NCBI GenBank assembly: GCA_964592105.1
Contig: CAZQBL010000016.1
Location: 2,560 to 66,559 of the forward strand
DNA length: 64,000 nt
Direction of reading: 5' to 3'
From: an uncultured Gammaproteobacteria bacterium
GTDB taxonomy: Bacteria > Patescibacteriota > Patescibacteriia > UBA10025 > JAHIVO01
The notes beneath the pieces were generated by a model, which was not told where the DNA came from, did no database searches, and saw nothing but the letters and a program-made list of their open reading frames with translations. This document shows, piece by piece, positions 1-64,000 of this stretch (its first letter is position 1; each line of letters opens with the position of its first letter). Both the position numbers and the translations under genes were made by a program.

Positions 1-132
1 CGAGAAACATCACGGTTCAGTCTGGTTCGAAAGCATCGAAGGTCGAGGAACAATTTTTTATTTTTCCTTGCCCATTGAGACACCGCGACCGCTCGGCACA
101 CAGTTTGAAAAATTTATTAAGAGTATTTAAAT

Positions 133-837
133 ATGGCTTTTCCTATCAGTGCGTTGATTGATTTTTGCAATAGTATAATCTGCGCTTACTGCAGCTATCA
201 GCTTTACCAATCTTTTAAAAAAGAATCGACCAATAAAATTATCCTATTTTTTTCCCAGGCCTATTTGTCTCTGGTTTTTTCGTATTTGTTTTTTTCTATC
301 CCGCGTTTGGCCGCTCCTGATAATTCATTTGTGGTCGGGGTGAGTTTTATCATCGCCCAAGCCTTTTTGTATGTAGCCTTGGCGTTATTTTCCCGGATTA
401 CGGTTTCATTCAAAAGCGTGGTTTGGTCTAGGCGGGTATTCGCCATACTATTACTGATCGCGTTGGTGGCCATATTTTTGAGCGTGATTTATTTCGGTTA
501 TCCTGAGTACAATTCGGCCACTGGCATTACCAATTGGAATATTAATCCGGTTGTTGGCATGTTTAGTTCCGCAATTTTCGTTGTGGCCCTAGTGCCAAGC
601 GCTTTGTTTTTTTTGTGGCAGGGGGGAAAATCACACGATGCGGCCGTGAAGATACGATCAATTTTGATTGGTTGTGGACTTTTACTTTTGATAATTACAG
701 CGTATACTTACTACACAGCCACTACTTCATTATCCATTCTTGTTTCCGATCTTTTCTCTCTTTTCTCGTATATCGTGATATTCGCGGGAGTAATTTATCG
801 AGGCAAAAAGTCAAATATTATCATAACTAATCAATAA
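133..837 (+). CDS. hypothetical polytopic membrane protein
   Basis: ORF-track protein is almost entirely hydrophobic with about 7 predicted TM segments. It sits directly upstream of a response regulator. No recognisable catalytic motif. Confidence 0.45.
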   Translation: MAFPISALIDFCNSIICAYCSYQLYQSFKKESTNKIILFFSQAYLSLVFSYLFFSIPRLAAPDNSFVVGVSFIIAQAFLYVALALFSRITVSFKSVVWSRRVFAILLLIALVAIFLSVIYFGYPEYNSATGITNWNINPVVGMFSSAIFVVALVPSALFFLWQGGKSHDAAVKIRSILIGCGLLLLIITAYTYYTATTSLSILVSDLFSLFSYIVIFAGVIYRGKKSNIIITNQ

Positions 838-851
838 AATTTAGTGATACT

Positions 852-1685
852 ATGCCAAATAAAACCAAAATAGTGATCATCGAGGACGAGGAAATTTTGA
901 TTGAAGTCCTGTCAAAAAAACTGGAGACGGAAGGTTTTGAAGTGTATTGTGCTCCCGATGGTGAGGCCGGGTTAGAATTAGTGGATAAGGTATCACCCGA
1001 TCTTGTATTGCTAGATATTATCATGCCGCGCTTGAACGGCTATGAAGTCCTGGGCGTCTTGCAAAAAAAATATGGTTCACAAAAGATGCCCCCAGTGATT
1101 ATCATTTCCAACTCTGGCCAGCCAGTGGAAATAGACAAGGCTATCGCTTTAGGCGCCAGAGATTATATTGTGAAGGCGCAATTTACTCCTGAAGAGGTTA
1201 CGGAAAAAGTGCGTAAGGTTTTGGGAACGGTAAACGTTTCGACTCAAGCCAGGTCCGCGGAATCAACAGTTAAAGTCAGGGAACAAAAAACCAATCAGAA
1301 TCCGGAGGCTCACATTTTAGTGGTAGAAGATGATCAGTTTCTGCGCGATCTGTTGACCACCAAGCTGGAAAAAGAAAATTTTCAGGTAACCAGCGCTATT
1401 GACGGACCAGCCGGATTGGAGAAAATTATCAAAGAGCGCCCTGAGGTTGTGCTGTTGGATATTATTTTGCCGGGTATCGACGGTTTTGAGGTATTGAAAC
1501 GGATACGTTCAAATTCCAATATGCAATTAGCCAGCTTGCCCATAATCCTGTTGTCCAACCTCGGTCAGGAAGCTGATATCGAAAAAGGTCGGGCTTTGGG
1601 GGCCAATGACTATTTGATAAAATCGAATTTCACTATTGACGAGATAATAGAAAAAGTCAGAAAAATATTGAATACGAAAAAATAG
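852..1685 (+). CDS. response regulator with two tandem receiver (REC) domains and no output domain
   Basis: Two CheY-like modules: IVIIEDEE...LVLLDIIMP...KAIALGARDYIVK and ILVVEDDQ...VVLLDIILPGIDGFEV...ALGANDYLIK. Each carries the conserved acidic pocket, phospho-Asp and Lys. Confidence 0.8.
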   Translation: MPNKTKIVIIEDEEILIEVLSKKLETEGFEVYCAPDGEAGLELVDKVSPDLVLLDIIMPRLNGYEVLGVLQKKYGSQKMPPVIIISNSGQPVEIDKAIALGARDYIVKAQFTPEEVTEKVRKVLGTVNVSTQARSAESTVKVREQKTNQNPEAHILVVEDDQFLRDLLTTKLEKENFQVTSAIDGPAGLEKIIKERPEVVLLDIILPGIDGFEVLKRIRSNSNMQLASLPIILLSNLGQEADIEKGRALGANDYLIKSNFTIDEIIEKVRKILNTKK

Positions 1686-1757
1686 CTTGGGAAACTATTA
1701 AGGCCCCAAATAACGTCAATTTTTTTGAAATTTAGGCTTTTTAAGTTCGGCAGCTGC

Positions 1758-3062
1758 TTACAAGTAAGTTAGCGGATTCACTTTTTTTCCGTTGACGATG
1801 ACCTCAAAATGCAGATGTGTGCCGGTGCACCAACCTGTGCAGCCGACGATGCCGATAGTCTGTCCCCGTTTGACGGAATCCCCGACCCTCACAAAGATTT
1901 TACTGGCATGGGCGTAAAGTGTTTTTATGCCGCTACCGTTATTAACGACAATATGCAGACCATAGCCCCGCGCTTTGCTGTCGGCTCTTTCTACACGGCC
2001 GTCATCGGCAGCGTAAATGGGCGAAGAGTAGTTTCCGTCAATATCCAAACCGGTATGTCGGAGTTTGTAGTACTGATTTATTTTGTGACTGGTAGTCGGC
2101 CACAGCAAGCGTGAACCTGAATCAGTTCGACTGGGTGGCGGAGCGTCCAAAATGCTTAAAATAGCAAATTTTGAGCTATTTGAAGAAATCTGAGGCTTTG
2201 GTTCTTCCGGCATCGAGCCGCCTGGAATAATGAGAATTTGGTCTTGGTTAATGGCTGAAGCATCAGCCAGTTTATTGTAATCCATGATGGTGGCCACCTG
2301 GACTCCGTATTTTTGAGCAATTTTATCCAGGGTGTCGCCCTTTTTTACTTGGTGGGAGACTCCTGACTGAGGCAGAATAGTTAGCCGGTCGCCTGGTTTA
2401 ATATAGTCGCGAGGCCCCAGTTTGTTTTCCCAAAGAATCGTATTTGTCGAGATGCCGAATTTTTCGGCGATAGCGCTGATGGTATCCCCGCCCTGGACAA
2501 TGTAGTATTCCACTGACTCTCGGGGTCTGTTTCCTAAGGTGGTACTGGCTAATTCCGGTTTGACCAAGGAACCGCTGCTCTCGGAGGTGATGATACTTGT
2601 ATTTTCATCGGAAAGAGCCGTAATCATGCTCTGGGTCCCGTCAGTGGCTTTGAGCATAGCCAAACCCCGATTTGTAGCCGCTTTTTTGACTTCGTCGATT
2701 GCCGTTTCTGTAATTGTTTTATCGTAAGGATCCATGGTCAGTGAGGCGATAATAGTATTTTGTTCGAATCCCTCAGCACGAATCTCCCGAACATGGATAT
2801 TGTTTATTACTACGCCCACGGTAATGATAATAATGATAATGTGAATGGTCGATTTGTTCAGTAAGGGGTAAATTATTTTATTTTTAGCCGGAGCGAAAAT
2901 AAGAGTCAGCCATTTTTTTAGATTGAAGTAAACTTTATAAAGCGGCACCAGTAACTTTCTAAAGATAAAAATTCCTGCCAGTGTTGAAGGCTTGAGAACT
3001 GCCAGGGAAAAAAGTTGCCCCAAGGATTTTCCGATGAAGGCGCAAAAGTTTAGAAATTTCAA
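1758..3062 (-). CDS. LysM-domain M23 family metallopeptidase (peptidoglycan endopeptidase)
   Basis: Two LysM repeats: YIVQGGDTISAIAEKFGIS and HQVKKGDTLDKIAQKYGV. The C-terminal M23 signature is GLDIDG...GYGLHIVVNNGSGIKTLYAH...GCTGWCTGTHLHFEV. An N-terminal TM anchor is present. Confidence 0.85.
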   Translation of the reverse strand: MKFLNFCAFIGKSLGQLFSLAVLKPSTLAGIFIFRKLLVPLYKVYFNLKKWLTLIFAPAKNKIIYPLLNKSTIHIIIIIITVGVVINNIHVREIRAEGFEQNTIIASLTMDPYDKTITETAIDEVKKAATNRGLAMLKATDGTQSMITALSDENTSIITSESSGSLVKPELASTTLGNRPRESVEYYIVQGGDTISAIAEKFGISTNTILWENKLGPRDYIKPGDRLTILPQSGVSHQVKKGDTLDKIAQKYGVQVATIMDYNKLADASAINQDQILIIPGGSMPEEPKPQISSNSSKFAILSILDAPPPSRTDSGSRLLWPTTSHKINQYYKLRHTGLDIDGNYSSPIYAADDGRVERADSKARGYGLHIVVNNGSGIKTLYAHASKIFVRVGDSVKRGQTIGIVGCTGWCTGTHLHFEVIVNGKKVNPLTYL

Positions 3063-3282
3063 TAGGGCTTCTAGAATAATCTTTTTTGCTCGCCAGCTAA
3101 TAAGGTTATTCTTAGTTAGTTAAGCTTATTTTTAGGCTAAACTTGGTAAAAACGTAAATGAAAAAAAGATCAGCAATTATCATACCATGGGCCGAAGCCC
3201 TTGTCAATTATGTGGAGATTAATTTGTTTTTGGTCCGGTTGTATTGAATTTGCTAAGTAAAAATGATAAGCTTTAGCTAACT

Positions 3283-6200
3283 ATGATTGAAAAATATAAT
3301 CATTTGTCATTGGAAAAAAAGTGGCAAAAGGTCTGGGAGAAAAGTCGCTCGTGGAAAGTTACAGAGCTAAAAACTGCAAAAAAGTTTTATGTTCTAGATA
3401 TGTTCCCCTATCCTTCGGCCGAAGGATTGCACGTCGGTCATCCAGAAGGTTATACGGCCACCGACATTGTTTCTCGTTTTTTGCGCCTTAAGGGTTATAA
3501 TGTTTTGCATCCTATGGGCTGGGACGCTTTTGGTTTGCCGGCGGAGAATTACGCCATTAAAACCGGTATTCATCCTAAAGAGATAACCAAGAAAAATATC
3601 AAGAATTTCAAGCGACAGATAAAGTCTCTGGGGTTTTCTTACGACTGGTCGCGGGAAATTAATACCACTGACCCCGAATACTATAAATGGACGCAGTGGA
3701 TTTTTTTGCAGATGTATAAGAAAGGTCTGGCTTATGAAGCGGTGGTGCCTATTAATTGGTGCCCGTCATGTAAAACAGGTCTAGCTAATGAAGAGGTGGT
3801 CAGCGGCCAGTGCGAGCGATGCGGCACGGCGGTGGTCAAGAAAGATATGCGCCAGTGGATGTTACGCATTACAAAATATGCGGATAGGCTCTTAGCCGGA
3901 TTGGATAATCTGGACTGGCCGGAGCCGATAAAATTATTGCAACGAAATTGGATCGGCCGCAGTGAAGGGGTGATAGTTAGTTTTTCTGTTATGGCGAGTC
4001 CCGTAATTCAGCGGGGCAATCCCCGCGAAGTGATCTCGTCTAGAAAGGGGATTAAAACTGAGATTGACATGTCGTCCCACCGGGCCGGGTCTCCTTGCAA
4101 TGGCACCTTTGGAGTTATTGAAGTTTTTACTACCCGGGTAGACACTTTGTTCGGTGTGACCTATTTGGTGTTAGCTCCGGAGCATCCTATAGTGGCGCGT
4201 AGCGCGTCGCAATTGGTCAATCGCTCAGAGGTGGAAAAATACGTTGCCCAGGCAAAAAGCAAATCCGATTTGGAAAGGACTTCATTGGCAAAAGACAAAA
4301 CCGGAGTTGAATTAAAAGGTCTTCATGCCATTAATCCGGGAACCGGCAAGAAGATCCCAATCTGGGTGTCTGATTATGTGTTGATTTCGTATGGCACCGG
4401 AGCGGTTATGGCCGTACCCGCGCATGATATTAGAGATTTTCAATTTGCGAATGAGCAGATTAAGAAGGGCGCAAAAATAGAAATAAAGAATGTTATTGCC
4501 CCGAAATCATCAAAAAGTTTAAATCCAGCCAATATATTTAATTTTACCCTTCGTTCCCATCAGCCAAGTGGAGGAAGGGAATGGGACGAAGAAATCGAAT
4601 ACCAGGAACTTTTAAACGGAAAAAGGTGTTATATCGGAGGTGGTATACTTAGAAATTCCGAAACTTATAATGGCTTGTCTTCTGAGGAAGGCGGTAAAAA
4701 AATTACCGAATGGCTTGAAAAAAATAATATCGGTAGAAAATCAGTTAATTATAAACTTCGCGACTGGGTTTTTTCTCGCCAGCGGTATTGGGGCGAGCCG
4801 ATACCTCTCGTGCATTGTGACTACTGTAAAAAGGAAGTCACCGAGACAAAACATTATTTGAATTTTTACGACCAGGAAATGTGGAGATTGCTGAAAAGTG
4901 GTGTTAAAACAGTGGAAACACGCGCTCTAAACCCGGATGAACAGGCGAGATTTTTTGGTCGGATAAAAAGCGGTGACTATATCAAGTGTATAAATAAGAT
5001 AAGTGAGGAGGTTTTATTTGTCAAAGTTATTGAGAGTCGAACTTTTAAAAATTTGAAAGAATTTTTTGGCGCAACCGATCTGATTAGTGGTGTTAAAGGC
5101 ACAGTTTTTAACACTTATGAAGAATTATTTGGTTTTTACCAGCGGCTTGCTCCTGATTATGAGAAGAAAATCGAAAAGAACGGTTTAATTGCCTGGCGGA
5201 TTCAAGTTTTAACCCCGGGCGTAGTGCCAGTTCCGGAGGATCAATTGCCTGTAAAATTACCCGATGTAAAAAAATACGAGCCAACCGGCACAGGCGAGTC
5301 GCCGCTGGCCACTATTGAAGATTGGGTCAAGGTGAGGTGTCCAAAATGTAAAAAGGAGGCTAGGCGTGAGACTAATACTATGCCTCAATGGGCCGGTTCG
5401 TGCTGGTATTATCTGCGCTATTTGGATCCGACCAATAAAAAAGAATTGGTTAGTCCGTCCAAGGAGAAATACTGGATGGGTAAAAACGGCATCGATTTAT
5501 ACGTGGGCGGGGCGGAACATGCTGTTCTACACCTTTTGTACGCGAGATTTTGGCACATGTTTCTTTTTGATCTTGGCGTGGTTTCGACACCAGAGCCGTT
5601 TTGCAAGTTAAGGAATCAGGGCATGATTTTGGGTGAAGATGGTCAAAAAATGTCCAAGTCGCGCGGCAATGTCATCAATCCCGACGAGGTGATTAAGGAA
5701 TTCGGAGCAGACAGCATGCGTATGTACGAAATGTTCATGGGGCCGTTTGCTGCGGTTAAACCATGGTCTCAGCAGGGTATTCGGGGCGTATATCGGTTTT
5801 TACAACGCGTTTGGCAATTACAGGATAAAGTCAAGGGGATCAGCTGTCCTTTACCGTTGGAGAAATTGCGACATAGGCTTATTAAAAAAATAACTAAAGA
5901 CATTGAAACTTATAATTTCAATACCGCGGTCAGCACCTTCATGGAGACGGTTAATATGATAGCCAAGGAAGAGTTTGTGCCCAAAGTTTTTTGGAGAACT
6001 TTTTTGATATTACTCAAACCATTTGCTCCACACCTAGCTGAGGAGTTGTGGTCGCGCCTGGGGCATGAAAAAAACATAACTGTTGAACGCTGGCCGAATT
6101 ATAATGAGGCCTTGATTAAGGAGGATAAAGTTGAACTGATTGTTCAGGTCAATGGCAAGCTTCGCGATAGAATAAAAGTCCCCGCCTCAAGTCAGGCCGA

Positions 6201-6309
6201 GGAAGTAAAAAAAATAGCTCTGACATCAGAAAAAATAAAAAAATACGTATCCGGCGAACCGAAAAAAGTAATTTTCGTACCAAACAGGCTGATTAATTTC
6301 GTTGTTTAG
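3283..6309 (+). CDS. leuS: leucyl-tRNA synthetase
   Basis: Class I HIGH motif (GLHVGHPEGY) and KMSKS motif (QKMSKSRGN). A CP1 editing block (TTRVDT...YGTGAVMAVPAHD) and Zn-finger blocks are present. The protein is 1008 aa and carries extra insertions, described in findings. Confidence 0.95.
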   Translation: MIEKYNHLSLEKKWQKVWEKSRSWKVTELKTAKKFYVLDMFPYPSAEGLHVGHPEGYTATDIVSRFLRLKGYNVLHPMGWDAFGLPAENYAIKTGIHPKEITKKNIKNFKRQIKSLGFSYDWSREINTTDPEYYKWTQWIFLQMYKKGLAYEAVVPINWCPSCKTGLANEEVVSGQCERCGTAVVKKDMRQWMLRITKYADRLLAGLDNLDWPEPIKLLQRNWIGRSEGVIVSFSVMASPVIQRGNPREVISSRKGIKTEIDMSSHRAGSPCNGTFGVIEVFTTRVDTLFGVTYLVLAPEHPIVARSASQLVNRSEVEKYVAQAKSKSDLERTSLAKDKTGVELKGLHAINPGTGKKIPIWVSDYVLISYGTGAVMAVPAHDIRDFQFANEQIKKGAKIEIKNVIAPKSSKSLNPANIFNFTLRSHQPSGGREWDEEIEYQELLNGKRCYIGGGILRNSETYNGLSSEEGGKKITEWLEKNNIGRKSVNYKLRDWVFSRQRYWGEPIPLVHCDYCKKEVTETKHYLNFYDQEMWRLLKSGVKTVETRALNPDEQARFFGRIKSGDYIKCINKISEEVLFVKVIESRTFKNLKEFFGATDLISGVKGTVFNTYEELFGFYQRLAPDYEKKIEKNGLIAWRIQVLTPGVVPVPEDQLPVKLPDVKKYEPTGTGESPLATIEDWVKVRCPKCKKEARRETNTMPQWAGSCWYYLRYLDPTNKKELVSPSKEKYWMGKNGIDLYVGGAEHAVLHLLYARFWHMFLFDLGVVSTPEPFCKLRNQGMILGEDGQKMSKSRGNVINPDEVIKEFGADSMRMYEMFMGPFAAVKPWSQQGIRGVYRFLQRVWQLQDKVKGISCPLPLEKLRHRLIKKITKDIETYNFNTAVSTFMETVNMIAKEEFVPKVFWRTFLILLKPFAPHLAEELWSRLGHEKNITVERWPNYNEALIKEDKVELIVQVNGKLRDRIKVPASSQAEEVKKIALTSEKIKKYVSGEPKKVIFVPNRLINFVV

Positions 6310-6488
6310 TTGTCGAGATATCGCCTAAATGAATTTTTAATTCACGAATCGACACTAATTAGATTTTAATTGGTAAGTAAGTCATAAATAAGTGTTGCTG
6401 TCTCGCCCCCTAATTCCCCGAATTTAATTTAAAGTTAGATTGGGAGGGGCAGCAAGACAATAGATTAATGGATGCTTAATAAAAAAAC

Positions 6489-6959
6489 ATGGTTCCTAAA
6501 ACACAAATAATTTACAATTACGATTACGCTAAACGACTTTATCGTGGTCAGGAAAATTTTGAGTATGTCTGGCAGAGGATAATCGACCTTGGTGGGGATT
6601 TTGAAAAAATATACGATGAATACATAATTTTTTTGCTAGAGAAAGTGGAAAAATATACTGGTTTTGTTTGGGCAGAGATGACTCCTGATTTTTTACCTAT
6701 TTATATGGCCGACTGCGAAACTTCTTTCACGCCGCCACTGACCCTGACTGTTGATGAAAATCCGGCGGCCATGTTGGAGGACTTAATTTATCAGCTGGTA
6801 CACCAGAATATGTCGTTTGGTTTCATAAACGAAGAAGAGCGGAATAAATGTTATTCTCTGGTGACTGACAGAATAATGTTCGATTTGGGTTTAAAGGAAA
6901 AAGGAAACGAGGAATGGGATTTGACTAAAAAGACAATTAAAGAGTATTTGAAAAAATAA
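6489..6959 (+). CDS. hypothetical acidic cytoplasmic protein
   Basis: Intact 156-aa ORF with coding-like composition. It lies 5 nt upstream of tsaC, so it is likely co-transcribed. No recognisable motif. Confidence 0.4.
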   Translation: MVPKTQIIYNYDYAKRLYRGQENFEYVWQRIIDLGGDFEKIYDEYIIFLLEKVEKYTGFVWAEMTPDFLPIYMADCETSFTPPLTLTVDENPAAMLEDLIYQLVHQNMSFGFINEEERNKCYSLVTDRIMFDLGLKEKGNEEWDLTKKTIKEYLKK

Positions 6960-6964
6960 GAATT

Positions 6965-7588
6965 ATGGAAATCGTAAAAATCAATCTGCATAAGCCGGAA
7001 TTGAGCGTCATTAAACAAGCGGCCGGGATTATTTTAGCGGGCGGCGTGGTGGCTTATCCGACTGATACGGCTTATGGTTTGGCAGCAGACGCTCTTAATG
7101 AAGAGGCGATCGGCAAGCTGTTTATTATTAAACATCGGATCCAAAAGCCATTACCGGTGATTGTCGATTCTCTAAAAATGTTGGCCCAGATAGCACAGGT
7201 CACGGATAAGGAAAAAAGTCTGATCAGCAAGCACTGGCCCGGGCCATTGACTATAATTTTTAAAAAAAAGGACTGTGTGCCGTCATTTTTGACACTGGGA
7301 CTTCCGACCATCGGCGTCCGCATACCCGATAGTAAAGTGGCCATGGCGATTATAAAAACCTGCAACAAACCCTTGACCTCGACAAGCGCTAATATTTCCG
7401 GTCGGGGAAATTGTTATACCACCGAATGTGTACTCCATATGTTCCAAGACCAGGAGACTCAGCCGGATTTGCTGCTGGACGCTGGTGAGTTGCCGGAGGT
7501 GCCGGTTTCGACGGTGGTCCAGGTTACGGATAAGGGACCAAAAGTTTTGCGTCAAGGACCGGTTAAAATAAAACAGCATGTTAAATAA
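6965..7588 (+). CDS. tsaC: L-threonylcarbamoyladenylate synthase (YrdC/Sua5 family, TsaC type)
   Basis: YrdC signature ILAGGVVAYPTDTAYGLAADALNEEAIGKLFIIKHR..KPLPVIV and STSANISG. At 207 aa it is the single-domain TsaC type rather than Sua5. Confidence 0.8.
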   Translation: MEIVKINLHKPELSVIKQAAGIILAGGVVAYPTDTAYGLAADALNEEAIGKLFIIKHRIQKPLPVIVDSLKMLAQIAQVTDKEKSLISKHWPGPLTIIFKKKDCVPSFLTLGLPTIGVRIPDSKVAMAIIKTCNKPLTSTSANISGRGNCYTTECVLHMFQDQETQPDLLLDAGELPEVPVSTVVQVTDKGPKVLRQGPVKIKQHVK

Positions 7589-8756
7589 ATTTAAATCTAT
7601 TGTTCATATTCCCCACTATTTTGCCAAACACCCATCTCGCGCTTTGGTGGAGTTGTATTGGGCCGTGGGCATGAATGATTTAGCTCGAGCATCCGTATCG
7701 TTGTTTGAGCCCATTTATCTTTATACCATTGGTTACTCGGTCAAGCAGATAATATTTTTTTATTTATTAGTTTATAGTGGCTATGGGTTGCTCCTGCCAT
7801 TTTTTGGTAAATTGGTTGGGCGCTTGGGATTTGAGCATTCGATTTTTTATAGTCAATTTTTTCAAATCGGTTATTATTTGACACTTTTTGGAATTTCCAA
7901 ATTCAGCTTTCTGTTTTTTGTTTCGCCTTTCGTTTTTTCCGTCCAGAAATGTCTTTATTGGCCCGCTTATCATGCTGATTTTGCAGTTTTTTCCTCGGAT
8001 GAGCAGCGCGGTCGTGAAGTGGGCGGCGTGGAAACCTTGAGCATGATAATGTTTATTGTTGGTCCGTTTATCGGCGGCGTCATTCTGGAATTGACCAATT
8101 TCAGCGTATTATTTGTCGTGGTGGCCGGACTTTTTATTCTTTCGGCTTTGCCGCTCTTGCGCATTAAGGAGGTGCACGATCGCGTGGAATTCTCTTACAG
8201 CGATGTTTTTAAGCAGTTGATTGATTCAAAACACCGCCGCAATTTCTTGGCTTATCTGGGGTTTGGTGAAGAGCTGATCGTCCTGTCGCTCTGGCCGATA
8301 TTCATTTACGTAGTTATTAAAGATTACTTGGATATTGGGGCGGTAGTGGCGCTGGCTACTTTAATCACCAGCTTTATTGTTTTGTATTTAGGGCGTTTGG
8401 CCGATAAATACAAAAAGGAACACATTATCCGTTGGGGCAGTGTTTTTTATTCCCTCGTTTGGTTATTGCGCACCATGGCTAGCAGCACTTGGCATGTTTT
8501 TGGGCTGGATACATCTTCACGTATTGCCAAGGAGGCCCTGATTGTACCGTTGGTGGCTACAACATACAGTAATGCTAGAAAAACAGAAGTACTTTCCTAT
8601 GTGGTTTTTTATGAGCAGTCGATTGCCATTACCAAATTTTTTACGGCAGCGTTGTTGCTTTCGATACTGCAGTTTGTTAGCACTCCCTGGACCGCGATTT
8701 TCGCAGTAGCCGCGGTTTTTTCGTTATTATATATGTTATTGAAAGAGAATGTATAA
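7578..8756 (+). CDS. MFS-type transporter
   Basis: About 12 predicted TM helices. An MFS motif-A-like loop GKLVGRLGFE sits between TM2 and TM3. The start overlaps the tsaC stop by 11 nt. Confidence 0.55.
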   Translation: MLNKFKSIVHIPHYFAKHPSRALVELYWAVGMNDLARASVSLFEPIYLYTIGYSVKQIIFFYLLVYSGYGLLLPFFGKLVGRLGFEHSIFYSQFFQIGYYLTLFGISKFSFLFFVSPFVFSVQKCLYWPAYHADFAVFSSDEQRGREVGGVETLSMIMFIVGPFIGGVILELTNFSVLFVVVAGLFILSALPLLRIKEVHDRVEFSYSDVFKQLIDSKHRRNFLAYLGFGEELIVLSLWPIFIYVVIKDYLDIGAVVALATLITSFIVLYLGRLADKYKKEHIIRWGSVFYSLVWLLRTMASSTWHVFGLDTSSRIAKEALIVPLVATTYSNARKTEVLSYVVFYEQSIAITKFFTAALLLSILQFVSTPWTAIFAVAAVFSLLYMLLKENV

Positions 8757-8769
8757 TGAATAATTTATA

Positions 8770-9087
8770 ATGTATAATTTTAAGAAATATCAGGATTTGG
8801 ACATCTGGAAAAAATTTTTTGTATTTGGGTTAATGATATTTAGTTTGTGTAAGAAAATTGATCATAATGCGATTAATAAAGTATTGATCAATCAGATAAT
8901 CAGATCAGTTACCTCTATTGCCGGTAATATCGCCGAGGGATCAAGCGCGTTGATCAGGAGGAATTTTATCAATTATTTGATAACGCTTCGTAAATCCGCC
9001 ATTGGACCGATAACTGGCCTGATTTTTACTTTTGCTAATAATAAAATTTGGAGAAAATCTCAAGCATTACTAAAACTAAAATCATAG
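8770..9087 (+). CDS. four-helix-bundle protein (23S rRNA intervening-sequence protein family)
   Basis: The N-terminal FKKYQDLDIWKK matches the family F.dL.vWqka start. The internal SIAGNIAEGSS...NFINYL matches the family SIPSNIAEG...EFIQFL signature. At 105 aa it is somewhat divergent. Confidence 0.45.
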   Translation: MYNFKKYQDLDIWKKFFVFGLMIFSLCKKIDHNAINKVLINQIIRSVTSIAGNIAEGSSALIRRNFINYLITLRKSAIGPITGLIFTFANNKIWRKSQALLKLKS

Positions 9088-9130
9088 GAAATAATTAAAA
9101 TTTCGCCACGATTATAGAGAATTCTAGAGA

Positions 9131-9169
9131 ATAATTATACATTATTCATTATAAATTATATATTGCTTA
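9131..9169 (+). promoter_or_regulatory. conserved AT-rich upstream motif ATAATTATACATTATTCATTATAAATTA immediately 5' of rsmA start
   Basis: A near-identical motif recurs at 25497-25535 (before the VirB4-N ORF) and at 62836-62861 (before pilM). In each case it ends 10-25 nt before the start codon and no GGAGG-type SD is present. Confidence 0.35.
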
Positions 9170-10051
9170 ATGAATCTCGTTTCTCGTCAGACAATCGAAA
9201 TGTTGTGTAGGAAATATAATTTTTGGCCGCGACGGGAGTCTGGCCAGAATTTTTTGATTTCAGAAAAAGTTCTATATTCAATCGTTGAGACGGCCCAGTT
9301 GAATTCGGCTGATACTGTTTTGGAGATAGGTGGCGGATTTGGAGCGTTGACCAGCGAACTCATCAGTAGGGCAGGTTCGGTGATAACAGTTGAGCTTGAT
9401 AAGCGCCTGTCTGCCGCTCTGAAGAAAATTGCCGGTGTTAGCCGCAACCTGAAAATAATAGAGGGTGATGTTTTCAAACAGTGGCCGGTAATCAGCCGCC
9501 AGTTGGTCAATAAAAAATACAAGTTAGTCGCAAACTTGCCGTATAATATCACTTCATTGGTGCTGCGGAATTTTTTAGAAAATAAACCCAAGCCAAGCAC
9601 CATGATCCTGTTGGTTCAGAAGGAGGTGGCCGAGCGGGTCACGGCCGACCCGGGAGAAATGAGTCTACTATCAGTGGCGGTGCAGTTTTTCGGCCGGCCG
9701 GAGATTATTTCCTTAGTTTCCAGGGAGAATTTTTGGCCTCAACCAGAAGTTGATTCAGCAATTTTGAAAATCAGCGAGATTGACGATGATGCGTTCGGCT
9801 ACCAAAAGATGCTTGGAGCAATTCCAGTGAAAAAGTTTTTCAGTGTGGTCAAAATCGGTTTTTCGGCCAAGCGGAAACAGCTGCACAATAACTTGTCAGC
9901 CGGTTTTCGGCGCGATAACACGGAAATAGAGAGAATATTGAGTCTGGCCAGGATCAAAAACAAAGCCCGGGCTCAGGATTTAAGCCTGGAAAATTGGATA
10001 GAGATCGCCATTCGGCTGGATAAAAAACATGATTTTTTCAGTTTGACATAA
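9170..10051 (+). CDS. rsmA: 16S rRNA (adenine1518/1519-N6)-dimethyltransferase
   Basis: GQNFLISEKV, the SAM-binding VLEIGGGFGALT and the NLPYNITS motif, all typical of KsgA/RsmA. Confidence 0.9.
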   Translation: MNLVSRQTIEMLCRKYNFWPRRESGQNFLISEKVLYSIVETAQLNSADTVLEIGGGFGALTSELISRAGSVITVELDKRLSAALKKIAGVSRNLKIIEGDVFKQWPVISRQLVNKKYKLVANLPYNITSLVLRNFLENKPKPSTMILLVQKEVAERVTADPGEMSLLSVAVQFFGRPEIISLVSRENFWPQPEVDSAILKISEIDDDAFGYQKMLGAIPVKKFFSVVKIGFSAKRKQLHNNLSAGFRRDNTEIERILSLARIKNKARAQDLSLENWIEIAIRLDKKHDFFSLT

Positions 10052-10083
10052 AGAGAATAATATGATATAATGGCATTATCAAA

Positions 10084-10974
10084 ATGTTCAATTTTTTTGG
10101 GGAAAATAAAAACAAAACAGCCGAAAAAAATTCAATCAATCAGCCAAATTTTCCACAAAACCAGCTGACGAAGAACAACGAGAATAGTTTAAAAAAAGGG
10201 GCTTTGGTTTTTTTGTTGATTATAGGCATAGGTTCGCTGATTTTCGGTATTTTTGAAATGCAGCGCCGGATTAAATTGGTTGAAGTTGAAATCAACACCA
10301 ATACCGCTGAACTTTCTCTTTTAAATAACGAAAATACCACGAATACTCGGTCATCGGCGGTACTTGAAGATCTTCGCGGAAAAGATACGGATAAGGACGG
10401 ACTTTCTGATTACGATGAACTTTATCAGTATCGCACCAGCCCATATATCACAGATTCGGACAGCGATGGCCTCGGGGATTACCTAGAAGTGTCCCAAGGA
10501 TCAGATCCAAATTGCCCTCAGGGTCAGGACTGCGGACGCTCAGTGAATTCCAATACCAACGCGCAAGCCAACACCAATGTATTCTTTGGGGATATCCAGC
10601 CAAATGTTGATTTGAATAATTTGACGGCCGATGAGATTCGCAATCTCCTGCGTAACAACGGCGCCTCTGAAGCGGATTTGAGTCAAATAGATGATGCCTC
10701 ACTGATGCAAACTTATCATGAGGTGCTGGCCGAGCATGGCGGTACGGCTTCAACGAACACCAATAGCACGGCCCTCAATATAAATTCTCTTTCAAATGGC
10801 GATCAGCAAACAGTGACTTACGAGCAGTTGAAGAACCTAACGCCCACGGAGATCAGACAATTGCTAATTGAAACGGGTGTGGCCGAGGAAACTCTTAGCT
10901 CGGTTGACGACACTACCTTGCGGTCTATTTATCTGGATGCTTTAGAGCAGCAGCTGCAGAACTCAACCCAATAA
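10084..10974 (+). CDS. membrane-anchored protein with thrombospondin-type-3-like Asp-rich calcium-binding repeats
   Basis: An N-terminal TM (ALVFLLIIGIGSLIFGIF). Two D.D.DG..D motifs: DTDKDGLSDYDE and DSDSDGLGDYLE. A C-terminal internal duplication of about 40 aa: NLTADEIRNLLRNNGASEADLSQIDDASLMQTY and NLTPTEIRQLLIETGVAEETLSSVDDTTLRSIY. Confidence 0.5.
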   Translation: MFNFFGENKNKTAEKNSINQPNFPQNQLTKNNENSLKKGALVFLLIIGIGSLIFGIFEMQRRIKLVEVEINTNTAELSLLNNENTTNTRSSAVLEDLRGKDTDKDGLSDYDELYQYRTSPYITDSDSDGLGDYLEVSQGSDPNCPQGQDCGRSVNSNTNAQANTNVFFGDIQPNVDLNNLTADEIRNLLRNNGASEADLSQIDDASLMQTYHEVLAEHGGTASTNTNSTALNINSLSNGDQQTVTYEQLKNLTPTEIRQLLIETGVAEETLSSVDDTTLRSIYLDALEQQLQNSTQ

Positions 10975-10986
10975 AATAAGTCAACA

Positions 10987-13900
10987 ATGTTTTCAAGGAA
11001 AAAAAAAGTTAAAAAAACCAGCTCGCGGATGACTTTGTTTTTGCTGGTTTTTTGCGGCTGGCTTATCACGGCTCCGCTGCTTTTTTATACCCATGATGCT
11101 TATGCTCAGTGGGCCACGACCGAGGTCGGTCCGCAATTGCATCTCTCTATTTGGCAGAAAATCTGGAACAGTTTACAAAAGTCCTTGAAAACCGCGGGCG
11201 ATGTGGCTTTCAAAAACATGCTGAAAAGGTATTTGGATAATCTGGCTTATAATATGGCTACCAAAATCGCCACTGGCCAGCCAGGGCAAAAACCGACCTA
11301 TCCCACCAAGCCTCTTAATTTTTTGAAAGACGCCGGTGACGCGGCGGCCGGTGATTTACTGAACATGTTGGTCAACGAAACCCTCCCCGGCAAGTGCGAG
11401 GGACATTCTTATCAAACCTGTTTAAAGGATTCGGATTGTCCGCCGGTAGTACTGGCTTGCCATCCGACTCATGCTGAGGTGGTTATGGGGCGGACTCTTA
11501 ATCCAGCAAAGAACCCCGAAACGAAAGAGGGATATAATTGGTTGTTGACACATAGGGTATGCACGATAGTCAAATGCACCGAGAGTAGTTGTGATCTTCC
11601 GCCCGAGGGTTATAACGTTTGGAGTACCGTCGGTATCTGTAATCCCGCCGGTATAAATTTGTGTACTACTGATGTGGCTTTGAAATTAAAATTGACCGGG
11701 TACGCCCGGCAGTATCTTGAAGGTACCAGTGGAAAAGTAACCAGCGTTTGTCCTTTATCGGATATAATCAAGAATTACAACGCCACTACCCATCAAAAAT
11801 TGGTAGATTTGCAAAAATATTTCAATCCCCAGGCCAATCAACTGGGCATGTTCGGTGAAATAATCAGCGAAGGACAGCTGTTTAAGGCCCAAGCCGTTGA
11901 CGCAAAAAAGTTTGCCCAGTCATTGGCCGGAGAATTTTTTCCGCAAACGACAAAAATTTCCGGTGTGGTGAAAACACCCGCGTCTCTGGTAAAAAGCGCG
12001 GCTGAAGATATTCTACCAGCTTCGCTTGATCCATACGTGACTTATACCGGCTCTGCCATTGCCGACGCGGTTGGCGTTTTTACCAATACCTTGGCTTCCA
12101 AGCTCATGGAGAAATATATTTTTGGCAAGGGCTTTAATCCCGGCGCGGTTAGCCCGTCTTCCGGCAGCTCCAGAGGGTTGGCCGGTTCTATACCCGGCAT
12201 AGCTGCCGCTAAGTTGCTTTTTTCATCAATAAGCGAAACCAACTATTCAGTCGGCGGCGAAGTGGATCTATTGGGCCAGCTGGCCAGCTGTCCGGACAAG
12301 AACGATCCCTTGCCGACTAACTGCGTTATTGATAATAATTTCAGGACAGCGATAGAGCAACAGCTGACTGTTAAGGAAGCCTTGGATCAGGGCCTGCTGG
12401 GTGGTAATAAAGTATTTGGTTACGATGCCAATGGACGAGAGCCGGATTACTTGAGTGGTTATCCTTATCGGAGTTTGCTGATTTTACGCAAATACCGAAT
12501 CATCCCGGTGGGTTGGGAACTGGCCGCCGAATATATTAAGAATTTTTCCGGAGGTAATTACAGTCTGAATACTTTAATACAAGAATACCATAATACCAGT
12601 TCTCCGTTTTATCATTTGATAGATCCTAACTGGGTGTTGAAAAGTCCGGCGGTTTTTTGTAAAAAACAGGGTGCCAGCGCAAAAATCGCGGCCACTTCCC
12701 AGGTGGTTACGGGGGATACCAATCACGACGGTAGCGTTGACAAGAAAGATATTGCCGTGACTACGGTTCAGCGCGAGGATTATTGCGCTGACGAGCAAAC
12801 CTGCGTAGCCGAAGCCGATGATGGAACTTGTTTGCGCTATGGTTATTGCATTGAGGAAAAACCGATCTGGAAATTCGAAGGCGAATCTTGCCTGGCGCAA
12901 TATAACACTTGCCAAACTTTCCAGCGGCGGAATGGGGTCAGTGTTTCTTATTTGAAAAATACCATAGATGTCAATGGTTGTGACTCGAGCAACGTTGGTT
13001 GCCAGAATTATTATACTGAATTCAACTATGATACCAAGCAATGGGACAATAATGGTGATCAGATTAACTTCAATAAAAATGTCGAATCATGTTTGGCTAG
13101 CGGCGAGGGCTGTCATGAGTTTATGTTGGTTAAAGACAGCGGCGTAAACTTGCAGGTCAATTCGGATTTTGAGTCATTCACCGGCACCAAAGACGATGGG
13201 GCCGACGATGATTTTCCTGGTTGGAACACACCGGGCCTTGCTGAAGCCGTTTCGGTTGACGGCATTTCCGGTCAGACTTCGGCTAAACTTCAGGCTGGCG
13301 ATACCTTGGTTTCTGAGCCGGTTGAGACAGGTTCTATTAATAATGACAGATCGTTTACTGTTTCTTTTTATGCTAAAGCCGATAGCGCCAGTTGCGGCGC
13401 CAACCCCGGTACTTTAACAGCGAGTTTAGGCAGGCCCGTTACCGCTTTTGGTAATGTTCTGACGCCAGTCGGCACTATAAATTTAACCGAGACCTGGACG
13501 CGATATTCAGGTACGGTGTACCTGCCCAAAGTTGCGGGCAATTTAGAAACTACTGTTTACGTTGTTTTCGAACGCAACGATTGCGTGGGTTATATTGACA
13601 ATGTTCAGGTGGAGGAAGGCGGACTCACTCCATATAAGACTTACGAAGATTCGCCCAAACTATACATTAAAAAATCCCCTGGTTATCTTGACTGCGCCCA
13701 CAATCTAACCCGACCGGAATGTGCGGCTTTTGCTCTGGCTTGTGTCGCAGACGAAGTTGGCTGTCAGGCCTTTACCTCGGTTTCAACCGGCGAGGTTGTC
13801 AATGGAACAATTTCCAATCCGCTCGGCTGTAATCCGCTGGATCCGTCTTCATGCAATCAGTGCCCGGCTCAATACGCGGGTTGCAAGGCCTACCGAGAAT

Positions 13901-16900
13901 TAGCTATTACGCATGTGCCACAGCGCGCTGAACGCGACCCGGTATCTTTTGTGGCCGCGACCGGTGTTTCCTGTCCGGCCTCGGCCGTGGGCTGCGAAGA
14001 GTATACCAATCTTGATGAAGTGGCCAGAGGCGGCGAAGGCACGGAGTATTATACCTTGATCAGGCAATGCGTTAATGAGGACGCGGCTGGCGTGGCTAAT
14101 TATTATTCATGGGAAGGTTCCGATGAGTTTGGTTATCAGCTGAAAAATTATAGATTAAAAACTACAAACGTTGGTGGCAGTAACGCGCCATGTACTAACA
14201 TGAACCCCGAGGGCGGTGTCGCACCGGCCTGGCCGAATTGCAACGATAGCAGCAACCCAGCTGATTCTAATTACTGGGCAATTTGTGCCGACCCGGCCGT
14301 AGATACCTGCAATTTAGCCACTCATCAGTGCAACATTACTAACGCCGCATGTAATACAAATCAGGATTGTATTGACAATCGTCTGGCGGCTAACCCCGAC
14401 TGCACTGAGTTTTACGATGAAAGCGGTAACATTTATTATCGCCTGAAATCACGCGTGATATATGCTTCCGATCAGTGCATAAATTATCGTAATTCAATAG
14501 ACGGCGCTTCTCTGGTATATCACATGATTCCCGGACAAGGCTTGTCCTGCAGCGCTGCTTACGCTGGTTGCCGTGCCTATAAAGGCAATACCGGTGATAA
14601 CGTGCGGACTATTTATCAAAATAATTTTGAAAACGGCACGGTAAATCCTTGGACCGGCAATGCTTACTACAGCAATGAGTCAGTCCAGCAGGGCGGACAT
14701 TCCATGCTGATTGCCAACGTCGCAAATTACGAAAATGTGGGCACCGAACTCGGCTTTGCGGCAGGTAATTCGTATTCGATTTCTTTCTGGGCCAAAGCCG
14801 GCGGTGTTGATACGAATATTAGCGTAGTTCTCAACACGGCCACGCCATTGACTTTCGCTGGGCAGGCCACGGCCAGAAGCGGAGAGTGGAATCGCTATGA
14901 GTTAGGTCCTTTATTCGTGCCAGAAAATGCGGATTTGACGGCGGCGCGTTTATCTATATTCTCTACCAACGCTTTCTATCTGGATTCAATAGTAATTAAG
15001 CAGGTTAGGGACAATGTTTATTTCATCAAGGATTCATATCAGGAATGCTCGGGTTGGGAAAATTGCGACGAATACGTGGATAGAAATAATTCCACTCACT
15101 ATTTGAAATCTTTTACCAAATTGTGCAGTCCCGATAAGGTCGGTTGTTCGGCTATGATTGACACCCAGAATTCAAGATCGCCGTTTGCGACTGTTTATCC
15201 TTTGAATTCTACGCTGCCGATCAACAATCTTACGGCGCCGGCCGATACAGTCACGACTCTGATTAATGACCCGATCAAATATTGTTCGGCTAATGATAAA
15301 GGTTGCCAACTTTTAGGCAAACCGAATTTGGACAATAATCTTAATATTGTTAATTTTACCGACACTTATGTACGCAATAACCCGGATGATTATGACAATA
15401 TCCTGTGTCTGAATGAGGAAATCGGTTGTGAAGAATATAAAGTTGAGGGTTCAAGCCCCATGTATTTCAAAGATCCAGGAGAAAGAGTTTGTGAATTTAA
15501 GCGCGTGACCGGCCAGGAAGTCAGCGGCTGGTATAAAAGAGGTACAGAGAGCGGGGCGCCGGACTGTCCAACTACCAGTGGGGTTTGTGTTGCCGGTCCC
15601 CGTGCCGGTAACTGGTGTGCTGTGGATTCTGACTGTGGCGTGGGCGGTGCCTGCAGTCCTATTCCTGAAAGACCAATAGAGGACGCCACTGGTCCCTGGG
15701 TAGGCGTGTGCCAGGCTGCGGCTTCGGGGTGCACGGAAATTAGGGATCCGGAAGATCCGCAATTCTGCGACGCGCGAATACCAGGTGATTGTAAATCGTA
15801 TTACTATATTTCCAATACCCTAGATAAGGGTTCGTGCAACGGTATTGTCAGTCGAGATGAGGGTTGCCGCCTCTTCAACGACACTTCATCAACAACACTG
15901 AATTACTCCGCCGATAATTCTCCTGATAAACGGCCGCCGGTTTTATGCAGTGATCCTGCAGGTCAGGCAATGGATTGTAATGCCAATACTATTATTAAGA
16001 TACGCCGTGACCGCGTCTGCGGCACCTGGCTGGAGTGCAGGAGCGCCTGGCCCGTAAAAAATAAACAAGGTAAAATCGAAAACCTTTGTCTGCAGTTATC
16101 CGCTTGCGACCAGTTTGATCCGGATTCGGGGCAGTGTACACACCCCGTACTCCAATCCCATGCTAATGAGACCTATAACTCACCAGTTTATGTTGATGAA
16201 ATTAAAAATTATTCTGGCTTGGTCACGGCGGGTTTGGAATGGGGTAGGCGATGCAAGAATAATCCCAACATTGTGTGTACGAACAACGCCCAGTGCAAAG
16301 TTTGCAGTAATGACGTAACTCGCCCCTGTGCCACCAGTGCCAATTGTCAGAACGGCGGTGTTTGTCCAGATGACGAACAGGCAGTCTGTCCGGCCACGCC
16401 GCAGATCATCCAAGGATATTATCCGTATAGCACCATGAATGAAGTTGGCAAGAGCGGCGCATCAAGTATAGATATGATCAGGAACGGGGATTTTGGTGAC
16501 AGCAATGCTGTGGCTAATAAAATAGTGAGTGATTATATCGCCTGCGGTGATGGGTCTTGTGGGAGTCAAATATTGGCAGAAGCGCCGATTCAAACATCTG
16601 AGTTTGGCGTTTGGAATAATCCTTTGCAGGGTGCCGGTGTGTCCATAGGCGAGGAAACCGCTGACGGATTTATTTCAGAGCAAGGTAGCGCCAATCTTGA
16701 TGAAAATAATGTGCTGATTGTCAGCCATCCTGAAACATACCCTGTGCCGGCTTGGTGGGGTGTTGCGGTTACTATTCCTGAGATTTCCTCAAGCCAGGAA
16801 TTTGCTTTGAGTTATAAAGTTAAAAGATCAGCCTTGCCCGCGGGTTCCGGTAATCGGATAGATGTCTTTTTGGCTTGGGATGCGGCTGAACAGCCTGTTC

Positions 16901-19131
16901 ATGACCGCGGACAAACCTGGATGCCTGTCAGCCAGTCTTATGATGTCGGCACAGAGTGGAAAGAGTTCATCGTAAAGATGAATATCTCCGAGCTGGTGGA
17001 TAACTGGATAGCCGGTGATCCCGGGAATCTTCGGCCGTCTGATAAATCGGCAATTATGTCTGAAATAAACGCAGCCAGTGATTTCAGTTTGAGATTCCAG
17101 TCGCGCACCGGCTCGGCCATTGATTTTTACCTTGATGATGTGTCCATGAAACCGGTCTTGGAAGTGCAGAACCCCCCGTCTCCCGCGACTTTGGTGCGGC
17201 GTACTTGCCGCATGTATCCGGAGTCGAATGCTTCATCCTGCACTTATACTGATGAAAATAATGTCACTCACCGTGGCTGGTACGGTTATTGTTTGGAAGC
17301 CGATCCGCACAACCCCAACTACTGCCTTAATTGGTGGCCGATAGACATATTGAGCGGTGAGACTAATATTTTTAACACTACCCAGGTCGGCTATCAGGGC
17401 CGTTCGCCATTGTATATGTGCGTCCAGGCAGAAGGGAATTATAATCAAGGAGGTTTTAACGGTGACGTGGAATGTCAGTCCAATAATAACTATTGCGGCG
17501 ATGATGTACCCATCGAACTTTGTGGTAAACAGCCCACTGGTTATTATAGAGTTTTTCATAGCCACATTGCCGGGGGAGACGTAAGCGAAGATGAGAGTTG
17601 TGCGGGAGAACATAGCTGTGGTCGTATGGAAGACTTGGCCGATTGTGACGATCAGACAATTTCAGGGATTTGTGGTTGTGACGAGACTCCTGTGGCGCCC
17701 GGCTGGCGCAATATTACCGATCCGGCTGATCAATATTATGAATGGCAGATTGATAAAATATATTGGACAGCGCAAGCGGTTTCGCACAGCGATTGGCGAC
17801 CAACCCGAGCCTATCCAGGACAATATGTACCAGGTGTTGGAGATGTTTACTTCATCACTGATCGCAGTAACAACTGGGGCAATGATCCCGGGAGTGGTCA
17901 CTGGGAATTTGCAGGTAATATTTTGGATATTCGCGTCGAATTTAATGCCCAACATCGACTTTCAAGAGTCTATGCTTATATGTTTGATGGTAGTGATAAT
18001 GAAGGCGGCGCCTGGGTTCAGGGAGTGATACAGTTGCGCGAATATTGCACGCAAATTGCCCAAGTAGTTCAATCCAATGGCGAGAACAAGGCCTGGACAG
18101 GCCGGACCACTCAATTAGCCGGCTATAAAGTTCCTGATTTGCTTTTCGGCTACACCCAGGATTATGTACCGTTTGGCGGTATTGTTCAGCCGGCTTCTTC
18201 CAGCGATCCTGAGAGCTGGTCAGCGGGCAGCGGGCTCGGACCCCTCTATATTCAAAAGACTTCGGCTTCAACCTCGCGGGGTGGAAGTCCATACAGTTGC
18301 GCTAATCCTAACGGGTGTCGTAACCGTACCTGTAGCACTGGTGAGAATGACTGTTCGGACAATAGTGATGTAATAGACTGTTATGATGGCCCCGACGATA
18401 ATATCAATTTGGCGGACGACAATGGGTATTGTATCGGTTTGGGTACCGGATTTTGTAGCGACATGAACACGGTTCTGTGTGATCAGGATTCTGATTGTGG
18501 TTCAAATGGACTATGTACTATTCCTAAATTTCCCAATAGCGGTGGCGCGGCCAATATCACCGATCCGCAGCAGGCTATCATGAGAATCAGGGAGTTATTT
18601 GCCGATGCTTACGATGCCTGGACCTGGAATCCAGCTACTGGTGAGTATGATAATACTCCTAATCTGATCACGTCAAATTGGCGGACAAGCTTTGCCGATA
18701 TGACAGTCTGCCCGGGTAATAATAGGACAGGTGCTTACCCCGCTGATTATTGCGGCGTTACGCCGGTTGCCAACAATTTCTCCGTTGGTTCAGGAAACCA
18801 GACACACATCACCGTGAACAAAGCCCAGTTGATCCAGCTTAACTTTAATATTAATGTTAATCCCGAGCAGCTGCCGATCCAGTCGGTGGAAGTAGCCTGG
18901 GATAATGATATTTTACACAATTCTCTAATCCAGGGCCCGTTCGGCAGCGGTCCGATGATGTTGGCGCATTTCTATGATGTGCCAGGTATTTATACCCCAC
19001 GCGTTCAAATAGTCGATAATTGGGGCTTCTGCAGTGATGATCCTCGGGGAGGAATGACCAGGGGTGATACTTGTACTCGTGATTTAAATCGTTGGCTTTC
19101 CTCGAATATTACTATTATGGTTAAAGATTAG
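10987..19131 (+). CDS. giant (2714 aa) secreted cysteine-rich surface protein with carbohydrate-binding-module-like (CBM4/9-like) jelly-roll domains
   Basis: A signal peptide ends AYA/QW. More than 100 Cys are present with a recurring (V/A/I)GC(Q/E/K/R)(A/E)(Y/F) motif. Three segments resemble the CBM4/9 family: ...FYAKADSASCG...YIDNVQVEEG, ...SFWAKAGGVD...FYLDSIVIKQV and ...DFYLDDVSM. Confidence 0.7.
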   Translation: MFSRKKKVKKTSSRMTLFLLVFCGWLITAPLLFYTHDAYAQWATTEVGPQLHLSIWQKIWNSLQKSLKTAGDVAFKNMLKRYLDNLAYNMATKIATGQPGQKPTYPTKPLNFLKDAGDAAAGDLLNMLVNETLPGKCEGHSYQTCLKDSDCPPVVLACHPTHAEVVMGRTLNPAKNPETKEGYNWLLTHRVCTIVKCTESSCDLPPEGYNVWSTVGICNPAGINLCTTDVALKLKLTGYARQYLEGTSGKVTSVCPLSDIIKNYNATTHQKLVDLQKYFNPQANQLGMFGEIISEGQLFKAQAVDAKKFAQSLAGEFFPQTTKISGVVKTPASLVKSAAEDILPASLDPYVTYTGSAIADAVGVFTNTLASKLMEKYIFGKGFNPGAVSPSSGSSRGLAGSIPGIAAAKLLFSSISETNYSVGGEVDLLGQLASCPDKNDPLPTNCVIDNNFRTAIEQQLTVKEALDQGLLGGNKVFGYDANGREPDYLSGYPYRSLLILRKYRIIPVGWELAAEYIKNFSGGNYSLNTLIQEYHNTSSPFYHLIDPNWVLKSPAVFCKKQGASAKIAATSQVVTGDTNHDGSVDKKDIAVTTVQREDYCADEQTCVAEADDGTCLRYGYCIEEKPIWKFEGESCLAQYNTCQTFQRRNGVSVSYLKNTIDVNGCDSSNVGCQNYYTEFNYDTKQWDNNGDQINFNKNVESCLASGEGCHEFMLVKDSGVNLQVNSDFESFTGTKDDGADDDFPGWNTPGLAEAVSVDGISGQTSAKLQAGDTLVSEPVETGSINNDRSFTVSFYAKADSASCGANPGTLTASLGRPVTAFGNVLTPVGTINLTETWTRYSGTVYLPKVAGNLETTVYVVFERNDCVGYIDNVQVEEGGLTPYKTYEDSPKLYIKKSPGYLDCAHNLTRPECAAFALACVADEVGCQAFTSVSTGEVVNGTISNPLGCNPLDPSSCNQCPAQYAGCKAYRELAITHVPQRAERDPVSFVAATGVSCPASAVGCEEYTNLDEVARGGEGTEYYTLIRQCVNEDAAGVANYYSWEGSDEFGYQLKNYRLKTTNVGGSNAPCTNMNPEGGVAPAWPNCNDSSNPADSNYWAICADPAVDTCNLATHQCNITNAACNTNQDCIDNRLAANPDCTEFYDESGNIYYRLKSRVIYASDQCINYRNSIDGASLVYHMIPGQGLSCSAAYAGCRAYKGNTGDNVRTIYQNNFENGTVNPWTGNAYYSNESVQQGGHSMLIANVANYENVGTELGFAAGNSYSISFWAKAGGVDTNISVVLNTATPLTFAGQATARSGEWNRYELGPLFVPENADLTAARLSIFSTNAFYLDSIVIKQVRDNVYFIKDSYQECSGWENCDEYVDRNNSTHYLKSFTKLCSPDKVGCSAMIDTQNSRSPFATVYPLNSTLPINNLTAPADTVTTLINDPIKYCSANDKGCQLLGKPNLDNNLNIVNFTDTYVRNNPDDYDNILCLNEEIGCEEYKVEGSSPMYFKDPGERVCEFKRVTGQEVSGWYKRGTESGAPDCPTTSGVCVAGPRAGNWCAVDSDCGVGGACSPIPERPIEDATGPWVGVCQAAASGCTEIRDPEDPQFCDARIPGDCKSYYYISNTLDKGSCNGIVSRDEGCRLFNDTSSTTLNYSADNSPDKRPPVLCSDPAGQAMDCNANTIIKIRRDRVCGTWLECRSAWPVKNKQGKIENLCLQLSACDQFDPDSGQCTHPVLQSHANETYNSPVYVDEIKNYSGLVTAGLEWGRRCKNNPNIVCTNNAQCKVCSNDVTRPCATSANCQNGGVCPDDEQAVCPATPQIIQGYYPYSTMNEVGKSGASSIDMIRNGDFGDSNAVANKIVSDYIACGDGSCGSQILAEAPIQTSEFGVWNNPLQGAGVSIGEETADGFISEQGSANLDENNVLIVSHPETYPVPAWWGVAVTIPEISSSQEFALSYKVKRSALPAGSGNRIDVFLAWDAAEQPVHDRGQTWMPVSQSYDVGTEWKEFIVKMNISELVDNWIAGDPGNLRPSDKSAIMSEINAASDFSLRFQSRTGSAIDFYLDDVSMKPVLEVQNPPSPATLVRRTCRMYPESNASSCTYTDENNVTHRGWYGYCLEADPHNPNYCLNWWPIDILSGETNIFNTTQVGYQGRSPLYMCVQAEGNYNQGGFNGDVECQSNNNYCGDDVPIELCGKQPTGYYRVFHSHIAGGDVSEDESCAGEHSCGRMEDLADCDDQTISGICGCDETPVAPGWRNITDPADQYYEWQIDKIYWTAQAVSHSDWRPTRAYPGQYVPGVGDVYFITDRSNNWGNDPGSGHWEFAGNILDIRVEFNAQHRLSRVYAYMFDGSDNEGGAWVQGVIQLREYCTQIAQVVQSNGENKAWTGRTTQLAGYKVPDLLFGYTQDYVPFGGIVQPASSSDPESWSAGSGLGPLYIQKTSASTSRGGSPYSCANPNGCRNRTCSTGENDCSDNSDVIDCYDGPDDNINLADDNGYCIGLGTGFCSDMNTVLCDQDSDCGSNGLCTIPKFPNSGGAANITDPQQAIMRIRELFADAYDAWTWNPATGEYDNTPNLITSNWRTSFADMTVCPGNNRTGAYPADYCGVTPVANNFSVGSGNQTHITVNKAQLIQLNFNINVNPEQLPIQSVEVAWDNDILHNSLIQGPFGSGPMMLAHFYDVPGIYTPRVQIVDNWGFCSDDPRGGMTRGDTCTRDLNRWLSSNITIMVKD

Positions 19132-19139
19132 CCAAAACA

Positions 19140-22100
19140 ATGATATTTAGCGGGCTTCGGAAAAAAATATCAGACAGATTTCATAAATCTACGAAACTCT
19201 TTTCATTGAGCGCGTTTTCGGTGGCGGCAATTTTTTTATTAGGTGTAATTCTTATAATCATTCCCCACTCGGCCCAGGCCGGAATTGTCGAAACTTTGGG
19301 CGAGGGTCTGGCTTGGATAATTTTGCGGGTTGTTTCCTTGCTGGGAAAACTACTCGTGCTTATTATTAATTTATTTATCAACATCGCCCAGTACAATAAT
19401 TTCATCAATTCCGTGCCGGTGAGCGTGGGCTGGAGCATTGTGCGCGATGTCTGTAACATGTTTTTCATCGTGGCTCTCTTGGTTATCGCTTTTGGCACTA
19501 TTTTGAAAATCGAACGCTACCGCTACAACCGCCTGCTGGTCAACCTCATCATCATGGCCATACTTATCAATTTTTCCAAAGTCATCGCTGGTTTTTTTAT
19601 TGATTTCGGACAGGTAGTGATGATGACTTTTGTTAATGCCTTCAAAGACGCGGCCGCGGGCAATTTCACCCAGGCCTTCCGCATGAGGGAAATATTGGAG
19701 CTGCGGGATGATATTCCCGAAATTAACACCGCTGATTTTCTGGGAGCGGCCGTTTTAGCCCTAGCTATGGTGCTTATTGCCTTGGTGGTAATGATTGCTC
19801 TTTTGGTAGTGATTTTGGTCAGGATTATAATGTTGTGGATTCTGGTGGTGCTCTCCCCCTTGGCTTATCTGCTGTCGGTTTTGCCCGGCTCCTGGCAGCA
19901 GCAGTCCTCCAAGTGGTGGTCAAATTTTGGTAAATGGGTAGCTATTGGTCCGGTTCTGGCTTTTTTTGTCTGGTTGTCATTGACTGTTATCGGCGATCCG
20001 AGTGGCACCAAGGATTTTATTACTACAACCAAGGATGAGGTTAGCGCCAGCGGTCAGCTGGTAGAAACGGTAGGCAATGACAGGTTATCAGCGGCCATTA
20101 CTAAAGCCTCGTCAACTGATAACATGCTGGGATTTGCTTTGGGCATTTCCATGCTGATAATGGCGTTATTAACCGCCCAGCAAATGGGCGGGATAGCTGG
20201 AAATTTTGCGGGCAAGGCCCTAAATAAAATCCAAAGCGGTGCTATGGCCGTGACGGGCGCGCGCTGGGTTCAGGACAGATGGCGGGCTTTTCAGGGCATG
20301 CGTGAGCAAAAACGCAAAGAAAAAGCGGCCAGGTTTGGCGCCAGGGCTTATGGTATTTACGAAGGCGCTAAAAGCATCCCCGGAGCAGCGTTTAAAGCCG
20401 CGGGCAAAGGCATTGATTATGTCGCGGAGAAGGCCGGTAAAAAAATTGCTGGTGATGGCACTAGTAGATTCAGAAAGGGAGCCGGCTGGGTTGCCGAAAA
20501 AGCTATTAAAGTTGGTGCGCGCTCGTTAGTGGTTGGAGGCGCGGGCGCTTTGACTGGTGGAGCGGGTTTTGGCTTGGCGCTCGGGGGCGTCGCCACCCCG
20601 CTGGCTTTGACGACCGCCAAAATGATGAGGGAAGGCAGTAAGGGGGTAAGTGATTTTACGAAAAAATTGGAAAAAGGTTTCATGAACAGGGTCGCTGCTT
20701 CCATGACCGAAAAAGGCGATTTCGTGGATTCAAACGGAAAAGCAGTTGATTCAAGCGTGAGGGGTCATTACGCATATGATAACCGAGCCGGAGCTTATTT
20801 AAAGGATACAACCATGGCCAGGTTTAAAAATCTTGATTTACAGGGCGTTAGCTATGATGACACAGAAAAAAAATGGCAAGCTCATGTGAAGAGGTCTGAT
20901 GGTAGTATAGAAAAGATACATTTAGGAAACGACGAATTATTAACTAAAGATGGGTCGCTGGTTGATAAATATGGAAAAATTGAGGATGTTGATAACCCTG
21001 ATTTGAAGTATAAATATGATCAAGAAGCGATGACTTATTATCGGGTTAATGATCGCGGCGAAGCCGTGGATAAAGACGGAAGGATTGCCCAAAAATTAGA
21101 AGACCGCGTTTACGCTGGAGGTAAAAGGTTGCCTAAATTCGTTCAGGAACTGGGCTATGGTTGGGCTTTGGGCAGGACCCAGTCCTGGGCTTTGCGCGCC
21201 AGAGGTGAACAGGAAAGAATTAGCAAAAGTTCCCAGGAAATGATCGCGGCCGGGATTTCTCCGGAATTGATGCACCGCGGTCTTAATGATAACAATTTAT
21301 CCAATGACGCTCGTCTGGCTCGCGGTCTGGCTTTGGCGGCTAGAGACGGCTTCAAGGGTATGGACGTGTCCATGGCCCGCGCCGACGTGGAACTCATAAA
21401 GAAATTGACCGCCTCCAATACTTTATTGGCTAAAGAATTTCAGGAAAACATGTACAAGCGCTTTGCGCATTTGTACCATGATTTGTCCACGGAAACCGGC
21501 CGAGGCCAGCTGAAAAAAGCCGCGGCGGAAGGCCGGGTGGATTTAACCCGCCAGGACGATTCATCATTGACTCCAGATTTTTTGAAAGTTATGAGGGATC
21601 ATTTTGGTAAAAAATATCTATCTAAGCTGGAAGATGCCGCTTCAACTGATGATCGAGAGAAGAAGATAATCAGTTCTTTGAAGTCTTTGGTTAATGAGCT
21701 TGGCAATCAAGTAAGAGATGAAAAAGGTGATAAAAGGATTCTGCCCGATCGTTTGGCCTTGGCAAATATCAGTGGCGATCTGCCAACCGCACTGGGTCGA
21801 GTTATAAAAGATAAAGATACTGGTGAAGAGAGAATGAATCCAGAATATTCCAATAATGTCGCGGATTTCATTAAAAATGCTAAAGTTGAACATATTATCA
21901 AAATAAACCCTGATTTGATTGATATCGACGAAAACGGCCTGATAAATAATGAGGCAATTAAAAGATTGATTGATAAATATAATTTGCAAGGAGACGAGCA
22001 AGCGAAAATTGATCAGGCCAAGGCACTTATTAACGCTACGATAGAGGGCTTCAAGGCTATAGATAAAAATCAAATAAATTCCGTGCTCAGATCGAGAGAA

Positions 22101-22232
22101 GCAACACAGAGATTGAAGGTATTGATTGATAGGGTTTATAAAAAAACTCACGCAAATGAACAAGATAATGTGGATAAGCAAAATGATGGAGATCAGGATG
22201 AGGAAGAAGATAAGGGTTCAGCAATAAAATAA
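19140..22232 (+). CDS. VirB6/TrbL-like polytopic membrane protein with a long hydrophilic C-terminal extension
   Basis: The first ~350 aa carry at least 6 TM helices. A Gly/Ala-rich segment and about 550 aa of charged, coiled-coil-like sequence follow. The protein sits in a T4SS-like gene neighbourhood; the assignment rests on topology and context only. Confidence 0.45.
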   Translation: MIFSGLRKKISDRFHKSTKLFSLSAFSVAAIFLLGVILIIIPHSAQAGIVETLGEGLAWIILRVVSLLGKLLVLIINLFINIAQYNNFINSVPVSVGWSIVRDVCNMFFIVALLVIAFGTILKIERYRYNRLLVNLIIMAILINFSKVIAGFFIDFGQVVMMTFVNAFKDAAAGNFTQAFRMREILELRDDIPEINTADFLGAAVLALAMVLIALVVMIALLVVILVRIIMLWILVVLSPLAYLLSVLPGSWQQQSSKWWSNFGKWVAIGPVLAFFVWLSLTVIGDPSGTKDFITTTKDEVSASGQLVETVGNDRLSAAITKASSTDNMLGFALGISMLIMALLTAQQMGGIAGNFAGKALNKIQSGAMAVTGARWVQDRWRAFQGMREQKRKEKAARFGARAYGIYEGAKSIPGAAFKAAGKGIDYVAEKAGKKIAGDGTSRFRKGAGWVAEKAIKVGARSLVVGGAGALTGGAGFGLALGGVATPLALTTAKMMREGSKGVSDFTKKLEKGFMNRVAASMTEKGDFVDSNGKAVDSSVRGHYAYDNRAGAYLKDTTMARFKNLDLQGVSYDDTEKKWQAHVKRSDGSIEKIHLGNDELLTKDGSLVDKYGKIEDVDNPDLKYKYDQEAMTYYRVNDRGEAVDKDGRIAQKLEDRVYAGGKRLPKFVQELGYGWALGRTQSWALRARGEQERISKSSQEMIAAGISPELMHRGLNDNNLSNDARLARGLALAARDGFKGMDVSMARADVELIKKLTASNTLLAKEFQENMYKRFAHLYHDLSTETGRGQLKKAAAEGRVDLTRQDDSSLTPDFLKVMRDHFGKKYLSKLEDAASTDDREKKIISSLKSLVNELGNQVRDEKGDKRILPDRLALANISGDLPTALGRVIKDKDTGEERMNPEYSNNVADFIKNAKVEHIIKINPDLIDIDENGLINNEAIKRLIDKYNLQGDEQAKIDQAKALINATIEGFKAIDKNQINSVLRSREATQRLKVLIDRVYKKTHANEQDNVDKQNDGDQDEEEDKGSAIK

Positions 22233-22351
22233 TCACCGAAAATCTTAATGAAAACCTCACTGATTATATGAATGACCCAAATAGAAAAAATCTAGTTGAT
22301 TTATATGAAGTGCGTCTCGCATAATGATAATAATTATTCTTAAGCAGTTTT

Positions 22352-23464
22352 ATGGACAATCATACAATTCCAGCCATAGACGACAAAAAAGAAAAGGAAG
22401 AGGCTTTACAGCTTTTCCGCGAAGGCATACGCGATGTTTTGTCTTTGGACCACCCGGATGACGGTTTTATTATCAGCCAGTTCAATTTTACTTTAATCAG
22501 GTTCATGCTTGAGGATCCTATGTTCAGGCGGAATATCGAACGGGCCTTGTACGAAAACAAAGAAGAGCTGACAGAAGGTAGTTTACTTCTGGGCGACAAA
22601 GAACAGCCACCGACGGTGGGCAACTGGCTTAAAGATTTTATCCAGCGCGAAGGCTCCGGGCTTTTTGATAACGTGGTTTTATCTCGTTATTTGACTAGTT
22701 CCCCAAACACCAGGCATATCTCAGAAAAAGATAGGCAGAAAGTTAGGAAGCTGTTGCGGCTGTACCGTAACTTCAAGTTTTTTCCAGAGAGCATGGCTGA
22801 CAGAATCGTCGCTCAATGGGAAATAATTCCCATGCCAGCCGGTGAGGAAGTTTTGACTAAGGCTGCCACTGTTAAGACGCCTGGTCAGCAGGGCGAAATT
22901 GAGAATATCGAATTTACTCCTTCGGCCAATCCTTTGGACATGCTTAAGGCTAAATACGAAACTTATCGCCTGAAACGCGAACCAGTCCTAAAAATCGAAG
23001 ACGAGCTTATAGTTAAAACCCGCGGTGAAATTTCTAAACTCTCCAGAGAGTTGTCAGTGGCTACGCGCACTGGCGATAAAAATAAAGCTATTGCCTGTCT
23101 GAAGCTAATGGCCAGGCAGGGAGCCTTATTGAATTCTTTGTATGACAATCTTTCTTGGCTGGCGGCGGTCTCGGAATACATTCAGAAAAAATACACTGGA
23201 AAATTTCCAGCTCCGGAGGTGGCCATGGCTGTAGCTAATTTGAAATTGGACGCCAAAAACCCGGCGGCCATTTCGGAATTACTACAGTACATTCTTAAGG
23301 AAAAATTAAAACTCAACGAAAACGATTCAGCGCTTATCGGCGTGGAAATAGGTCAGCTTTTGGGCGGGGCCTATCAGGGGCTGGCTTATGGCAATCAGGC
23401 CACGGGTAGTTTTGAGTGGAGCCAGAATAAGATTGTGGATAAGAAATTGGTTAGCGAGATTTAA
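22352..23464 (+). CDS. hypothetical protein
   Basis: 370-aa ORF with coding-like composition and no recognisable motif. It is part of the colinear + strand gene string. Confidence 0.4.
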   Translation: MDNHTIPAIDDKKEKEEALQLFREGIRDVLSLDHPDDGFIISQFNFTLIRFMLEDPMFRRNIERALYENKEELTEGSLLLGDKEQPPTVGNWLKDFIQREGSGLFDNVVLSRYLTSSPNTRHISEKDRQKVRKLLRLYRNFKFFPESMADRIVAQWEIIPMPAGEEVLTKAATVKTPGQQGEIENIEFTPSANPLDMLKAKYETYRLKREPVLKIEDELIVKTRGEISKLSRELSVATRTGDKNKAIACLKLMARQGALLNSLYDNLSWLAAVSEYIQKKYTGKFPAPEVAMAVANLKLDAKNPAAISELLQYILKEKLKLNENDSALIGVEIGQLLGGAYQGLAYGNQATGSFEWSQNKIVDKKLVSEI

Positions 23465-23706
23465 ATGCTGTTTGCTGTCGTTGATATATCTGTTATGCTG
23501 AACCTGATTAAGCACATCTCTGATAATAATATCCGTGATGCCAAATTAAATTCAGGGTAATAAACGCGCATTTTTACGAGTTATTATTAAATGAAACAGA
23601 CAAGACCTTAAAAATACGGTGTTTTTTTAGTTATTTTTGTATTTTGATTTTTATATGTGTTTGTGCTATAATAAAACCACTTTGAGTTGATTTTTTGTAG
23701 TAAAAT

Positions 23707-25014
23707 ATGGTTGAGGAAAACCAAAACAATATCTTTCCCGGGGGCTTTTTAATCAAGGATAAAAGTGGCCAGTTAAAAAAAGTCCAAGACGATAAAATAG
23801 TGGATTATAAGCCGGTTGGCCCAACAATCACTTCAGGTCAGCCAGCAGAAATGACGTCAAAATCTCAGCCACTACCTAAGCAACCTGTAAGATCCCAGCC
23901 AAGACCAATAGCATCTACTCTCCCTCTAGCCCCTCAACCACCGCTGTCTTCCTCTCCTCATGCGGCTTTTTATTTTTCCCCGGAAGATGAGGACGAAATA
24001 AAAAAACATGCCGAAGCCCTGAAAGAGATAATGGCCAAGCCCACAGAAACCGTGGTGGTCTCGGATACGACAGACGTCAGTTCCGCGATTAAGAGTATTA
24101 TTCAGAAAAACGGTATTAATTTCAATGATGAGGTTTTGAATAAGCGTTTTGGCAAAGTGATGGAATCTTTTTTCAATGATGTTCGCACCGGGCTGGAAAC
24201 TGAGGAAGTGCTGACTCGCCCGCAGAAAATTGGCGGTTTAGCCTTGGCGCCTGAAGTAGCCAAAAAAATTGTGGATAATGCCATAACTGAAGCGAATAAA
24301 ATTAGGGCTGCCAAAATTTCGCCAATCATGACTGGAACTCAAGGCCGGCCATTGAAAACAGCAATGGTCGAAAAATCAGATTTAAGTAAGGCGCCGCCGG
24401 ATTTTATACCACGACCCCAGCCCAAACCCACTGCTCCCCCGGTACCGCCACCCTCGTCCATGCCCAGTCAGCCGTTGAAAACTAAAGTTGAAATTAGTCA
24501 GGCCGAAGAACCAAAAATAGCATCTTCTGTCTCCCGGCCGCCTTTGGCCACGAAATTTTCGGCACCGCCGACTCCCCCTGCCTCGCCGTTGGTTCTGGAG
24601 AGGCCTCAGGAGACGATGACGAACATCGCTTATAAAAGGCCGTCCGAGCCGAGCCGGCCGCAGATGGTAGATATCAAACAGCCGATTAAGGTTGTTGGAC
24701 CGGTTGAGGAAATGGCTGAAATAGATTTGGCGGAATTTCGCAAGTTCAGCCCCAACCCTTATGAGGCAGCCAAAAGAGTTTTGGAGAAAATCCAGCTGCT
24801 GCAAGAAGATTCTTGGCAGATGAGACTGGACGGCATCAAGGCCTGGAAAAAATCGGAAACCTATCAACTTTATTTGGCTTTGGGTCGTGAGAGTCTGGAA
24901 GGTGGTGTGGGTCTTGATAGCGTCATCAAAACGAGAAAGCAGGACAATAAGCCGTATTTGGAAAAAGAGGAGTTTCTGGCCATAAATGAACTTAATAATA
25001 GTTTGACTTTCTAA
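23707..25014 (+). CDS. proline-rich hypothetical protein
   Basis: 435-aa ORF with Pro-rich tracts (PQPKPTAPPVPPPSS, PPTPPASP). Its stop lies 2 nt before the start of the next gene. Confidence 0.4.
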   Translation: MVEENQNNIFPGGFLIKDKSGQLKKVQDDKIVDYKPVGPTITSGQPAEMTSKSQPLPKQPVRSQPRPIASTLPLAPQPPLSSSPHAAFYFSPEDEDEIKKHAEALKEIMAKPTETVVVSDTTDVSSAIKSIIQKNGINFNDEVLNKRFGKVMESFFNDVRTGLETEEVLTRPQKIGGLALAPEVAKKIVDNAITEANKIRAAKISPIMTGTQGRPLKTAMVEKSDLSKAPPDFIPRPQPKPTAPPVPPPSSMPSQPLKTKVEISQAEEPKIASSVSRPPLATKFSAPPTPPASPLVLERPQETMTNIAYKRPSEPSRPQMVDIKQPIKVVGPVEEMAEIDLAEFRKFSPNPYEAAKRVLEKIQLLQEDSWQMRLDGIKAWKKSETYQLYLALGRESLEGGVGLDSVIKTRKQDNKPYLEKEEFLAINELNNSLTF

Positions 25015-25016
25015 AA

Positions 25017-25439
25017 ATGGATCAATTCGTTGTCCCACAATTCATCGACGTAGAAAACAAAATCATCGGTCCTTTGACCGTCAGGCAGTTTTTGACTTTT
25101 CTGGTAGGGGCCGGACTTATGTTTGTGGTTTTTAAGTTGGCCAGTTTTTGGCTGGCGGCTATAGAAAATTTGTTTATTTTTGCCCTGACCGGAGTTTTCG
25201 CTTTTTTCAAGATTAATGGCCGGCCATTTCATTATTTTGTTCTGAACATGATTCAGACTTTGCGCCGTCCGATTCTGAAAGTGTGGAATAAAGAGACATC
25301 CGTGATTCAAAAGAAAAAAGAAGACAAAAAGGAAGAGCCGCCCAAAATTATTGTTAAAAAACACGTGACCGCTTCGCGCTTAAGCGAGCTTTCGCTGGTG
25401 GTTGATACCGGCGGCGCGTATCGCGAAGGCGAAGTTTGA
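25017..25439 (+). CDS. VirB3/PrgI-like small two-TM membrane protein
   Basis: 140 aa. The motif IGPLTVRQFLTFLVGAGL is followed by two hydrophobic helices. The gene sits immediately upstream of the VirB4 ATPase gene, as virB3/prgI does in T4SS operons. Confidence 0.45.
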   Translation: MDQFVVPQFIDVENKIIGPLTVRQFLTFLVGAGLMFVVFKLASFWLAAIENLFIFALTGVFAFFKINGRPFHYFVLNMIQTLRRPILKVWNKETSVIQKKKEDKKEEPPKIIVKKHVTASRLSELSLVVDTGGAYREGEV

Positions 25440-25535
25440 TTGAGTAATGTATTATTTTAAGAAATATGAGGACCAAGACTCAAGGAAATAAATTTTATAT
25501 TATACATTATTCATAATAAATAATAAATTAAGAAC

Positions 25536-26219
25536 GTGGCTCAAGCTAAAGATAAAATTTCTAAAAAACAAACCCTGCCATCCACTCAGAAGTATTTACC
25601 TATTACCGAAATTCGAGATAATGTGATTATCATGAAAGACGGAACATTGCGCGGTGTGATTTTGGTGTCATCAATAAACTTTTCACTTAAATCGGAGGAG
25701 GAACAAAACGCCGTGATTCAAGGCTATATCCAATTTTTGAATTCTTTGGAATTTCCTTTGCAAGTTTTAGTTCAGTCGCGCAAGCTCAATATAGACGACT
25801 ATTTGGAACGGCTGAAAAACATTGAAAAAGAACAAACCAATGAACTTTTGAAGATGCAAACCAGGGAATACCGACAGTACATCGCCGAGCTGGTACAGCT
25901 GGCTGATATCATGAGTAAGAAGTTTTACATGGTGGTGCCTTTCTCCGCGGCCACCATGAAGTCCAAGGGTTTTTTTGCCCGCTTAAAAGAAGCGATTTCA
26001 CCGACTTCGGAAATTATAATCAAACAGAAAAAATTCGAAAACTACCGCTTGGAACTGGCTAAGCGCCTGGAATACATTATTGACGGTTTGAGCTCTATCG
26101 GCTTACAGGCCGTTCCTTTGGATACTCAGAGCTTGATCGAGCTTTTCTACAATACCTATAATCCGGACACATACGATCAGCAAAGGTTAGTGGACATCAA
26201 TAAACTCAATCTCGACTAA
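25536..26219 (+). CDS. VirB4/TrbE N-terminal domain encoded as a separate ORF
   Basis: LPITEIRDNVIIMKDGTLRGVILVSSINFSLKSEEEQNAVIQGYIQFLNSL...QVLVQSRK follows the conserved start of VirB4 family proteins. Compare A. tumefaciens VirB4 LPYIGHLSDHIVLLEDGSIMSIARIDGVAFELEEIE...FNTLFRNI...HLVRH. GTG start. Confidence 0.55.
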   Translation: MAQAKDKISKKQTLPSTQKYLPITEIRDNVIIMKDGTLRGVILVSSINFSLKSEEEQNAVIQGYIQFLNSLEFPLQVLVQSRKLNIDDYLERLKNIEKEQTNELLKMQTREYRQYIAELVQLADIMSKKFYMVVPFSAATMKSKGFFARLKEAISPTSEIIIKQKKFENYRLELAKRLEYIIDGLSSIGLQAVPLDTQSLIELFYNTYNPDTYDQQRLVDINKLNLD

Positions 26220-26221
26220 TT

Positions 26222-28114
26222 ATGGTGGAATTATTTCGCAAAACAAAAGTAATGCCGACCGAGACCCCGCCGGAGTTAAGCCCAGCAGAACAGCAGCAAC
26301 TGGCTCGCGAGCAGCTTGAAGAAAAAAAGGAATTATTGGAAGCGGAACGAGTTTATCGACGAGGCGTAACTACGGTTAAGGATTTAATTGCACCGGCTGC
26401 CATGAAAGTGGAGTCAAAATACTTGGAGCTTGGCTCGCAGTTCGTGCGCACGCTTTTTGTGGTCACTTACCCGCGTTATATCCGGGTAGGTTGGTTCGCG
26501 CCCATTATCAATCTCAACGTGCCTTTGGATATAGCCATGTATTATTATCCTATCGGCTCCGAAGTTATTCTAAAACAATTAAGGAATAAGGTCGGCGCTT
26601 TGGAGGCGCAAATATTGTCAGACGCGGAAAAAGGAGCCCCGCGCGATCCTATCCGCGAAACAGCTTTGCGGGATATTGAAAAATTACGTGATGATTTGAC
26701 CCAGGGCGTGGAGAGATTTTTCCAATTCGCCCTGTATGTGACTCTTTACGCGGGTAGCAAGGATGAGCTGGATAAGATATCCGAAAAAGTGGAATCATTA
26801 TTCGGTTCCAAGCTGGTTTATACCAAACGCGTGCTGTATCAGTCCGAGCAAGGGTTCAACTCTACTTTGCCTTTGGCTAATGATGAACTAGGTATCAGTT
26901 TCAATCTTTCTACTTCTCCATGCGCCTCGTCTTTTCCTTTCATTTCTTCGGAACTTACTTCTGACAACGGTATTCTTTACGGCATCAACCGCCATAATAA
27001 CAGTTTAATTTTGTTTGACCGATTTTCTTTGCAAAATGCTAATTCAGTAGTCTTTGCCACTTCCGGCGCCGGAAAAAGTTACGCCGTAAAACTGGAAATT
27101 TTGCGAAGTATGATGTTGGGCACGGACGTTATTGTTATCGACCCGGAAATGGAATACAAATATTTATCCGACGCGGTCGGCGGCACTTACATTAATATTT
27201 CATTAAGTTCAGAAAGCAAAATAAATCCTTTTGACCTGCCTCGCCCTACCCGCAAAGATGAAAAAACATCGGATATAATTCGTTCGGCGGTTATTACCTT
27301 AAAAGGTCTTTTGCGTCTAATGTTAGGTCAATTTACACACGAAGAAGATTCACTTGTTGATCGGGCGCTTATCGAAACATATGCCAAAAAAGATATTACC
27401 AGCGATTCGGATTTAACTCATATTGAGCCGCCAATTTTCAAGGATTTTGAGGAAGTGCTGGAAGGTATGGTCGGAGCTGAAGATCTGGTAGTGCGGTTGA
27501 AAAAATACACCGAGGGTACTTTCGCCGGTCTGCTGAACAATCCAACCAACGTGGAACTGAATAATCAGCTGGTGGTTTTTTCCGTGCGCGATCTGGAGGA
27601 CGAATTAAAACCAGTAGGCATCTCCCTGATCGTGTCTTATATTTGGAATGTGGTTCGCTCCAGACTGAAAAAGCGTATCATGGTTATTGACGAAGGTTGG
27701 TGGTTGATGCAACAGGAAGATTCGGCCAAGTTCATTTATGCCCTGGTCAAGCGCTGCCGTAAGTATTATTTGGGAGTTACGACCATTACTCAGGATGTGA
27801 ACGATTTTTTACGCTCTCCATACGGCCAGGCGATAGTTACCAATTCATCCATACAGTTGCTAATGAAACAATCCCCGGCGGCCATCGATCTTATTGCCAA
27901 AACTTTTTTACTGACCGAAGGTGAAAAATACCTTCTTCTGGAATGCGGCGTGGGCGAGGGTATATTCTTTGCCGGTTCAAAACATGCCGCCATTAAAATC
28001 GTAGCTTCCTATACCGAAGATCAAATAATCACTTCCGATCCTAGGCAGCTTTTGGAGATTGAGCAAGCCAAGAAAGAGTTTGATCAGGCGCAGATGCAAC
28101 AGACACAAGGGTAG
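26222..28114 (+). CDS. virB4: VirB4/TrbE/CagE-family type IV secretion ATPase (central and C-terminal part)
   Basis: Walker A is FATSGAGKSYAVK and Walker B is IMVIDEGWWLM. VirB4-type blocks VTYPRYIRVGWFAPI and GVTTITQDVNDF are present. Confidence 0.85.
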   Translation: MVELFRKTKVMPTETPPELSPAEQQQLAREQLEEKKELLEAERVYRRGVTTVKDLIAPAAMKVESKYLELGSQFVRTLFVVTYPRYIRVGWFAPIINLNVPLDIAMYYYPIGSEVILKQLRNKVGALEAQILSDAEKGAPRDPIRETALRDIEKLRDDLTQGVERFFQFALYVTLYAGSKDELDKISEKVESLFGSKLVYTKRVLYQSEQGFNSTLPLANDELGISFNLSTSPCASSFPFISSELTSDNGILYGINRHNNSLILFDRFSLQNANSVVFATSGAGKSYAVKLEILRSMMLGTDVIVIDPEMEYKYLSDAVGGTYINISLSSESKINPFDLPRPTRKDEKTSDIIRSAVITLKGLLRLMLGQFTHEEDSLVDRALIETYAKKDITSDSDLTHIEPPIFKDFEEVLEGMVGAEDLVVRLKKYTEGTFAGLLNNPTNVELNNQLVVFSVRDLEDELKPVGISLIVSYIWNVVRSRLKKRIMVIDEGWWLMQQEDSAKFIYALVKRCRKYYLGVTTITQDVNDFLRSPYGQAIVTNSSIQLLMKQSPAAIDLIAKTFLLTEGEKYLLLECGVGEGIFFAGSKHAAIKIVASYTEDQIITSDPRQLLEIEQAKKEFDQAQMQQTQG

Positions 28115-28337
28115 TCGTTCGGAGGGACGTCGTCCTGGGTAAACGACCGAATAATCCTCATTCACGGAATTGATTTCACGTGAAGCAAATCAAGATTTAC
28201 ACCGTATATAAATTAACCAAACTGGAAAGATTTGACTGATTTCATATTACATATTATAAATGGATTAATAAAGATTCTTCGCTCCGCTCAGAATGGCGAT
28301 GGTGGGCACATAATAATCAAAATAATAAATTATTTAT

Positions 28338-28916
28338 ATGGTCATGACCGAAAATAATAAAAGGATATTAATCGTTGTTGTTGTAGTTGTGATTGTCGCC
28401 GCGGCTTTCGTGATTTGGTGGTTGACACGACCAGCCGAAGAAATAATCGGCAACACCAATACCACGCCCGTGAACAACGCCCAAACTGTAGTTATCAACA
28501 CCAATACCGCCGCCAACCAGAATACCAACGCTCAAACCGAAGAGCAGGTAGCCATGGTGCGTTTGGCCAATCTTTTTACTGAGCGCTTCGGCAGCTATTC
28601 TTCTGAAGCGGAATTTCAGAATATTATTGATTTGAAAAAGTTTATGACGACTAAAATGCAATCTTGGGCCGATACTTACGTGACCACGCATAAAAAAACT
28701 CTTAATAGTCAAAGCACCTTTATATCCATAACTACCAAAGTGCTGTCAACTACAGTAAACAGTTTTTCGGATAAAAAAGCCGAGGTTCGCTCCACGACTT
28801 CGCGGGTTGAGGAGGGAGAAAATACCAATGACGTTAGAGCCTATAATCAGGATATTGTTTTACAGCTTGTAAAACAGGGGAATGACTGGAAAGTAGATAG
28901 TGCCTTTTGGCAATAA
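28338..28916 (+). CDS. membrane-anchored protein, possibly VirB8/PrgL-like (NTF2-like fold)
   Basis: An N-terminal TM helix, an Asn/Thr/Gln-rich linker, then a globular domain of about 120 aa that ends in W. The call rests on position downstream of virB4 and on topology; sequence similarity is not demonstrable by eye. Confidence 0.3.
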   Translation: MVMTENNKRILIVVVVVVIVAAAFVIWWLTRPAEEIIGNTNTTPVNNAQTVVINTNTAANQNTNAQTEEQVAMVRLANLFTERFGSYSSEAEFQNIIDLKKFMTTKMQSWADTYVTTHKKTLNSQSTFISITTKVLSTTVNSFSDKKAEVRSTTSRVEEGENTNDVRAYNQDIVLQLVKQGNDWKVDSAFWQ

Positions 28917-28928
28917 ACTAACATCAAT

Positions 28929-29774
28929 ATGGCCATAGATTCCGCCGACAAACCCCAGTGGCTGAAGGACATGAATAAAAGGACTTCGGATTATGAGCGT
29001 GACATGAAAAGGCATTTGAATGAGGTCGAGAGGAAATCCAAAAAACCGGTGGATAATGCTTTGGAGCACGACAGGACTTTTCATGAAACTAAGCAGGAGC
29101 ATGACCGCCAATTCATGAAGCAAAAAATCGCTGAATACAGCCCGGAAGCCATGAGTAGCCGCGAGACCCAGATGAGAAGAGAGTATCTCCGGGCAAAACA
29201 GCAGGAGTACCTTAATATTCCTTCCCCCGGCCAAACAGAAGAGAGTGAGGAAGAAGAAGGGGCCAAGGAAAGTGGTGGAGAAACAGCGCTGGAGGAACAA
29301 CAGGGCGGCATCAAAGGCGCCTTGGCTCGCCAGAAACAGAAAGACAGTATGGCCTTGGAACAGGCCAACAAAGCCAAAGCTGCTCTGGCGGCCGGTGAAA
29401 TCGGAGAGTTGGATGCCACGGTGGTTATTAAATATAAGCTTTTATGGAGCTATGTACATGAGTTTTTTGAGGATTTAGCGCTTTCGTTTTTTGATATAAT
29501 GCTGTTTACCGGACCTTTGTGCGTGGCTTTCTTTCTGTTCAGGATATTGGGCATGTTGAGCATCGGCAGAATGTTTACAATAAATTTCAAAGACGTGAAA
29601 GTTCCTCTGGTGCCGACGTTTAGTATGGCCGAGGTGCCATTACGGGTGGGAAAAACACTGCTTATTGCCGTTATCAGCGGAACCATCTGGTTATTAATAA
29701 TATTTGCCGCCTGGGTCGTGACGCATCAATTGGAGTTTACTTGGGAGTCGATTAAGGCCTTTCTCGGAATTTAA
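28929..29774 (+). CDS. hypothetical protein with charged coiled-coil N-terminus and two C-terminal TM helices
   Basis: ORF-track protein with hydrophobic segments FTGPLCVAFFLFRILGML and LLIAVISGTIWLLIIFAAWVV. Confidence 0.4.
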   Translation: MAIDSADKPQWLKDMNKRTSDYERDMKRHLNEVERKSKKPVDNALEHDRTFHETKQEHDRQFMKQKIAEYSPEAMSSRETQMRREYLRAKQQEYLNIPSPGQTEESEEEEGAKESGGETALEEQQGGIKGALARQKQKDSMALEQANKAKAALAAGEIGELDATVVIKYKLLWSYVHEFFEDLALSFFDIMLFTGPLCVAFFLFRILGMLSIGRMFTINFKDVKVPLVPTFSMAEVPLRVGKTLLIAVISGTIWLLIIFAAWVVTHQLEFTWESIKAFLGI

Positions 29775-29829
29775 AAAAATTTATAAGCAATTTATTCATC
29801 CTGAAGTAAATTTTATATAATAATAATCT

Positions 29830-31032
29830 ATGACAACGCGCCGAATTTTTCTTCTGGCCATGGTAACTTATTTTATCCTTATCACCATCCTGTTTTTAGT
29901 TATGCCCCAGCTGGTGCGCGCGGCCGATACTTCAGTAGATAACAGTTGCAAAATAGGCAGCTCCAAAGAGGAAAAAGAGGCGGCCATCCGAGTAGCCATT
30001 CCTTTGCCGGGAGTAACCCAAAAAGTAACAATTTCAAATACGGAGTCATATAATGCCGTTAAAAATTTGTCCTGCTATTTGTCCGGCTTTTACCGTTATT
30101 TTGCCGGGGTGGCCGGTATTTTGGCCACGGTGATGATTATGTACGGGGGAATTCAGTACGTGATTTCTTTCGGCAATTCGGGCCGCTTGCAAGCGGCCAA
30201 AGACACTATTTTTTCGGCTATGGTCGGACTGGTTATTACCCTGGGTTCATATATTATTCTTTTTACAATCAATCCTAATTTAGTAACCCTAAAATTGCCG
30301 GAAGTTGGTAAGATTTATACTATTAACATAGATACCGATTGGTGTTTGTCTTCGGCTGGAGATATGCCTGTAGTCCCGGGCAGCACAGGCTGCGGCGATA
30401 AGGGCTTGCATACTGAAAATGGAACCCAGACAGAATGCATTTGGCAGGGTGATTGCGGGCAGAGTGGTCAAATTTGTTTCTATGGGCTTGGAGGTTATAA
30501 ATGTCGGGACCCCAAGGATACGTGTAAAAGTAGCTATAGCGATTTATGCCAGCAGGTCAGTCGCGCGATATATGCCGCCGGACTTACTTCTGGGGCCTGT
30601 GCGTCCAAGCCGCCCGACAGCCAGGAATGCGCCTGGGAAGAGCAGCTGCGTTGCCCGGACAACTGGGTCAGGGTAGACTGCACTTTTCACGGCATCGGTG
30701 ATCTCATTTCGACTCCCTGCACTGAAGTATTGGATAGTGTAAAATATTATTCTCTTGGTGGAGGCATGTTTCCCACGTTTTGTTTTGATTTCAGTGAGCG
30801 CCCGGTGGCTGCAGCCAACATTGAGTCAATCTGTTGCGCAGAACAGAGAGACATAGACTGCCGCTGGCCAAAAGGTAGGGGGCCGCTATTTGGGAACGAG
30901 ATCAATAGCAACGAAGTCCAGGTTGACTGCGCCCAATATCCCCCCCAACAATATCCGAACGCCTGTACTCAAGACGAGATTAGGCAGGGGATGATCTGCG
31001 CTATGCAGCTCGAACAACGTAATCGTAATTAA
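29830..31032 (+). CDS. pilin-like (VirB2/TrbC-like two-helix module) membrane protein with large cysteine-rich extracellular domain
   Basis: A signal/TM segment is followed by GVAGILATVMIMYGGIQYVISFGNSGRLQAAKDTIFSAMVGLVITLGSYIILFTINPNLV. This module is paralogous to the one in the gene at 32305. The ~250 C-terminal aa contain about 20 Cys. Confidence 0.5.
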   Translation: MTTRRIFLLAMVTYFILITILFLVMPQLVRAADTSVDNSCKIGSSKEEKEAAIRVAIPLPGVTQKVTISNTESYNAVKNLSCYLSGFYRYFAGVAGILATVMIMYGGIQYVISFGNSGRLQAAKDTIFSAMVGLVITLGSYIILFTINPNLVTLKLPEVGKIYTINIDTDWCLSSAGDMPVVPGSTGCGDKGLHTENGTQTECIWQGDCGQSGQICFYGLGGYKCRDPKDTCKSSYSDLCQQVSRAIYAAGLTSGACASKPPDSQECAWEEQLRCPDNWVRVDCTFHGIGDLISTPCTEVLDSVKYYSLGGGMFPTFCFDFSERPVAAANIESICCAEQRDIDCRWPKGRGPLFGNEINSNEVQVDCAQYPPQQYPNACTQDEIRQGMICAMQLEQRNRN

Positions 31033-31041
31033 TAATTTTTT

Positions 31042-32304
31042 ATGAATAAAAAAGCTCTCTATATAATACTTTTCGTCATAGCCACTTTGGCTTTCGCCGT
31101 ACTGATTTATCTCGTTTTTATAAAAGATTTGGTCGAGACGGCCACGAATGATAACGCTAATACCAACACGGCCCAAAATACCAACGGCGGTGGCTTACCG
31201 ATAATCAACGGCACAACAAGCGCCAATATAAATGCCGTATCTTTAAATACCAATAAGGTTATCACCAATACTATGGCCAGCAATGTTAACGGCCAGATGA
31301 TTTCCAATATTGCCAGCGGCGGACCTACTTCAGTCAAGCCGGTTGTTGACGCCCCGGTCGCTTCCGTCAAGCTCTCCACGGACGGTAATTTGAATTACTA
31401 TGATAAAAACCAGGGTAAATTTTATCGCGTAGACAAAAACGGTCAGGCCGTTGAATTGACCGATCAGCTTTTTCCCGAGGCCAAGGAAATTGCCTGGTCG
31501 CCGGCCGGTGATAAGGTGGTGGTCACCTTCCCTGATTTAAGAAAAATAATGTATGATTTCAACACCAAAAAACAGGCGACTTTGCCCAAAGAATGGGTAG
31601 ATGTTGAATTTTCACAATCGGGTGACAAGCTTGGGTTTAAAAATATGGCTGCTAATGAGGATGATCGCTGGCTGCAAATATCCAATCCTGACGGCACTGA
31701 GGTCCAATCCATTGAGCCTATCGGCGATAAAGGCGGTGATGTGGCGATCAACTGGTCGCCCAATAATCAGGTAGTGGCTACCTTTCGGCAGAGCGTTAAT
31801 GCTGACCAACAGGAAGTGCTGTTGATAGGGCTGCATGGGGAAAATTTTAAATCATTGCTGACCGAGGGTCGTGGTTTTGAAGCTCAGTGGTCCCCCAGCG
31901 GCGAACAGATGATTTACAGTGTTTACAACGAATCGACCGCCTATAATCCTAATCTTTATATTGTAGACGCGCAGGGAGACGAGATAGGCGCCAATAGAAT
32001 TAATTTAGGACTTCAAACTTGGCCGGATAAATGTACTTTTTCTAAGAGTAGCCCGACTTTATATTGCGCCGTACCCAGCAATCTGCCCGATGGTTCTGGT
32101 TTATCCCGAAGTTTGGCTGCCGGTACGACCGATACTATTTATGCTATCAACACTAACACCGGAGCCAAAAGCCCGGTGGCCTTACCGGTTTCAAGTAGTT
32201 TAAAGAAATACTCAATCAGTTCACTATTTTTATCAGAGGACGACAGTCTTTTGTATTTTCAGGACGCGACAACCGGGAAGGTTTATAAAATGCAGTTAAA
32301 GTAA
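31042..32304 (+). CDS. membrane-anchored PD40/TolB-like beta-propeller protein
   Basis: An N-terminal TM and an Asn/Thr-rich linker are followed by repeated WSP..D motifs: IAWSPAGDKVVVTF, INWSPNNQVVATF and AQWSPSGEQMIYSV. Confidence 0.55.
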   Translation: MNKKALYIILFVIATLAFAVLIYLVFIKDLVETATNDNANTNTAQNTNGGGLPIINGTTSANINAVSLNTNKVITNTMASNVNGQMISNIASGGPTSVKPVVDAPVASVKLSTDGNLNYYDKNQGKFYRVDKNGQAVELTDQLFPEAKEIAWSPAGDKVVVTFPDLRKIMYDFNTKKQATLPKEWVDVEFSQSGDKLGFKNMAANEDDRWLQISNPDGTEVQSIEPIGDKGGDVAINWSPNNQVVATFRQSVNADQQEVLLIGLHGENFKSLLTEGRGFEAQWSPSGEQMIYSVYNESTAYNPNLYIVDAQGDEIGANRINLGLQTWPDKCTFSKSSPTLYCAVPSNLPDGSGLSRSLAAGTTDTIYAINTNTGAKSPVALPVSSSLKKYSISSLFLSEDDSLLYFQDATTGKVYKMQLK

Positions 32305-33654
32305 ATGTTTGTTTTTAGGCCCACTGAAAAAATTTTGTGGTTGGGATTATGGCTAGCATTAATTTTTGCATTAATTCCGTTACATCAGGCCCTGGCCGAT
32401 TGCTGTTATGGCGGGGCTGGCCTTTGCGGTCTGCCGGATCCAGTGGAGCGCAGTTGTACAAATGGCTGGTCTTATTTGCCCGGTGACTGTCCGCAGGACT
32501 GCAACCAGCCGGCGCCCGGCGCGCTCATTCAATGCTGTATTTGTCAGCCCTCAACGCCTGGTGAGATCGTAGTTTGTGGCAAACCGGTGACCGACGCTGA
32601 ATTTCCCTGCGGCGCTTCATTGGATTGCCGGCAGAGCCAGTTTTCATGCCAAGATCTAAATAATAATCCACAATGCGCAGAGTGGCTGAAAATAAGCGGT
32701 GAAACCGAGAAGTCTGAGTCACTGTTTTTTGAATTAAATTTTTCTATACCGGGCTCTGAGATATTTAACGCTGGCAAGTCCATAAAGATAACTGGCGCTA
32801 CTTTAGGAGAATATATTGTGGCGCTTTATGTTTTTTTGGTTGGCGTCGGCGGTATCTTGGCTACGATCATGATGATGTGGGGAGGTTTACGGTACGTGGT
32901 TTCCGGAGGCAGTCCCCAGCGGATTTCAGAGGCCAAAGACCAGATCACTGCCGCACTCTCTGGCTTTATAATCTTATTGGCTTCTTATTTGTTGTTATTA
33001 ACGATCAATCCCAACTTGGTGAAGTTCGAGGGATTGTCCGGCGTCAGACCGGTCGAGCAAATTCTCCAAAGCCTGGAGAGCAAGTCAAGCTCGGCTAAAG
33101 GCATGCCGCCGGTTAAGTGGGAAGGAGACAACGTTTCCTGTTTTGATAAGGAAATAACTGATATTGCCGCTCAAAAAGGCGTTGACCGGAACTGGCTAAA
33201 GGCCATAATGCTGGTTGAATCGTCTGGCCATGAAAAAATAGTTTCTTCAGCCGGGGCATGCGGCCTGATGCAGCTTTTGCCGCAAACCGCTAATAAATCC
33301 TGTACGGAATTGAAAGACCCCATTACCAATATTACGGCCGGGGCCGATTATTTTCTCTTCCTTAAGCAGAATGCCTGCCCCAGAGAAAATGCCAAGCATC
33401 CATGTAATTGGGGGCCGGTTTGTGATATTACGAATATGGATTTTGTGCTCGCCGCTTATAACGGCGGGCCGGGAGCTAACTGGTGCAGCGTGACCTGTAA
33501 ACAAGAAACCTGGTGGCAGTGTATCGGAAATCCTGGGTATGCAGAAACCAGAAACTATGTTATTAAGGTAAAACAAGCTTATGATAAAGTCAGCAGTGGT
33601 CTCGTTCCGTTTGTGTGGCAGCCAGATGAAACTTGTACTGGTATTGATGGATAA
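32305..33654 (+). CDS. cysteine-rich protein with pilin-like two-helix membrane module fused to a VirB1-type soluble lytic transglycosylase (SLT) domain
   Basis: SLT motifs LVESSGHEKIVSSAGACGLMQL, ITAGADYF and AAYNGGPGA. Upstream module GVGGILATIMMMWGGLRYVVSGGSPQRISEAKDQITAALSGFIILLASYLLLLTINPNLV. An N-terminal signal peptide plus a Cys-rich domain. Confidence 0.7.
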   Translation: MFVFRPTEKILWLGLWLALIFALIPLHQALADCCYGGAGLCGLPDPVERSCTNGWSYLPGDCPQDCNQPAPGALIQCCICQPSTPGEIVVCGKPVTDAEFPCGASLDCRQSQFSCQDLNNNPQCAEWLKISGETEKSESLFFELNFSIPGSEIFNAGKSIKITGATLGEYIVALYVFLVGVGGILATIMMMWGGLRYVVSGGSPQRISEAKDQITAALSGFIILLASYLLLLTINPNLVKFEGLSGVRPVEQILQSLESKSSSAKGMPPVKWEGDNVSCFDKEITDIAAQKGVDRNWLKAIMLVESSGHEKIVSSAGACGLMQLLPQTANKSCTELKDPITNITAGADYFLFLKQNACPRENAKHPCNWGPVCDITNMDFVLAAYNGGPGANWCSVTCKQETWWQCIGNPGYAETRNYVIKVKQAYDKVSSGLVPFVWQPDETCTGIDG

Positions 33655-33660
33655 TTATTT

Positions 33661-34998
33661 ATGCCCAAAGTAAAAACCATTTTTGTTTGCAGTAAATGCG
33701 ACGCTCAGTTTCCTAAGTGGCTCGGTCGTTGTTCCGAGTGCGGTGCTTGGAGCAGCTTGAAACAGGAGGTGGCCATGAAAAAAGGTCCGGCGGTACCGGT
33801 CGGTCAGCTGGAAACGCTCTCTGAGGTCGAGAACTCAACTACTGATCGTTTGAAAAGCGGTATTTATGAATTTGACAGGGTGGTAGGCGGCGGCATAGTG
33901 CCTGGCAGCTTGGTTTTGCTGGGCGGCGATCCGGGCATCGGGAAATCAACCCTGATTCTGCAGGTAGCCGGTAAGCTAGCTGAAAGCGGACAGGAAGTTT
34001 TGTATATTTCCGGAGAAGAATCGTCTTCCCAGGTTAAAATACGGTTTTCACGTCTGGGGCTTTCTACTTCGAATTTGAAATTTCTTGGAACAACTGACAT
34101 TGATACGGTGGTGGCCACAGTTAATCAGTTCCGTCCGTCTCTGGTTATTTTGGATTCCATTCAGACGATGTCTGATCAGTCGATAGCCTCGGCCGCCGGT
34201 AGCGTAGCTCAGGTACGAGCCGCGACTAGCAAACTAACTACCGTAGGTAAAGGGAATATGATTCCCATAATCATCATCGGTCATGTGACAAAAAAGGGAA
34301 ATGTAGCCGGTCCACGCACTTTAGAACATCTGGTGGATGTGGTTTTATACTTGGAAGGTGACCGTAGTCATATTTTTCGGGTTTTACGCGGCGTTAAAAA
34401 CCGTTTCGGTTCGACTTCCGAGGTCGGAGTTTTCGATATGCAGAAAGGCGGCTTGAAAGAAGTGGCTAATCCTTCGCAGATATTTTTATCCGAACGAAAA
34501 AGTCAGAACCCCGGTTCGGTAGTGGCCGCTATTATCGAAGGTTCCCGAGCTTTTTTGGTGGAAGTTCAAGCCCTAGTTTCTCGTTCGAATTTCGGCTATC
34601 CCCAACGGCGTGTTTCCGGATTTGATTTTAATCGCTTGCAATTGTTAGTGGCCGTTCTGATGAAGAAAGCCCATTTGTTTTTGAGCAATCAGGATATTCA
34701 CGTCAACGTGGCCGGCGGGTTTAAAGTAACCGAGCCGGCCATTGATTTGGCGGTGTGTCTGGCTATTGCTTCGGCCCATAAAAATAAAATTATTCCGCCG
34801 GAGGTAGCAGTTTTTGGTGAGGTGGGTTTGGGCGGCGAAATCAGGGCGGTGGCCCAAAGCGACCAGCGTTTGGAAGAAATAAAAAAAATGGGATTTAAAG
34901 AAGTGATTATGCCAACAACCCGGCTTATTGACGAACCAAAAGGCTTGCAGTTGGTATTTGGCCATTCCGTTGATGAAGTTGTAAGTAATTATCTATAA
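33661..34998 (+). CDS. radA: DNA repair protein RadA/Sms
   Basis: N-terminal C4 zinc finger CSKCDAQFPKWLGRCSECGAW, Walker A GGDPGIGKSTL, the KNRFG motif and a Lon-protease-like C-terminal domain. Confidence 0.95.
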   Translation: MPKVKTIFVCSKCDAQFPKWLGRCSECGAWSSLKQEVAMKKGPAVPVGQLETLSEVENSTTDRLKSGIYEFDRVVGGGIVPGSLVLLGGDPGIGKSTLILQVAGKLAESGQEVLYISGEESSSQVKIRFSRLGLSTSNLKFLGTTDIDTVVATVNQFRPSLVILDSIQTMSDQSIASAAGSVAQVRAATSKLTTVGKGNMIPIIIIGHVTKKGNVAGPRTLEHLVDVVLYLEGDRSHIFRVLRGVKNRFGSTSEVGVFDMQKGGLKEVANPSQIFLSERKSQNPGSVVAAIIEGSRAFLVEVQALVSRSNFGYPQRRVSGFDFNRLQLLVAVLMKKAHLFLSNQDIHVNVAGGFKVTEPAIDLAVCLAIASAHKNKIIPPEVAVFGEVGLGGEIRAVAQSDQRLEEIKKMGFKEVIMPTTRLIDEPKGLQLVFGHSVDEVVSNYL

Positions 34999-35104
34999 TT
35001 AATTTAGAGGAGTATATTTATTGGATATAAAAGAGGCGATTCGCATGTGGCGAACCGCCTTGTTTGTAACCGTGTTTATTATCTCCTTTTTATTTTTAGA
35101 AGAT

Positions 35105-35455
35105 TTACTTAGCCTCCGTTTCATGCTTGGTCTGGCAAGTGAAGCATCTTTTGGCCGTAGGGTGCACTTCAAGCCGCGATTTGGGTATTTTGCGCTGACA
35201 ATCAATACAGATGCCGTAAAGGCCCTGGTTGATTCTGTTGATGGTGTGCTGAATGGCGGATATTTTTTTTTCAAGTGTATTGAGTAGCGCTAGTTGGTCG
35301 ATAGAATTATCGGTTACATCGGCCATATGTTGACCCCGAGTTGTCGGCTGGGTCCTGTTAATGGCTTCAAGCGTCATACTTCTTTGTTGCCTGGTTTGTT
35401 CGAGTTCTGCTTGTAGTTTAGCCAAGTTGTCAACGGAAGGTTGTTTTTTCTCCAT
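35105..35455 (-). CDS. DksA/TraR-family C4 zinc-finger protein
   Basis: A coiled-coil N-terminus and the C-terminal CIDCQRKIPKSRLEVHPTAKRCFTCQ four-Cys finger typical of DksA/TraR. Confidence 0.65.
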   Translation of the reverse strand: MEKKQPSVDNLAKLQAELEQTRQQRSMTLEAINRTQPTTRGQHMADVTDNSIDQLALLNTLEKKISAIQHTINRINQGLYGICIDCQRKIPKSRLEVHPTAKRCFTCQTKHETEAK

Positions 35456-35674
35456 AACTCCCCTCTCTTAGGATGGATACAGGATGTCTGTTTTTCGAGG
35501 TTTAATAAACTGGTTCATTTTAAAGATTTTAAAGATCAGTAGTTTGTCGTTCTCTCCTTTCTTATTTTTTTAGGTAAAATAGAGTTTTTCTTTTAGGTTT
35601 TTGTTTTTTTGTACATATAATAAATATGTCATACTATTAAGTATGACTCTGCTTATTAAGCTTTGTCAAGTGAG

Positions 35675-37756
35675 TTATTCAGGGTGGATATCCCGGTCCA
35701 GTTCGGCTAATTTTTCTCTGATTTGTGGGTAGTTTTCCAGTTGGGGGTCAGTCGCGAATAAAGCCGCGGCCGCTTCTTTTGATTGCTGGATTAACAAGCG
35801 ATCCGTTAGTTTGGCGATCTTGAGATCGGGAAATCCTGATTGTCGTAGTCCAAAAATTTCTCCGGGGCCCCTGAAGGCCAGGTCTTTTTCCGCTAATTCA
35901 AAACCATTTTTTGCAGCGATAAGGGCCTCCAGCCGTTTTAAGGTTTTGTCATTGTTTGAATCGGTAAAGATAAAACAGTATGATTGGTGTTCGGCCCGAC
36001 CGACTCTGCCCCGGAACTGGTGCAATTGCGCCAAACCAAAACGTTCGGCGCCTTCAATCATCATGACCGAAGCATTGGGCACGTCGATGCCGACCTCCAC
36101 TACCGCGGTAGTCACCAATATGTTTACTTTGTTTTGGGAAAATTCCTCCATAACCTTGGCTTTAACCGCCGCTTTGAGCCGTCCGTGCAGCAGTCCGACA
36201 GTGTACTCCGGGAAGACGATTTCTTGTAATTTTTTATATTCGAGAGTCGCGGCCTTGACCCCTAATTTATCAGATTCGTCTATCAGTGGACAAATGACAA
36301 AAACCTGACGTTGATTTTTTATTTCCTGGCGGATGAAATCATAAGCTAGTTGTCTTTTTTCCGGAGGCACGATTTTGGTGATAATTTTTTTTCTATCTTT
36401 GGGCATCTCGGTTATGAGCGACAAATCTAGGTTGCCATAAAGAGTCAGAGCCAGCGATCTTGGAATTGGCGTAGCGGTCATGGAGAGAAGGTGAGGCACG
36501 TTTCTCGTGGCGAGTGGCCCGTTGTCTGATTTTAGTTTTAAAGTTTTTCGCTGGTCCACACCAAAACGATGCTGTTCGTCGATTATTACCAGTCCCAGCT
36601 TGTAGAAATTTACCTTGGTTTGGATGATGGCGTGAGTGCCGATGATAATATTGATTTTCCCCGAGGAAATTTTTTTCAGAATTTCTTTTTGGGAAACCGC
36701 TTGACCGTTCAGTTTTTTCTCGGACCCGGTCAATAGGGCAATGCTAATTTTGTAATTTTTTAATAATTTGCTGATAGTTTGAAAATGCTGGACGGCCAGC
36801 ACTTCGGTCGGTGCCATTAGGGCGGCTTGGTAGCCGTTGGTCTGGGTATTGAGCATGGCCAGAGCGGCGACTACGGTTTTGCCCGAACCTACATCGCCCT
36901 CCAAAAGGCGATTCATTGGCTTTGTCTGATTCAGGTCGCGTAAAATTTCCCAAGCTGCTTTTTTTTGACTGGCGGTCAGCTGCCAAGGCAGGCCGGCTAC
37001 AAATTTTCTGGTTAGAACTTCATTAAAGAATATTTGTGGCGCCTTTTCCAGCTTAAGTTTTTGGCGTAAGGATTGAGTTTTGCACTGGATAAGGAAAAGC
37101 TCATTGAATTTGAGCCGGCGCCTGGCCTGAATAAGGGCGTTTTTATTGATCGGAAAGTGAACTTCTTTGAGCGCCTGTTGGATGCCTATCAACTCGTATT
37201 TTTTAAGAATTTTTTCCGGGACCCACTCTATAATGTTTTGACAAAGCGGCAAAACCATTTTTATGAGATAGCGAATTTGTTTTTCGGTTAAATTTTCGGT
37301 GAGAGAATAAACAGGGACAATTCGGGCGGTATGAGTTTGTTCTTTTTTTATTTTTTCGTAGGTAGGATTCATGAGTTGCAGGCCATAGGAACTGTACTCG
37401 GCTTTGCCGGAAAAATAGGCTTCATCACCGGCCTTCAGAAGTCTGGTGATAAATGGCTGGTTGAACCAAATGGCTTTGATTGTGCCCGAAGAGTCTGATA
37501 TTAAGCATTCCGTCATGTACATTCGGCGTTTGAAGGAGCGCTTATTGGCGATAATGCTGATTCTGCCGCGAATGGTAACGCTGGCGTCCTTTTTAATCGT
37601 ACTGATCGGCACGATGGCGCTGTAGTCATCATAGCGGAACGGAAAGTAGAAAAGTAAGTCATTGACGTTTTTCAATCCTAAACGAAGTAGGCGTTTGGTC
37701 AGGACGGGACCAACGCGCGGTAATTTTTCAATTTCCGTTTGGAGCGTTATCTGCAT
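35675..37756 (-). CDS. recG: ATP-dependent DNA helicase RecG
   Basis: Helicase motifs GDVGSGKTVVA, IIDEQHRFG and a TATPIPRS-type block. Wedge-domain N-terminus. 693 aa. Confidence 0.9.
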   Translation of the reverse strand: MQITLQTEIEKLPRVGPVLTKRLLRLGLKNVNDLLFYFPFRYDDYSAIVPISTIKKDASVTIRGRISIIANKRSFKRRMYMTECLISDSSGTIKAIWFNQPFITRLLKAGDEAYFSGKAEYSSYGLQLMNPTYEKIKKEQTHTARIVPVYSLTENLTEKQIRYLIKMVLPLCQNIIEWVPEKILKKYELIGIQQALKEVHFPINKNALIQARRRLKFNELFLIQCKTQSLRQKLKLEKAPQIFFNEVLTRKFVAGLPWQLTASQKKAAWEILRDLNQTKPMNRLLEGDVGSGKTVVAALAMLNTQTNGYQAALMAPTEVLAVQHFQTISKLLKNYKISIALLTGSEKKLNGQAVSQKEILKKISSGKINIIIGTHAIIQTKVNFYKLGLVIIDEQHRFGVDQRKTLKLKSDNGPLATRNVPHLLSMTATPIPRSLALTLYGNLDLSLITEMPKDRKKIITKIVPPEKRQLAYDFIRQEIKNQRQVFVICPLIDESDKLGVKAATLEYKKLQEIVFPEYTVGLLHGRLKAAVKAKVMEEFSQNKVNILVTTAVVEVGIDVPNASVMMIEGAERFGLAQLHQFRGRVGRAEHQSYCFIFTDSNNDKTLKRLEALIAAKNGFELAEKDLAFRGPGEIFGLRQSGFPDLKIAKLTDRLLIQQSKEAAAALFATDPQLENYPQIREKLAELDRDIHPE

Positions 37757-37869
37757 ACACTCATTTTATCAAAGACACACACAAAAAAACAGAGTTTGTT
37801 GCTCCGTTCTTTGGTGCCGGCGAGCTGTCCACGAAATGGTTTCTGAAAAACCGAAAAGTATGGTTCTAG

Positions 37870-37941
37870 TGCCCTCGAGAGGAATTGAACCTCTATTACA
37901 AGATCCGCAATCTTGTGTCCTATCCGTTGAACGACGAGGGC
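37870..37941 (-). tRNA. tRNA-Arg, anticodon read as GCG
   Basis: Manual fold of the reverse complement: acceptor GCCCTCG/CGAGGGC, D arm GTTC-AACGGATA-GGAC, anticodon stem CAAGA/TCTTG with loop TTGCGGA, T arm AGAGG-TTCAATT-CCTCT. 72 nt. CCA is not encoded. Confidence 0.7.
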
Positions 37942-37978
37942 AGAGGATTAGGAAAATTTTTATATATTATAACTGAAG

Positions 37979-38542
37979 TTATTGAAGTTTCAGTAAGCGA
38001 CTAATGGAATCGGTAAATGTTTCGTTTTCTTTTTCCGTATCTTCTTTTAAATACTCAAGCAATATTTTTCTAACGGTGAGGGGGTTTTGGTCGCCGAGCA
38101 GAATAGTGAGAGAGGGTCGCAATCCCGTTTTGAAATCGAAATACAGGTTTTTTACTTCCGGTGGTTCATAGACAATCCAAAAACTTTTTAGTTGTTTCCA
38201 TTCGTAAAACATTTCCGTCCCGATGGCGATACCATCCTCGGTGATGCTAAAAGTCAGTCTGGCCGGCTTTCGGCGTGAGCGCATGATGTAAATAACCACG
38301 AAAATCATGATTAAAACCACGAACAGATAATTGTTGCTGGTAAAGCCAAAAATTAATAATCCGGCTAATATTACCAGCGCGGTAATGTACCAAGTTTTGG
38401 ACCTTTGGTATTCCCTGAATTCCGGGAAATCCCAAGAGGCTAAAATTTTCCCATGGTCTTCTGGTTGTTCTTTGGCTTGTTCCTCCATATTATTATTGTA
38501 AATAATTAATAAGTTTTTTGAAGCGGAGAGAGAGTGATTCAC
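37979..38542 (-). CDS. membrane protein with two TM helices and a probable bacterial PH-like (YdbS/YdbT-type) domain
   Basis: The TM hairpin (ITALVILAGLLIFGF...LFVVLIMIFVVIYIM) is followed by a ~100-aa soluble domain in the YdbS-like arrangement. The call rests on architecture only. Confidence 0.4.
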   Translation of the reverse strand: MNHSLSASKNLLIIYNNNMEEQAKEQPEDHGKILASWDFPEFREYQRSKTWYITALVILAGLLIFGFTSNNYLFVVLIMIFVVIYIMRSRRKPARLTFSITEDGIAIGTEMFYEWKQLKSFWIVYEPPEVKNLYFDFKTGLRPSLTILLGDQNPLTVRKILLEYLKEDTEKENETFTDSISRLLKLQ

Positions 38543-38657
38543 TCTATCATTAGATGAGGCGTCTCGTGTTTATCGGGGGGCGAGCCTGCAAGACCATCAT
38601 TGGTCTTATGGTTTTATCTCTTCTACATCTTTTTAAATTGGGACGGGGTCCTGCGCA

Positions 38658-38747
38658 TGGCGGTGGGAGCAGGATTCGAACCTGCGGTTCCCTTGCAGGA
38701 ACTCTGGTTTTCAAGACCAGCTCGTTAAACCGCTCCGACATCCCACC
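38658..38747 (-). tRNA. tRNA-Ser(TGA)
   Basis: Reverse complement GGTGGGATGTCGGAGCGGTTTAACGAGCTGGTCTTGAAAACCAGAG-long variable arm-GCAGGTTCGAATCCTGCTCCCACCGCCA. The anticodon loop is CTTGAAA and the extra arm is long. The 3' CCA is encoded. Confidence 0.85.
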
Positions 38748-38962
38748 GCCATTGGCGGGACAAGGCCGTTCCCTTCAACCACCGTGGCACTCCGCTTTGA
38801 TATCTGTTTTAACGGCTCGGTATGCCTCCATTTAATTTTGAATTCGGAAGGGGCGAGATTAGGCTTCGGCTTTCGCTGTCTTTCGCCATTCCCACCAACC
38901 TCATTCCGTTCGGGACTGGATCTCCGTCTGCGCTCCGATCGACTCTCAAATGAATTTTAGTT

Positions 38963-39053
38963 CGGAAGGGGCGAGATTCGAACTCGCGAAAGGGTTTTAA
39001 GGCCCTTTAACGGTTTAGCAAACCGCTGCCTTCAGCCACTCGGCCACCCTTCC
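38963..39053 (-). tRNA. tRNA-Ser(GCT)
   Basis: Reverse complement GGAAGGGTGGCCGAGTGGCTGAAGGCAGCGGTTTGCTAAACCGT-long variable arm-GCGAGTTCGAATCTCGCCCCTTCCG. The anticodon loop is TTGCTAA. CCA is not encoded. Confidence 0.85.
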
Positions 39054-39067
39054 GAACTAAAATTATT

Positions 39068-39826
39068 TTAGCCGCCTCGGGCGATGACGAGACCCCAGAC
39101 CTGCCGGCAACCGGCTTGTTTTAAAACTTTTGCACATTCATTCAAAGTAGAAAGCGTGGTGGCGACATCGTCGATAATTATAACATTTTTTCCGGAAACA
39201 TTAAAGTTATTGTTAAATGAGAAAGCACTGGATATATTCGCGCTTCTTTCGTTTTTTGTCAATTGCGCTTGTGGTGCGGTATATCGTTTTCGATAAATTA
39301 GGCCGGCTTGGTACGGTATTTCAAATTGCCCGGAGATATTCAAGCTCAATAGTTCTGCTTGGTTGAAGCCCCGTTCTAAAAGTCGTTTTTTATGTAAAGG
39401 GACGGCTGTCAGTAAAATTTTTGAGTAATAGGCATTAAGTATGGCCGGTTGGAAATGTCTGTCAAACAGTATGATAAATTTATTGACAAGTCCGCCAAGA
39501 CAGTCGGCCAAGTCAGGGACTAAGCTGTACTTAAGCGTTTGGATGGCGGACTGAACGATTTTCTGGTCATAACTGGTAGCCACCAGCAGACCGTCTAAGG
39601 ATATTTTTTTGGAACACTTTTGACAGACAGCGCCCCGAGTATTTTCTTGGCATAAGGGGCACTTTAAGTCAGTATTGATGGGAATATCGTTAAGGCAATC
39701 ATAACACAGCCATTCTCCTTCCCGACCGCAATTCAAACAGCTAATAGGGAAAACATTATCCAATATCAAACTTTTTAATTTTTTAAGTATGTTCATCGTG
39801 GTTAAAAAAATACCTTCTCTCCCCAC
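39068..39826 (-). CDS. comFC: ComF-family competence protein (phosphoribosyltransferase domain)
   Basis: N-terminal double Cys fingers (CLNCGREGEWLCYDCL...CPLCQ...CQKC) and the C-terminal PRTase motif GKNVIIIDDVATTLSTL. Confidence 0.75.
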   Translation of the reverse strand: MGREGIFLTTMNILKKLKSLILDNVFPISCLNCGREGEWLCYDCLNDIPINTDLKCPLCQENTRGAVCQKCSKKISLDGLLVATSYDQKIVQSAIQTLKYSLVPDLADCLGGLVNKFIILFDRHFQPAILNAYYSKILLTAVPLHKKRLLERGFNQAELLSLNISGQFEIPYQAGLIYRKRYTAPQAQLTKNERSANISSAFSFNNNFNVSGKNVIIIDDVATTLSTLNECAKVLKQAGCRQVWGLVIARGG

Positions 39827-39948
39827 CTTTCTTCATGTAAGTAGTGCTCACCGGAGATTAATCTCTCGTAAATAAGCACAAATCAATAAGGCATTGATTA
39901 CACAAGACGAAAGGTAAGGCAGGGAAGGTATTTATTATCTAAATTTTT

Positions 39949-42453
39949 TTAATTCAGAACAATTGTTTCTTTTTTAACCCTTACTTTGATGGTATCGCCG
40001 AGCCTAAATTTATTGTTCAGTAAGCTGGAAGCGATATTACTTTCGATCATTTCCTGAATGTTGCGACGCACGGCCCTGGCGCCTTGATCTGGTAGATAGC
40101 TTTGGTCAGTAATAAACTTGACTACGTCTTTACTCACGTCCAGTTTCAATTTCTGCTCGGCTAATTTACGCTCCAGTTCTTTGAGTTGTTTCTCGACAAT
40201 TTTATAGATTACGGTGCGATCCAGCGGTTTGTAAACTATGATTTTATCAATTCTATTCAGAAGTTCCGGCTTGAATTTCTGCCGTAAGTCTTTTAGTACC
40301 TGCTGTTTGATCTCTTCGTATTTTTGATCGGCGGCCAGTTTATCTTCCTCGGTCTTGGCCTCAAAGCCGATATTGGCGCCTTTATTGAGGTTTTGAAGGC
40401 CGATGTTGGAAGTCATGATGATTATAGTATTTTTAAAATTAACCTTTTTGCCGGAGGCATCAGTCAAATGGCCGTCTTCCAATATTTGTAAGAGAAGGTT
40501 GAACACTTCCGGATGGGCTTTTTCAATTTCATCGAATAGTACGACTGAATACGGTTTACGCCTGACCGGTTCGGTTAGTTTGCTGCCCTCTTTGTAACCC
40601 ACATAACCGGCCGGAGCGCCGATTAGTTTGGAGACGTTGAAACCTTCGGCAAACTCAGACATGTCGATGCGGATGAGTGCCCGTTCATCTTCATAGACAC
40701 TTTTGGCCAGTACTTTGGCGGTCTCTGTTTTGCCCACGCCCGAGGGGCCCAGGAAAATAAACGAAGCAATTGGCCGGTTGGGGTCAGCCAGTCCCACGCG
40801 GGAGCGACGGATATAGTCGGCGATTACTTTCATAGCCTCATCCTGGCCGATGATTTTTTCGGCCAGCAGCTCTTCTAAGTGCAACAATCTTTCTCTTTCC
40901 TCGACCACCAGATCCTGCAGGGGTACTTTGGTGATTCTGGAAACAACCTCGGCAATGTCCTTTTTTGTAATTTTGCCGATGAATTTCTTGGCCGACTGCT
41001 CCTGTTTTTGGCGCAAAACCATCAGGTGTTCCCGAAGCTTTTTTTCCTGAGATTTTATTTCCAAAGCTTTGTCAAATTGTTCTTTGTTGACCAACTCCTC
41101 TTTAATTTTTTGGAATTTTTCAATTTCTTTTTCCGTCTGATGAATTTCTTTGAGCAGCCCCTCGCCTTTTTGACTGATTTTGATTTTGGAAGCGGCTTCG
41201 TCAATTAAGTCAATGGCTTTGTCGGGCAGAAATTTATCCTGGAGATAGCGGGTGCTTAGATTGACGGCCGCTTCAATGGCTTCATCCGTGATATGAACTA
41301 AATGGTATTTTTCGTAATTTTCCTTGATACCCTGGAGAACTTCCTTGGTTTCTTCGGGGGAAGCCTCCTCGACGATTATCGGTTGGAAACGCCGTTCTAA
41401 AGCGGCGTCTGATTCTATATATTTTCGGTACTCGTCCAAGGTGGTGGCGCCGATGGTTCTGATTTCTCCTTTGGCCAAAGCCGGTTTTAAAATATTGGCG
41501 GCGTCCATAGAGCCGGCCGCCGAGCCGGTGCCGACAACGGTATGGAGCTCGTCAATAAAAAGCACGATGTTGGGGTCTTTTTTTATTTCATCGAGAATCT
41601 GTTTCAAACGCCCTTCAAATTCGCCGCGGTAGATGGTGCCAGCCACGACCAGACCCAGATCCAACTTCAGTATTTTTTTGTCCAGTAGGGCGTCCGGTAC
41701 CTCGCCGCTGATTATTTTTTTGGCCAGACCTTCAACAATGGCGGTCTTACCCACACCCGGATCGCCGATTAGTACCGGATTGTTTTTGGTTCGACGGGAG
41801 AGTATATGGATGAGTCGTTCGATTTCATTTTTTCGGCCGATAACCGGATCAATACTTTTTTGCAACTTGTGGTCGGTCAAATCGGTGGTAAAGAAATCCA
41901 AGGCCGGGTTTTTTGATTCACCTTTTGATTTTTCTTCTTTTTCCGATTCTTTGGCCTGTTCAAAAATTTGGGTGAGGTCCGGAAAGCGGGAGGTGCTGCG
42001 CATGACCGTGTCTAGGTGCGTTTTTAGTTTGTTCAGATTAATGCGATTGTTCTCCCAAAGCTCAATCATGGTGGGTGTATTTACTTCCATCAGGGCGTAG
42101 AGTAAATGCTCGGTACCCACGTATTTATGAGAATAGCGACTGGCCAGTAGGGCTGATTTTTCTATGACTTTTTTGGTGGCCTCGGACAAAACGACCGCTC
42201 CATTATTCTTCACGGGTTCGGCCGTCGGCAAGGCTGTTTTATTTTTCTGAATAACCAAACTGCGAATACGTTCGGCATTCAAACCCATTTTGGTGAGTAT
42301 TTCCGCGGCGATACTGCCACGCTGGAGCATCAGCCCGTAAATCAAATGTTCAGGGTTGACCCCGGTATGGCCAAGGCTTGCGGTCAACTCCCGAGCTTTT
42401 TTTAGAGCGTTTTTTAGATGAGTGGAAAATTTATCTAGAATTTTATTATTCAT
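39949..42453 (-). CDS. Clp/Hsp100 AAA+ chaperone, ClpC/ClpB family
   Basis: A Clp-N repeat domain; two AAA modules with Walker [18 protein letters not shown] and [17 protein letters not shown]; a short coiled-coil middle domain. The 834-aa length fits ClpC better than ClpB. Confidence 0.9.
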
Positions 42454-42592
42454 AATTTAATAAAAAGGTTATTTTAGGTTATTTTATGTGTAAAGTATAT
42501 TATACTAACCAGACATTATCAAGTCAATTCAGAAAGACTTCAAAAGGCCTAACCATACTTTGGTCGGCTGGGTAAGCTGTATTGATAATAGT

Positions 42593-42730
42593 TTATATGT
42601 TGGTCAGTGCCAAAACGATGGTCGCCAAGGCGACGAAGCCGGCAAAGATCATGATTCCGACGGTGATTTTGGTCGAGGTGGCCGTTTTGGTGGCCACTTC
42701 ACTTGCCAGAGCAGGTTTATCGTTATTCAT
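42593..42730 (-). CDS. small (45 aa) single-TM protein downstream of htpX, not in ORF track
   Basis: Manual translation gives MNNDKPALASEVATKTATSTKITVGIMIFAGFVALATIVLALTNI. The ATG lies 6 nt after the htpX stop on the same strand. The C-terminal hydrophobic helix is clean. Confidence 0.3.
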   Translation of the reverse strand: MNNDKPALASEVATKTATSTKITVGIMIFAGFVALATIVLALTNI

Positions 42731-42736
42731 AATTAT

Positions 42737-43633
42737 TTAATTATTGATCGAACCCATCTGGCGTAAGGCGGCTATGCGTTTGTCAATAGGTGGATGAGTA
42801 GAAAAGAGGTTACTAAGGCCGCCAGCCATCGGGTTGGCGATGTAGAGATGCGCGGTTGAGTGCGTAGCCCGTTCGATGCGCGCGCCTTGGTTTTTAATTT
42901 TTTCTAAAGCCGAGGCCAGGCCTTCGGGATAACGGGTGAGCAAGGCGCCAGTAGCATCGGCCAGATATTCCCGTTTGCGCGATACGGCCAGACGGATGAG
43001 CTGGGCGATGATTGGCGACAGTATCAATAATAACAGCCCGACTAGAAAAAAAATGTTCCCGCCTGGGTCACGGTTATCGCGTCGGCCTCCGATAAATCTG
43101 GTGCGCCAGAAAATATCCGAAAGCATCATGATGGTTCCAACTAAAACAATCACCAGAGTCATATAGCGAATATCATAGTTGCCGATGTGCGACATTTCAT
43201 GGGCAATGACTCCTTCTAGCTCCTCGTTGGTCAATTTGGCGATCGCACCTTGAGTTACGGCAATTGAGGAGTGTTTTGGATCACGGCCGGTAGCAAAAGC
43301 GTTGATGTCTTCGTCGGGAATGATATAGACCCTAGGCATAGGCAGACCGGCGGTGATGGCTAAATTTTCCACCAGGCGCACTACATAGGGGTTTTGTTCT
43401 TTGGTAACAGGTTGGGCGCCTGAAGTCCAGAGGGCTATTTTATCGCCAGAGTAATAGCCAACCAGCGCAATTATCAAGGCGTATAGAAAGGCAATGATAA
43501 TCCAGAAATAACCGCCTGTGCCTTCAATCTGATCAATGGCGTAACCAAGGCTGATAAGGACAGCAAAACAAACAACCATTAGTATTATTGACCTGCGTTT
43601 GTTTGAGGCTATATGTGTGTAGATGGTGGGCAT
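42737..43633 (-). CDS. htpX: membrane zinc metalloprotease HtpX (M48 family)
   Basis: The HEXXH motif VIAHEMSHIGNYD, N-terminal TM helices and the downstream Glu-containing segment typical of M48. Confidence 0.9.
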   Translation of the reverse strand: MPTIYTHIASNKRRSIILMVVCFAVLISLGYAIDQIEGTGGYFWIIIAFLYALIIALVGYYSGDKIALWTSGAQPVTKEQNPYVVRLVENLAITAGLPMPRVYIIPDEDINAFATGRDPKHSSIAVTQGAIAKLTNEELEGVIAHEMSHIGNYDIRYMTLVIVLVGTIMMLSDIFWRTRFIGGRRDNRDPGGNIFFLVGLLLLILSPIIAQLIRLAVSRKREYLADATGALLTRYPEGLASALEKIKNQGARIERATHSTAHLYIANPMAGGLSNLFSTHPPIDKRIAALRQMGSINN

Positions 43634-43767
43634 AGATGGCCGTGAACTTTGGGTCCCAAGCTTTGAGCCGGAGAGGCTTACAACTTGGGCCCGTAAAACA
43701 TGGGCTGGATTTTTTATCCTCTTAGTTTTCTACAGAAAGCTGTTAATTGTTTTTCTAAACCTTGTTA

Positions 43768-44325
43768 CTAAAAGCTAACCTTCACCGGTTCTTTGGCTGC
43801 TTCTTCCTCAAGCTCAAAAAACTCACGTTTGCTGAACTTAAACATTGAGGCGACGATGTTGGAAGGAAAACTTTCGATTTTGATGTTGAAGTCGCGGACG
43901 TTGCCGTTATAAAATCTTCTGGCGGCCTGAATTTTGTTCTCGGTGTCTGATAATTCATCCTGCAATTTCAGAAAATTTTCATTAGCTTTTAATTCCGGAT
44001 AATTTTCGGCGATAGCGAATAAACTTTTTAGCGTGCCGGAAAGCATATTTTCTGCTTTGCCCTTTTCTTCAATACCTTGAGCGCCCATGGCTGCGGCGCG
44101 AGCTTGAGTTACTTTTTCAAAAAGTTCGCGCTCGTGTTTGGCGTAGCCCTTGACTGACTCCACCAAATTAGGAATGAGGTCATAGCGGCGTTTTAATTGA
44201 ACATCGATGTCTGACCAGGCTTCGTCCGTTTGGTTGCGCAGGCGGATCAGAGCGTTATAAACTGCTATGAACCAAAAAATTACGGCAGCGAGAGCGATGA
44301 TGATAATCCACAAGATTGGAGACAT
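43768..44325 (-). CDS. lemA: LemA family protein
   Basis: The N-terminal TM plus [42 protein letters not shown], the canonical LemA signature. Confidence 0.9.
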
Positions 44326-44355
44326 ATAAGTTTTTCCTTTCTTATTAATTATAAA

Positions 44356-44883
44356 TTACGTACCCGGAGAAATTAGCAAATTTATAGTGCTGGCCAACAA
44401 TTCAGTCTCAGTCACAGATTCGTTTTCGGTTTGCACGATAATTTGATCACCATTTTTAAATTCGCTTAGTGAAATATTCTGTTTGTAATCGCCAGTGTTG
44501 CCCGGCGTGGGCGCTTGGGACAGATCGAGTTTTAAAAGTTGGGTGTTGGCATTGATTACCGCGGCGATTTCTTTGACTTGAGAAGCGCCATTTGCCTGTT
44601 TGACCTGCGTGGAAAAGTATATTTTATCATTTTCCACCCTGGTGACTCGTCCGTTGTAGCTTACGGTATTAGCGCCTTTGATCCGGTTATTACGTGCCGC
44701 GACTTCTTTTACGGAGATTATCGGAACTATGTTTTTGCCAGAACCCTGTCCGTTTTTTTTGCCGTAGAAATATCCGACCAAGCCAATTACGAGCAGAACA
44801 ATAATAATAACAGAAGAGGCGACGTAAGCGGTTTTAATTTTCTGGTGGGCGTCAGAGTTTTGATTATTTTTTTTACTTGACAT
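44356..44883 (-). CDS. membrane-anchored hypothetical protein
   Basis: An N-terminal TM (VASSVIIIVLLVIGLVGYFY) followed by a polar domain. It lies upstream of lemA and htpX on the same strand. Confidence 0.4.
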   Translation of the reverse strand: MSSKKNNQNSDAHQKIKTAYVASSVIIIVLLVIGLVGYFYGKKNGQGSGKNIVPIISVKEVAARNNRIKGANTVSYNGRVTRVENDKIYFSTQVKQANGASQVKEIAAVINANTQLLKLDLSQAPTPGNTGDYKQNISLSEFKNGDQIIVQTENESVTETELLASTINLLISPGT

Positions 44884-45025
44884 AAGGTCAAATAATGTGT
44901 TAAAATAAGAATACTATTTTTTGATTTTTTGGGTCATTTACCTTTTTAATTATCAAGAAAATATTTTAATTTGTCAACCTTGGTTTTTTCCTTAATTTTT
45001 TTACCTGGCTTTAGTCAAGATTATT

Positions 45026-47104
45026 ATGGAGGAAACGCGAAAAAATACAAAAAAATTTGAATGGCAATCTACAAAATGGGCTTATTATAGCCTGTTTTTT
45101 AGTTTGCTGATGATTTTGGTATTGGGAGACGGTCAAAAAGTGTTGGCGGCCTTTACCGAACCGACTAATCAACCTCCAGAGGAAAATATGCCAGGATTTC
45201 TGAATGTTAGTGGAGAAAATCAAGCCAAAAGCGGAAAGTTACGCTTGGGCAGCAGCGATAAGACCAATATCAATTTTCAACTGGAAGTTACCGGCGAAGG
45301 CGCGAAGATAAGCAATTCAGTTATAGATGAAGACTTGACCGTAAATAAAGGTACTCTGTACGTTGATTCATTGAACAATCGAGTTGGTATCGGCACGTTA
45401 GTTCCCACAGATAAGTTGACGGTACAGGGCAACGCATATATCGACGCTGCTGGTCTTGGGGTTGGCTTGGCGGCCTGGTCTGACAGCACTGATCAGCATA
45501 CCCTTTATGGATCTACGGCAAATACTAACTACGCTGGTGTGGCTGGAGTCGGGACATCAGCAGGTAACTACGGAGTTTATGGTTATAATTTTTCCGGGAC
45601 GGCCGTACGCGGCGAAAATACTTCAAATCAGATAAGCGCCATTTATGGCTATGCTGTTGACGGCCGGGCAATTTATGGTCATAACATAAATCCATATGGT
45701 TTGTGGGCTGGATATTTTTCCGGCCGTCTGGAAACTAATAAAGACTTAAGTGGCGCAAAATTTTTGGCTACTAGTTTGCAAGCTTCAGTTATACCTTTTA
45801 CTTCCGGTCAGATAACCCGGGAATATAATTATGGTGATCCGGTGCCATATGACGGTGCGCCGGCCATAAAATATTTCGACGGCACTTATCTTTGGGGTTT
45901 TCGCGGTTCCTATGTACATAAAATCAGGGCGTCCGACGGATTTAGAATTGCCGCATTCAACGTTGGTAATTTTCCCACCGGACTCGCCTATGATGGAAAA
46001 AACATCTGGGTGACAGTTGGTGGAGAGGCACTAAGTACGGTATCGAAGATTGATCCCAACAGTGGTTCGGTTTTGTGCAGTTACAACACGTTGACCAATG
46101 CCAGGGGCGTGTCTTTTGATGGCCGTAATTACTGGGTTTTGGACAGGATTTCTAGCAGGGCCGGAAAAATTATAAAAATCGACAGTACTTGCGCCAGGAC
46201 AGGAGAAATTTCTTTAACCACCACCACCGACGTAGATGTCGTAGATGGTCAGATTATTTTTAATGGTAGCTATCTCTGGGTTATTGGTAAGGACAGCGCC
46301 GGCAATGGCATTGTTTTTAATATCAATCCTTCAAACGGAAAAGCCATGGCCTGGTCAGACTTGGTTGGGCTCGACCCCCGGCAGATTTTTTATGACAATT
46401 ATTACTATTGGGTGACCAACTACGGTAGTGGTACTCTCACCAAATTCGTACTGACAGACAAAATTTGTACTATGCCGGATTTTGATCCGAACAACCTGCA
46501 ATATTGTTCGGTTGATTCTGATTGCGATTCAGCGCTTGGCATTGGCGACGGTGCCTGTTTCGCTCTGCCCGTTGAATATGAGTCTTATAACCTCGGAGCC
46601 GGGAGTCAGCCGCGCGAAATTATTTTTGATGGAACATATCTCTGGTTGGGCACCCAGTTCGGCGTTTTACGTTTGATGACAGCCGATCCCACCGTGGGCG
46701 CGGCAGCATTTGACACGCTGAATTTTCAGCCCAGCGGGTTAGTTTTTGACGGAACTTATGTTTGGTCTTCGGCCGGCTCGGTTTTGAAAAAAGTTTATAG
46801 CGGTACTGGGTACGGCCTCACAGATCTAGGAGGAGCGCTGACTCTTCAGAATAATAACCAGTTAATTCAGCAAACCGGAGATATAAATGTTAACGGCTCG
46901 GCTATTGTCGGAACCAACGCCATGGCTGATGAATTGGATGTTAGTGAAAATACTTGGGGCGAAGAAGTCGCCGGTGACGTCAGCGAAAACGACGGCGATG
47001 CTTTGGATCAGGGTACTTATTCTTGTCCGAATGGACATTTCGTGAAAAATGTTGTAACCAACGGGTCGGGTGAAGTAATACGTATAGAGTGCCGACCGTT
47101 GTAA
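45026..47104 (+). CDS. secreted beta-propeller repeat protein, paralog A of a three-gene tandem family
   Basis: A signal peptide ends VLAA/FTEP. A Gly/Tyr-rich segment (GVYGYNFSG...) follows. Seven repeats of the F(D/N)G.Y.W type are present: YFDGTYLW, YDGKNIWV, SFDGRNYWV, IFNGSYLWV, YYWVTNYGSG, IFDGTYLWL, VFDGTYVW. The C-terminal tail is SCPNGHFVKNV...IRIECRPL. Confidence 0.7.
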   Translation: MEETRKNTKKFEWQSTKWAYYSLFFSLLMILVLGDGQKVLAAFTEPTNQPPEENMPGFLNVSGENQAKSGKLRLGSSDKTNINFQLEVTGEGAKISNSVIDEDLTVNKGTLYVDSLNNRVGIGTLVPTDKLTVQGNAYIDAAGLGVGLAAWSDSTDQHTLYGSTANTNYAGVAGVGTSAGNYGVYGYNFSGTAVRGENTSNQISAIYGYAVDGRAIYGHNINPYGLWAGYFSGRLETNKDLSGAKFLATSLQASVIPFTSGQITREYNYGDPVPYDGAPAIKYFDGTYLWGFRGSYVHKIRASDGFRIAAFNVGNFPTGLAYDGKNIWVTVGGEALSTVSKIDPNSGSVLCSYNTLTNARGVSFDGRNYWVLDRISSRAGKIIKIDSTCARTGEISLTTTTDVDVVDGQIIFNGSYLWVIGKDSAGNGIVFNINPSNGKAMAWSDLVGLDPRQIFYDNYYYWVTNYGSGTLTKFVLTDKICTMPDFDPNNLQYCSVDSDCDSALGIGDGACFALPVEYESYNLGAGSQPREIIFDGTYLWLGTQFGVLRLMTADPTVGAAAFDTLNFQPSGLVFDGTYVWSSAGSVLKKVYSGTGYGLTDLGGALTLQNNNQLIQQTGDINVNGSAIVGTNAMADELDVSENTWGEEVAGDVSENDGDALDQGTYSCPNGHFVKNVVTNGSGEVIRIECRPL

Positions 47105-47250
47105 TAATAAGTAATTTGTAATTGGCAGTTTTTGGGAAACTATTGAAAAGTTTAAAGAAGCGTAAGTGTCGGCCAAGCGATGAAGCAAAGAAGTAGAAAA
47201 AGAAAATTATTGCAAAATAAATTTACAACCACTTCAGTACTAAAAACGTT

Positions 47251-50200
47251 TTGAAAATTAAGATGAGACATTCTGTCTATAAAACTAAATCAATAAAAAA
47301 ATCAACGCTGTTGTACCTTGGTTTGACCTGTTGGCTTTTGATTGCTGGATTTGGAATAAACGCGGCTCGGGCGGCTTGGGAAGAGCCGTCGGCAGAAGCG
47401 CCGGGCGGCAATGTGTTTGGTCCTTTAAACATTGGTCCTGATATGCAGACTAAACAGGGGCGTTTGCTTTTGGATCCACTTTATAATCCGTTGAATAGTA
47501 TGCCGCCAATCAACAACCAATTGGAGGTTAGAGGTGAGGGCGCTTATTTTTCTACCCTCTATGCCAGCCAAACCCTGGCGGTGGATACGGATACTTTAGT
47601 TGTCAATGACACTGGTCTCGGCATAGGTACGGCCAATCCCACCGTGGCTCTACAAGTGGCGGACAGCAGGGTAAGAGTGACGACTGATTTAGCCGGCGTT
47701 GCGGCGGTACAATCCCGGTCATCCGGAAGTAGCGGCCTTTATGCTTATGCCGAGGGTGCCGACCTTGCCGCGGTTTATGGTACGAGTGCCAGCGGGTTCG
47801 GAGTTTATGGAATTAATGAATTCGGCGGGACGGGGGTTTTTGGACGAAGCGAAACATCATCGGCGGTAGTCGGCAGCACCGCGGCAAGTTACAATCCTAC
47901 CAATATCATCGCCGGTGTTTACGGGCAGGCCAGCGGTTTGAATTCCTGGGCCGGGTATTTCCAGCAACGCCTGTTCGGGTCGGATCAGATCATCGGCAGG
48001 AAATTTTCACCCAATCGCCTGCAAAATTCCCAAATATCCTATACAGCTGGTTGGGAAATGAGACAGGTGGAGGATAGCCGTTACACCTCGCCTAAACACA
48101 TTGTTTTTGACGGAAATTATCTCTGGGTATCGCAGGCGGGGGAGTTTGACAATATGTTTATTATTGATCCTGTCTCTGGCACAATTGCTCAAGAGTTTTA
48201 TCCGGCTGATAACTATCACAATCATATCGTGCCCAATAAAATGATTTTTGTAAACGGTTACATCTGGGCGGCTACCAAGGTCAATACCGGAACGTGCATC
48301 CGTGGGTCAATCGCCAGAATAAACGTTGATCCGGACAATATTGAAATAATAAATTACCCTGTCACCGACTGTCCACCCAGCGGTTACAGCACTGCTATTG
48401 ACTTGGTTTATGACAATCAGACGACCGGCGGTCCGTACATCTGGACTGTTAATTGGATTAACCGCTATGGCGGCAACTATGATTATAGCCTTGGGCGTCT
48501 GAACCTGAATGATTATAGCTATATGCCGCCGATCAAGCCCTCTGGGCAGTGCCTAACTTTTGATCCCTCCAGGTGCAATGATGGTATTGATAATGACAGT
48601 GACGCTAATATTGATTTCGGCTGCAGCGGTGTACCTGGAGTGCCGCCAAATTATTCTTGGCTTTTAGATACGCAAGAAGAATGTGAAGGGGCTGGAGGCA
48701 GTTGGAATACTGGTGATACTCAGTGCACTAATATTGGCTGGGAATCACCTGACGGCAATGATATCACTAATGATGAAAGATTGGTAATGAAAGCATTAGG
48801 TCATCCGACGGGTATCACTATGGATACAAGCCGCGGTGATATTTGGGTGAGTTTTAATGGCATGGAAGCTTACAGCGCCGGAGAGCAATCTATCTCCGGT
48901 GAAGGGCTGATCAAAATTTCGGCTTCCAACACGGATGATTACTCGGTATATTGCCAGCAGAACAGTTCCGGCATCGCCTTGCCGGGTCGTAAGCCGGCGG
49001 ATATCGTTTATGACAGTGTTAATGACCGAATTTGGATAGCTCATGATCCAAGCTGGGTCAACTATCAGCCGGCCAGTGGCATCAGCAAGATAGATCCGGA
49101 GACAGGCAGGACAGAAGCGGAATATACGCGGCAAACCGGCTATGTATGGGGCAGTGGCGGACCGTTTGTCATTGATTTTGATAGTAGCTCCGATGGCGGT
49201 CCGTATATTTGGGCCAGTAACAGTGAACATGGCGAGCATTTGGTGAAGTTTGACATTGCCAATGCAACCTTTACTCATGATTATTATCCATTGCCGGGCA
49301 TAGTCTATGATTTCACTTTTGACAGGCGGAATCCGTCTAATCCTTATATTTGGGGTGCTCATGCCGACGCCAGTCTGCTTAGCCAGAATCAAATAAATAG
49401 TCCATATACAACAGTTACTTATGTCCCCAAGGGAGCCGCTTCTGGAGATGTATTGTTTGACGGAACTTATGTTTGGACCAGTAATAGAAGCGGATATTCC
49501 GTCAGTAAATATCGGGCCGTGGATGGAAAAAAAATAGGTGATTATGGCACCGGACGCAATCCAAACTTTATGGTTTTTGACGGCACTAATATTTGGACAT
49601 TCAACAATTATGACTTGCAAAGCCGAGATATTACCAAGATTCGGGCGATTGATGGAGCGCGCCTGGGCGATTTTAACAAAGGCCAAAGGGAGATGGGCGC
49701 TGACGCTGTTTTTGACGGTCGGTATATCTGGAATTCTAATTCATATTCAAACTCGCTAAGAAAAATAGATACGCAGAACTGCACCGATCCGGATGGCGGA
49801 GGTCCAGCAGTCGGCAGTTGTGCTAATAAATTATTCACGGCCTCGTCTGGCTTGCCGGTAAATTTTCAGCCTAATAAAATCATTTACGATGGAAATTACA
49901 TCTGGGCAACATCAAATAAATCCAATAATGGCAATCAAATTATAAAAATATCATTTAGCGATAATAATACGCCAAACAATATTAATGATGACACAATTGC
50001 AGTAGTCGGCACATATACTTTTACTGATATTGGTATAGCCACGGGTAATATTAATTTGATTGAGTTTGACGGCACTTATATCTGGCTGGGCACGATCGGA
50101 GTGGATGGTTTTGGCAATAGCGTTTATAAATTTGATCCAAATAACTGCTCCGGGAGTGCGTGTCCTCTGGCGGGGAGATTCCCCATTTACCATGAGGCGG

Positions 50201-51198
50201 GCAAATGTTCCAATACTAATTTGTATTGTTCAAAAAATGGGGATTGTACCGGGGGCGGGACATGCCAGATGATGGGATCCCGGGTTTCCGGTATGACTTT
50301 TGACGGGACGAATATGTGGATTTATAACGGTACCAGTAATGATAATATAGCGGCTAGGGAATGCAGTGATGACATTGATAATGATGGTGATGGCCTAAAA
50401 GATGGTGCTGATCCGAATTGCCGTAATTCGGGCAATTCTATTGATCTTCACGAAGCCAGTTTATGCGATGATAACATTGATAATGATAATGACGGATTGT
50501 GCGATTGGGATGGCTGCAATGGTCTGCCGGCTGAAGCAGAATGTATTGTGACAGGCAATACTGATAACCAAAACAAGATGCTGGATACCGAAGGTGCTAA
50601 AGATAGTAATGGTAATTGGATTTATTCTAATCAACTCGGCTTAACCGAGTGCCGTGATGGCAAGGATAATGACGGCAATGGTTTGTGTGATTTTGACGGC
50701 GCTGTGGGCAGTCCCGGCTGCAGCGGAAAGCCGGATCCGGGGTGTACAAACGCCGAAGATAGAAGTGAGGCTAGTCGGTTGCATGATTCCCATTTGACCC
50801 GCGTAGTCGCCGCGACGAATCAAATAGTTGAGAGCGTGCGGGTGGGTAATTACAGCCGTGCCTCGGGGATGATTTTTAATGGTTCTAGCATCTGGCTCGG
50901 CATCAGTAATGATAGTTACGTATTGCATCAATATTATTCAGGCAGTGGCCTTGGCGCGACTGACCTGGCTGGAGCGGTGAATCTTCAGGGTTCTTTGCCA
51001 GGCACTGCCCAGCCAGGTAGTTTCTCTATTTCTGGTTCCGCTGTTTTGGCCGGAAGATTGACGGTAGTGGGCGATCTAGTGGTTCAGAATAATGAGTGGG
51101 GTAGCGCGGGAGTGAATAAAAATTTTGGTACATCATGCGATGATGGTGAATTTGCCACGGAAGTCACTTCAACCGGCATTGTATGTAAAAAATTGTAG
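47251..51198 (+). CDS. secreted double beta-propeller protein with Cys/Asp-rich putative metal-binding (MopE-like) repeats, paralog B
   Basis: A signal peptide ends ARAA/WEEP. About 14 FDG.Y.W-type blades are present. Four C.DG.DND.DG motifs occur: CNDGIDNDSDANIDFGCSG, CSDDIDNDGDGLKDGADPNC, CDDNIDNDNDGLCDWDGC and CRDGKDNDGNGLCDFDG. The C-terminal tail is SCDDGEFATEVTSTGIVCKKL. Confidence 0.7.
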   Translation: MKIKMRHSVYKTKSIKKSTLLYLGLTCWLLIAGFGINAARAAWEEPSAEAPGGNVFGPLNIGPDMQTKQGRLLLDPLYNPLNSMPPINNQLEVRGEGAYFSTLYASQTLAVDTDTLVVNDTGLGIGTANPTVALQVADSRVRVTTDLAGVAAVQSRSSGSSGLYAYAEGADLAAVYGTSASGFGVYGINEFGGTGVFGRSETSSAVVGSTAASYNPTNIIAGVYGQASGLNSWAGYFQQRLFGSDQIIGRKFSPNRLQNSQISYTAGWEMRQVEDSRYTSPKHIVFDGNYLWVSQAGEFDNMFIIDPVSGTIAQEFYPADNYHNHIVPNKMIFVNGYIWAATKVNTGTCIRGSIARINVDPDNIEIINYPVTDCPPSGYSTAIDLVYDNQTTGGPYIWTVNWINRYGGNYDYSLGRLNLNDYSYMPPIKPSGQCLTFDPSRCNDGIDNDSDANIDFGCSGVPGVPPNYSWLLDTQEECEGAGGSWNTGDTQCTNIGWESPDGNDITNDERLVMKALGHPTGITMDTSRGDIWVSFNGMEAYSAGEQSISGEGLIKISASNTDDYSVYCQQNSSGIALPGRKPADIVYDSVNDRIWIAHDPSWVNYQPASGISKIDPETGRTEAEYTRQTGYVWGSGGPFVIDFDSSSDGGPYIWASNSEHGEHLVKFDIANATFTHDYYPLPGIVYDFTFDRRNPSNPYIWGAHADASLLSQNQINSPYTTVTYVPKGAASGDVLFDGTYVWTSNRSGYSVSKYRAVDGKKIGDYGTGRNPNFMVFDGTNIWTFNNYDLQSRDITKIRAIDGARLGDFNKGQREMGADAVFDGRYIWNSNSYSNSLRKIDTQNCTDPDGGGPAVGSCANKLFTASSGLPVNFQPNKIIYDGNYIWATSNKSNNGNQIIKISFSDNNTPNNINDDTIAVVGTYTFTDIGIATGNINLIEFDGTYIWLGTIGVDGFGNSVYKFDPNNCSGSACPLAGRFPIYHEAGKCSNTNLYCSKNGDCTGGGTCQMMGSRVSGMTFDGTNMWIYNGTSNDNIAARECSDDIDNDGDGLKDGADPNCRNSGNSIDLHEASLCDDNIDNDNDGLCDWDGCNGLPAEAECIVTGNTDNQNKMLDTEGAKDSNGNWIYSNQLGLTECRDGKDNDGNGLCDFDGAVGSPGCSGKPDPGCTNAEDRSEASRLHDSHLTRVVAATNQIVESVRVGNYSRASGMIFNGSSIWLGISNDSYVLHQYYSGSGLGATDLAGAVNLQGSLPGTAQPGSFSISGSAVLAGRLTVVGDLVVQNNEWGSAGVNKNFGTSCDDGEFATEVTSTGIVCKKL

Positions 51199-51247
51199 AA
51201 AATTTAATTGTCATTTTTAGGACAATGACAAAGTAAAACAATACATA

Positions 51248-53344
51248 ATGAATCGTTCAAATAGAAAATTAAATTATTCTCAAAAAACAGCCGGACTGTA
51301 TATGAGTTTTATGATGATTTTTTTTATCGCGCTTTTTGGCGCAAAAATGACGAGAGCCGACTGGCGCGAGCCGACAGCACCGCCGCCAACAAAAAATATT
51401 TATCCTCCGTTGACTGTCAGTGGGGAGCCGCAGGCCAAGGCCGGAAAATTAAAACTTGATCCAAACTTTAATCCTGATAACCTGACCACTTTATTAACTT
51501 ACCCTCTGGAAGTTGTGGGGACCGGTAAAGTAATAAAGGGCGCAGCGGATAATTTGCGAGTCGCTGACACCTTGTTTGTGAGTGCCGATGAAGACAAGGT
51601 TGATATTGCTAGTAAGCCCACTAATAACTCGGCAAAATTAACTGTTTATGGTGGCAAAGTGCAGATCGGGACAGAACTCAATCCTGTTTCTGGTCAGGCT
51701 TTGTGGGGAGAAAGTGCCAGTGGGCACGGAATTCTTGGCACGACTTTGGCTTCGAGCAGCAGTCAAGTTTATGCCGGAGTCAGAGGTGAAAATAACAATG
51801 CTCGGGGTTATGGCGTTTGGGGTTTATCAAGCAGTAGCGGAGCGAATGCCAGGTCCGGCGTTTATGGCCAGACCAAGGGCGGTGCTGGTATCTATGGCGT
51901 AACAAACTCATATTTGTACGCGGCTGTTTATGGGGAAAATACTGCGGCTATCAATATGGGCTGGGCCGGTTATTTTGACGGTAATCTGGGCGCCGGTTCT
52001 GATGTAGTTTCCAGCAGGTTTCTGCCGACAAATCTTCGGCGGTCACTTATACCGTTCACCTCGGGGCAGGCGGTGAGCAATTATTCTTTTGGACAATGGT
52101 CGTCCACTTGGCCCGATAACGGCGTGCTGGCTTTTGATGGTACTTATGTTTGGCTGGCGACAAATCGGGATGACAGTGTGACCCACAATAACCTTTTTAA
52201 ACTTCGCGCTTCTGATGGTCAATTGATTAAATCCTATCAAATCGGCGACAATTTGTGGGCCATAACTTTTGACGGGCGCTACCTTTGGCTTTTGGATCAG
52301 GATGGTGATTTACGGCGTTTTGATCCGGTAAACGAAACGGCTGCGCCATTGGTGATAAGCGGCGCGAGTCTGGAGTTAGATTCCGACGACACCACGCCTT
52401 ATCTGGCGGTCAGTCATCAAAGTGGTCATACATATATTTGGTTAGTTGATAGAGGTGATGATCGGGTTATCAAGGTAAATTCCTTTTTGGCGAACATCGA
52501 TTCCGCATATTCTTTGGATGCTTTAGTTGATAGCGCCGTTTATGATCCCATGGGCATTACCTACGATGGAAAATATATTTGGGTAGCCGCGCGTGGCGAC
52601 GGCGGATACTTAATTCGTCTCTGGGCTGAAAATCCTTCAAATCCCACCGACCCGGCCGATCGGCCGTTGCGTTTTGATACTACCACCGATCAACTGGCCT
52701 GCCCTCCCTATAATGTGGTGGCAGACGGTCTGCATGTCTGGTGTCTGCCGGATCAGGGTTCCGACACGGAATTGGTACGTGTGTGGGCAGCCAATCCTAA
52801 CGATCCGCGCCATCCGGCTAAGGATTTTGGCGCGTTCAGTAGCGTGCAGCTTAAAGATGGCACGACGGACGGGACTTACCTCTGGGTGGTCAGTTTGCAG
52901 GACAGACGGCTGTACCGGTTCTTATTGGCTGATCCTGGCCAGTATACTTATTTCACAGTTTCGTTCGAGGAACCCAAGGAAATACTTTTTGACGGGACAT
53001 ATTTATGGATTCCCGAGACGTCAGGCACCGCCGCCCCCACGTTGCATAAATATTTTTCCGGCAACGGCCTCGGACATACCGATTTGACTACCGTTGTTAA
53101 TTTGGACTCCTCGCCTGCCCAAAACGGCAATTTCAATATTTTTGGTACAGCTGAGGTCGGCGGCACTTTGTCAGTAGGAGGCGATCTGGTGGCCAAAAAT
53201 AATACTTGGGATCCGGCGGGTGATGACGTAGCCGTTCCGGTTTTTGGGGGTTTGGCCTCTTGCGCTGTCAATGGCCACTTCATCAAAGGTATTACGATTG
53301 GTGCCGACCATAAAATAAGTGCAATTGTGTGCCGGGGGCTGTAA
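51248..53344 (+). CDS. secreted beta-propeller repeat protein, paralog C
   Basis: A signal peptide ends TRA/DWREP. The conserved N-terminal module PLTVSGEPQAKAGKLKLDP is present. Blades include AFDGTYVWL, TFDGRYLWL, TYDGKYIWV and LFDGTYLWI. The C-terminal tail is SCAVNGHFIKGITIGADHKISAIVCRGL. Confidence 0.7.
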   Translation: MNRSNRKLNYSQKTAGLYMSFMMIFFIALFGAKMTRADWREPTAPPPTKNIYPPLTVSGEPQAKAGKLKLDPNFNPDNLTTLLTYPLEVVGTGKVIKGAADNLRVADTLFVSADEDKVDIASKPTNNSAKLTVYGGKVQIGTELNPVSGQALWGESASGHGILGTTLASSSSQVYAGVRGENNNARGYGVWGLSSSSGANARSGVYGQTKGGAGIYGVTNSYLYAAVYGENTAAINMGWAGYFDGNLGAGSDVVSSRFLPTNLRRSLIPFTSGQAVSNYSFGQWSSTWPDNGVLAFDGTYVWLATNRDDSVTHNNLFKLRASDGQLIKSYQIGDNLWAITFDGRYLWLLDQDGDLRRFDPVNETAAPLVISGASLELDSDDTTPYLAVSHQSGHTYIWLVDRGDDRVIKVNSFLANIDSAYSLDALVDSAVYDPMGITYDGKYIWVAARGDGGYLIRLWAENPSNPTDPADRPLRFDTTTDQLACPPYNVVADGLHVWCLPDQGSDTELVRVWAANPNDPRHPAKDFGAFSSVQLKDGTTDGTYLWVVSLQDRRLYRFLLADPGQYTYFTVSFEEPKEILFDGTYLWIPETSGTAAPTLHKYFSGNGLGHTDLTTVVNLDSSPAQNGNFNIFGTAEVGGTLSVGGDLVAKNNTWDPAGDDVAVPVFGGLASCAVNGHFIKGITIGADHKISAIVCRGL

Positions 53345-53373
53345 GTAATTATTGATTCATAATATATTATATA

Positions 53374-53445
53374 ATGAGCGGACGATTTAAAGAATACAAA
53401 AATTTGGATATTTGGCGCAGATCGTTCAGTAGATATCCAAACTAA
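53374..53445 (+). pseudogene. truncated remnant (23 codons) of a four-helix-bundle protein gene
   Basis: Manual translation MSGRFKEYKNLDIWRRSFSRYPN-stop. KEYKNLDIWRRS matches the conserved N-terminus of the four-helix-bundle family and the 8770 ORF start FKKYQDLDIWKK. The reading frame stops after 23 codons. Confidence 0.4.
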
Positions 53446-53476
53446 CCCATTTGCACTTCAAACTGATGTTGGTCAA

Positions 53477-56400
53477 GTGAATCGTTTAAATGGCCGCGAT
53501 AATAAATTCTCACTGGCTTTAGCCAGGAACGATCAAAGTGGCTTTGAAAATAATATGAGTAAGTTCACTAAATACATCTCCTATACAGTATTAATTCTGG
53601 CCCTGGCCGGGGTCTTGGCGGCTGGGTTGTTTTTGATAACTTATATGATGAGTAAACCAGCAGAAAAGGCAGTGGGTCCGGTTGGAGTTGATCCGGAAAC
53701 GCAGATAGATGAATCAGTACAGAAAATTAGCCGTAATTATAGTGAAGTTTTAAACGAAGATGGCACGAGGACCGCTACTTTTACCTTGGGCCAAAGCCAG
53801 TATCTTGATGCGAATGGAACTTATCAGCCGATTGACACTAACTTAGTGGCTTCCGAGGGGGATTTTGCTTATAAAAACGAAACCAACGGCTTCCGGTCGT
53901 ACTTCAGCGCCAGCGCAACAGCAGATAATTTTGCCAAGTTTCAAATTGGCGACCGGTCAGTGGCTTTTTCATTCGTTGAGCCTAACGGATCAACCGCTGC
54001 TGTTGACGACAATACGATTATTTATCCGAATGTTTATGACGGCTTAGACGCCAAATACACCATTACCGGCGACGAATTTCTGGAAGAACTGATCGCCAGA
54101 AAGGAATTGACTGTAGATAGAATCAGCCAAAAAATAAAATTAAACGGCGTTTATTATAAACAGCAACCAGACGGCTCCATTACTTTTCATGATGAAAAAA
54201 CGAAGAAAATAGCCTGGCTGGCGCCGGCGCCGGTCATGTACGAGCAGAATAATCCCGAAAAAATCAGCTCAGGTCTGCATTATGAAATACAGGAAAGCGG
54301 GGAGGGGATTATTCTAAGCAAAGTGATTGATCAGGCAGGCAAGCAGTGGCTGAAAACCGCGACTTTCCCAGTAGTGATTGAGCCGACTTATTCGCCTCCA
54401 CCTTATTATGTCAGCGGCCCTTGGGGCTATCTGCGACGGCGGACTGATGGTGGCATCATATCGACTTTTCTACATTATACGCCTGGCGAGGTTAAAAATC
54501 ATACAGTATATACACGACATCACTATCAAGCCCGTTCCTATTTGAGTTTTGACACCAGTTCAATCGTGGACAGCGCTGTTGTCCAGACTGCCACTTTGGC
54601 AGTAACTATGGACAGCTGGGGTGCATGTCTAAGTGACGGGTCAAGCTTTCAGCGGATTTATTCCTGCAAAGACACCTGGAGTACTTTGGATAGCAGTACC
54701 TGGAATTCTTGCCTTACTACTCGAGACGGCAATGTCCGAATAGGCACGGGCGAATTTTGGGGGCCGGGCGAAACTGTGACCATTAATGTCAGCCCTGTCA
54801 ATATCAGCACCATTGGCGCAAGTCAATTTAATTTAGATTATCGGGGTATAGTTGCTCCAAATGATGATGTAAATTGTTGGGTCCAATATCACATTGGGTC
54901 TGGCGGTGCTGCTCGGCCAGTTCTCACCGTAACTTATTTAGCTCAACCTGCGCCGCCTAACAATTTTGAAATATTGCCAGCTACTACCCAGGACTCGCTG
55001 ACCATGACTTTTTCCGATCAAACCACTGATGAAGACGGCTGGGTAATACAAACCTCGTTGACAGGCGCTGATGGCACCTGGATTGATATGTGCGATATCC
55101 CGACGGCTAGCCCTAGCGGGGGTTGTTATAATTATTTGAGAGGAGAGTACTCTTGTCATAATACCTCTAAGGCGAATTATGATTATGACGACGGCACTAC
55201 CCACCGCTACTGCACGGTGACCCATTATGACTTTACGACTACTCCCAACTCAAAACACTACTACCGCATTGCTTCTCGCGCCAATGACGTGCCGGGCAGT
55301 CCTTACTGGATCGGCGAAAGTTTTCAGCTTAGCACGCCGACTTATCGGTACACCCTGGCTTCTCCAATTACCGTAGCGCCGACCACAGTGACCTCGCCCG
55401 GCTGGAATTATTATCAGATTCCGAGCGGTGGTTTGCCGGGTGGCCTGCCGACTTTTTGCCTCGGAGCGAGATTTTTGGCTCCCAATGGCACCTGGCCGCC
55501 CGCAACTCCGACCGTCGGCACCAGATACCTTATGGAAAGAGCATATACTCAGTCCGGCGTCGGCACGGTAAGCGCCTATGTTTTGACCAGTAACCCCAAT
55601 AGATGCACCCAACATACTTTAGCTGAGTGGAACGCTTTGCTCCCGATAGTGATTCCCGCGGCGGAGGTGCCTTATCCAATATGGCCAAATCGTTTGTTCG
55701 AGTTTGGTTTTTATTCCGTAAATGGTGACGGCGTACTGACCGAGCCGACAGTTTTTCGGTCCAGATATAGCCGAGCGAGACGGCCGTCCGCGCCGGCTAT
55801 CAGCAACATCACCAGCACCAGCATGACTGTCAAAATTGATACTGCGCCATCTGACGGGTTTACAAAGCCTTCAACTCCGCCAGCCGGGTGTAGTGATACA
55901 ATTTGCGGCGATGTGAATAGGGATTGTGATGTTACGGGAAGCGATGTTTCCTATTTTGTCAATTATATAAAAAATGGCGGCGGTTTCGTGGAAAATTGGA
56001 CGGGTGATGTTAATGGCGACGGCGTCATTAATAGTTTGGATATACTGTATCTTGTTGATTTTTTTCAAGGAGAAATAACTTTGAATTGTGGTGGGGCAAA
56101 TATTCTTAATCCGGCTTGGACTGATTATGAGGTAGGGACCACATCAGGTTCTTATATCAACGTAAGCGGAGCAAATGGGAATTTGCAATCCAACGAGCGC
56201 TGGTATGATTACGACGGTATGTGCTCGGTGGATAATTATATGACTTGTCATGTGGCTAATGACTGTCCTAGTCCACAAACATGCATCATCAGCGGTACAA
56301 CCTGGGGAGGCGCCGCAGGGGTCAACCTCACTGGCTTGACTCCTAATACTTGCTATACTTTTCAGGCTAGGTCGCGAAACAATACCGATCTCATTGTTTC

Positions 56401-59400
56401 AAACTGGCAAACAGGCTCACAACAATGCACTCTGGCGGCCGTACCTGGCAGTCCGGGTGTATCCTGCAATTATGACGATGACATCACAAAACAGTATTTT
56501 TGCCAGGTGACCATTACTAATCCAAATGGCAATCCGAATGGCACCCAATATTTAACTGAATACTCATATGACAATGTCAATTGGGGTCACTGTTCGAACA
56601 ATCCGGCTATTGCTTGTAATGATGCCACTCCTTGCGGCGGCGGTAATTGCGTTACGAATATAGCAGAAGATTGGACAGCCTATCCTAAGTCAGGCGGTTC
56701 CTGGTTATTGAGCCATAATCAATTGACCTGCGACGCCGGCCACTCGCGCTATTATTACCGGGTCAGGGCCAGGAATTCGGTAGGAGTGGTGACTGATCCC
56801 TCGCCGGTCGGTTCCGACACCCTGCCGCCTTGTCCAGTATCTGTCAATCATTATGATAATCCTGTTTGTCGGAAAAATAGTTATCTTGATGGCTGGCCGG
56901 AAGATCCACAATGCGACTTAGCCGATCCTTTTGATCCGCAGAGTGAAGACGAGTTCCCGGTTTTCTGGTGGTGGCGGCCGGCGGTGAGCGGCCGTGAGAT
57001 ACAGGCTTATCAAGTTTATTTACATAGTCAAGATGGTAATGATTATTGTCTGGCAGGTATTCCCCTTGAACAATTCGGGTGTGGTGAAACAGTGCGTTTG
57101 AAAACCGAGGGGGAAGAATTTAAACAGCCATGGCGGGAGTCTGAGTGGAATGAAGTTGAAATCCCTCAGATCAACGAAAGAGGTATTATTTTCAAGCAAT
57201 TTTTTCAGGAAGGTGCCAAAGATCCTACGACTCCAACCATGACCCTACCTAACCATCAGTACGAGATTATTGTTCGCGGAGTCGATAATCTAGGCAAAAT
57301 GGGTGCACCTTCGACATTAGGTGTATCGGCAGATAATTCTGCATACACCCACTTCGAACAACCCGAGCCTGTCAATTTGGAAATTAGTCGCGTAAACCAG
57401 GAAAATAGGATAACCATATCTACTTCTAATCCCCAGAGACATTGCGATGGTGAGGATTTCTGTAATTTAACTGGATTAAATAATTCCGGTTTGCAATTTA
57501 AAGTGGTGTCAGTCTCAGAAGGAGGCACTGAAGCGCCTCAAGGCGGCGGCGAGACCGGTTTTGATCTGTCAAATGTTTATAAATCTTTAAGTGTTGTTGA
57601 TCGGCAATTATCTACAAACCGCAGATATTGTTATAACGTTCGCGGCTACAACGGTGATTGCGTTGATACGGATCCGACTGACGGCGAGTGCGATCAATTG
57701 AACGATTCGACATCATGGGCCAGAGACATGACCTGCGCCTTTACCTGGGCCAATGTGCCGCACGCACCGCGGCTAATCAAACAGGAGGGCACGACTGATA
57801 CTACGGTTATTATTAGGTCCGACGACGGCAACCCCCATCCCACTACTGAGCCAACCAACGAAGCCGGCGCTAACACCCGGTACGCCATGTGCGTGACTAA
57901 ATATTCTGCCACTGATCAGGTTGATTTTCGCCGATATGTCAGCCCGACAACGGGATTTTTGGGCAGCTGTGCTGGCTATCCAAATGTCAGCAACGAAAAT
58001 GATTGTACTAACCCGCCTTATAACAGCACCTGGACCTGGAACGACAGCTGTGACCAACCAAACAGTTATCTGACCACGCCGGAAAAGTATTGGAGCGTGC
58101 GCGGATCTGGCACTGGCAACGGTTGGGGCGGGGATGATGGCGTTTTGCTGACCGGACTGGAAAATTCTAAGTATGATTTTAGTTTTCAGGCCAGAAACGG
58201 CGATAAGGTGCCGACCCAATTCGGTCCGGCGGCTACGCTATTTTTGGTCAGAAACAATGTGGTGGGCTGGGCCTGGTCCTCTAATGCTGGCTGGATTTCG
58301 CTTAATTGCCTGAACATGTGGGCTAATCCCACTGTTTACGGCTATAGCTGTAATAGTGCTGATGAGTGGGGCTTGAACACCTATTATGTTGAGGGCCGTG
58401 AGTATAATCCGCTGGAAGGGTATGCCTGGTCAGCATCAGGTCTGGCTTTGGGTGGAGAATGGACAGAGGCGGAGAATGTGAGCCGGGTAAAGAATGTGTC
58501 CTCAGCTTATGGCGCGCCATCTTTGGCGGTAGATGTTTACGGCAATCCGCATCTGGCTTGGGCAAATCGTGCCGGCGGTGATCGTACCGACATTTATTAT
58601 TTAAAAAAAGAAAATGGCGAGTGGAGAACCGCCGATGACACGATCTATGTTCCTGGTTCCACCCCTTCAGTCAATGTGACGAATACTAACGCCTTGGCTT
58701 CAGTTATGCCCTCATTGGCGTTAGATTCGAGCGGTCTGCCTCATCTGGTTTGGTATGAAGAGGGCGGAGGTGTGTTTTATTTGAAGTGGGATACGGCTGA
58801 TAATCGCTGGGAAACAATTCTTGGTTGGGATTTTGCCACAGCCAATATCCCAGCAAACCGTGGAACGTCCGGGCTTAGAATTTCCCCTCCCGGAAATAAC
58901 GGCAACAATACACCGCATCTTGTTTTGGATAAAAAAAATCTGCCGCACGTGGTTTATACATTTAATAATGAAATATATTATAAATACTGGGATTCTACGG
59001 CCAGTTCAGGTGATGGGGCTTGGGTTGATGCTAACGGTGAAGCCGGAGGAGAGGATCGTCTCAATGTCAGTAATACTGGCGCAGAGGAGAATTATTGTTC
59101 CACCGATCCCAAGCTGGCTTTGAGCAATGAAGCCGAGCAGCGGCCATATATAGTTTGGAGGCAATCAGACCCGAACAATGAAGGTTGCGATGAAACCGGT
59201 GCGGTTTATTTAAGGAGATGGGACGGGGCAAACTGGGTGACCGTCAGCGGCGACAGCGATCAGGGTTATAACGGTGCCAATTTACACGTTAATTTTGGTG
59301 TGGCGGGGTATGTGGAAGAAAATAATCCGCCGGATAATTATCATGCCGAATCGCCCAATTTGGCTCTTGATTCGCAAAACCGGCCAGGCGTGGTCTGGCG

Positions 59401-62400
59401 CGATCCCAATGATATTTTTTATAAAAAATGGAATGGCGTGCGTTGGGTCCCGTCTGCCGCGTCTGCCAGCTTTCCTGATTTATGGGTAAATTATGATACA
59501 GGAAAATTCCATCAAAATGCCAGCCGTACCGGCTCAGCCTCTGGCACCTTGCAGATTGCCATTACCATGAAAGACGACCTGCCCCAGATTTCCTGGGGAG
59601 AAAATGCACCGGGTTTCAAGAAAGAGGTTGTTTTTCGGTACTGGAACCAGCAACACTGGACCACTATATCCGGTGCGGGTAACGATGATTTTGTCCATCG
59701 TGACGACGAAGATTTCAGCGTTTCGCGTACCCCCCAGGACGCCTCCTTGGCTCCGTCCATGTCTTTTGACGCTTTTGGTAATCCCCATATCGCCTGGTTG
59801 GAATATACGTATGATTGGGACGATGGAGATTGCGTGACTAATGGTGAGGGTGGACAGACTTGCTGCGCTTCAAACAATGACTGCGCCAATCCCGATTATC
59901 CTTATTGCGTTAATTTGTATCCCGATTCTTTCTGTTCTGCGGTGGATATAAAATATTCCAAGTGGGACCAGACGCCAAAAAACACAGGTTTGGGGTGGGT
60001 AAGTTTATACGCTAAAGTTTGTAAAGATGATACGCAACATGGTTGTTTCGACGATGATGACTGCGGCGGGGTGGCCGGTTCGTGCCAAGAGAGCGCGGGC
60101 ACGCCCCCGGACGGAGTGCTTTATGGATTTTGTTATAACAATACCGATACCACTGGCGAAAAATATGGAGTTTGCTCAAACAACAATACAATAAAATGTA
60201 CCGAGCATGACGTTTCTGATTGTAACGCCCCAGATACGGCTACTTGTATTTTGGAAACTTGTATTTCGGATTCTGATTGTCCAGATCCAGAGTCTGGCGT
60301 CAAAGAATGCCGCCGGATCACAACCGCGAATTTCAATGGCACTACCAGAGAGATTGAGGGCTGGGCCAGGATTTTGTCAAAGAAGGACGAGGGTTTGATC
60401 AATGGCTTTGTTGATTGGGGCTGGATCCATTTAAATGGTAATTATGATGATGGTCAGGGTAATGCCGGAACTTATGGTTTGACCGGAACGGAAGTCGATT
60501 CACAGAATTTCTTAGGCGACCCGGATGTCAATCCTAATAACGTAAAATTATACAGTTTGTTCGGCTGGGCTTGGCAGAGCCAAACAGCATGGTTTCCAGA
60601 CAAGGTCCAATCAGGCGTTGGCTGGATAGAATTTATGCCCGTTGGCGCGCTCTTGGGTATCCCTTACTTGCAGACCCAGTACAGTGATATTTATGCGGGA
60701 CAGAATATTTCGCTGGCGCCGCCGCCGCGCGGTTCTGGGTATTACACTTCAACCTATCTAATCTTGGCTAACGGCGATATTCAGGGCATACCCGGTTATT
60801 ACGCCCAGACCCAAACCGGCTTGCCGACCAGCCAATATATTGAATCAGGTTTAAGTTCTCTGATTGGCGGTTCATGCAGTAACACCAATTACCACACCCA
60901 AGCTGATTGCGAGGCGCATCTTGGTACCTGGACTCAGGGAGCCGGAGAGCCGCTGGGCACCCGGCCGCTTTCAAGAATTAATATTACTGATTTGATAACC
61001 CAAGTCAGCGGCTCCAACAAGAATCGATTCGGTCAGGAGGTCGTCACTTTGAGCTCCGGTGACTTAAGTTTGAGTGACGGTGACCATTTGGGGCCCACTC
61101 CGGTTCTGAATAGCAAAGTTTACTACGTGAACGGCAACGCCAGCGTGGACTATTCGACTATTACTTTCATGAAAGGGGGTGATGGTACCAGCGGCAACGG
61201 CACTATCATTATCAATGGTAATTTGGAAATCAACAAGGATATTAAATATGACGATACTGAACTGGATTCAGGTAACGATAATATCACTGATTTGCCGTCG
61301 GCCGCATTTATTGTTGAGGGAAATATCTATATCAATTCAAAAGTTCAGACATTGTCTGCCGTGTTCGTGGCCAAGGACAATCCCAATACAACTGATGTGG
61401 TTGAAGGCACGATCAGCACCGGCCGAGTGAAGCCTTTCTCAGTGAGTATTGAAAATAGCAGGGACGATGGTAATGTGGTATATGTACCTAGCGGTTCGAA
61501 ATATATAGATCAATTTGATTTTAACGACCTAAGCGTCGGCTATAATATTGATGGCCAGGAAGTTTATCGCGGCTTCCTACGCTTCCCACTGGATGTCCCG
61601 GCAGGATCGGAAATACAGCGAGCCTATTTACGTCTGACAGCGGCTGGTTCGAGCGAGATAGGTAACCCAGAAGCTTTTGCCCCCCGGATTTATTTGGTTA
61701 ATACGGGAAATATGAACAGTTTAGACTCGTACGATGCCAATGGAGATGGTAATTGGGATGAATTGTATAATATAGCCATCGCCAATGGAATTACCGCTCC
61801 ACTTCTAACCGGCTGGAATAATGGCAGTCAATGGGTTGACGACGCTGGCGCGGTTAATGAATCTCCTGATTTGAAAAGTTTGATTCAGCATTTCGTAAAT
61901 ATGAGCGATTATATCGAGGGCAATTCTATAGGTATTGTTATAAAAGAAGGTAATGCGGCTTCATTGGATGAGAATAATATTTTGAGATTCTATACTTTTG
62001 ATAATGGCGATCCGAATTATTATCCTGAATTGGTTATTGAGTATTCCCCGCGACGAACCAGTGTTCAGGTCAGCCACGATGCATCGGGGTCAAAGCAGGG
62101 CTCAACATATTTCAATGATACCCCAAATTGTATTGATATTGGCTGGAATAATAGTCGTGCCAACAGGGCAATTCTACAGTTTGCTCCATTGGCCGTTCCC
62201 AAGGAAGCTGAAATAGTCAACGCACGGTTGCGCATGGAGATTTGCGACAGCGGCGGTGGTAGTTTCCAGATGCGTTATGGTTTGCATGAAGGATATCCGG
62301 CATTTGACAATGACTATTTGCCACATTATTATGATACCCCCAAGCTTGACATTACCCGCGTGGCTGAAGTCGCGCAATCATTGAGCTCGAGTGATTGGGC

Positions 62401-62779
62401 CAATGGTACTACGGTTGTTTCAGATGATATTACGCGACTAGTTGCTTCGTTTTTTGATCGTGATGACTACAACAGTAGATTTGAACAAGCATTTAGTTTA
62501 CGATTGCGCCGCGGTCAAAACGAAGAACAGAGTGATGATGGCGCCGGTCAGTATCGCAGCATTAGACACGCTAGCACAGTTCTGGACGTTGATTATCGTA
62601 TACCTCTGCGTGTCAGTGGACTCTTTGTGGCCAAGGGCTATAATTTCGACCGAAAGTATTTAAGAAATCTTGCCGCCGCCGAACAAATCGTGTATGATGG
62701 AAGGGTAGTGGCTAACACTCCGCCGGGCTTGTCCGATTTTATAAAAGCCCTGCCCGTATATCAGAGGGTAACACCATAA
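53477..62779 (+). CDS. giant (3100 aa) membrane-anchored surface protein with dockerin-like Ca-binding repeat and Trp-rich beta-propeller repeats
   Basis: An N-terminal TM anchor (YTVLILALAGVLAAGLFLITYMM). The dockerin-like pair is CGDVNRDCDVTGSDVSYFVNYI...GDVNGDGVINSLDILYLVDFF. At least 7 repeats of the type PH(L/V)(A/V)W....(I/V)(Y/F)Y(L/K)KW....W are present, for example NPHLAWANRAGGDRTDIYYLKKENGEWRT and LPHLVWYEEGGGVFYLKWDTADNRWET. Confidence 0.7.
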   Translation: MNRLNGRDNKFSLALARNDQSGFENNMSKFTKYISYTVLILALAGVLAAGLFLITYMMSKPAEKAVGPVGVDPETQIDESVQKISRNYSEVLNEDGTRTATFTLGQSQYLDANGTYQPIDTNLVASEGDFAYKNETNGFRSYFSASATADNFAKFQIGDRSVAFSFVEPNGSTAAVDDNTIIYPNVYDGLDAKYTITGDEFLEELIARKELTVDRISQKIKLNGVYYKQQPDGSITFHDEKTKKIAWLAPAPVMYEQNNPEKISSGLHYEIQESGEGIILSKVIDQAGKQWLKTATFPVVIEPTYSPPPYYVSGPWGYLRRRTDGGIISTFLHYTPGEVKNHTVYTRHHYQARSYLSFDTSSIVDSAVVQTATLAVTMDSWGACLSDGSSFQRIYSCKDTWSTLDSSTWNSCLTTRDGNVRIGTGEFWGPGETVTINVSPVNISTIGASQFNLDYRGIVAPNDDVNCWVQYHIGSGGAARPVLTVTYLAQPAPPNNFEILPATTQDSLTMTFSDQTTDEDGWVIQTSLTGADGTWIDMCDIPTASPSGGCYNYLRGEYSCHNTSKANYDYDDGTTHRYCTVTHYDFTTTPNSKHYYRIASRANDVPGSPYWIGESFQLSTPTYRYTLASPITVAPTTVTSPGWNYYQIPSGGLPGGLPTFCLGARFLAPNGTWPPATPTVGTRYLMERAYTQSGVGTVSAYVLTSNPNRCTQHTLAEWNALLPIVIPAAEVPYPIWPNRLFEFGFYSVNGDGVLTEPTVFRSRYSRARRPSAPAISNITSTSMTVKIDTAPSDGFTKPSTPPAGCSDTICGDVNRDCDVTGSDVSYFVNYIKNGGGFVENWTGDVNGDGVINSLDILYLVDFFQGEITLNCGGANILNPAWTDYEVGTTSGSYINVSGANGNLQSNERWYDYDGMCSVDNYMTCHVANDCPSPQTCIISGTTWGGAAGVNLTGLTPNTCYTFQARSRNNTDLIVSNWQTGSQQCTLAAVPGSPGVSCNYDDDITKQYFCQVTITNPNGNPNGTQYLTEYSYDNVNWGHCSNNPAIACNDATPCGGGNCVTNIAEDWTAYPKSGGSWLLSHNQLTCDAGHSRYYYRVRARNSVGVVTDPSPVGSDTLPPCPVSVNHYDNPVCRKNSYLDGWPEDPQCDLADPFDPQSEDEFPVFWWWRPAVSGREIQAYQVYLHSQDGNDYCLAGIPLEQFGCGETVRLKTEGEEFKQPWRESEWNEVEIPQINERGIIFKQFFQEGAKDPTTPTMTLPNHQYEIIVRGVDNLGKMGAPSTLGVSADNSAYTHFEQPEPVNLEISRVNQENRITISTSNPQRHCDGEDFCNLTGLNNSGLQFKVVSVSEGGTEAPQGGGETGFDLSNVYKSLSVVDRQLSTNRRYCYNVRGYNGDCVDTDPTDGECDQLNDSTSWARDMTCAFTWANVPHAPRLIKQEGTTDTTVIIRSDDGNPHPTTEPTNEAGANTRYAMCVTKYSATDQVDFRRYVSPTTGFLGSCAGYPNVSNENDCTNPPYNSTWTWNDSCDQPNSYLTTPEKYWSVRGSGTGNGWGGDDGVLLTGLENSKYDFSFQARNGDKVPTQFGPAATLFLVRNNVVGWAWSSNAGWISLNCLNMWANPTVYGYSCNSADEWGLNTYYVEGREYNPLEGYAWSASGLALGGEWTEAENVSRVKNVSSAYGAPSLAVDVYGNPHLAWANRAGGDRTDIYYLKKENGEWRTADDTIYVPGSTPSVNVTNTNALASVMPSLALDSSGLPHLVWYEEGGGVFYLKWDTADNRWETILGWDFATANIPANRGTSGLRISPPGNNGNNTPHLVLDKKNLPHVVYTFNNEIYYKYWDSTASSGDGAWVDANGEAGGEDRLNVSNTGAEENYCSTDPKLALSNEAEQRPYIVWRQSDPNNEGCDETGAVYLRRWDGANWVTVSGDSDQGYNGANLHVNFGVAGYVEENNPPDNYHAESPNLALDSQNRPGVVWRDPNDIFYKKWNGVRWVPSAASASFPDLWVNYDTGKFHQNASRTGSASGTLQIAITMKDDLPQISWGENAPGFKKEVVFRYWNQQHWTTISGAGNDDFVHRDDEDFSVSRTPQDASLAPSMSFDAFGNPHIAWLEYTYDWDDGDCVTNGEGGQTCCASNNDCANPDYPYCVNLYPDSFCSAVDIKYSKWDQTPKNTGLGWVSLYAKVCKDDTQHGCFDDDDCGGVAGSCQESAGTPPDGVLYGFCYNNTDTTGEKYGVCSNNNTIKCTEHDVSDCNAPDTATCILETCISDSDCPDPESGVKECRRITTANFNGTTREIEGWARILSKKDEGLINGFVDWGWIHLNGNYDDGQGNAGTYGLTGTEVDSQNFLGDPDVNPNNVKLYSLFGWAWQSQTAWFPDKVQSGVGWIEFMPVGALLGIPYLQTQYSDIYAGQNISLAPPPRGSGYYTSTYLILANGDIQGIPGYYAQTQTGLPTSQYIESGLSSLIGGSCSNTNYHTQADCEAHLGTWTQGAGEPLGTRPLSRINITDLITQVSGSNKNRFGQEVVTLSSGDLSLSDGDHLGPTPVLNSKVYYVNGNASVDYSTITFMKGGDGTSGNGTIIINGNLEINKDIKYDDTELDSGNDNITDLPSAAFIVEGNIYINSKVQTLSAVFVAKDNPNTTDVVEGTISTGRVKPFSVSIENSRDDGNVVYVPSGSKYIDQFDFNDLSVGYNIDGQEVYRGFLRFPLDVPAGSEIQRAYLRLTAAGSSEIGNPEAFAPRIYLVNTGNMNSLDSYDANGDGNWDELYNIAIANGITAPLLTGWNNGSQWVDDAGAVNESPDLKSLIQHFVNMSDYIEGNSIGIVIKEGNAASLDENNILRFYTFDNGDPNYYPELVIEYSPRRTSVQVSHDASGSKQGSTYFNDTPNCIDIGWNNSRANRAILQFAPLAVPKEAEIVNARLRMEICDSGGGSFQMRYGLHEGYPAFDNDYLPHYYDTPKLDITRVAEVAQSLSSSDWANGTTVVSDDITRLVASFFDRDDYNSRFEQAFSLRLRRGQNEEQSDDGAGQYRSIRHASTVLDVDYRIPLRVSGLFVAKGYNFDRKYLRNLAAAEQIVYDGRVVANTPPGLSDFIKALPVYQRVTP

Positions 62780-62861
62780 GTAGTCTTAAGCATTTATCAT
62801 GTTGAATAAGTTTCAGCACGACAAATGCGCGAAATATAATTATACATTATAAATTAAGAAC

Positions 62862-63980
62862 GTGGCCAAAAAACAATATTATCTTGGTGTCGATATTGGA
62901 GGCGGAAGCCTCAAAGTCGTTGAATTAAAACCCGTGGGCAACAGACCCCAGTTGGTTACTTATGGCTATGTGGATGAAAGCTACAATATCATCAAAGATG
63001 ATACGCCTGATGCTCTCCGGGAAATCGCTGACCATTTACGTGAATTACTAAAGCAATCTCGGGTCACCAGCAATCGTGCGGTCTCGGCCTTGCCATCTTT
63101 TTCCGTTTTCAGCTCGATTATCAATCTGCCGGCTATGGCAAAAAAGGATTTGATTTCTGCCGTGCGCTGGGAAGCCAAAAAATTCGTGCCCATTCCTTTG
63201 GAAGAAATGATTTTAGACTGGGAGGTTCTGAAAGAACCGGGTCAGGTAATTTCAGACGGCGAAGAAATAGGGGAAAAAAGAAAAAAAGACGAAATAGATA
63301 AAGAAAAGTCCAAAAATGCCAAGGGAGAAACCGCCAAGGGTAATCTCAAAGTGCTGTTGACTGCCGCCCCGAAAAATCTAGTTAATCGGTATGTGGAGTT
63401 ATTCAAGGAAGTCGGTTTGCAGTTGGTTGGTCTGGAAACCGAATCTTTCGCTTTGGAGAGATCTTTGGTGGGCAATGACTTGAATCCGGTCATGGTTGTT
63501 GATTTAGGCAGCCGTTTCACCAGTATAATAATATTTTCCGGGGGTGTGCCAATTTTGAACCGGAGTATCGACGTAGGCGGTCGTTCCGTTACCAAAGGTT
63601 TGGCCGAAACTATGGGACTTTCTGAGCCGCAGGCAGAGCAGTACAAAAGGGACATGAGTATTTCTTTGGAGAAAGAGCCGCTGGAGAAATTGCCGCGGCC
63701 GGTTGCTTACCTGATCAACTCTTTGATTAACGAAATGCGTTATATTCTTAACATTTATCAGAGTCAAAGTCGTCAGCCGGTATCAAAAGTAATTTTAACC
63801 GGCGGGTCATGTTTTGTGGCCGGTCTCGCTGACTATATTTATAATATTTTCAATATCAAGGCATTTATCGGTGATCCTTGGGCCAGGGTTATTCATCCGG
63901 TTGATATCGACGCTATGCTTAAAGAACTGGGCCCCAGGTTTGCGGTCTCTATTGGATTGGCTTTACGGGAGATTGGATAA
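62862..63980 (+). CDS. pilM: type IV pilus assembly protein PilM
   Basis: The actin-like ATPase N-terminus YYLGVDIGGGSLKVVELK, the second phosphate motif VVDLGSRFTSIIIF and the C-terminal GGSCFVAGLADYI. GTG start. A low-complexity Lys/Glu insert is present in the middle. Confidence 0.8.
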   Translation: MAKKQYYLGVDIGGGSLKVVELKPVGNRPQLVTYGYVDESYNIIKDDTPDALREIADHLRELLKQSRVTSNRAVSALPSFSVFSSIINLPAMAKKDLISAVRWEAKKFVPIPLEEMILDWEVLKEPGQVISDGEEIGEKRKKDEIDKEKSKNAKGETAKGNLKVLLTAAPKNLVNRYVELFKEVGLQLVGLETESFALERSLVGNDLNPVMVVDLGSRFTSIIIFSGGVPILNRSIDVGGRSVTKGLAETMGLSEPQAEQYKRDMSISLEKEPLEKLPRPVAYLINSLINEMRYILNIYQSQSRQPVSKVILTGGSCFVAGLADYIYNIFNIKAFIGDPWARVIHPVDIDAMLKELGPRFAVSIGLALREIG

Positions 63981-64000
63981 CTTATCCAAAATCACTTGGA

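What the first reader, a model, noticed from the sequence alone, without database searches (positions are those of the whole stretch)
29830..33654. Paralogous pilin-like two-helix membrane module embedded in large cysteine-rich proteins, one fused to a lytic transglycosylase
The proteins at 29830 and 32305 share a ~60-aa module of about 60% identity: hydrophobic helix, GG..Y(V)(I/V)S.G...(R/Q)...AKD.I, hydrophobic helix, TINPNLV. The module has the shape of VirB2/TrbC-type conjugative pilins. Unlike ~100-aa pilins, these are 400 and 449 aa and carry 20-plus-Cys extracellular domains. In the second protein the module is followed by an SLT domain (ESSG...GLMQL...AYNGGPG). A pilin-like anchor that tethers a peptidoglycan hydrolase is an unusual architecture.
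Basis: partly seen in the sequence, partly recalled or inferred. Interest (0 to 1): 0.6.

Follow-up and report, generated by a model that had tools for sequence, protein, structure and literature searches.

The report
Secretion-system pilins carrying wall-cutting and variable domains
Two neighbouring genes in the type IV secretion operon of an ultrasmall (Patescibacteria/CPR) bacterium encode complete VirB2-like pilins enlarged by extracellular cysteine-rich domains. One carries a cell-wall-cutting enzyme and the other a fast-changing surface domain, which suggests how these host-dependent bacteria cut through cell walls and may recognise hosts.

Summary
ORF A (29830-31032, 400 aa, 22 Cys) and ORF B (32305-33654, 449 aa, 24 Cys) share a two-helix module: 34/60 identical in the core, BLASTP E=8e-19.

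The module is a complete member of Pfam PF18895 (T4SS_pilin). A profile built from it retrieves about 130-aa standalone CPR pilins, some of which also hit TrbC/VirB2. B also carries a true family-1 SLT domain, with the ES, GLMQ and AYNGG motifs and an MltE/MltC-like fold.

Both genes sit in a chromosomal T4SS operon (PrgI, TrsD, VirB4, ..., A, beta-propeller, B, radA) that is conserved in more than 20 Patescibacteria genomes. Module-then-SLT in one ORF occurs in 57 of 59 species-level genomes recovered. In other lineages the neighbouring pilin-module gene carries a VanY/M15 or NlpC/P60 hydrolase.

The module is the best-conserved part of both proteins, which argues against a passive anchor. 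A's C-terminal 20-Cys domain is a hypervariable cassette: 28% identity where the flanks are 84-90%.

Best reading: these are extended, minor or tip-type T4SS pilins. B combines VirB2 and VirB1 functions; A is a variable surface or host-recognition subunit. Pilus incorporation is not shown.

The architecture is common in databases, but I found no description of it in the papers I could search. I rate it a new variant of a known kind, of moderate interest.

The parts
29830..31032 (+). ORF A: extended T4SS pilin (400 aa, 22 Cys) made of signal peptide, short N-extension, pilin module and hypervariable Cys-rich C-domain
29830..29922 (+). A residues 1-31: signal peptide (basic n-region, hydrophobic core, VRA|AD)
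   Evidence: aligned signal peptides of homologues
29923..30075 (+). A residues 32-82: N-extension/pre-module with conserved Cys40 and Cys82 and the PLPG motif shared with standalone pilins
   Evidence: pLDDT about 90
30076..30288 (+). A residues 83-153: pilin module (helix, GG..Y.IS.G..R...AKD loop, helix, TINPNLV)
30298..31029 (+). A residues 157-400: extracellular 20-Cys domain, a hypervariable cassette. DNA homology to the closest relative (L062) stops at 30299 and resumes at 31042.
   Evidence: no fold or sequence match
31042..32304 (+). Membrane-anchored TolB-like beta-propeller (420 aa), always found between A and B in the syntenic loci
32305..33654 (+). ORF B: extended T4SS pilin fused to a lytic transglycosylase (449 aa, 24 Cys)
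32305..32397 (+). B residues 1-31: signal peptide (ALA|DC)
32398..32709 (+). B residues 32-135: N-terminal 14-Cys extracellular domain. It varies in length across homologues and is absent in some, but is 81% conserved in the closest relative.
32710..33024 (+). B residues 136-240: pre-module (IPGS motif) plus pilin module
33025..33144 (+). B residues 241-280: low-confidence, poorly conserved linker
   Evidence: pLDDT below 50 for 243-260; 26% conservation
33145..33651 (+). B residues 281-449: SLT (family 1 lytic transglycosylase) domain with catalytic E305-S306, ACGLMQL, AAYNGGPGAN, and a lineage-specific Cys-stapled C-terminal motif
25017..28114 (+). T4SS core: PrgI/VirB3-like (25017-25439), TrsD/TraC-like N-domain of VirB4 (25536-26219), VirB4 ATPase (26222-28114)
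28338..29774 (+). Two operon genes of unknown role: 192-aa single-pass membrane protein (conserved in 25 loci) and 281-aa protein with C-terminal hydrophobic helices
10987..22232 (+). Upstream, and its membership of the locus is inferred only from adjacency: a 2714-aa secreted protein with 113 Cys and CBM_4_9 domains, and a 1030-aa polytopic membrane protein that I suspect is VirB6-like
   Evidence: the polytopic protein has no Pfam/NCBIfam match, but tblastn relatives lie upstream of PrgI-TrsD-VirB4 in L037, L039 and L054

Best explanation
A and B are enlarged members of the VirB2-like pilin family (Pfam PF18895) of the chromosomal type IV secretion system of a Patescibacteria (CPR) bacterium, probably of class ABY1.

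Shown: each contains a complete pilin (signal peptide, PLPG/IPGS pre-module, two long helices, basic loop, INPNLV end). The pilin aligns end to end with about 130-aa standalone pilins. Both are fixed members of a conserved PrgI-TrsD-VirB4 operon. B carries an intact family-1 lytic transglycosylase.

Inferred topology: the signal peptide is cleaved after Sec export, helix 1 runs out-to-in, the R/K-containing loop is cytoplasmic, and helix 2 runs in-to-out. All Cys-rich domains and the SLT would then be extracellular and disulfide-bonded.

Inferred mechanism: the pilin module is not a passive anchor. It is the element that the T4SS platform recognises (VirB6-like/PrgI/VirB4). B therefore supplies VirB1-type peptidoglycan cleavage exactly where the machine or filament crosses a wall, acting as a VirB2-VirB1 fusion. 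A places a rapidly diversifying, non-catalytic, disulfide-rich domain on the surface, most likely for contact with or recognition of a host or partner cell.

Favoured sub-model, about 0.4 on its own: both are minor pilins incorporated first, so they end up at the distal end of a short T4SS pilus or stalk. That would fill the tip role for which no VirB5 was reported for the Patescibacteria-type T4SS in the survey I read.
For: Family assignment:
- PF18895 hits for A and B.
- All 35 module relatives match PF18895, and 13 of 35 weakly match TrbC/VirB2.
- The module profile finds 261 proteins; the best 120 are all 76-153-aa pilins.
- An HMM built only from those small pilins hits A at 4.2e-23 and B at 1.1e-22.

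T4SS context:
- PrgI, TrsD and VirB4 lie immediately upstream.
- The order u435-PrgI-TrsD-VirB4-u192-A-propeller-B-radA-recG is seen in more than 20 genomes in which B is only 33-51% identical.
- There is no strong + strand terminator between the genes, and gaps are 0-56 nt from u192 to radA.

SLT:
- Pfam 66.3 bits.
- E305, S306, G320, Q323, Y385, N386 and G388 are invariant in 44 sequences.
- pLDDT is above 90, and Foldseek's top hits are MltE, MltC, MltF and Slt70.

More than an anchor:
- Across 22 syntenic genomes the module is 59% (A) and 53% (B) identical. This compares with SLT 47%, the TM anchors of neighbouring genes 26% and 43%, and the signal peptides 18-20%.
- The same complete pilin module is fused to three different peptidoglycan-hydrolase classes: SLT, VanY/Peptidase_M15 and NlpC/P60.
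- In other lineages the pilin-SLT gene heads arrays of small pilin genes, for example L053 with 7 in a row.

Variable domain of A:
- Compared with a relative whose operon proteins are 83-93% identical, A's signal peptide, N-extension and module are 84-90% identical but the C-domain only 28%. DNA similarity is lost exactly between 30299 and 31042.
- Four alleles with 84-91% identical N-parts have 28-41% identical C-parts.
- Only Cys positions are conserved in that domain.
- The domain occurs only in this pilin family among 1.84 billion representative proteins.

Literature:
- CPR T4SSs with VirB2-like pilin arrays are essential for epibiotic growth in S. epibionticum (PMC10633639, PMC12102498, PMC12857230).
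- In the canonical system VirB2 is recruited by VirB3/VirB6, extracted using VirB4, and the pilus grows beneath a pre-assembled tip (PMC12624023).
Against: - No experiment shows that any PF18895 protein forms a filament. The reviews call it a possibility only (PMC12857230).
- A's Pfam score is 0.1 bit below the gathering cut-off.
- Homology to classical TrbC/VirB2 is only sub-threshold for A and B themselves: 13.1 bits for the B module. A profile search of PDB sequences did not retrieve any solved VirB2/TraA pilin.
- Fold search cannot discriminate a helical hairpin.
- From my own estimate of conjugative-pilus packing, ectodomains of 210-250 aa on every subunit cannot fit in a homopolymer. Any filament role therefore requires a minor or tip position, or a separate major pilin. 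No small pilin gene lies within 10 kb in the ABY1-type loci or anywhere in this 64-kb window.
- Gram-positive VirB1-like hydrolases work while simply membrane-anchored.
- Disulfide bonding, signal-peptide cleavage and enzyme activity are all inferred.
Confidence: 0.7

Rival explanations
1. Passive anchor model. The two-helix module only tethers the ectodomains to the bacterium's own membrane. B is an ordinary VirB1-type hydrolase that opens the bacterium's own wall for T4SS assembly. A is a surface protein. Neither is ever handled as a pilin or leaves the membrane.
For: - Gram-positive T4SS hydrolases such as PrgK are membrane-anchored and act on the donor wall (PMC11323569 abstract; PMC12102498).
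- B has a roughly 40-aa low-confidence linker that could let a tethered SLT reach the wall.
- No small major pilin lies near the ABY1-type operons.
- Large domains at both ends of B are awkward for polymerisation (inference).
Against: - The module is a complete pilin, not just hydrophobic helices.
- The module is more conserved than the enzyme domain, and far more than true TM anchors in the same operon.
- The same module is fused independently to SLT, M15/VanY and NlpC/P60 domains, and sits at the head of small-pilin arrays in other lineages.
Confidence: 0.2
2. Polymorphic toxin or effector model for A. The conserved N-part is a delivery module and the swapped C-terminal cassette is a toxin or effector domain exported by the T4SS.
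For: There is a sharp recombination-like boundary between the conserved N-part and the variable C-part, as in polymorphic toxin loci.
Against: - No variable immunity-like gene follows. DNA homology resumes exactly at the start of the conserved beta-propeller gene, which is 84.5% identical.
- The C-domain has 18-20 Cys, and only Cys positions are conserved; there is no catalytic-type conserved residue.
- No toxin family matched in Pfam or PDB.
- A domain with many disulfides suits an extracellular binding role, not delivery into a cytoplasm (inference).
Confidence: 0.05
3. Housekeeping cell-wall enzymes unrelated to secretion. B is a membrane-bound lytic transglycosylase for the bacterium's own growth or division, A is an unrelated envelope protein, and the linkage to VirB4 is incidental.
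For: - CPR genomes carry many surface hydrolases (PMC11665869).
- In roughly half of the recovered loci, mostly distant lineages, no VirB4 was detected within 10 kb of the pilin-SLT gene.
Against: - The gene order with PrgI-TrsD-VirB4 is strictly conserved in more than 20 genomes despite 33-51% protein identity.
- The membrane part belongs to a family whose members cluster with virB4 in 1135 assemblies (PMC12102498).
- The genes are tightly spaced, as in an operon.
Confidence: 0.05

Closest known systems
Patescibacterial VirB2-like T4SS pilins (Pfam PF18895), e.g. the essential pilin array SEML1_0014-0019 of Southlakia epibionticum (PMC10633639; surveyed in PMC12102498)
   Same: Same Pfam family. 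Same layout of signal peptide, two helices and INPNLV-type end. Same association with PrgI/TrsD/VirB4. Paralogous copies lie in one locus.
   Different: The described pilins are about 110-150 aa. A and B are 400 and 449 aa, with extracellular Cys-rich domains and, in B, an enzyme. In the ABY1-type loci they are the only pilin-module genes near virB4.
VirB1-type T4SS peptidoglycan hydrolases: Agrobacterium VirB1, and Gram-positive PrgK (pCF10) and TraG (pIP501)
   Same: SLT-family lytic transglycosylase encoded inside a T4SS operon, presumed to open peptidoglycan for the machine (PMC12624023, PMC11323569).
   Different: The known ones are periplasmic, or have a plain N-terminal TM anchor, and combine SLT with CHAP/LytM in one chain. 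Here the SLT hangs on a complete pilin. In related CPR lineages the peptidase partner (M15/VanY or NlpC/P60) is on a second pilin-module protein. PMC12102498 states that most CPR genomes with VirB2 lack a detectable VirB1. Pilin-SLT fusions such as B could account for part of that gap; I did not test this with their profiles.
VirB5 tip complex of Gram-negative T4SS pili
   Same: Possible functional analogy only: a subunit pre-assembled on the VirB6 platform that ends at the distal tip and meets the recipient (PMC12624023).
   Different: No sequence or fold relationship. The tip location of A and B is a hypothesis.
Initiator/tip minor pilins of type IV pili that carry large C-terminal domains (e.g. 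CofB, TcpB) - from my own knowledge, not tested here
   Same: A pilin domain followed by a large extra domain, encoded beside the major pilin genes and proposed to prime assembly and sit at the tip.
   Different: An unrelated pilin fold and a different machine (type IV pilus, not T4SS).

Membership tests
Pfam PF18895 T4SS_pilin (Patescibacterial VirB2-like pilin) | Profile match at or above the gathering score (26.6 bits) | tested here: met
   B scores 38.1 bits as a whole protein and 42 bits as the isolated module. A scores 26.5 bits, 0.1 below the cut-off, but has a precomputed PF18895 hit on record, is paralogous to B at E=8e-19, and is hit at 4.2e-23 by an HMM built from standalone pilins.
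Pfam PF18895 T4SS_pilin (Patescibacterial VirB2-like pilin) | Signal peptide followed by two long hydrophobic helices joined by a short polar, basic loop | tested here: met
   Hydropathy segments. AlphaFold2 hairpins at A 80-112/117-147 and B 164-199/204-234 with pLDDT about 90. End-to-end alignment with standalone pilins.
Pfam PF18895 T4SS_pilin (Patescibacterial VirB2-like pilin) | Encoded next to virB4/prgI-type T4SS genes | tested here: met
   PrgI, TrsD and VirB4 lie 1.7-4.8 kb upstream on the same strand. The synteny holds in more than 20 genomes.
Pfam PF18895 T4SS_pilin (Patescibacterial VirB2-like pilin) | Small size typical of pilins (about 100-150 aa) | tested here: not met
   A and B are 400 and 449 aa. 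The best 120 module-profile hits are 76-153 aa.
Pfam PF18895 T4SS_pilin (Patescibacterial VirB2-like pilin) | Polymerises into an extracellular filament | not testable with these tools
   Not shown for any member of the family, according to PMC12857230.
TrbC/VirB2 pilins (Pfam PF04956) | Profile match at or above the gathering score (27.9 bits) | tested here: not met
   The B module scores 13.1 bits, E=0.12. Thirteen of 35 relatives give weak hits, best E=8.7e-4. A related pilin-VanY fusion in L040 reaches 27.9 bits, and several standalone relatives carry both PF18895 and PF04956 hits. Remote homology is therefore plausible but not demonstrated for A and B.
TrbC/VirB2 pilins (Pfam PF04956) | Sequence similarity to a structurally solved conjugative pilin | tested here: not met
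   A profile search of PDB sequences returned only a chance PsbZ hit, E=0.25. Foldseek of model A gave nothing below E=0.7.
Family 1 lytic transglycosylases (Pfam PF01464 SLT) | Profile match above the gathering score | tested here: met
   66.3 bits against a cut-off of 21.3, residues 287-393.
Family 1 lytic transglycosylases (Pfam PF01464 SLT) | Catalytic Glu in the E-S motif, plus the GLMQ and AYNGG motifs | tested here: met
   E305, S306, G320, Q323, Y385, N386 and G388 are invariant in 44 homologues.
Family 1 lytic transglycosylases (Pfam PF01464 SLT) | Goose-lysozyme-like SLT fold | tested here: met
   pLDDT above 90 over 281-431. Foldseek hits MltE, MltC, MltF and Slt70 at E 1.6e-6 to 1e-5, probability 1.00.
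Family 1 lytic transglycosylases (Pfam PF01464 SLT) | Produces 1,6-anhydro-MurNAc ends from peptidoglycan | not testable with these tools
   Needs an enzyme assay.
VirB1-like T4SS component | Match to the CONJScan VirB1/TrsG/CD419 profiles used to define it | not tested
   Those profiles are not available here. NCBIfam gave only sub-threshold generic lytic transglycosylase hits.
Diversity-generating retroelement target protein (considered for A's variable C-domain) | A template/variable repeat pair and a nearby reverse transcriptase | tested here: not met
   No direct repeat of 40 nt or more involves 30300-31040 anywhere in the 64-kb window. No reverse transcriptase was found among the ORFs I scanned; five ORFs of the gene list (852-1685, 38554-38835, 42560-42766, 44356-44883, 53477-62779) were not scanned.

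The most novel reading that the evidence does not exclude
The CPR type IV secretion system builds a short pilus or stalk whose first-incorporated subunits are these extended pilins. B, together with the pilin-peptidase fusions of other lineages, would form a peptidoglycan-cutting 'drill head' that opens first the bacterium's own wall and then the host's. A would be the tip adhesin, and its swappable disulfide-rich cassette would set host specificity. This would make the pilin a carrier for enzymes and receptors. It would also give a concrete mechanism for how ultrasmall epibionts breach and choose their hosts.
Probability: 0.3. Interest if true: 0.8.

Novelty: new variant of a known kind. Interest (0 to 1): 0.5.

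Why it matters
The T4SS of Patescibacteria is essential for epibiotic growth in the one species tested. Its function is called 'completely unknown', and it is unclear whether it makes a pilus (PMC11665869, PMC12857230).

A conserved fusion of the pilin to a lytic transglycosylase links the pilin pathway directly to wall penetration. So do the fusions to M15 and NlpC/P60 peptidases in sister lineages. Fusions of this kind could also account for some of the 'missing VirB1' noted in the survey of 3,035 genomes (PMC12102498), although I did not test that.

The hypervariable cassette on the second pilin is a candidate host-range determinant. It can be followed in metagenomes and tested by binding assays.

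Both ideas can be tested directly: enzyme assays on the SLT domain, localisation of the ectodomains, and structure prediction of pilin oligomers.

Tried and rejected
- **Solved pilin structures.** A sequence-profile search of all PDB chains with the module alignment, meant to reach VirB2/TraA/TrbC structures, returned only a chance PsbZ hit.
- **Fold searches with model A.** Foldseek against PDB and the viral BFVD library gave no match below E=0.3. A helical hairpin is too generic, and the Cys-rich domain has no recognisable fold.
- **A's C-domain by sequence.** Nothing in PDB. Only 10 relatives among 1.84 billion representative proteins, all in the same architecture.
- **DGR hypothesis for A's variable domain.** Rejected; no template/variable repeat.
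- **Shared Cys-rich domains.** A's C-domain, B's N-domain and the 2714-aa Cys-rich protein show no detectable similarity by phmmer, so homology among them is rejected.
- **NCBIfam.** No pilin model hits A or B; B gets only sub-threshold lytic transglycosylase models.
- **Source record.** An exact look-up of A's contig failed. B's look-up returned only a 13-kb Logan contig with no taxonomy.
- **Literature.** Five searches found no paper describing pilin-SLT or other pilin-hydrolase fusions. The library lacks most subscription journals, so this is not proof of absence.

Full report
**1. The observation**

The two ORFs are as described: A at 29830-31032 (400 aa) and B at 32305-33654 (449 aa), both on the + strand. 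A has 22 Cys and B has 24 (5.5% and 5.3%). The cytoplasmic and membrane proteins of the same gene cluster have 0-3 Cys.

BLASTP of A against B gives one significant alignment: 40% identity over 124 aa, E=8e-19. From YLSGFY/YIVALY to TINPNLV, 36 of 70 residues are identical.

Each protein starts with a signal-peptide-like segment, A ending ...LVRA|AD and B ...QALA|DC. Each contains two long hydrophobic helices, which AlphaFold2 models as a hairpin with pLDDT about 90. Every predicted extracellular segment has an even number of Cys (A 2 + 20; B 14 + 10), and the hairpin has none.

Six-frame scans with two independent profiles find only these two copies of the module in the 64-kb window.

**2. 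What the module is**

[quoted passage not shown] B scores 38.1 bits against a gathering score of 26.6. A scores 26.5, a hair below, but the protein database has a precomputed PF18895 hit on record for A.

I built an alignment of 35 non-redundant module sequences from homologues of A and B:
- All 35 match PF18895.
- TrbC/VirB2 (PF04956) is the second most frequent match, always sub-threshold: 13 of 35, best E=8.7e-4.
- Used as a profile against 5.8 billion proteins, the alignment finds 261 proteins. The best 120 are all 76-153 aa standalone PF18895 proteins, at E down to 6.5e-24, and several also carry PF04956 hits.
- An HMM built only from those small proteins hits A at 4.2e-23 and B at 1.1e-22.

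An alignment of A and B with 15 standalone pilins shows that the whole mature pilin is present in both. That includes the PLPG/IPGS pre-module, helix 1 with the GG motif, the basic loop with AK(D), helix 2, and the TINPxLV end. Standalone pilins stop 5-25 residues after that motif.

A and B are therefore complete pilins with extra domains. A has a 245-residue C-terminal domain. B has a 104-residue domain inserted after the signal peptide, and a linker plus SLT domain at the C-terminus.

A direct link to structurally solved VirB2/TraA pilins could not be made by sequence profile or by fold search. The 'VirB2-like' label rests on the Pfam families and on the literature.

**3. The SLT domain**

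- B residues 287-393 match PF01464 at 66.3 bits.
- In an alignment of 44 homologues the catalytic E305-S306, G320 and Q323 of ACGLMQL, and Y385, N386 and G388 of AAYNGG are invariant. So is a lineage-specific C-terminal motif with conserved Cys and Trp.
- The model has pLDDT above 90 across 281-431.
- Foldseek's best PDB hits are MltE, MltC, MltF and Slt70, at E 1.6e-6 to 1e-5 and probability 1.00.

Enzyme activity itself is inferred.

**4. Genomic context**

Upstream on the same strand lie:
- a PrgI/VirB3-like gene (25017-25439);
- a TrsD/TraC-like gene corresponding to the N-domain of VirB4 (25536-26219);
- the VirB4 ATPase (26222-28114);
- a 192-aa single-pass membrane protein and a 281-aa protein.

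A follows, then a membrane-anchored TolB-like beta-propeller, then B. From the 192-aa gene to radA the gaps are 0-56 nt, and no strong + strand terminator lies between the genes.

Further upstream are a 1030-aa polytopic membrane protein and a 2714-aa secreted protein with 113 Cys and CBM_4_9 domains. I suspect the polytopic protein is VirB6-like. It has no Pfam or NCBIfam match, but its tblastn relatives lie upstream of PrgI-TrsD-VirB4 in three other loci. Downstream are radA, a dksA-like gene, recG, a comF-like gene and clpB.

This is the context that Quinonero-Coronel et al. describe for class ABY1 of Patescibacteria, where T4SS loci lie with comF, recG and radA (PMC12102498). The homologues are named Patescibacteria, Kerfeldbacteria, Falkowbacteria, Parcubacteria and the like.

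**5. Conservation elsewhere**

A scan of one genome per GTDB species, using a single SLT peptide pattern, recovered 59 loci. In 57 of them the pilin module and the SLT domain are in one ORF, always with the module first.

In more than 20 of them the order u435-PrgI-TrsD-VirB4-u192-A-propeller-B-radA-recG(-) is preserved, although B is only 33-51% identical. Those loci contain exactly two pilin-module ORFs, both large (328-576 aa and 356-700 aa). No small pilin gene lies within 10 kb.

Other lineages (Paceibacteria-type and others) differ in two ways:
- The pilin-SLT gene is followed by a second pilin-module protein of about 300-385 aa, whose C-terminal domain is VanY/Peptidase_M15 in four of the ten tested and NlpC/P60 in one. 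One of these reaches the TrbC/VirB2 gathering score.
- It can also be followed by arrays of small pilin genes. L053 has seven module genes in a row, of 380, 323, 124, 146, 122, 115 and 130 aa.

A pilin plus NlpC/P60 protein also turned up among A's homologues. So the complete pilin module is fused repeatedly to three classes of peptidoglycan hydrolase.

**6. More than an anchor?**

Across 22 syntenic genomes I measured mean identity to the window protein by region:

| Region | Mean identity |
|---|---|
| Pilin module of A | 59% |
| Pilin module of B | 53% |
| SLT domain of B | 47% |
| TM anchor of the beta-propeller | 43% |
| TM anchor of the 192-aa protein | 26% |
| B linker | 26% |
| Signal peptides | 18-20% |
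| PrgI (whole protein, for comparison) | 60% |

A passive membrane tether would be expected to evolve like the other TM anchors. The module instead evolves like a core machine component. This argues for specific protein contacts, either with the T4SS platform or with other pilins.

**7. The variable domain of A**

A close relative is available as locus L062. Its 192-aa, 281-aa, propeller, B, RadA and RecG proteins are 83-93% identical to the window's; its DksA-like protein is 68%. In A, the signal peptide, N-extension and module are 87%, 84% and 90% identical, but the C-domain is only 28% identical, with many gaps. B's N-terminal Cys-rich domain is 81% identical.

At the DNA level, similarity runs from 28213 to 30299 and resumes at 31042, the start of the propeller gene. 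Nothing is detectable in between.

Four alleles whose N-parts are 84-91% identical have C-parts only 28-41% identical. That is no better than between lineages whose N-parts are 52-58% identical. All keep 18 or 20 Cys. In the family alignment only Cys positions are conserved in this domain.

Among 1.84 billion representative proteins the domain has 10 relatives. All have the match in the same position of 329-423-aa proteins, apart from one 224-aa hit that looks like a fragment.

No DGR-type repeat is present. No variable gene follows that could be an immunity gene. The domain has no Pfam, PDB or fold match. This is the signature of a surface domain under diversifying selection or cassette exchange, as in receptor-binding proteins.

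**8. How it most likely works**

Shown:
- Family membership of the module.
- An intact SLT catalytic apparatus.
- Fixed membership of a T4SS operon.
- High conservation of the module.
- Hypervariability of A's C-domain.

Inferred from sequence:
- Sec export and signal-peptide cleavage.
- Helix 1 running out-to-in, the R/K-containing loop in the cytoplasm, and helix 2 running in-to-out.
- All Cys-rich domains and the SLT outside the cell and disulfide-bonded.

Inferred from the canonical system: VirB2 is recruited by VirB3 and VirB6, extracted with energy from VirB4, and polymerised beneath a pre-assembled tip (PMC12624023). The module would then be the handle by which the platform takes up these proteins.

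From my own knowledge of conjugative pilus structures, both termini of VirB2-type pilins lie on the outer surface of the filament and the inter-helix loop lines the lumen. Appended domains would therefore be displayed outward. My rough packing estimate says that 210-250-residue domains on every subunit cannot fit in a homopolymer. That leaves either a minor or tip position, or no extraction from the membrane at all.

I favour the tip model, at about 0.4 on its own. In this model the first-incorporated extended pilins carry the transglycosylase, and in other lineages the peptidase, ahead of a growing stalk, and they expose A's variable domain at the surface. The reasons are:
- the module is a complete, strongly conserved pilin;
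- it has been fused to several hydrolase classes;
- such genes head small-pilin arrays in other lineages;
- no VirB5 is reported for the Patescibacteria-type T4SS in PMC12102498, apart from one genome whose VirB4 is of the Gram-negative MPF-T type.

The tethered-enzyme alternative, a VirB1 analogue acting only on the bacterium's own wall, remains a serious rival at about 0.2-0.35, depending on how strictly 'anchor' is meant.

**9. Comparison with what is known**

The CPR T4SS, its VirB2-like pilins and its pilin arrays are published. The pilins are essential in Southlakia epibionticum (PMC10633639; supplement), and they were surveyed over 3,035 genomes (PMC12102498). Reviews call the possible pilus 'intriguing' (PMC12857230) and the function of the system 'completely unknown' (PMC11665869).

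None of the papers I could search mentions pilins fused to SLT or to other hydrolases, or a hypervariable Cys-rich pilin domain. The survey states that most genomes with VirB2 lack VirB1. Fusions such as B could account for part of that gap; I did not test this with their profiles.

Databases already annotate relatives automatically as 'pilin' or 'lytic transglycosylase domain-containing protein', so the sequences themselves are not new.

**10. Verdict**

I file the finding as a new variant of a known kind: extended VirB2-like pilins of the Patescibacterial T4SS, one of them a VirB2-VirB1 fusion and the other carrying a hypervariable ectodomain.

Interest is moderate at 0.5. The family and the system are known, and the architecture is common in CPR genomes. 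It nevertheless offers a concrete, testable handle on what this essential and enigmatic secretion system does.

Noticed in passing
window 10987-19131: A 2714-aa secreted protein with 113 Cys (4.2%) and two CBM_4_9 carbohydrate-binding hits lies directly upstream of the suspected VirB6-like gene. It may be a giant adhesin of the same T4SS locus. It shows no detectable similarity to the Cys-rich domains of A or B.
   Followed up: partly
window 19140-22232: A 1030-aa polytopic membrane protein has no Pfam or NCBIfam match. Its position suggests an 'extended VirB6'. Relatives lie upstream of PrgI-TrsD-VirB4 in L037, L039 and L054.
   Followed up: partly
window 25445-25496 and 8768-8819: A 52-nt direct repeat (77% identity). 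One copy is the start of a 23S rRNA intervening-sequence protein gene (8770-9087, PF05635). The other, in the PrgI/TrsD intergenic gap, reads as a 14-codon remnant of the same N-terminus (MYYFKKYEDQDSRK*). At a comparable place (between VirB4 and the 192-aa gene) the close relative L062 carries a GIY-YIG gene, so small selfish genes seem to visit this operon.
   Followed up: partly
window 25536-28114: VirB4 is split into a TrsD/TraC-like N-domain protein (227 aa, GTG start) and the ATPase (630 aa). The stop and the next start are 2 nt apart. The same split is seen in L001.
   Followed up: partly
window 31042-32304: A TolB-like beta-propeller with an N-terminal TM helix always lies between the two pilin-module genes in the ABY1-type loci (found in 31 of the 61 loci held at the time). 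Its role in the T4SS is unknown.
   Followed up: partly
L040, L043, L046, L054 (about 10.8-12.2 kb in L043/L054; 2.6-4.4 kb in L040; 6.3-7.3 kb in L046): In other CPR lineages the gene next to pilin-SLT encodes a pilin module fused to VanY/Peptidase_M15 or NlpC/P60. The L040 protein reaches the TrbC/VirB2 gathering score (27.9 bits).
   Followed up: partly
L053 4077-8170: Seven pilin-module genes in a row (380, 323, 124, 146, 122, 115, 130 aa), headed by the pilin-SLT fusion. This links the fusions to the published 'pilin arrays'.
   Followed up: partly
window 45026-62779: Four consecutive large secreted proteins (692, 1315, 698 and 3100 aa). The first three gave only weak DUF6454 hits or none; the 3100-aa one was not scanned against Pfam. 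A PilM (type IV pilus) gene follows at 62862-63980.
   Followed up: no
window 1758-3062 (-): A LysM-LysM-Peptidase_M23 protein lies 23 kb upstream of virB4. It is the kind of protein the published survey counted among VirB1-associated domain combinations.
   Followed up: no
L060 (PXDL01000537.1, labelled Balneolia): A 2.5-kb contig binned as Balneolia carries an SLT fragment and a pilin-module ORF in adjacent frames. This is probably a mis-binned Patescibacteria contig or a frameshift.
   Followed up: no

Follow-up and report, generated by a model that had tools for sequence, protein, structure and literature searches.

Results

Gene organization at the locus

The window analysed here is the whole 64-kb stretch of DNA. 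Three adjacent, co-oriented genes on its plus strand, FibA, FibB and FibC, are located at positions 45026-47104, 47251-51198 and 51248-53344 and encode proteins of 692, 1315 and 698 aa; the three ORFs proposed by a sequence-only reading were recovered with the same coordinates and lengths. The start of FibB is ambiguous, as it may be TTG at 47251 (1315 aa) or ATG at 47263 (1311 aa), and database calls for this protein are 1295 and 1311 aa. All three proteins follow a common plan. Behind a Sec-type signal peptide, the mature chain opens with a conserved N-terminus and a Gly/Tyr-rich stalk that terminates in WAGYF; one or two seven-bladed propellers come next, and a two-cysteine tail forms the C-terminus. 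FibA consists of a signal peptide (aa 1-41, cleavage predicted at VLA↓A), the N-start motif (aa 42-75), a tail-fibre-like stalk up to WAGYF (aa 227), a 7-bladed propeller (approximately aa 263-590), a C stalk (aa 591-641) and a C-terminal cap (aa 642-692). FibC contains a signal peptide (aa 1-37, TRA↓D), the N-module, about 7 blades, the C stalk and the cap. FibB has an N-module as in FibA, followed by about 14 blades (two propellers), acidic double-disulfide repeats, the C stalk and a short-loop cap. Judging from these sequences, the three are most likely secreted, phage-tail-fibre-like proteins, in which differing beta-propeller heads are carried on a common scaffold with a two-cysteine cap.

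Upstream, the minus strand encodes htpX (M48 peptidase, 42737-43633; Peptidase_M48, E 7.3e-33), lemA (43768-44325; LemA, E 4.8e-66) and a 175-aa protein with an N-terminal hydrophobic segment (44356-44883), in agreement with the htpX, lemA and membrane protein genes that had been reported there. This small membrane protein had no significant family match and evolves fast (21-47% identity, versus 76-81% for LemA). Downstream of FibC, the plus strand encodes a giant protein of 3100 aa (53477-62779) with a hydrophobic N-terminal segment, a DNRLRE domain, and dockerin and BNR_4 matches. By eye, part of it resembles the insertion that interrupts the cap hairpin in the L001 FibB orthologue. In the window, a pilM gene directly follows the giant gene.

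The order A-B-C and then the giant gene, with short gaps, was observed in 10 of 10 related Patescibacteria loci, and in each of them the triad was divergent from the constant neighbours htpX, lemA and the small membrane protein gene. These ten loci all belong to a single related lineage, with 71-75% identity in ClpC. The same uncharacterised trio occurs in the same order in every related genome examined, and we read the three genes and the downstream giant gene as a conserved operon-like unit. A promoter-like site (TTGACA-18-TAAAAT with TG, 44877-44906, plus strand) precedes the FibA gene and a divergent one is at 44977-44949 (minus strand). Both have a consensus score of 11/12, but they match by consensus alone, and such sites are no more numerous in the region than in shuffles. 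No terminator-like sites were detected in the intergenic gaps of the window. The neighborhood is chromosomal housekeeping, and phage genes were not found nearby.

Conserved ends and divergent heads

The ends of these proteins had been suggested to be specially conserved, and alignment by region agreed with this: identity between paralogues was 34-56% in the ends and 25-28% in the propellers, rather than uniformly low. Specifically, it was 34-51% in the first 35 mature residues, 36-56% in the WAGYF..TSGQ segment, 37-50% in the C stalk and 41-43% in the tail. BLOSUM scores per residue were 1.0-3.1 in these four segments versus 0.35-0.59 in the center, and the variable part of the N stalk was intermediate (28-35% identity, 0.6-0.9 per residue).

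In contrast, the description of the array as a diversifying family was not supported. The N-modules of the paralogues are approximately 30-34% identical and no closer within one genome than across genomes, no DNA-level similarity among the three genes was detected, and every head is conserved across its orthologue line (26-48% identity). Together with the fixed order in all ten loci, this shows that the array is an ancient, fixed A-B-C triad and not a recently diversifying one. Diversification by a DGR was also considered. Direct repeats of at least 40 nt involving the three genes, as expected of a template/variable pair, were absent anywhere in the 64-kb window, and no reverse transcriptase was found among the part of the window ORFs that were scanned.

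Signal peptide and N-terminal module

In 73 complete family members, the signal peptide has a basic n-region and then a run without charged residues (median length 19 aa), with A/V/T at position -3 and Ala at position -1 in 63 of the 73. The A.A-type site noted previously follows the -3/-1 rule in these relatives. A type IV pilin or pseudopilin was rejected, as the basic region and hydrophobic run lead to AxA and the class III signal peptide (G↓F...E) is absent. The mature-start motif EP..PP..N...PL..G.E.QAK.G.L.L was found in all three proteins, as had been proposed. However, the exact first residue was different: the predicted cut retains one residue (A/E/D) ahead of F/W, giving (A/E/D)(W/F)xEP and not (F/W)xEP. 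Similarly, WAGYF of the proposed WAGYF.G.L segment is present in all three proteins, whereas G.L is present in FibA and FibC but not in FibB (WAGYFQQRL).

The FibA N-module (45149-45811, plus strand) is composed of the mature N-terminus, the VGIGT motif, Gly/Tyr repeats and WAGYF..TSGQ. Its residues 57-145 are 38% identical to a segment of a cyanophage S-RIM44 tail fibre protein (tblastn, E 5e-5), and residues 86-143 match phrog_5906 (E 7e-7). The Fib proteins contain the shaft elements of Peptidase_S74-type tail-fibre-like proteins (VGIGT..P..L.V.G, Gly/Tyr repeats, AGYF), and the Peptidase_S74 fibre proteins P0067 and P0072 carry elements of the N-module (profile matches and motif reading). 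The N-start motif also heads S74-type fibre proteins as well as unrelated small proteins that share only this motif (P0159-P0164). No entry in Pfam, NCBIfam or PDB covers either conserved end. These similarities indicate that the N-module is a homologue of the tail-fibre shafts of phages and bacteria and is not a known sorting signal. As an AlphaFold2 monomer, the FibA N-module had pLDDT <50, which may also reflect disorder or a shallow alignment (26-40 sequences).

Propeller heads

FibA has 7 blades by motif (FDG.Y.W), and its residues 258-596 fold as a propeller in the AlphaFold2 model (pLDDT ~90), with Foldseek matches to WD40 and YVTN propellers (E down to 1e-10); model, Foldseek and motif count all identify a seven-bladed fold of the YVTN/NHL/WD40-like type. 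What the structural matches share is the generic fold, with sequence identities of 9-18%. By motif, FibC has about 7 blades and FibB 12 strict and a few degenerate ones (approximately 14 in total), matching the 7 or 14 counted earlier. In a Pfam scan of the three proteins, no NHL, YVTN or DUF6454 match exceeded the gathering threshold; DUF6454 scored best in FibA (21.9 bits vs cut-off 22.3), with 16.5 bits in FibC and no match in FibB. A TtfA-like match reached 19 bits (cut-off 600). Only FibB contains three acidic double-disulfide repeats (aa 1038-1165, at aa 1038, 1072 and 1134), detected as three stretches by NF033662 (42.3 bits vs cut-off 41).

C-terminal stalk and cap

The predicted two-cysteine tail was seen in FibA (SCPNGHFVKNVVTNGSGEVIRIECRPL), FibB (SCDDGEFATEVTSTGIVCKKL; short-loop cap, 51133-51195, plus strand) and FibC (SCAVNGHFIKGITIGADHKISAIVCRGL; cap ending in CRGL, 53258-53341, plus strand), and the end motifs were absent from every other ORF of the window. 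The FibA cap (NxWG ... C667 ... C689-R-P-L-COOH; 46949-47101, plus strand) is predicted to be a three-stranded beta mini-domain of approximately 50 aa, with pLDDT 79-88 when the C-module was modeled alone, whereas the first half of this module, the C stalk, had monomer pLDDT <50. The C-stalk motif is repeated 5-9 times in some unrelated giant proteins, and its sole echo in PDB was T4 long tail fibre gp34 (E 8.8, not significant).

C667, G670 and C689 (FibA numbering) are invariant. Of 73 complete relatives, 68 have an even cysteine count in the mature protein and, based on cysteine conservation and parity only, the two invariant cap cysteines probably form a disulfide. The cap is the exact C-terminus in approximately 98 of 100 relatives, with Leu as the last residue in 95/98 and Arg at position -3 in 77/98; the final four residues are CRPL (40), CRGL (19), CKKL and similar. 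Extra domains in relatives are located directly ahead of the cap or within its hairpin loop, and the final strand stays C-terminal despite insertions of 400-950 aa in the hairpin. In addition, P0149 has the N-start, stalk and cap without any propeller. Scaffold and cargo are therefore separable. The cap is also found, as the only shared element, at the end of small proteins (P0142, P0152, P0154). Both conserved ends recur on otherwise unrelated proteins and act as modules that can be separated.

Known C-terminal signals did not account for this tail. Sortase- and exosortase-type signals (LPXTG, PEP-CTERM, GlyGly-CTERM, MYXO-CTERM and others) had no NCBIfam or Pfam match, and the tails (e.g., VKNVVTNGSGEVIRIECRPL) lack a TM-length hydrophobic stretch or a hydrophobic helix with a basic cluster. 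The T9SS C-terminal domain is a beta-sandwich of approximately 70-100 aa (TIGR04183-type models); it had no NCBIfam match, and the confident part of the cap has only about 50 aa and three strands. A CaaX prenylation box was excluded because the middle residues are R-P or R-G, not aliphatic, and the proteins carry signal peptides for export. Since the tail has no features of sorting signals and folds as a mini-domain, a structural or assembly role is the simpler reading. The strict position at the extreme C-terminus would also allow a recognition role.

Family distribution

The family is rare, with approximately 100 clusters among 1.84 billion representatives and occurrence in 6 of 185,579 species genomes, so it is no envelope component of CPR bacteria at large. 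Accessory BNR and LamG domains are grafted onto some relatives, and SLH domains are found in two distant propeller relatives (P0049, P0050).

Discussion

We consider it reasonably probable that the three proteins are oligomeric fibre adhesins exported by Sec, and that their conserved ends serve in scaffolding and assembly. After Sec export, signal peptidase I would cut behind the conserved AxA. The N-terminal ~220 aa and the C-terminal stalk of ~50 aa would form shaft segments of the tail-fibre type, whose folding probably requires oligomerisation, most likely into a trimer; the N-module and C stalk failing as monomers while the propeller and cap fold is the pattern expected of obligate oligomeric shafts in such models. 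One or two propellers might be looped out between the two shaft segments, which is possible because the two ends of a propeller adjoin each other, and would serve as ligand-binding heads, each paralogue keeping its own specificity. The last ~50 aa would be a beta-sheet cap, probably disulfide-stapled, that closes the shaft end or sets its register, and may take the assembly role of the S74 intramolecular chaperone, which the Fib proteins lack. As fibres, the proteins would have conserved ends because these elements are common to all three chains, and differing heads because the targets bound differ. On this view, a Patescibacteria bacterium would display three differing fibres on its cell surface, or possibly a single fibre built from three chains. 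Attachment to a host cell or substrate is the likely role, and fits the epibiotic lifestyle described for cultivated Patescibacteria. In Saccharibacteria, the heptabladed-propeller protein PilX2 is required for efficient host binding (PMC11623550). It should be noted, however, that a structural function of the cap alone gives no obvious reason for C-R-(P/G)-L to be the very last residues, that this reading does not account for the constant htpX-lemA-small membrane protein neighborhood, and that no wall-binding or anchor domain was found in the Fib proteins.

An alternative that we regard as unlikely is that the ends are signals recognised by a sorting or maturation pathway not yet described. 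Once the signal peptide has been removed, the N-start motif would be recognised for docking or anchoring, and the extreme C-x(15-30)-C-R-x-L-COOH would be recognised by an enzyme of processing or attachment, for which the always-adjacent htpX, lemA and small membrane protein genes are possible candidates. The near-invariant C-terminal position of the cap with its Leu and Arg, the last strand kept terminal behind long insertions, the presence of both ends on unrelated small proteins, the adjoining genes in 10/10 loci and a small membrane protein that evolves as fast as the fibres are consistent with such a pathway. However, the tail resembles no modeled sorting signal and its CxxL is no CaaX box; it is a confident mini-domain with buried-type conservation, and the N-start runs without a break into a shaft with tail-fibre homology. 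HtpX and LemA are widespread housekeeping envelope genes, and within a single lineage the synteny may be inherited rather than functional.

It is also doubtful that the proteins are envelope building blocks (an S-layer or surface lattice) rather than ligand-binding adhesins. The YVTN propeller of an archaeal S-layer protein (1L0Q) was among the structural matches, distant relatives have SLH domains, and three fixed, conserved paralogues whose heads are also conserved would suit a lattice, but the Pfam scan revealed no SLH or other S-layer anchoring domain in FibA, FibB or FibC, the family is rare, the shaft modules are of tail-fibre type, and the domains grafted onto relatives (BNR, LamG) are of the binding type. 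Even less probable are secreted propeller enzymes (e.g., glycosidase- or lactonase-like) for nutrient acquisition with the fibre parts as mere spacers: putative 6-phosphogluconolactonases and hydrazine synthase occur among the structural matches and BNR or sialidase-like domains in some relatives, whereas these matches reflect the generic fold and no enzyme family reached threshold, the subthreshold DUF6454 and TtfA-like scores being the only hits.

Among the closest known systems are tail-fibre-like proteins of bacteria and phages that end in a Peptidase_S74 intramolecular chaperone (endosialidase-chaperone type). P0067 has a signal peptide and then a W.(E/A)PT..PP..N...PLN.S...Q.K.G.L start, and proteins of this type share the VGIGT..P...L.V.G motifs and GVYG.S-type Gly/Tyr repeats ending in AGYF.G (P0072). 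However, the Peptidase_S74 domain (PF13884) of P0067 and P0072 is absent from FibA, FibB and FibC (Pfam scan, E up to 1), in which AGYF is followed by a propeller, another short shaft and finally the two-cysteine cap. The S-RIM44 protein aligned with FibA is gp170, a 3496-aa tail fibre protein, and the T4 gp34 repeats weakly echo the C-stalk motif Q.G.(F/I)N(I/V).G...(V)G..LTV.G at the non-significant E value given above. Unlike phage long tail fibres, the Fib proteins are encoded on the chromosome away from detected phage genes and have Sec signal peptides. The T4 fibritin foldon, which serves in trimerisation, is a functional analogy only, as a C-terminal beta-hairpin domain (~27-50 aa) of a fibre without a separate chaperone domain; the foldon (27 aa) showed no profile similarity or structural match to the cap and has no cysteines, whereas the cap has two invariant ones. 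P0035-P0044, from other phyla, likewise place a propeller of the subtype seen here ('ASDG...FDG..IWV', YncE/NHL type) on a fibrous stalk (collagen-like or tail-fibre), and P0044 also contains the Q.K.GKL.LG and VGIGT motifs, but their propeller is C-terminal (..SKL), with no second shaft, cap or A-B-C triad. Finally, PilX2 has a propeller of the RCC1 type and is associated with type IV pili, whereas the Fib proteins have no pilin-type N-terminus; it shares with them the 7-bladed propeller and a Patescibacteria origin, and is a surface protein with a non-canonical signal peptide (PMC11623550).

Organization of the locus

Three open reading frames were called one behind another on the forward strand: FibA (45026-47104, 692 aa), FibB (47251-51198, 1315 aa counted from a TTG codon) and FibC (51248-53344, 698 aa). 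The start of FibB is ambiguous (47251-47265): the first in-frame TTG is at 47251, an ATG follows four codons downstream at 47263, and public gene calls give 1295 and 1311 aa. FibA and FibB are separated by 146 bp, FibB and FibC by 49 bp, and FibC is followed after 132 bp by a giant gene on the same strand (53477-62779, 3100 aa), whose product has a hydrophobic N-terminal segment, three DNRLRE-domain stretches, a dockerin type I match and BNR_4-like repeats. A consensus scan, which reports pattern matches only, placed a strong promoter-like site 5' of FibA and a divergent one ahead of the genes on the opposite strand; in the gaps between genes, it detected no terminator-like site. On the opposite strand, moving upstream, are genes for a 175-aa protein (44356-44883) with an N-terminal hydrophobic segment, for which a family match was not found, then LemA, the M48 peptidase HtpX and ClpC (the last identified from its domain architecture in syntenic loci). 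A prophage origin was rejected, as the neighbors are ClpC, HtpX, LemA, RecG, RadA and tRNAs. In databases, the three fiber proteins of the window are recorded only as hypothetical proteins.

Conserved ends and divergent centers

The sequence-only reading had ascribed four features to the three proteins, namely a signal peptide, a common mature start, a Gly/Tyr-rich segment ending in a WAGYF block and a C-terminal two-cysteine tail. All four were found in FibA, FibB and FibC and are absent from every other open reading frame of the window. Among 73 complete relatives, the signal peptide is made up of a basic stretch and an uncharged one (median length 19 aa), followed by A, V or T at position -3, Ala at -1 (63 of 73), and then A/E/D, W/F and x-E-P, a pattern that reads as a textbook signal peptidase I site. 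The signal peptide thus stood, and the proposed start of the mature protein at F/W did not, since the predicted cut leaves one residue before it.

When the paralogs were aligned region by region, identity was 34-56% in the mature start, WAGYF block, C stalk (the segment preceding the tail) and tail, against 28-35% where the N stalk is variable and 25-28% in the propeller region; substitution scores per residue were 1.0-3.1 in the four conserved end segments versus 0.35-0.59 in the center. By both measures the ends are therefore more conserved than the center, as had been supposed, and the contrast is moderate. FibA has seven clean FDG.Y.W blades, FibC about seven and FibB about fourteen; FibB additionally carries three acidic double-disulfide repeats.

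A small family with fixed gene order

A full-length search detected about 30 relatives with the same architecture, whose lineage labels, where given, are Patescibacteria. When 1.84 billion cluster representatives were searched exhaustively with a profile of the C-terminal 100 aa, only 105 proteins came up at E values up to 0.001. A scan of 185,579 species genomes revealed six loci, all of the Patescibacteria type, two of them bearing a Gammaproteobacteria label, and a metagenome scan added three further short family loci and nothing else. The family is small and restricted to one Patescibacteria lineage. The two MAG contigs labeled 'uncultured Gammaproteobacteria' (L003, CAZBNI010000091.1; L006, CAYPXF010000005.1) carry a Patescibacteria-type locus with the fiber trio, and their LemA is 76-78% identical to that of the window; their label probably stems from faulty binning or naming.

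Ten other loci had sufficient flanks for a synteny comparison (L001, L002, L004, L005, L006, L007, L035, L036, L037 and, partly, L003). In all ten, htpX, lemA and the small membrane protein gene are on one strand and the A-, B- and C-type genes and the giant gene on the other, with some contigs stopping before one side of this arrangement. The giant's ortholog (up to ~4950 aa) comes after the trio in every locus. The gene for the counterpart of the 175-aa protein is invariably the trio's nearest divergent neighbor; its product changes at the same pace as the fibers and could be their partner or anchor. In L035, a Y1-transposase gene (17360-17950) is located between FibC and the giant gene with the gene order otherwise intact, and a 23S rRNA intervening-sequence protein gene (8475-8705) between htpX and lemA.

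Across loci, identity to the window was 71-75% for ClpC, 76-81% for LemA, 27-45% for the fibers and 21-47% for the small membrane protein. Within each ortholog line, heads (the propellers) were 26-48% identical, N-modules (mature N-terminus through the WAGYF block) 38-65% and C-modules (C stalk plus tail) mostly 41-63%. N-modules of paralogs were ~30-34% identical, in the same genome and in different genomes alike, and no nucleotide-level repeats were found between the three genes. A diversity-generating retroelement (DGR) or recent gene conversion was rejected on these grounds: DNA repeats involving the three genes were not found and paralogs within one genome are not excessively similar. The array had been described as diversifying; these comparisons point instead to three old paralog lines and a fixed trio with three specialized heads, each conserved along its ortholog line.

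Shaft-like segments around a propeller

AlphaFold2 predicted FibA aa 258-596 as a propeller with pLDDT of ~90 (26-sequence alignment), with pLDDT below 50 for the N-module (aa 35-257) and aa 597-644 and 67-76 for the last 40 residues. In Foldseek, the head of FibA matched generic seven-bladed propellers of the WD40/YVTN type with E values as low as 1e-10.

The N-module has relatives among phage and bacterial fibers. One segment of the cyanophage S-RIM44 tail fiber protein (3496 aa) is 38% identical to FibA aa 57-145 (E 5e-5), phrog_5906 matches FibA aa 86-143, and the N-module profile hits bacterial proteins built of VGIGT-type and GVYG.S-type repeats, with a Peptidase_S74 intramolecular chaperone at their C-terminus. 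Like the trio, the S74-type protein P0067 has a signal peptide followed by the same mature start (W.AP...PP..N...PLNVS...Q.K.G.L), and P0072, of the same type, has the AGYF.G block, here directly ahead of the S74 domain. However, FibA, FibB and FibC lack the S74 chaperone, unlike these related proteins. From these matches we infer that the whole N-module is a tail-fiber-type shaft and that the mature-start motif is its usual beginning. This motif also opens small secreted proteins of 110-165 aa; a profile search with it detected six small proteins and no others. A search with the whole-N-module profile missed even known family members and returned only weak stalk relatives, probably because Gly/Tyr repeats swamped candidate selection.

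The C-stalk motif, Q.G.FNI.G...VGG.L.V..N, occurs 5-9 times in some unrelated giant proteins and appears to be fiber-like as well. Its sole echo in PDB was T4 gp34, which was not significant; PDB sequence searches with the N- and C-module profiles, and searches of Pfam, NCBIfam and PDB with either end, gave no significant match. The C stalk has a near-constant length of 48-52 aa wherever a Cys-rich insert is absent, and the shaft lengths of A, B and C are almost constant throughout the loci, leaving little variation whose covariation could point to a heterotrimer.

The C-terminal cap

When the C-module was predicted alone (40 sequences), the first 50 residues had pLDDT below 60 (residues 1-29 below 50), and the last ~50 residues, from NxWG to the end, formed a short strand and a beta-hairpin with pLDDT of 79-88. 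We refer to this mini-domain as the cap; a Foldseek match in PDB was not found for it. Its consensus is C-P-(D/N)-G-x-(F/Y)-(V/I)-K-(G/N)-(I/V)-...-(I/L)-x-C-R-(P/G)-L-COOH, in which the two cysteines and the glycine are invariant. The cysteines are separated by 15-30 residues, the shorter loops belonging to B-type caps. An even number of cysteines was counted in 68 of the 73 complete mature relatives, as would be expected of an exported protein with all its cysteines in disulfide bonds.

The cap is the end of the protein in all relatives except P0027 and P0073, which extend a few residues further. Additional domains occur directly before it (BNR/sortilin-type propellers in P0007, P0015 and P0016) or within its hairpin loop, where eight representatives, including the FibB ortholog of L001, carry inserts of 400-950 aa. 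In the latter, the first half (SC..GEFAKGI) is unmoved and the last strand (..L.CRPL) is still at the extreme C-terminus. One region of the giant resembles, by eye, the 950-aa insert of the L001 protein; such a likeness would link giant and fibers by domain exchange. In the small proteins P0154, P0152 and P0142, little besides a signal peptide and part of a C stalk precedes the cap, and P0149 has the mature-start motif, stalk and cap and no propeller. Thus, given these proteins and the tolerated inserts, scaffold and propeller cargo are separable. Two proteins with the mature-start motif contain internal cap-like half motifs, CGEGEFASGV...C in P0160 (165 aa) and SCPIGQFVTSIGLTLNC in P0069 (332 aa), and for this reason the C..G.F..(G)(V/I) hairpin may be reused more widely than the strictly terminal cap. 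Homology of the tail to foldon was rejected (hhalign probability 0.3%, no Foldseek match), and foldon is kept as a functional analogy only.

Possible assembly and alternative readings

In the model that we propose, FibA, FibB and FibC would pass through Sec and lose their signal peptides by a cut after AxA. Oligomeric, probably trimeric, shafts like those of the tail-fiber relatives would then be built from the N-module and the C stalk, and the propellers would loop out from between these two segments and serve as binding heads. The cap, with its putative disulfide staple, would close the distal or terminal end; as the trio lacks the S74 chaperone of its relatives, this domain may help to bring the chains into register. 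The three fibers would make up one surface apparatus, plausibly for attachment, together with the giant encoded on the same strand and perhaps the small membrane protein encoded divergently.

What keeps alive the idea that the conserved ends are sorting or maturation signals is that C-R-x-L is strictly terminal and the M48-LemA neighborhood constant. However, the tail has no feature of known C-terminal signals (we looked for known C-terminal sorting signals, a T9SS CTD, a pilin signal and SLH, and found none) and is predicted to fold as a domain, and the loci all belong to a single lineage, in which synteny may be mere inheritance. A CaaX box processed by M48 as a Ste24-like protease was rejected, since the two middle positions hold R-P or R-G and these are exported proteins. 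It is also conceivable, and in our estimate rather unlikely, that the ends constitute a hitherto undescribed two-part code by which surface fibers of Patescibacteria are assembled or sorted. In one version, the putative disulfide-stapled cap could be a new chaperone-independent registration domain that joins FibA, FibB and FibC in one heterotrimeric fiber with three heads. In the other, the invariant C-x(n)-C-R-x-L-COOH end could be recognized by a dedicated system that attaches the fibers to the cell surface, possibly the M48 peptidase, LemA and the small membrane protein that are always encoded next door. Both versions are compatible with the gene order, which is fixed, the strict 1:1:1 co-occurrence, the near-constant C stalk and the exactly C-terminal position of the cap. 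S-layer building blocks and secreted enzymes are possible but less supported readings of the trio.

Other features of the window

A pilM gene (type IV pilus assembly; 62862-63980) begins 83 bp behind the giant gene and extends almost to the window end. A type IV secretion-like cluster (25536-33654) includes a TraG/VirB4-type P-loop ATPase (26222-28114), a T4SS-pilin domain protein (29830-31032) and a second such protein fused to an SLT lytic transglycosylase (32305-33654), and is followed by a RadA-like gene (33661-34998). The cluster resembles the monoderm-type T4SS reported for Patescibacteria (PMC12102498). Very large open reading frames in the region 10987-22232, of 2714 aa (CBM_4_9 carbohydrate-binding domains) and 1030 aa (no family match), are further candidate surface proteins; neither the mature-start nor the cap motif is present in them. 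A 52-nt direct repeat with 77% identity, starting TAATGTATAATTTTAAGAAATAT, occurs at 8768-8819 and 25445-25496, 16.7 kb apart, where long open reading frames were not called, and may be a shared promoter or regulatory element.

Significance and comparison with known systems

How Patescibacteria (CPR) recognize and hold their hosts is little understood beyond type IV pili, and this locus is a concrete candidate: its four genes form a small surface module, lineage-restricted and strictly conserved, in which the three propeller heads could recognize host or substrate. The cap, present in ~100 sequence clusters of 1.84 billion, and the mature-start motif are short, portable and unannotated modules that could help find more surface proteins of these organisms. 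If the proteins are ordinary adhesins, the result is a tidy annotation of hypothetical proteins with no new principle; interest grows if the cap turns out to be a new assembly or sorting element, and as a self-sufficient fiber registration domain it could serve protein engineering, as foldon does.

In Saccharibacteria, a propeller-bearing surface protein is required for efficient host binding (PMC11623550), which is a precedent for the trio and not evidence of homology. Secreted fiber-plus-propeller proteins on bacterial surfaces are an already known kind. What is new here is a scaffold that adds a second shaft and carries its two-cysteine cap strictly at the C-terminus, the lack of an S74 chaperone, an A-B-C-giant operon whose order is fixed, and the confinement to one Patescibacteria lineage.
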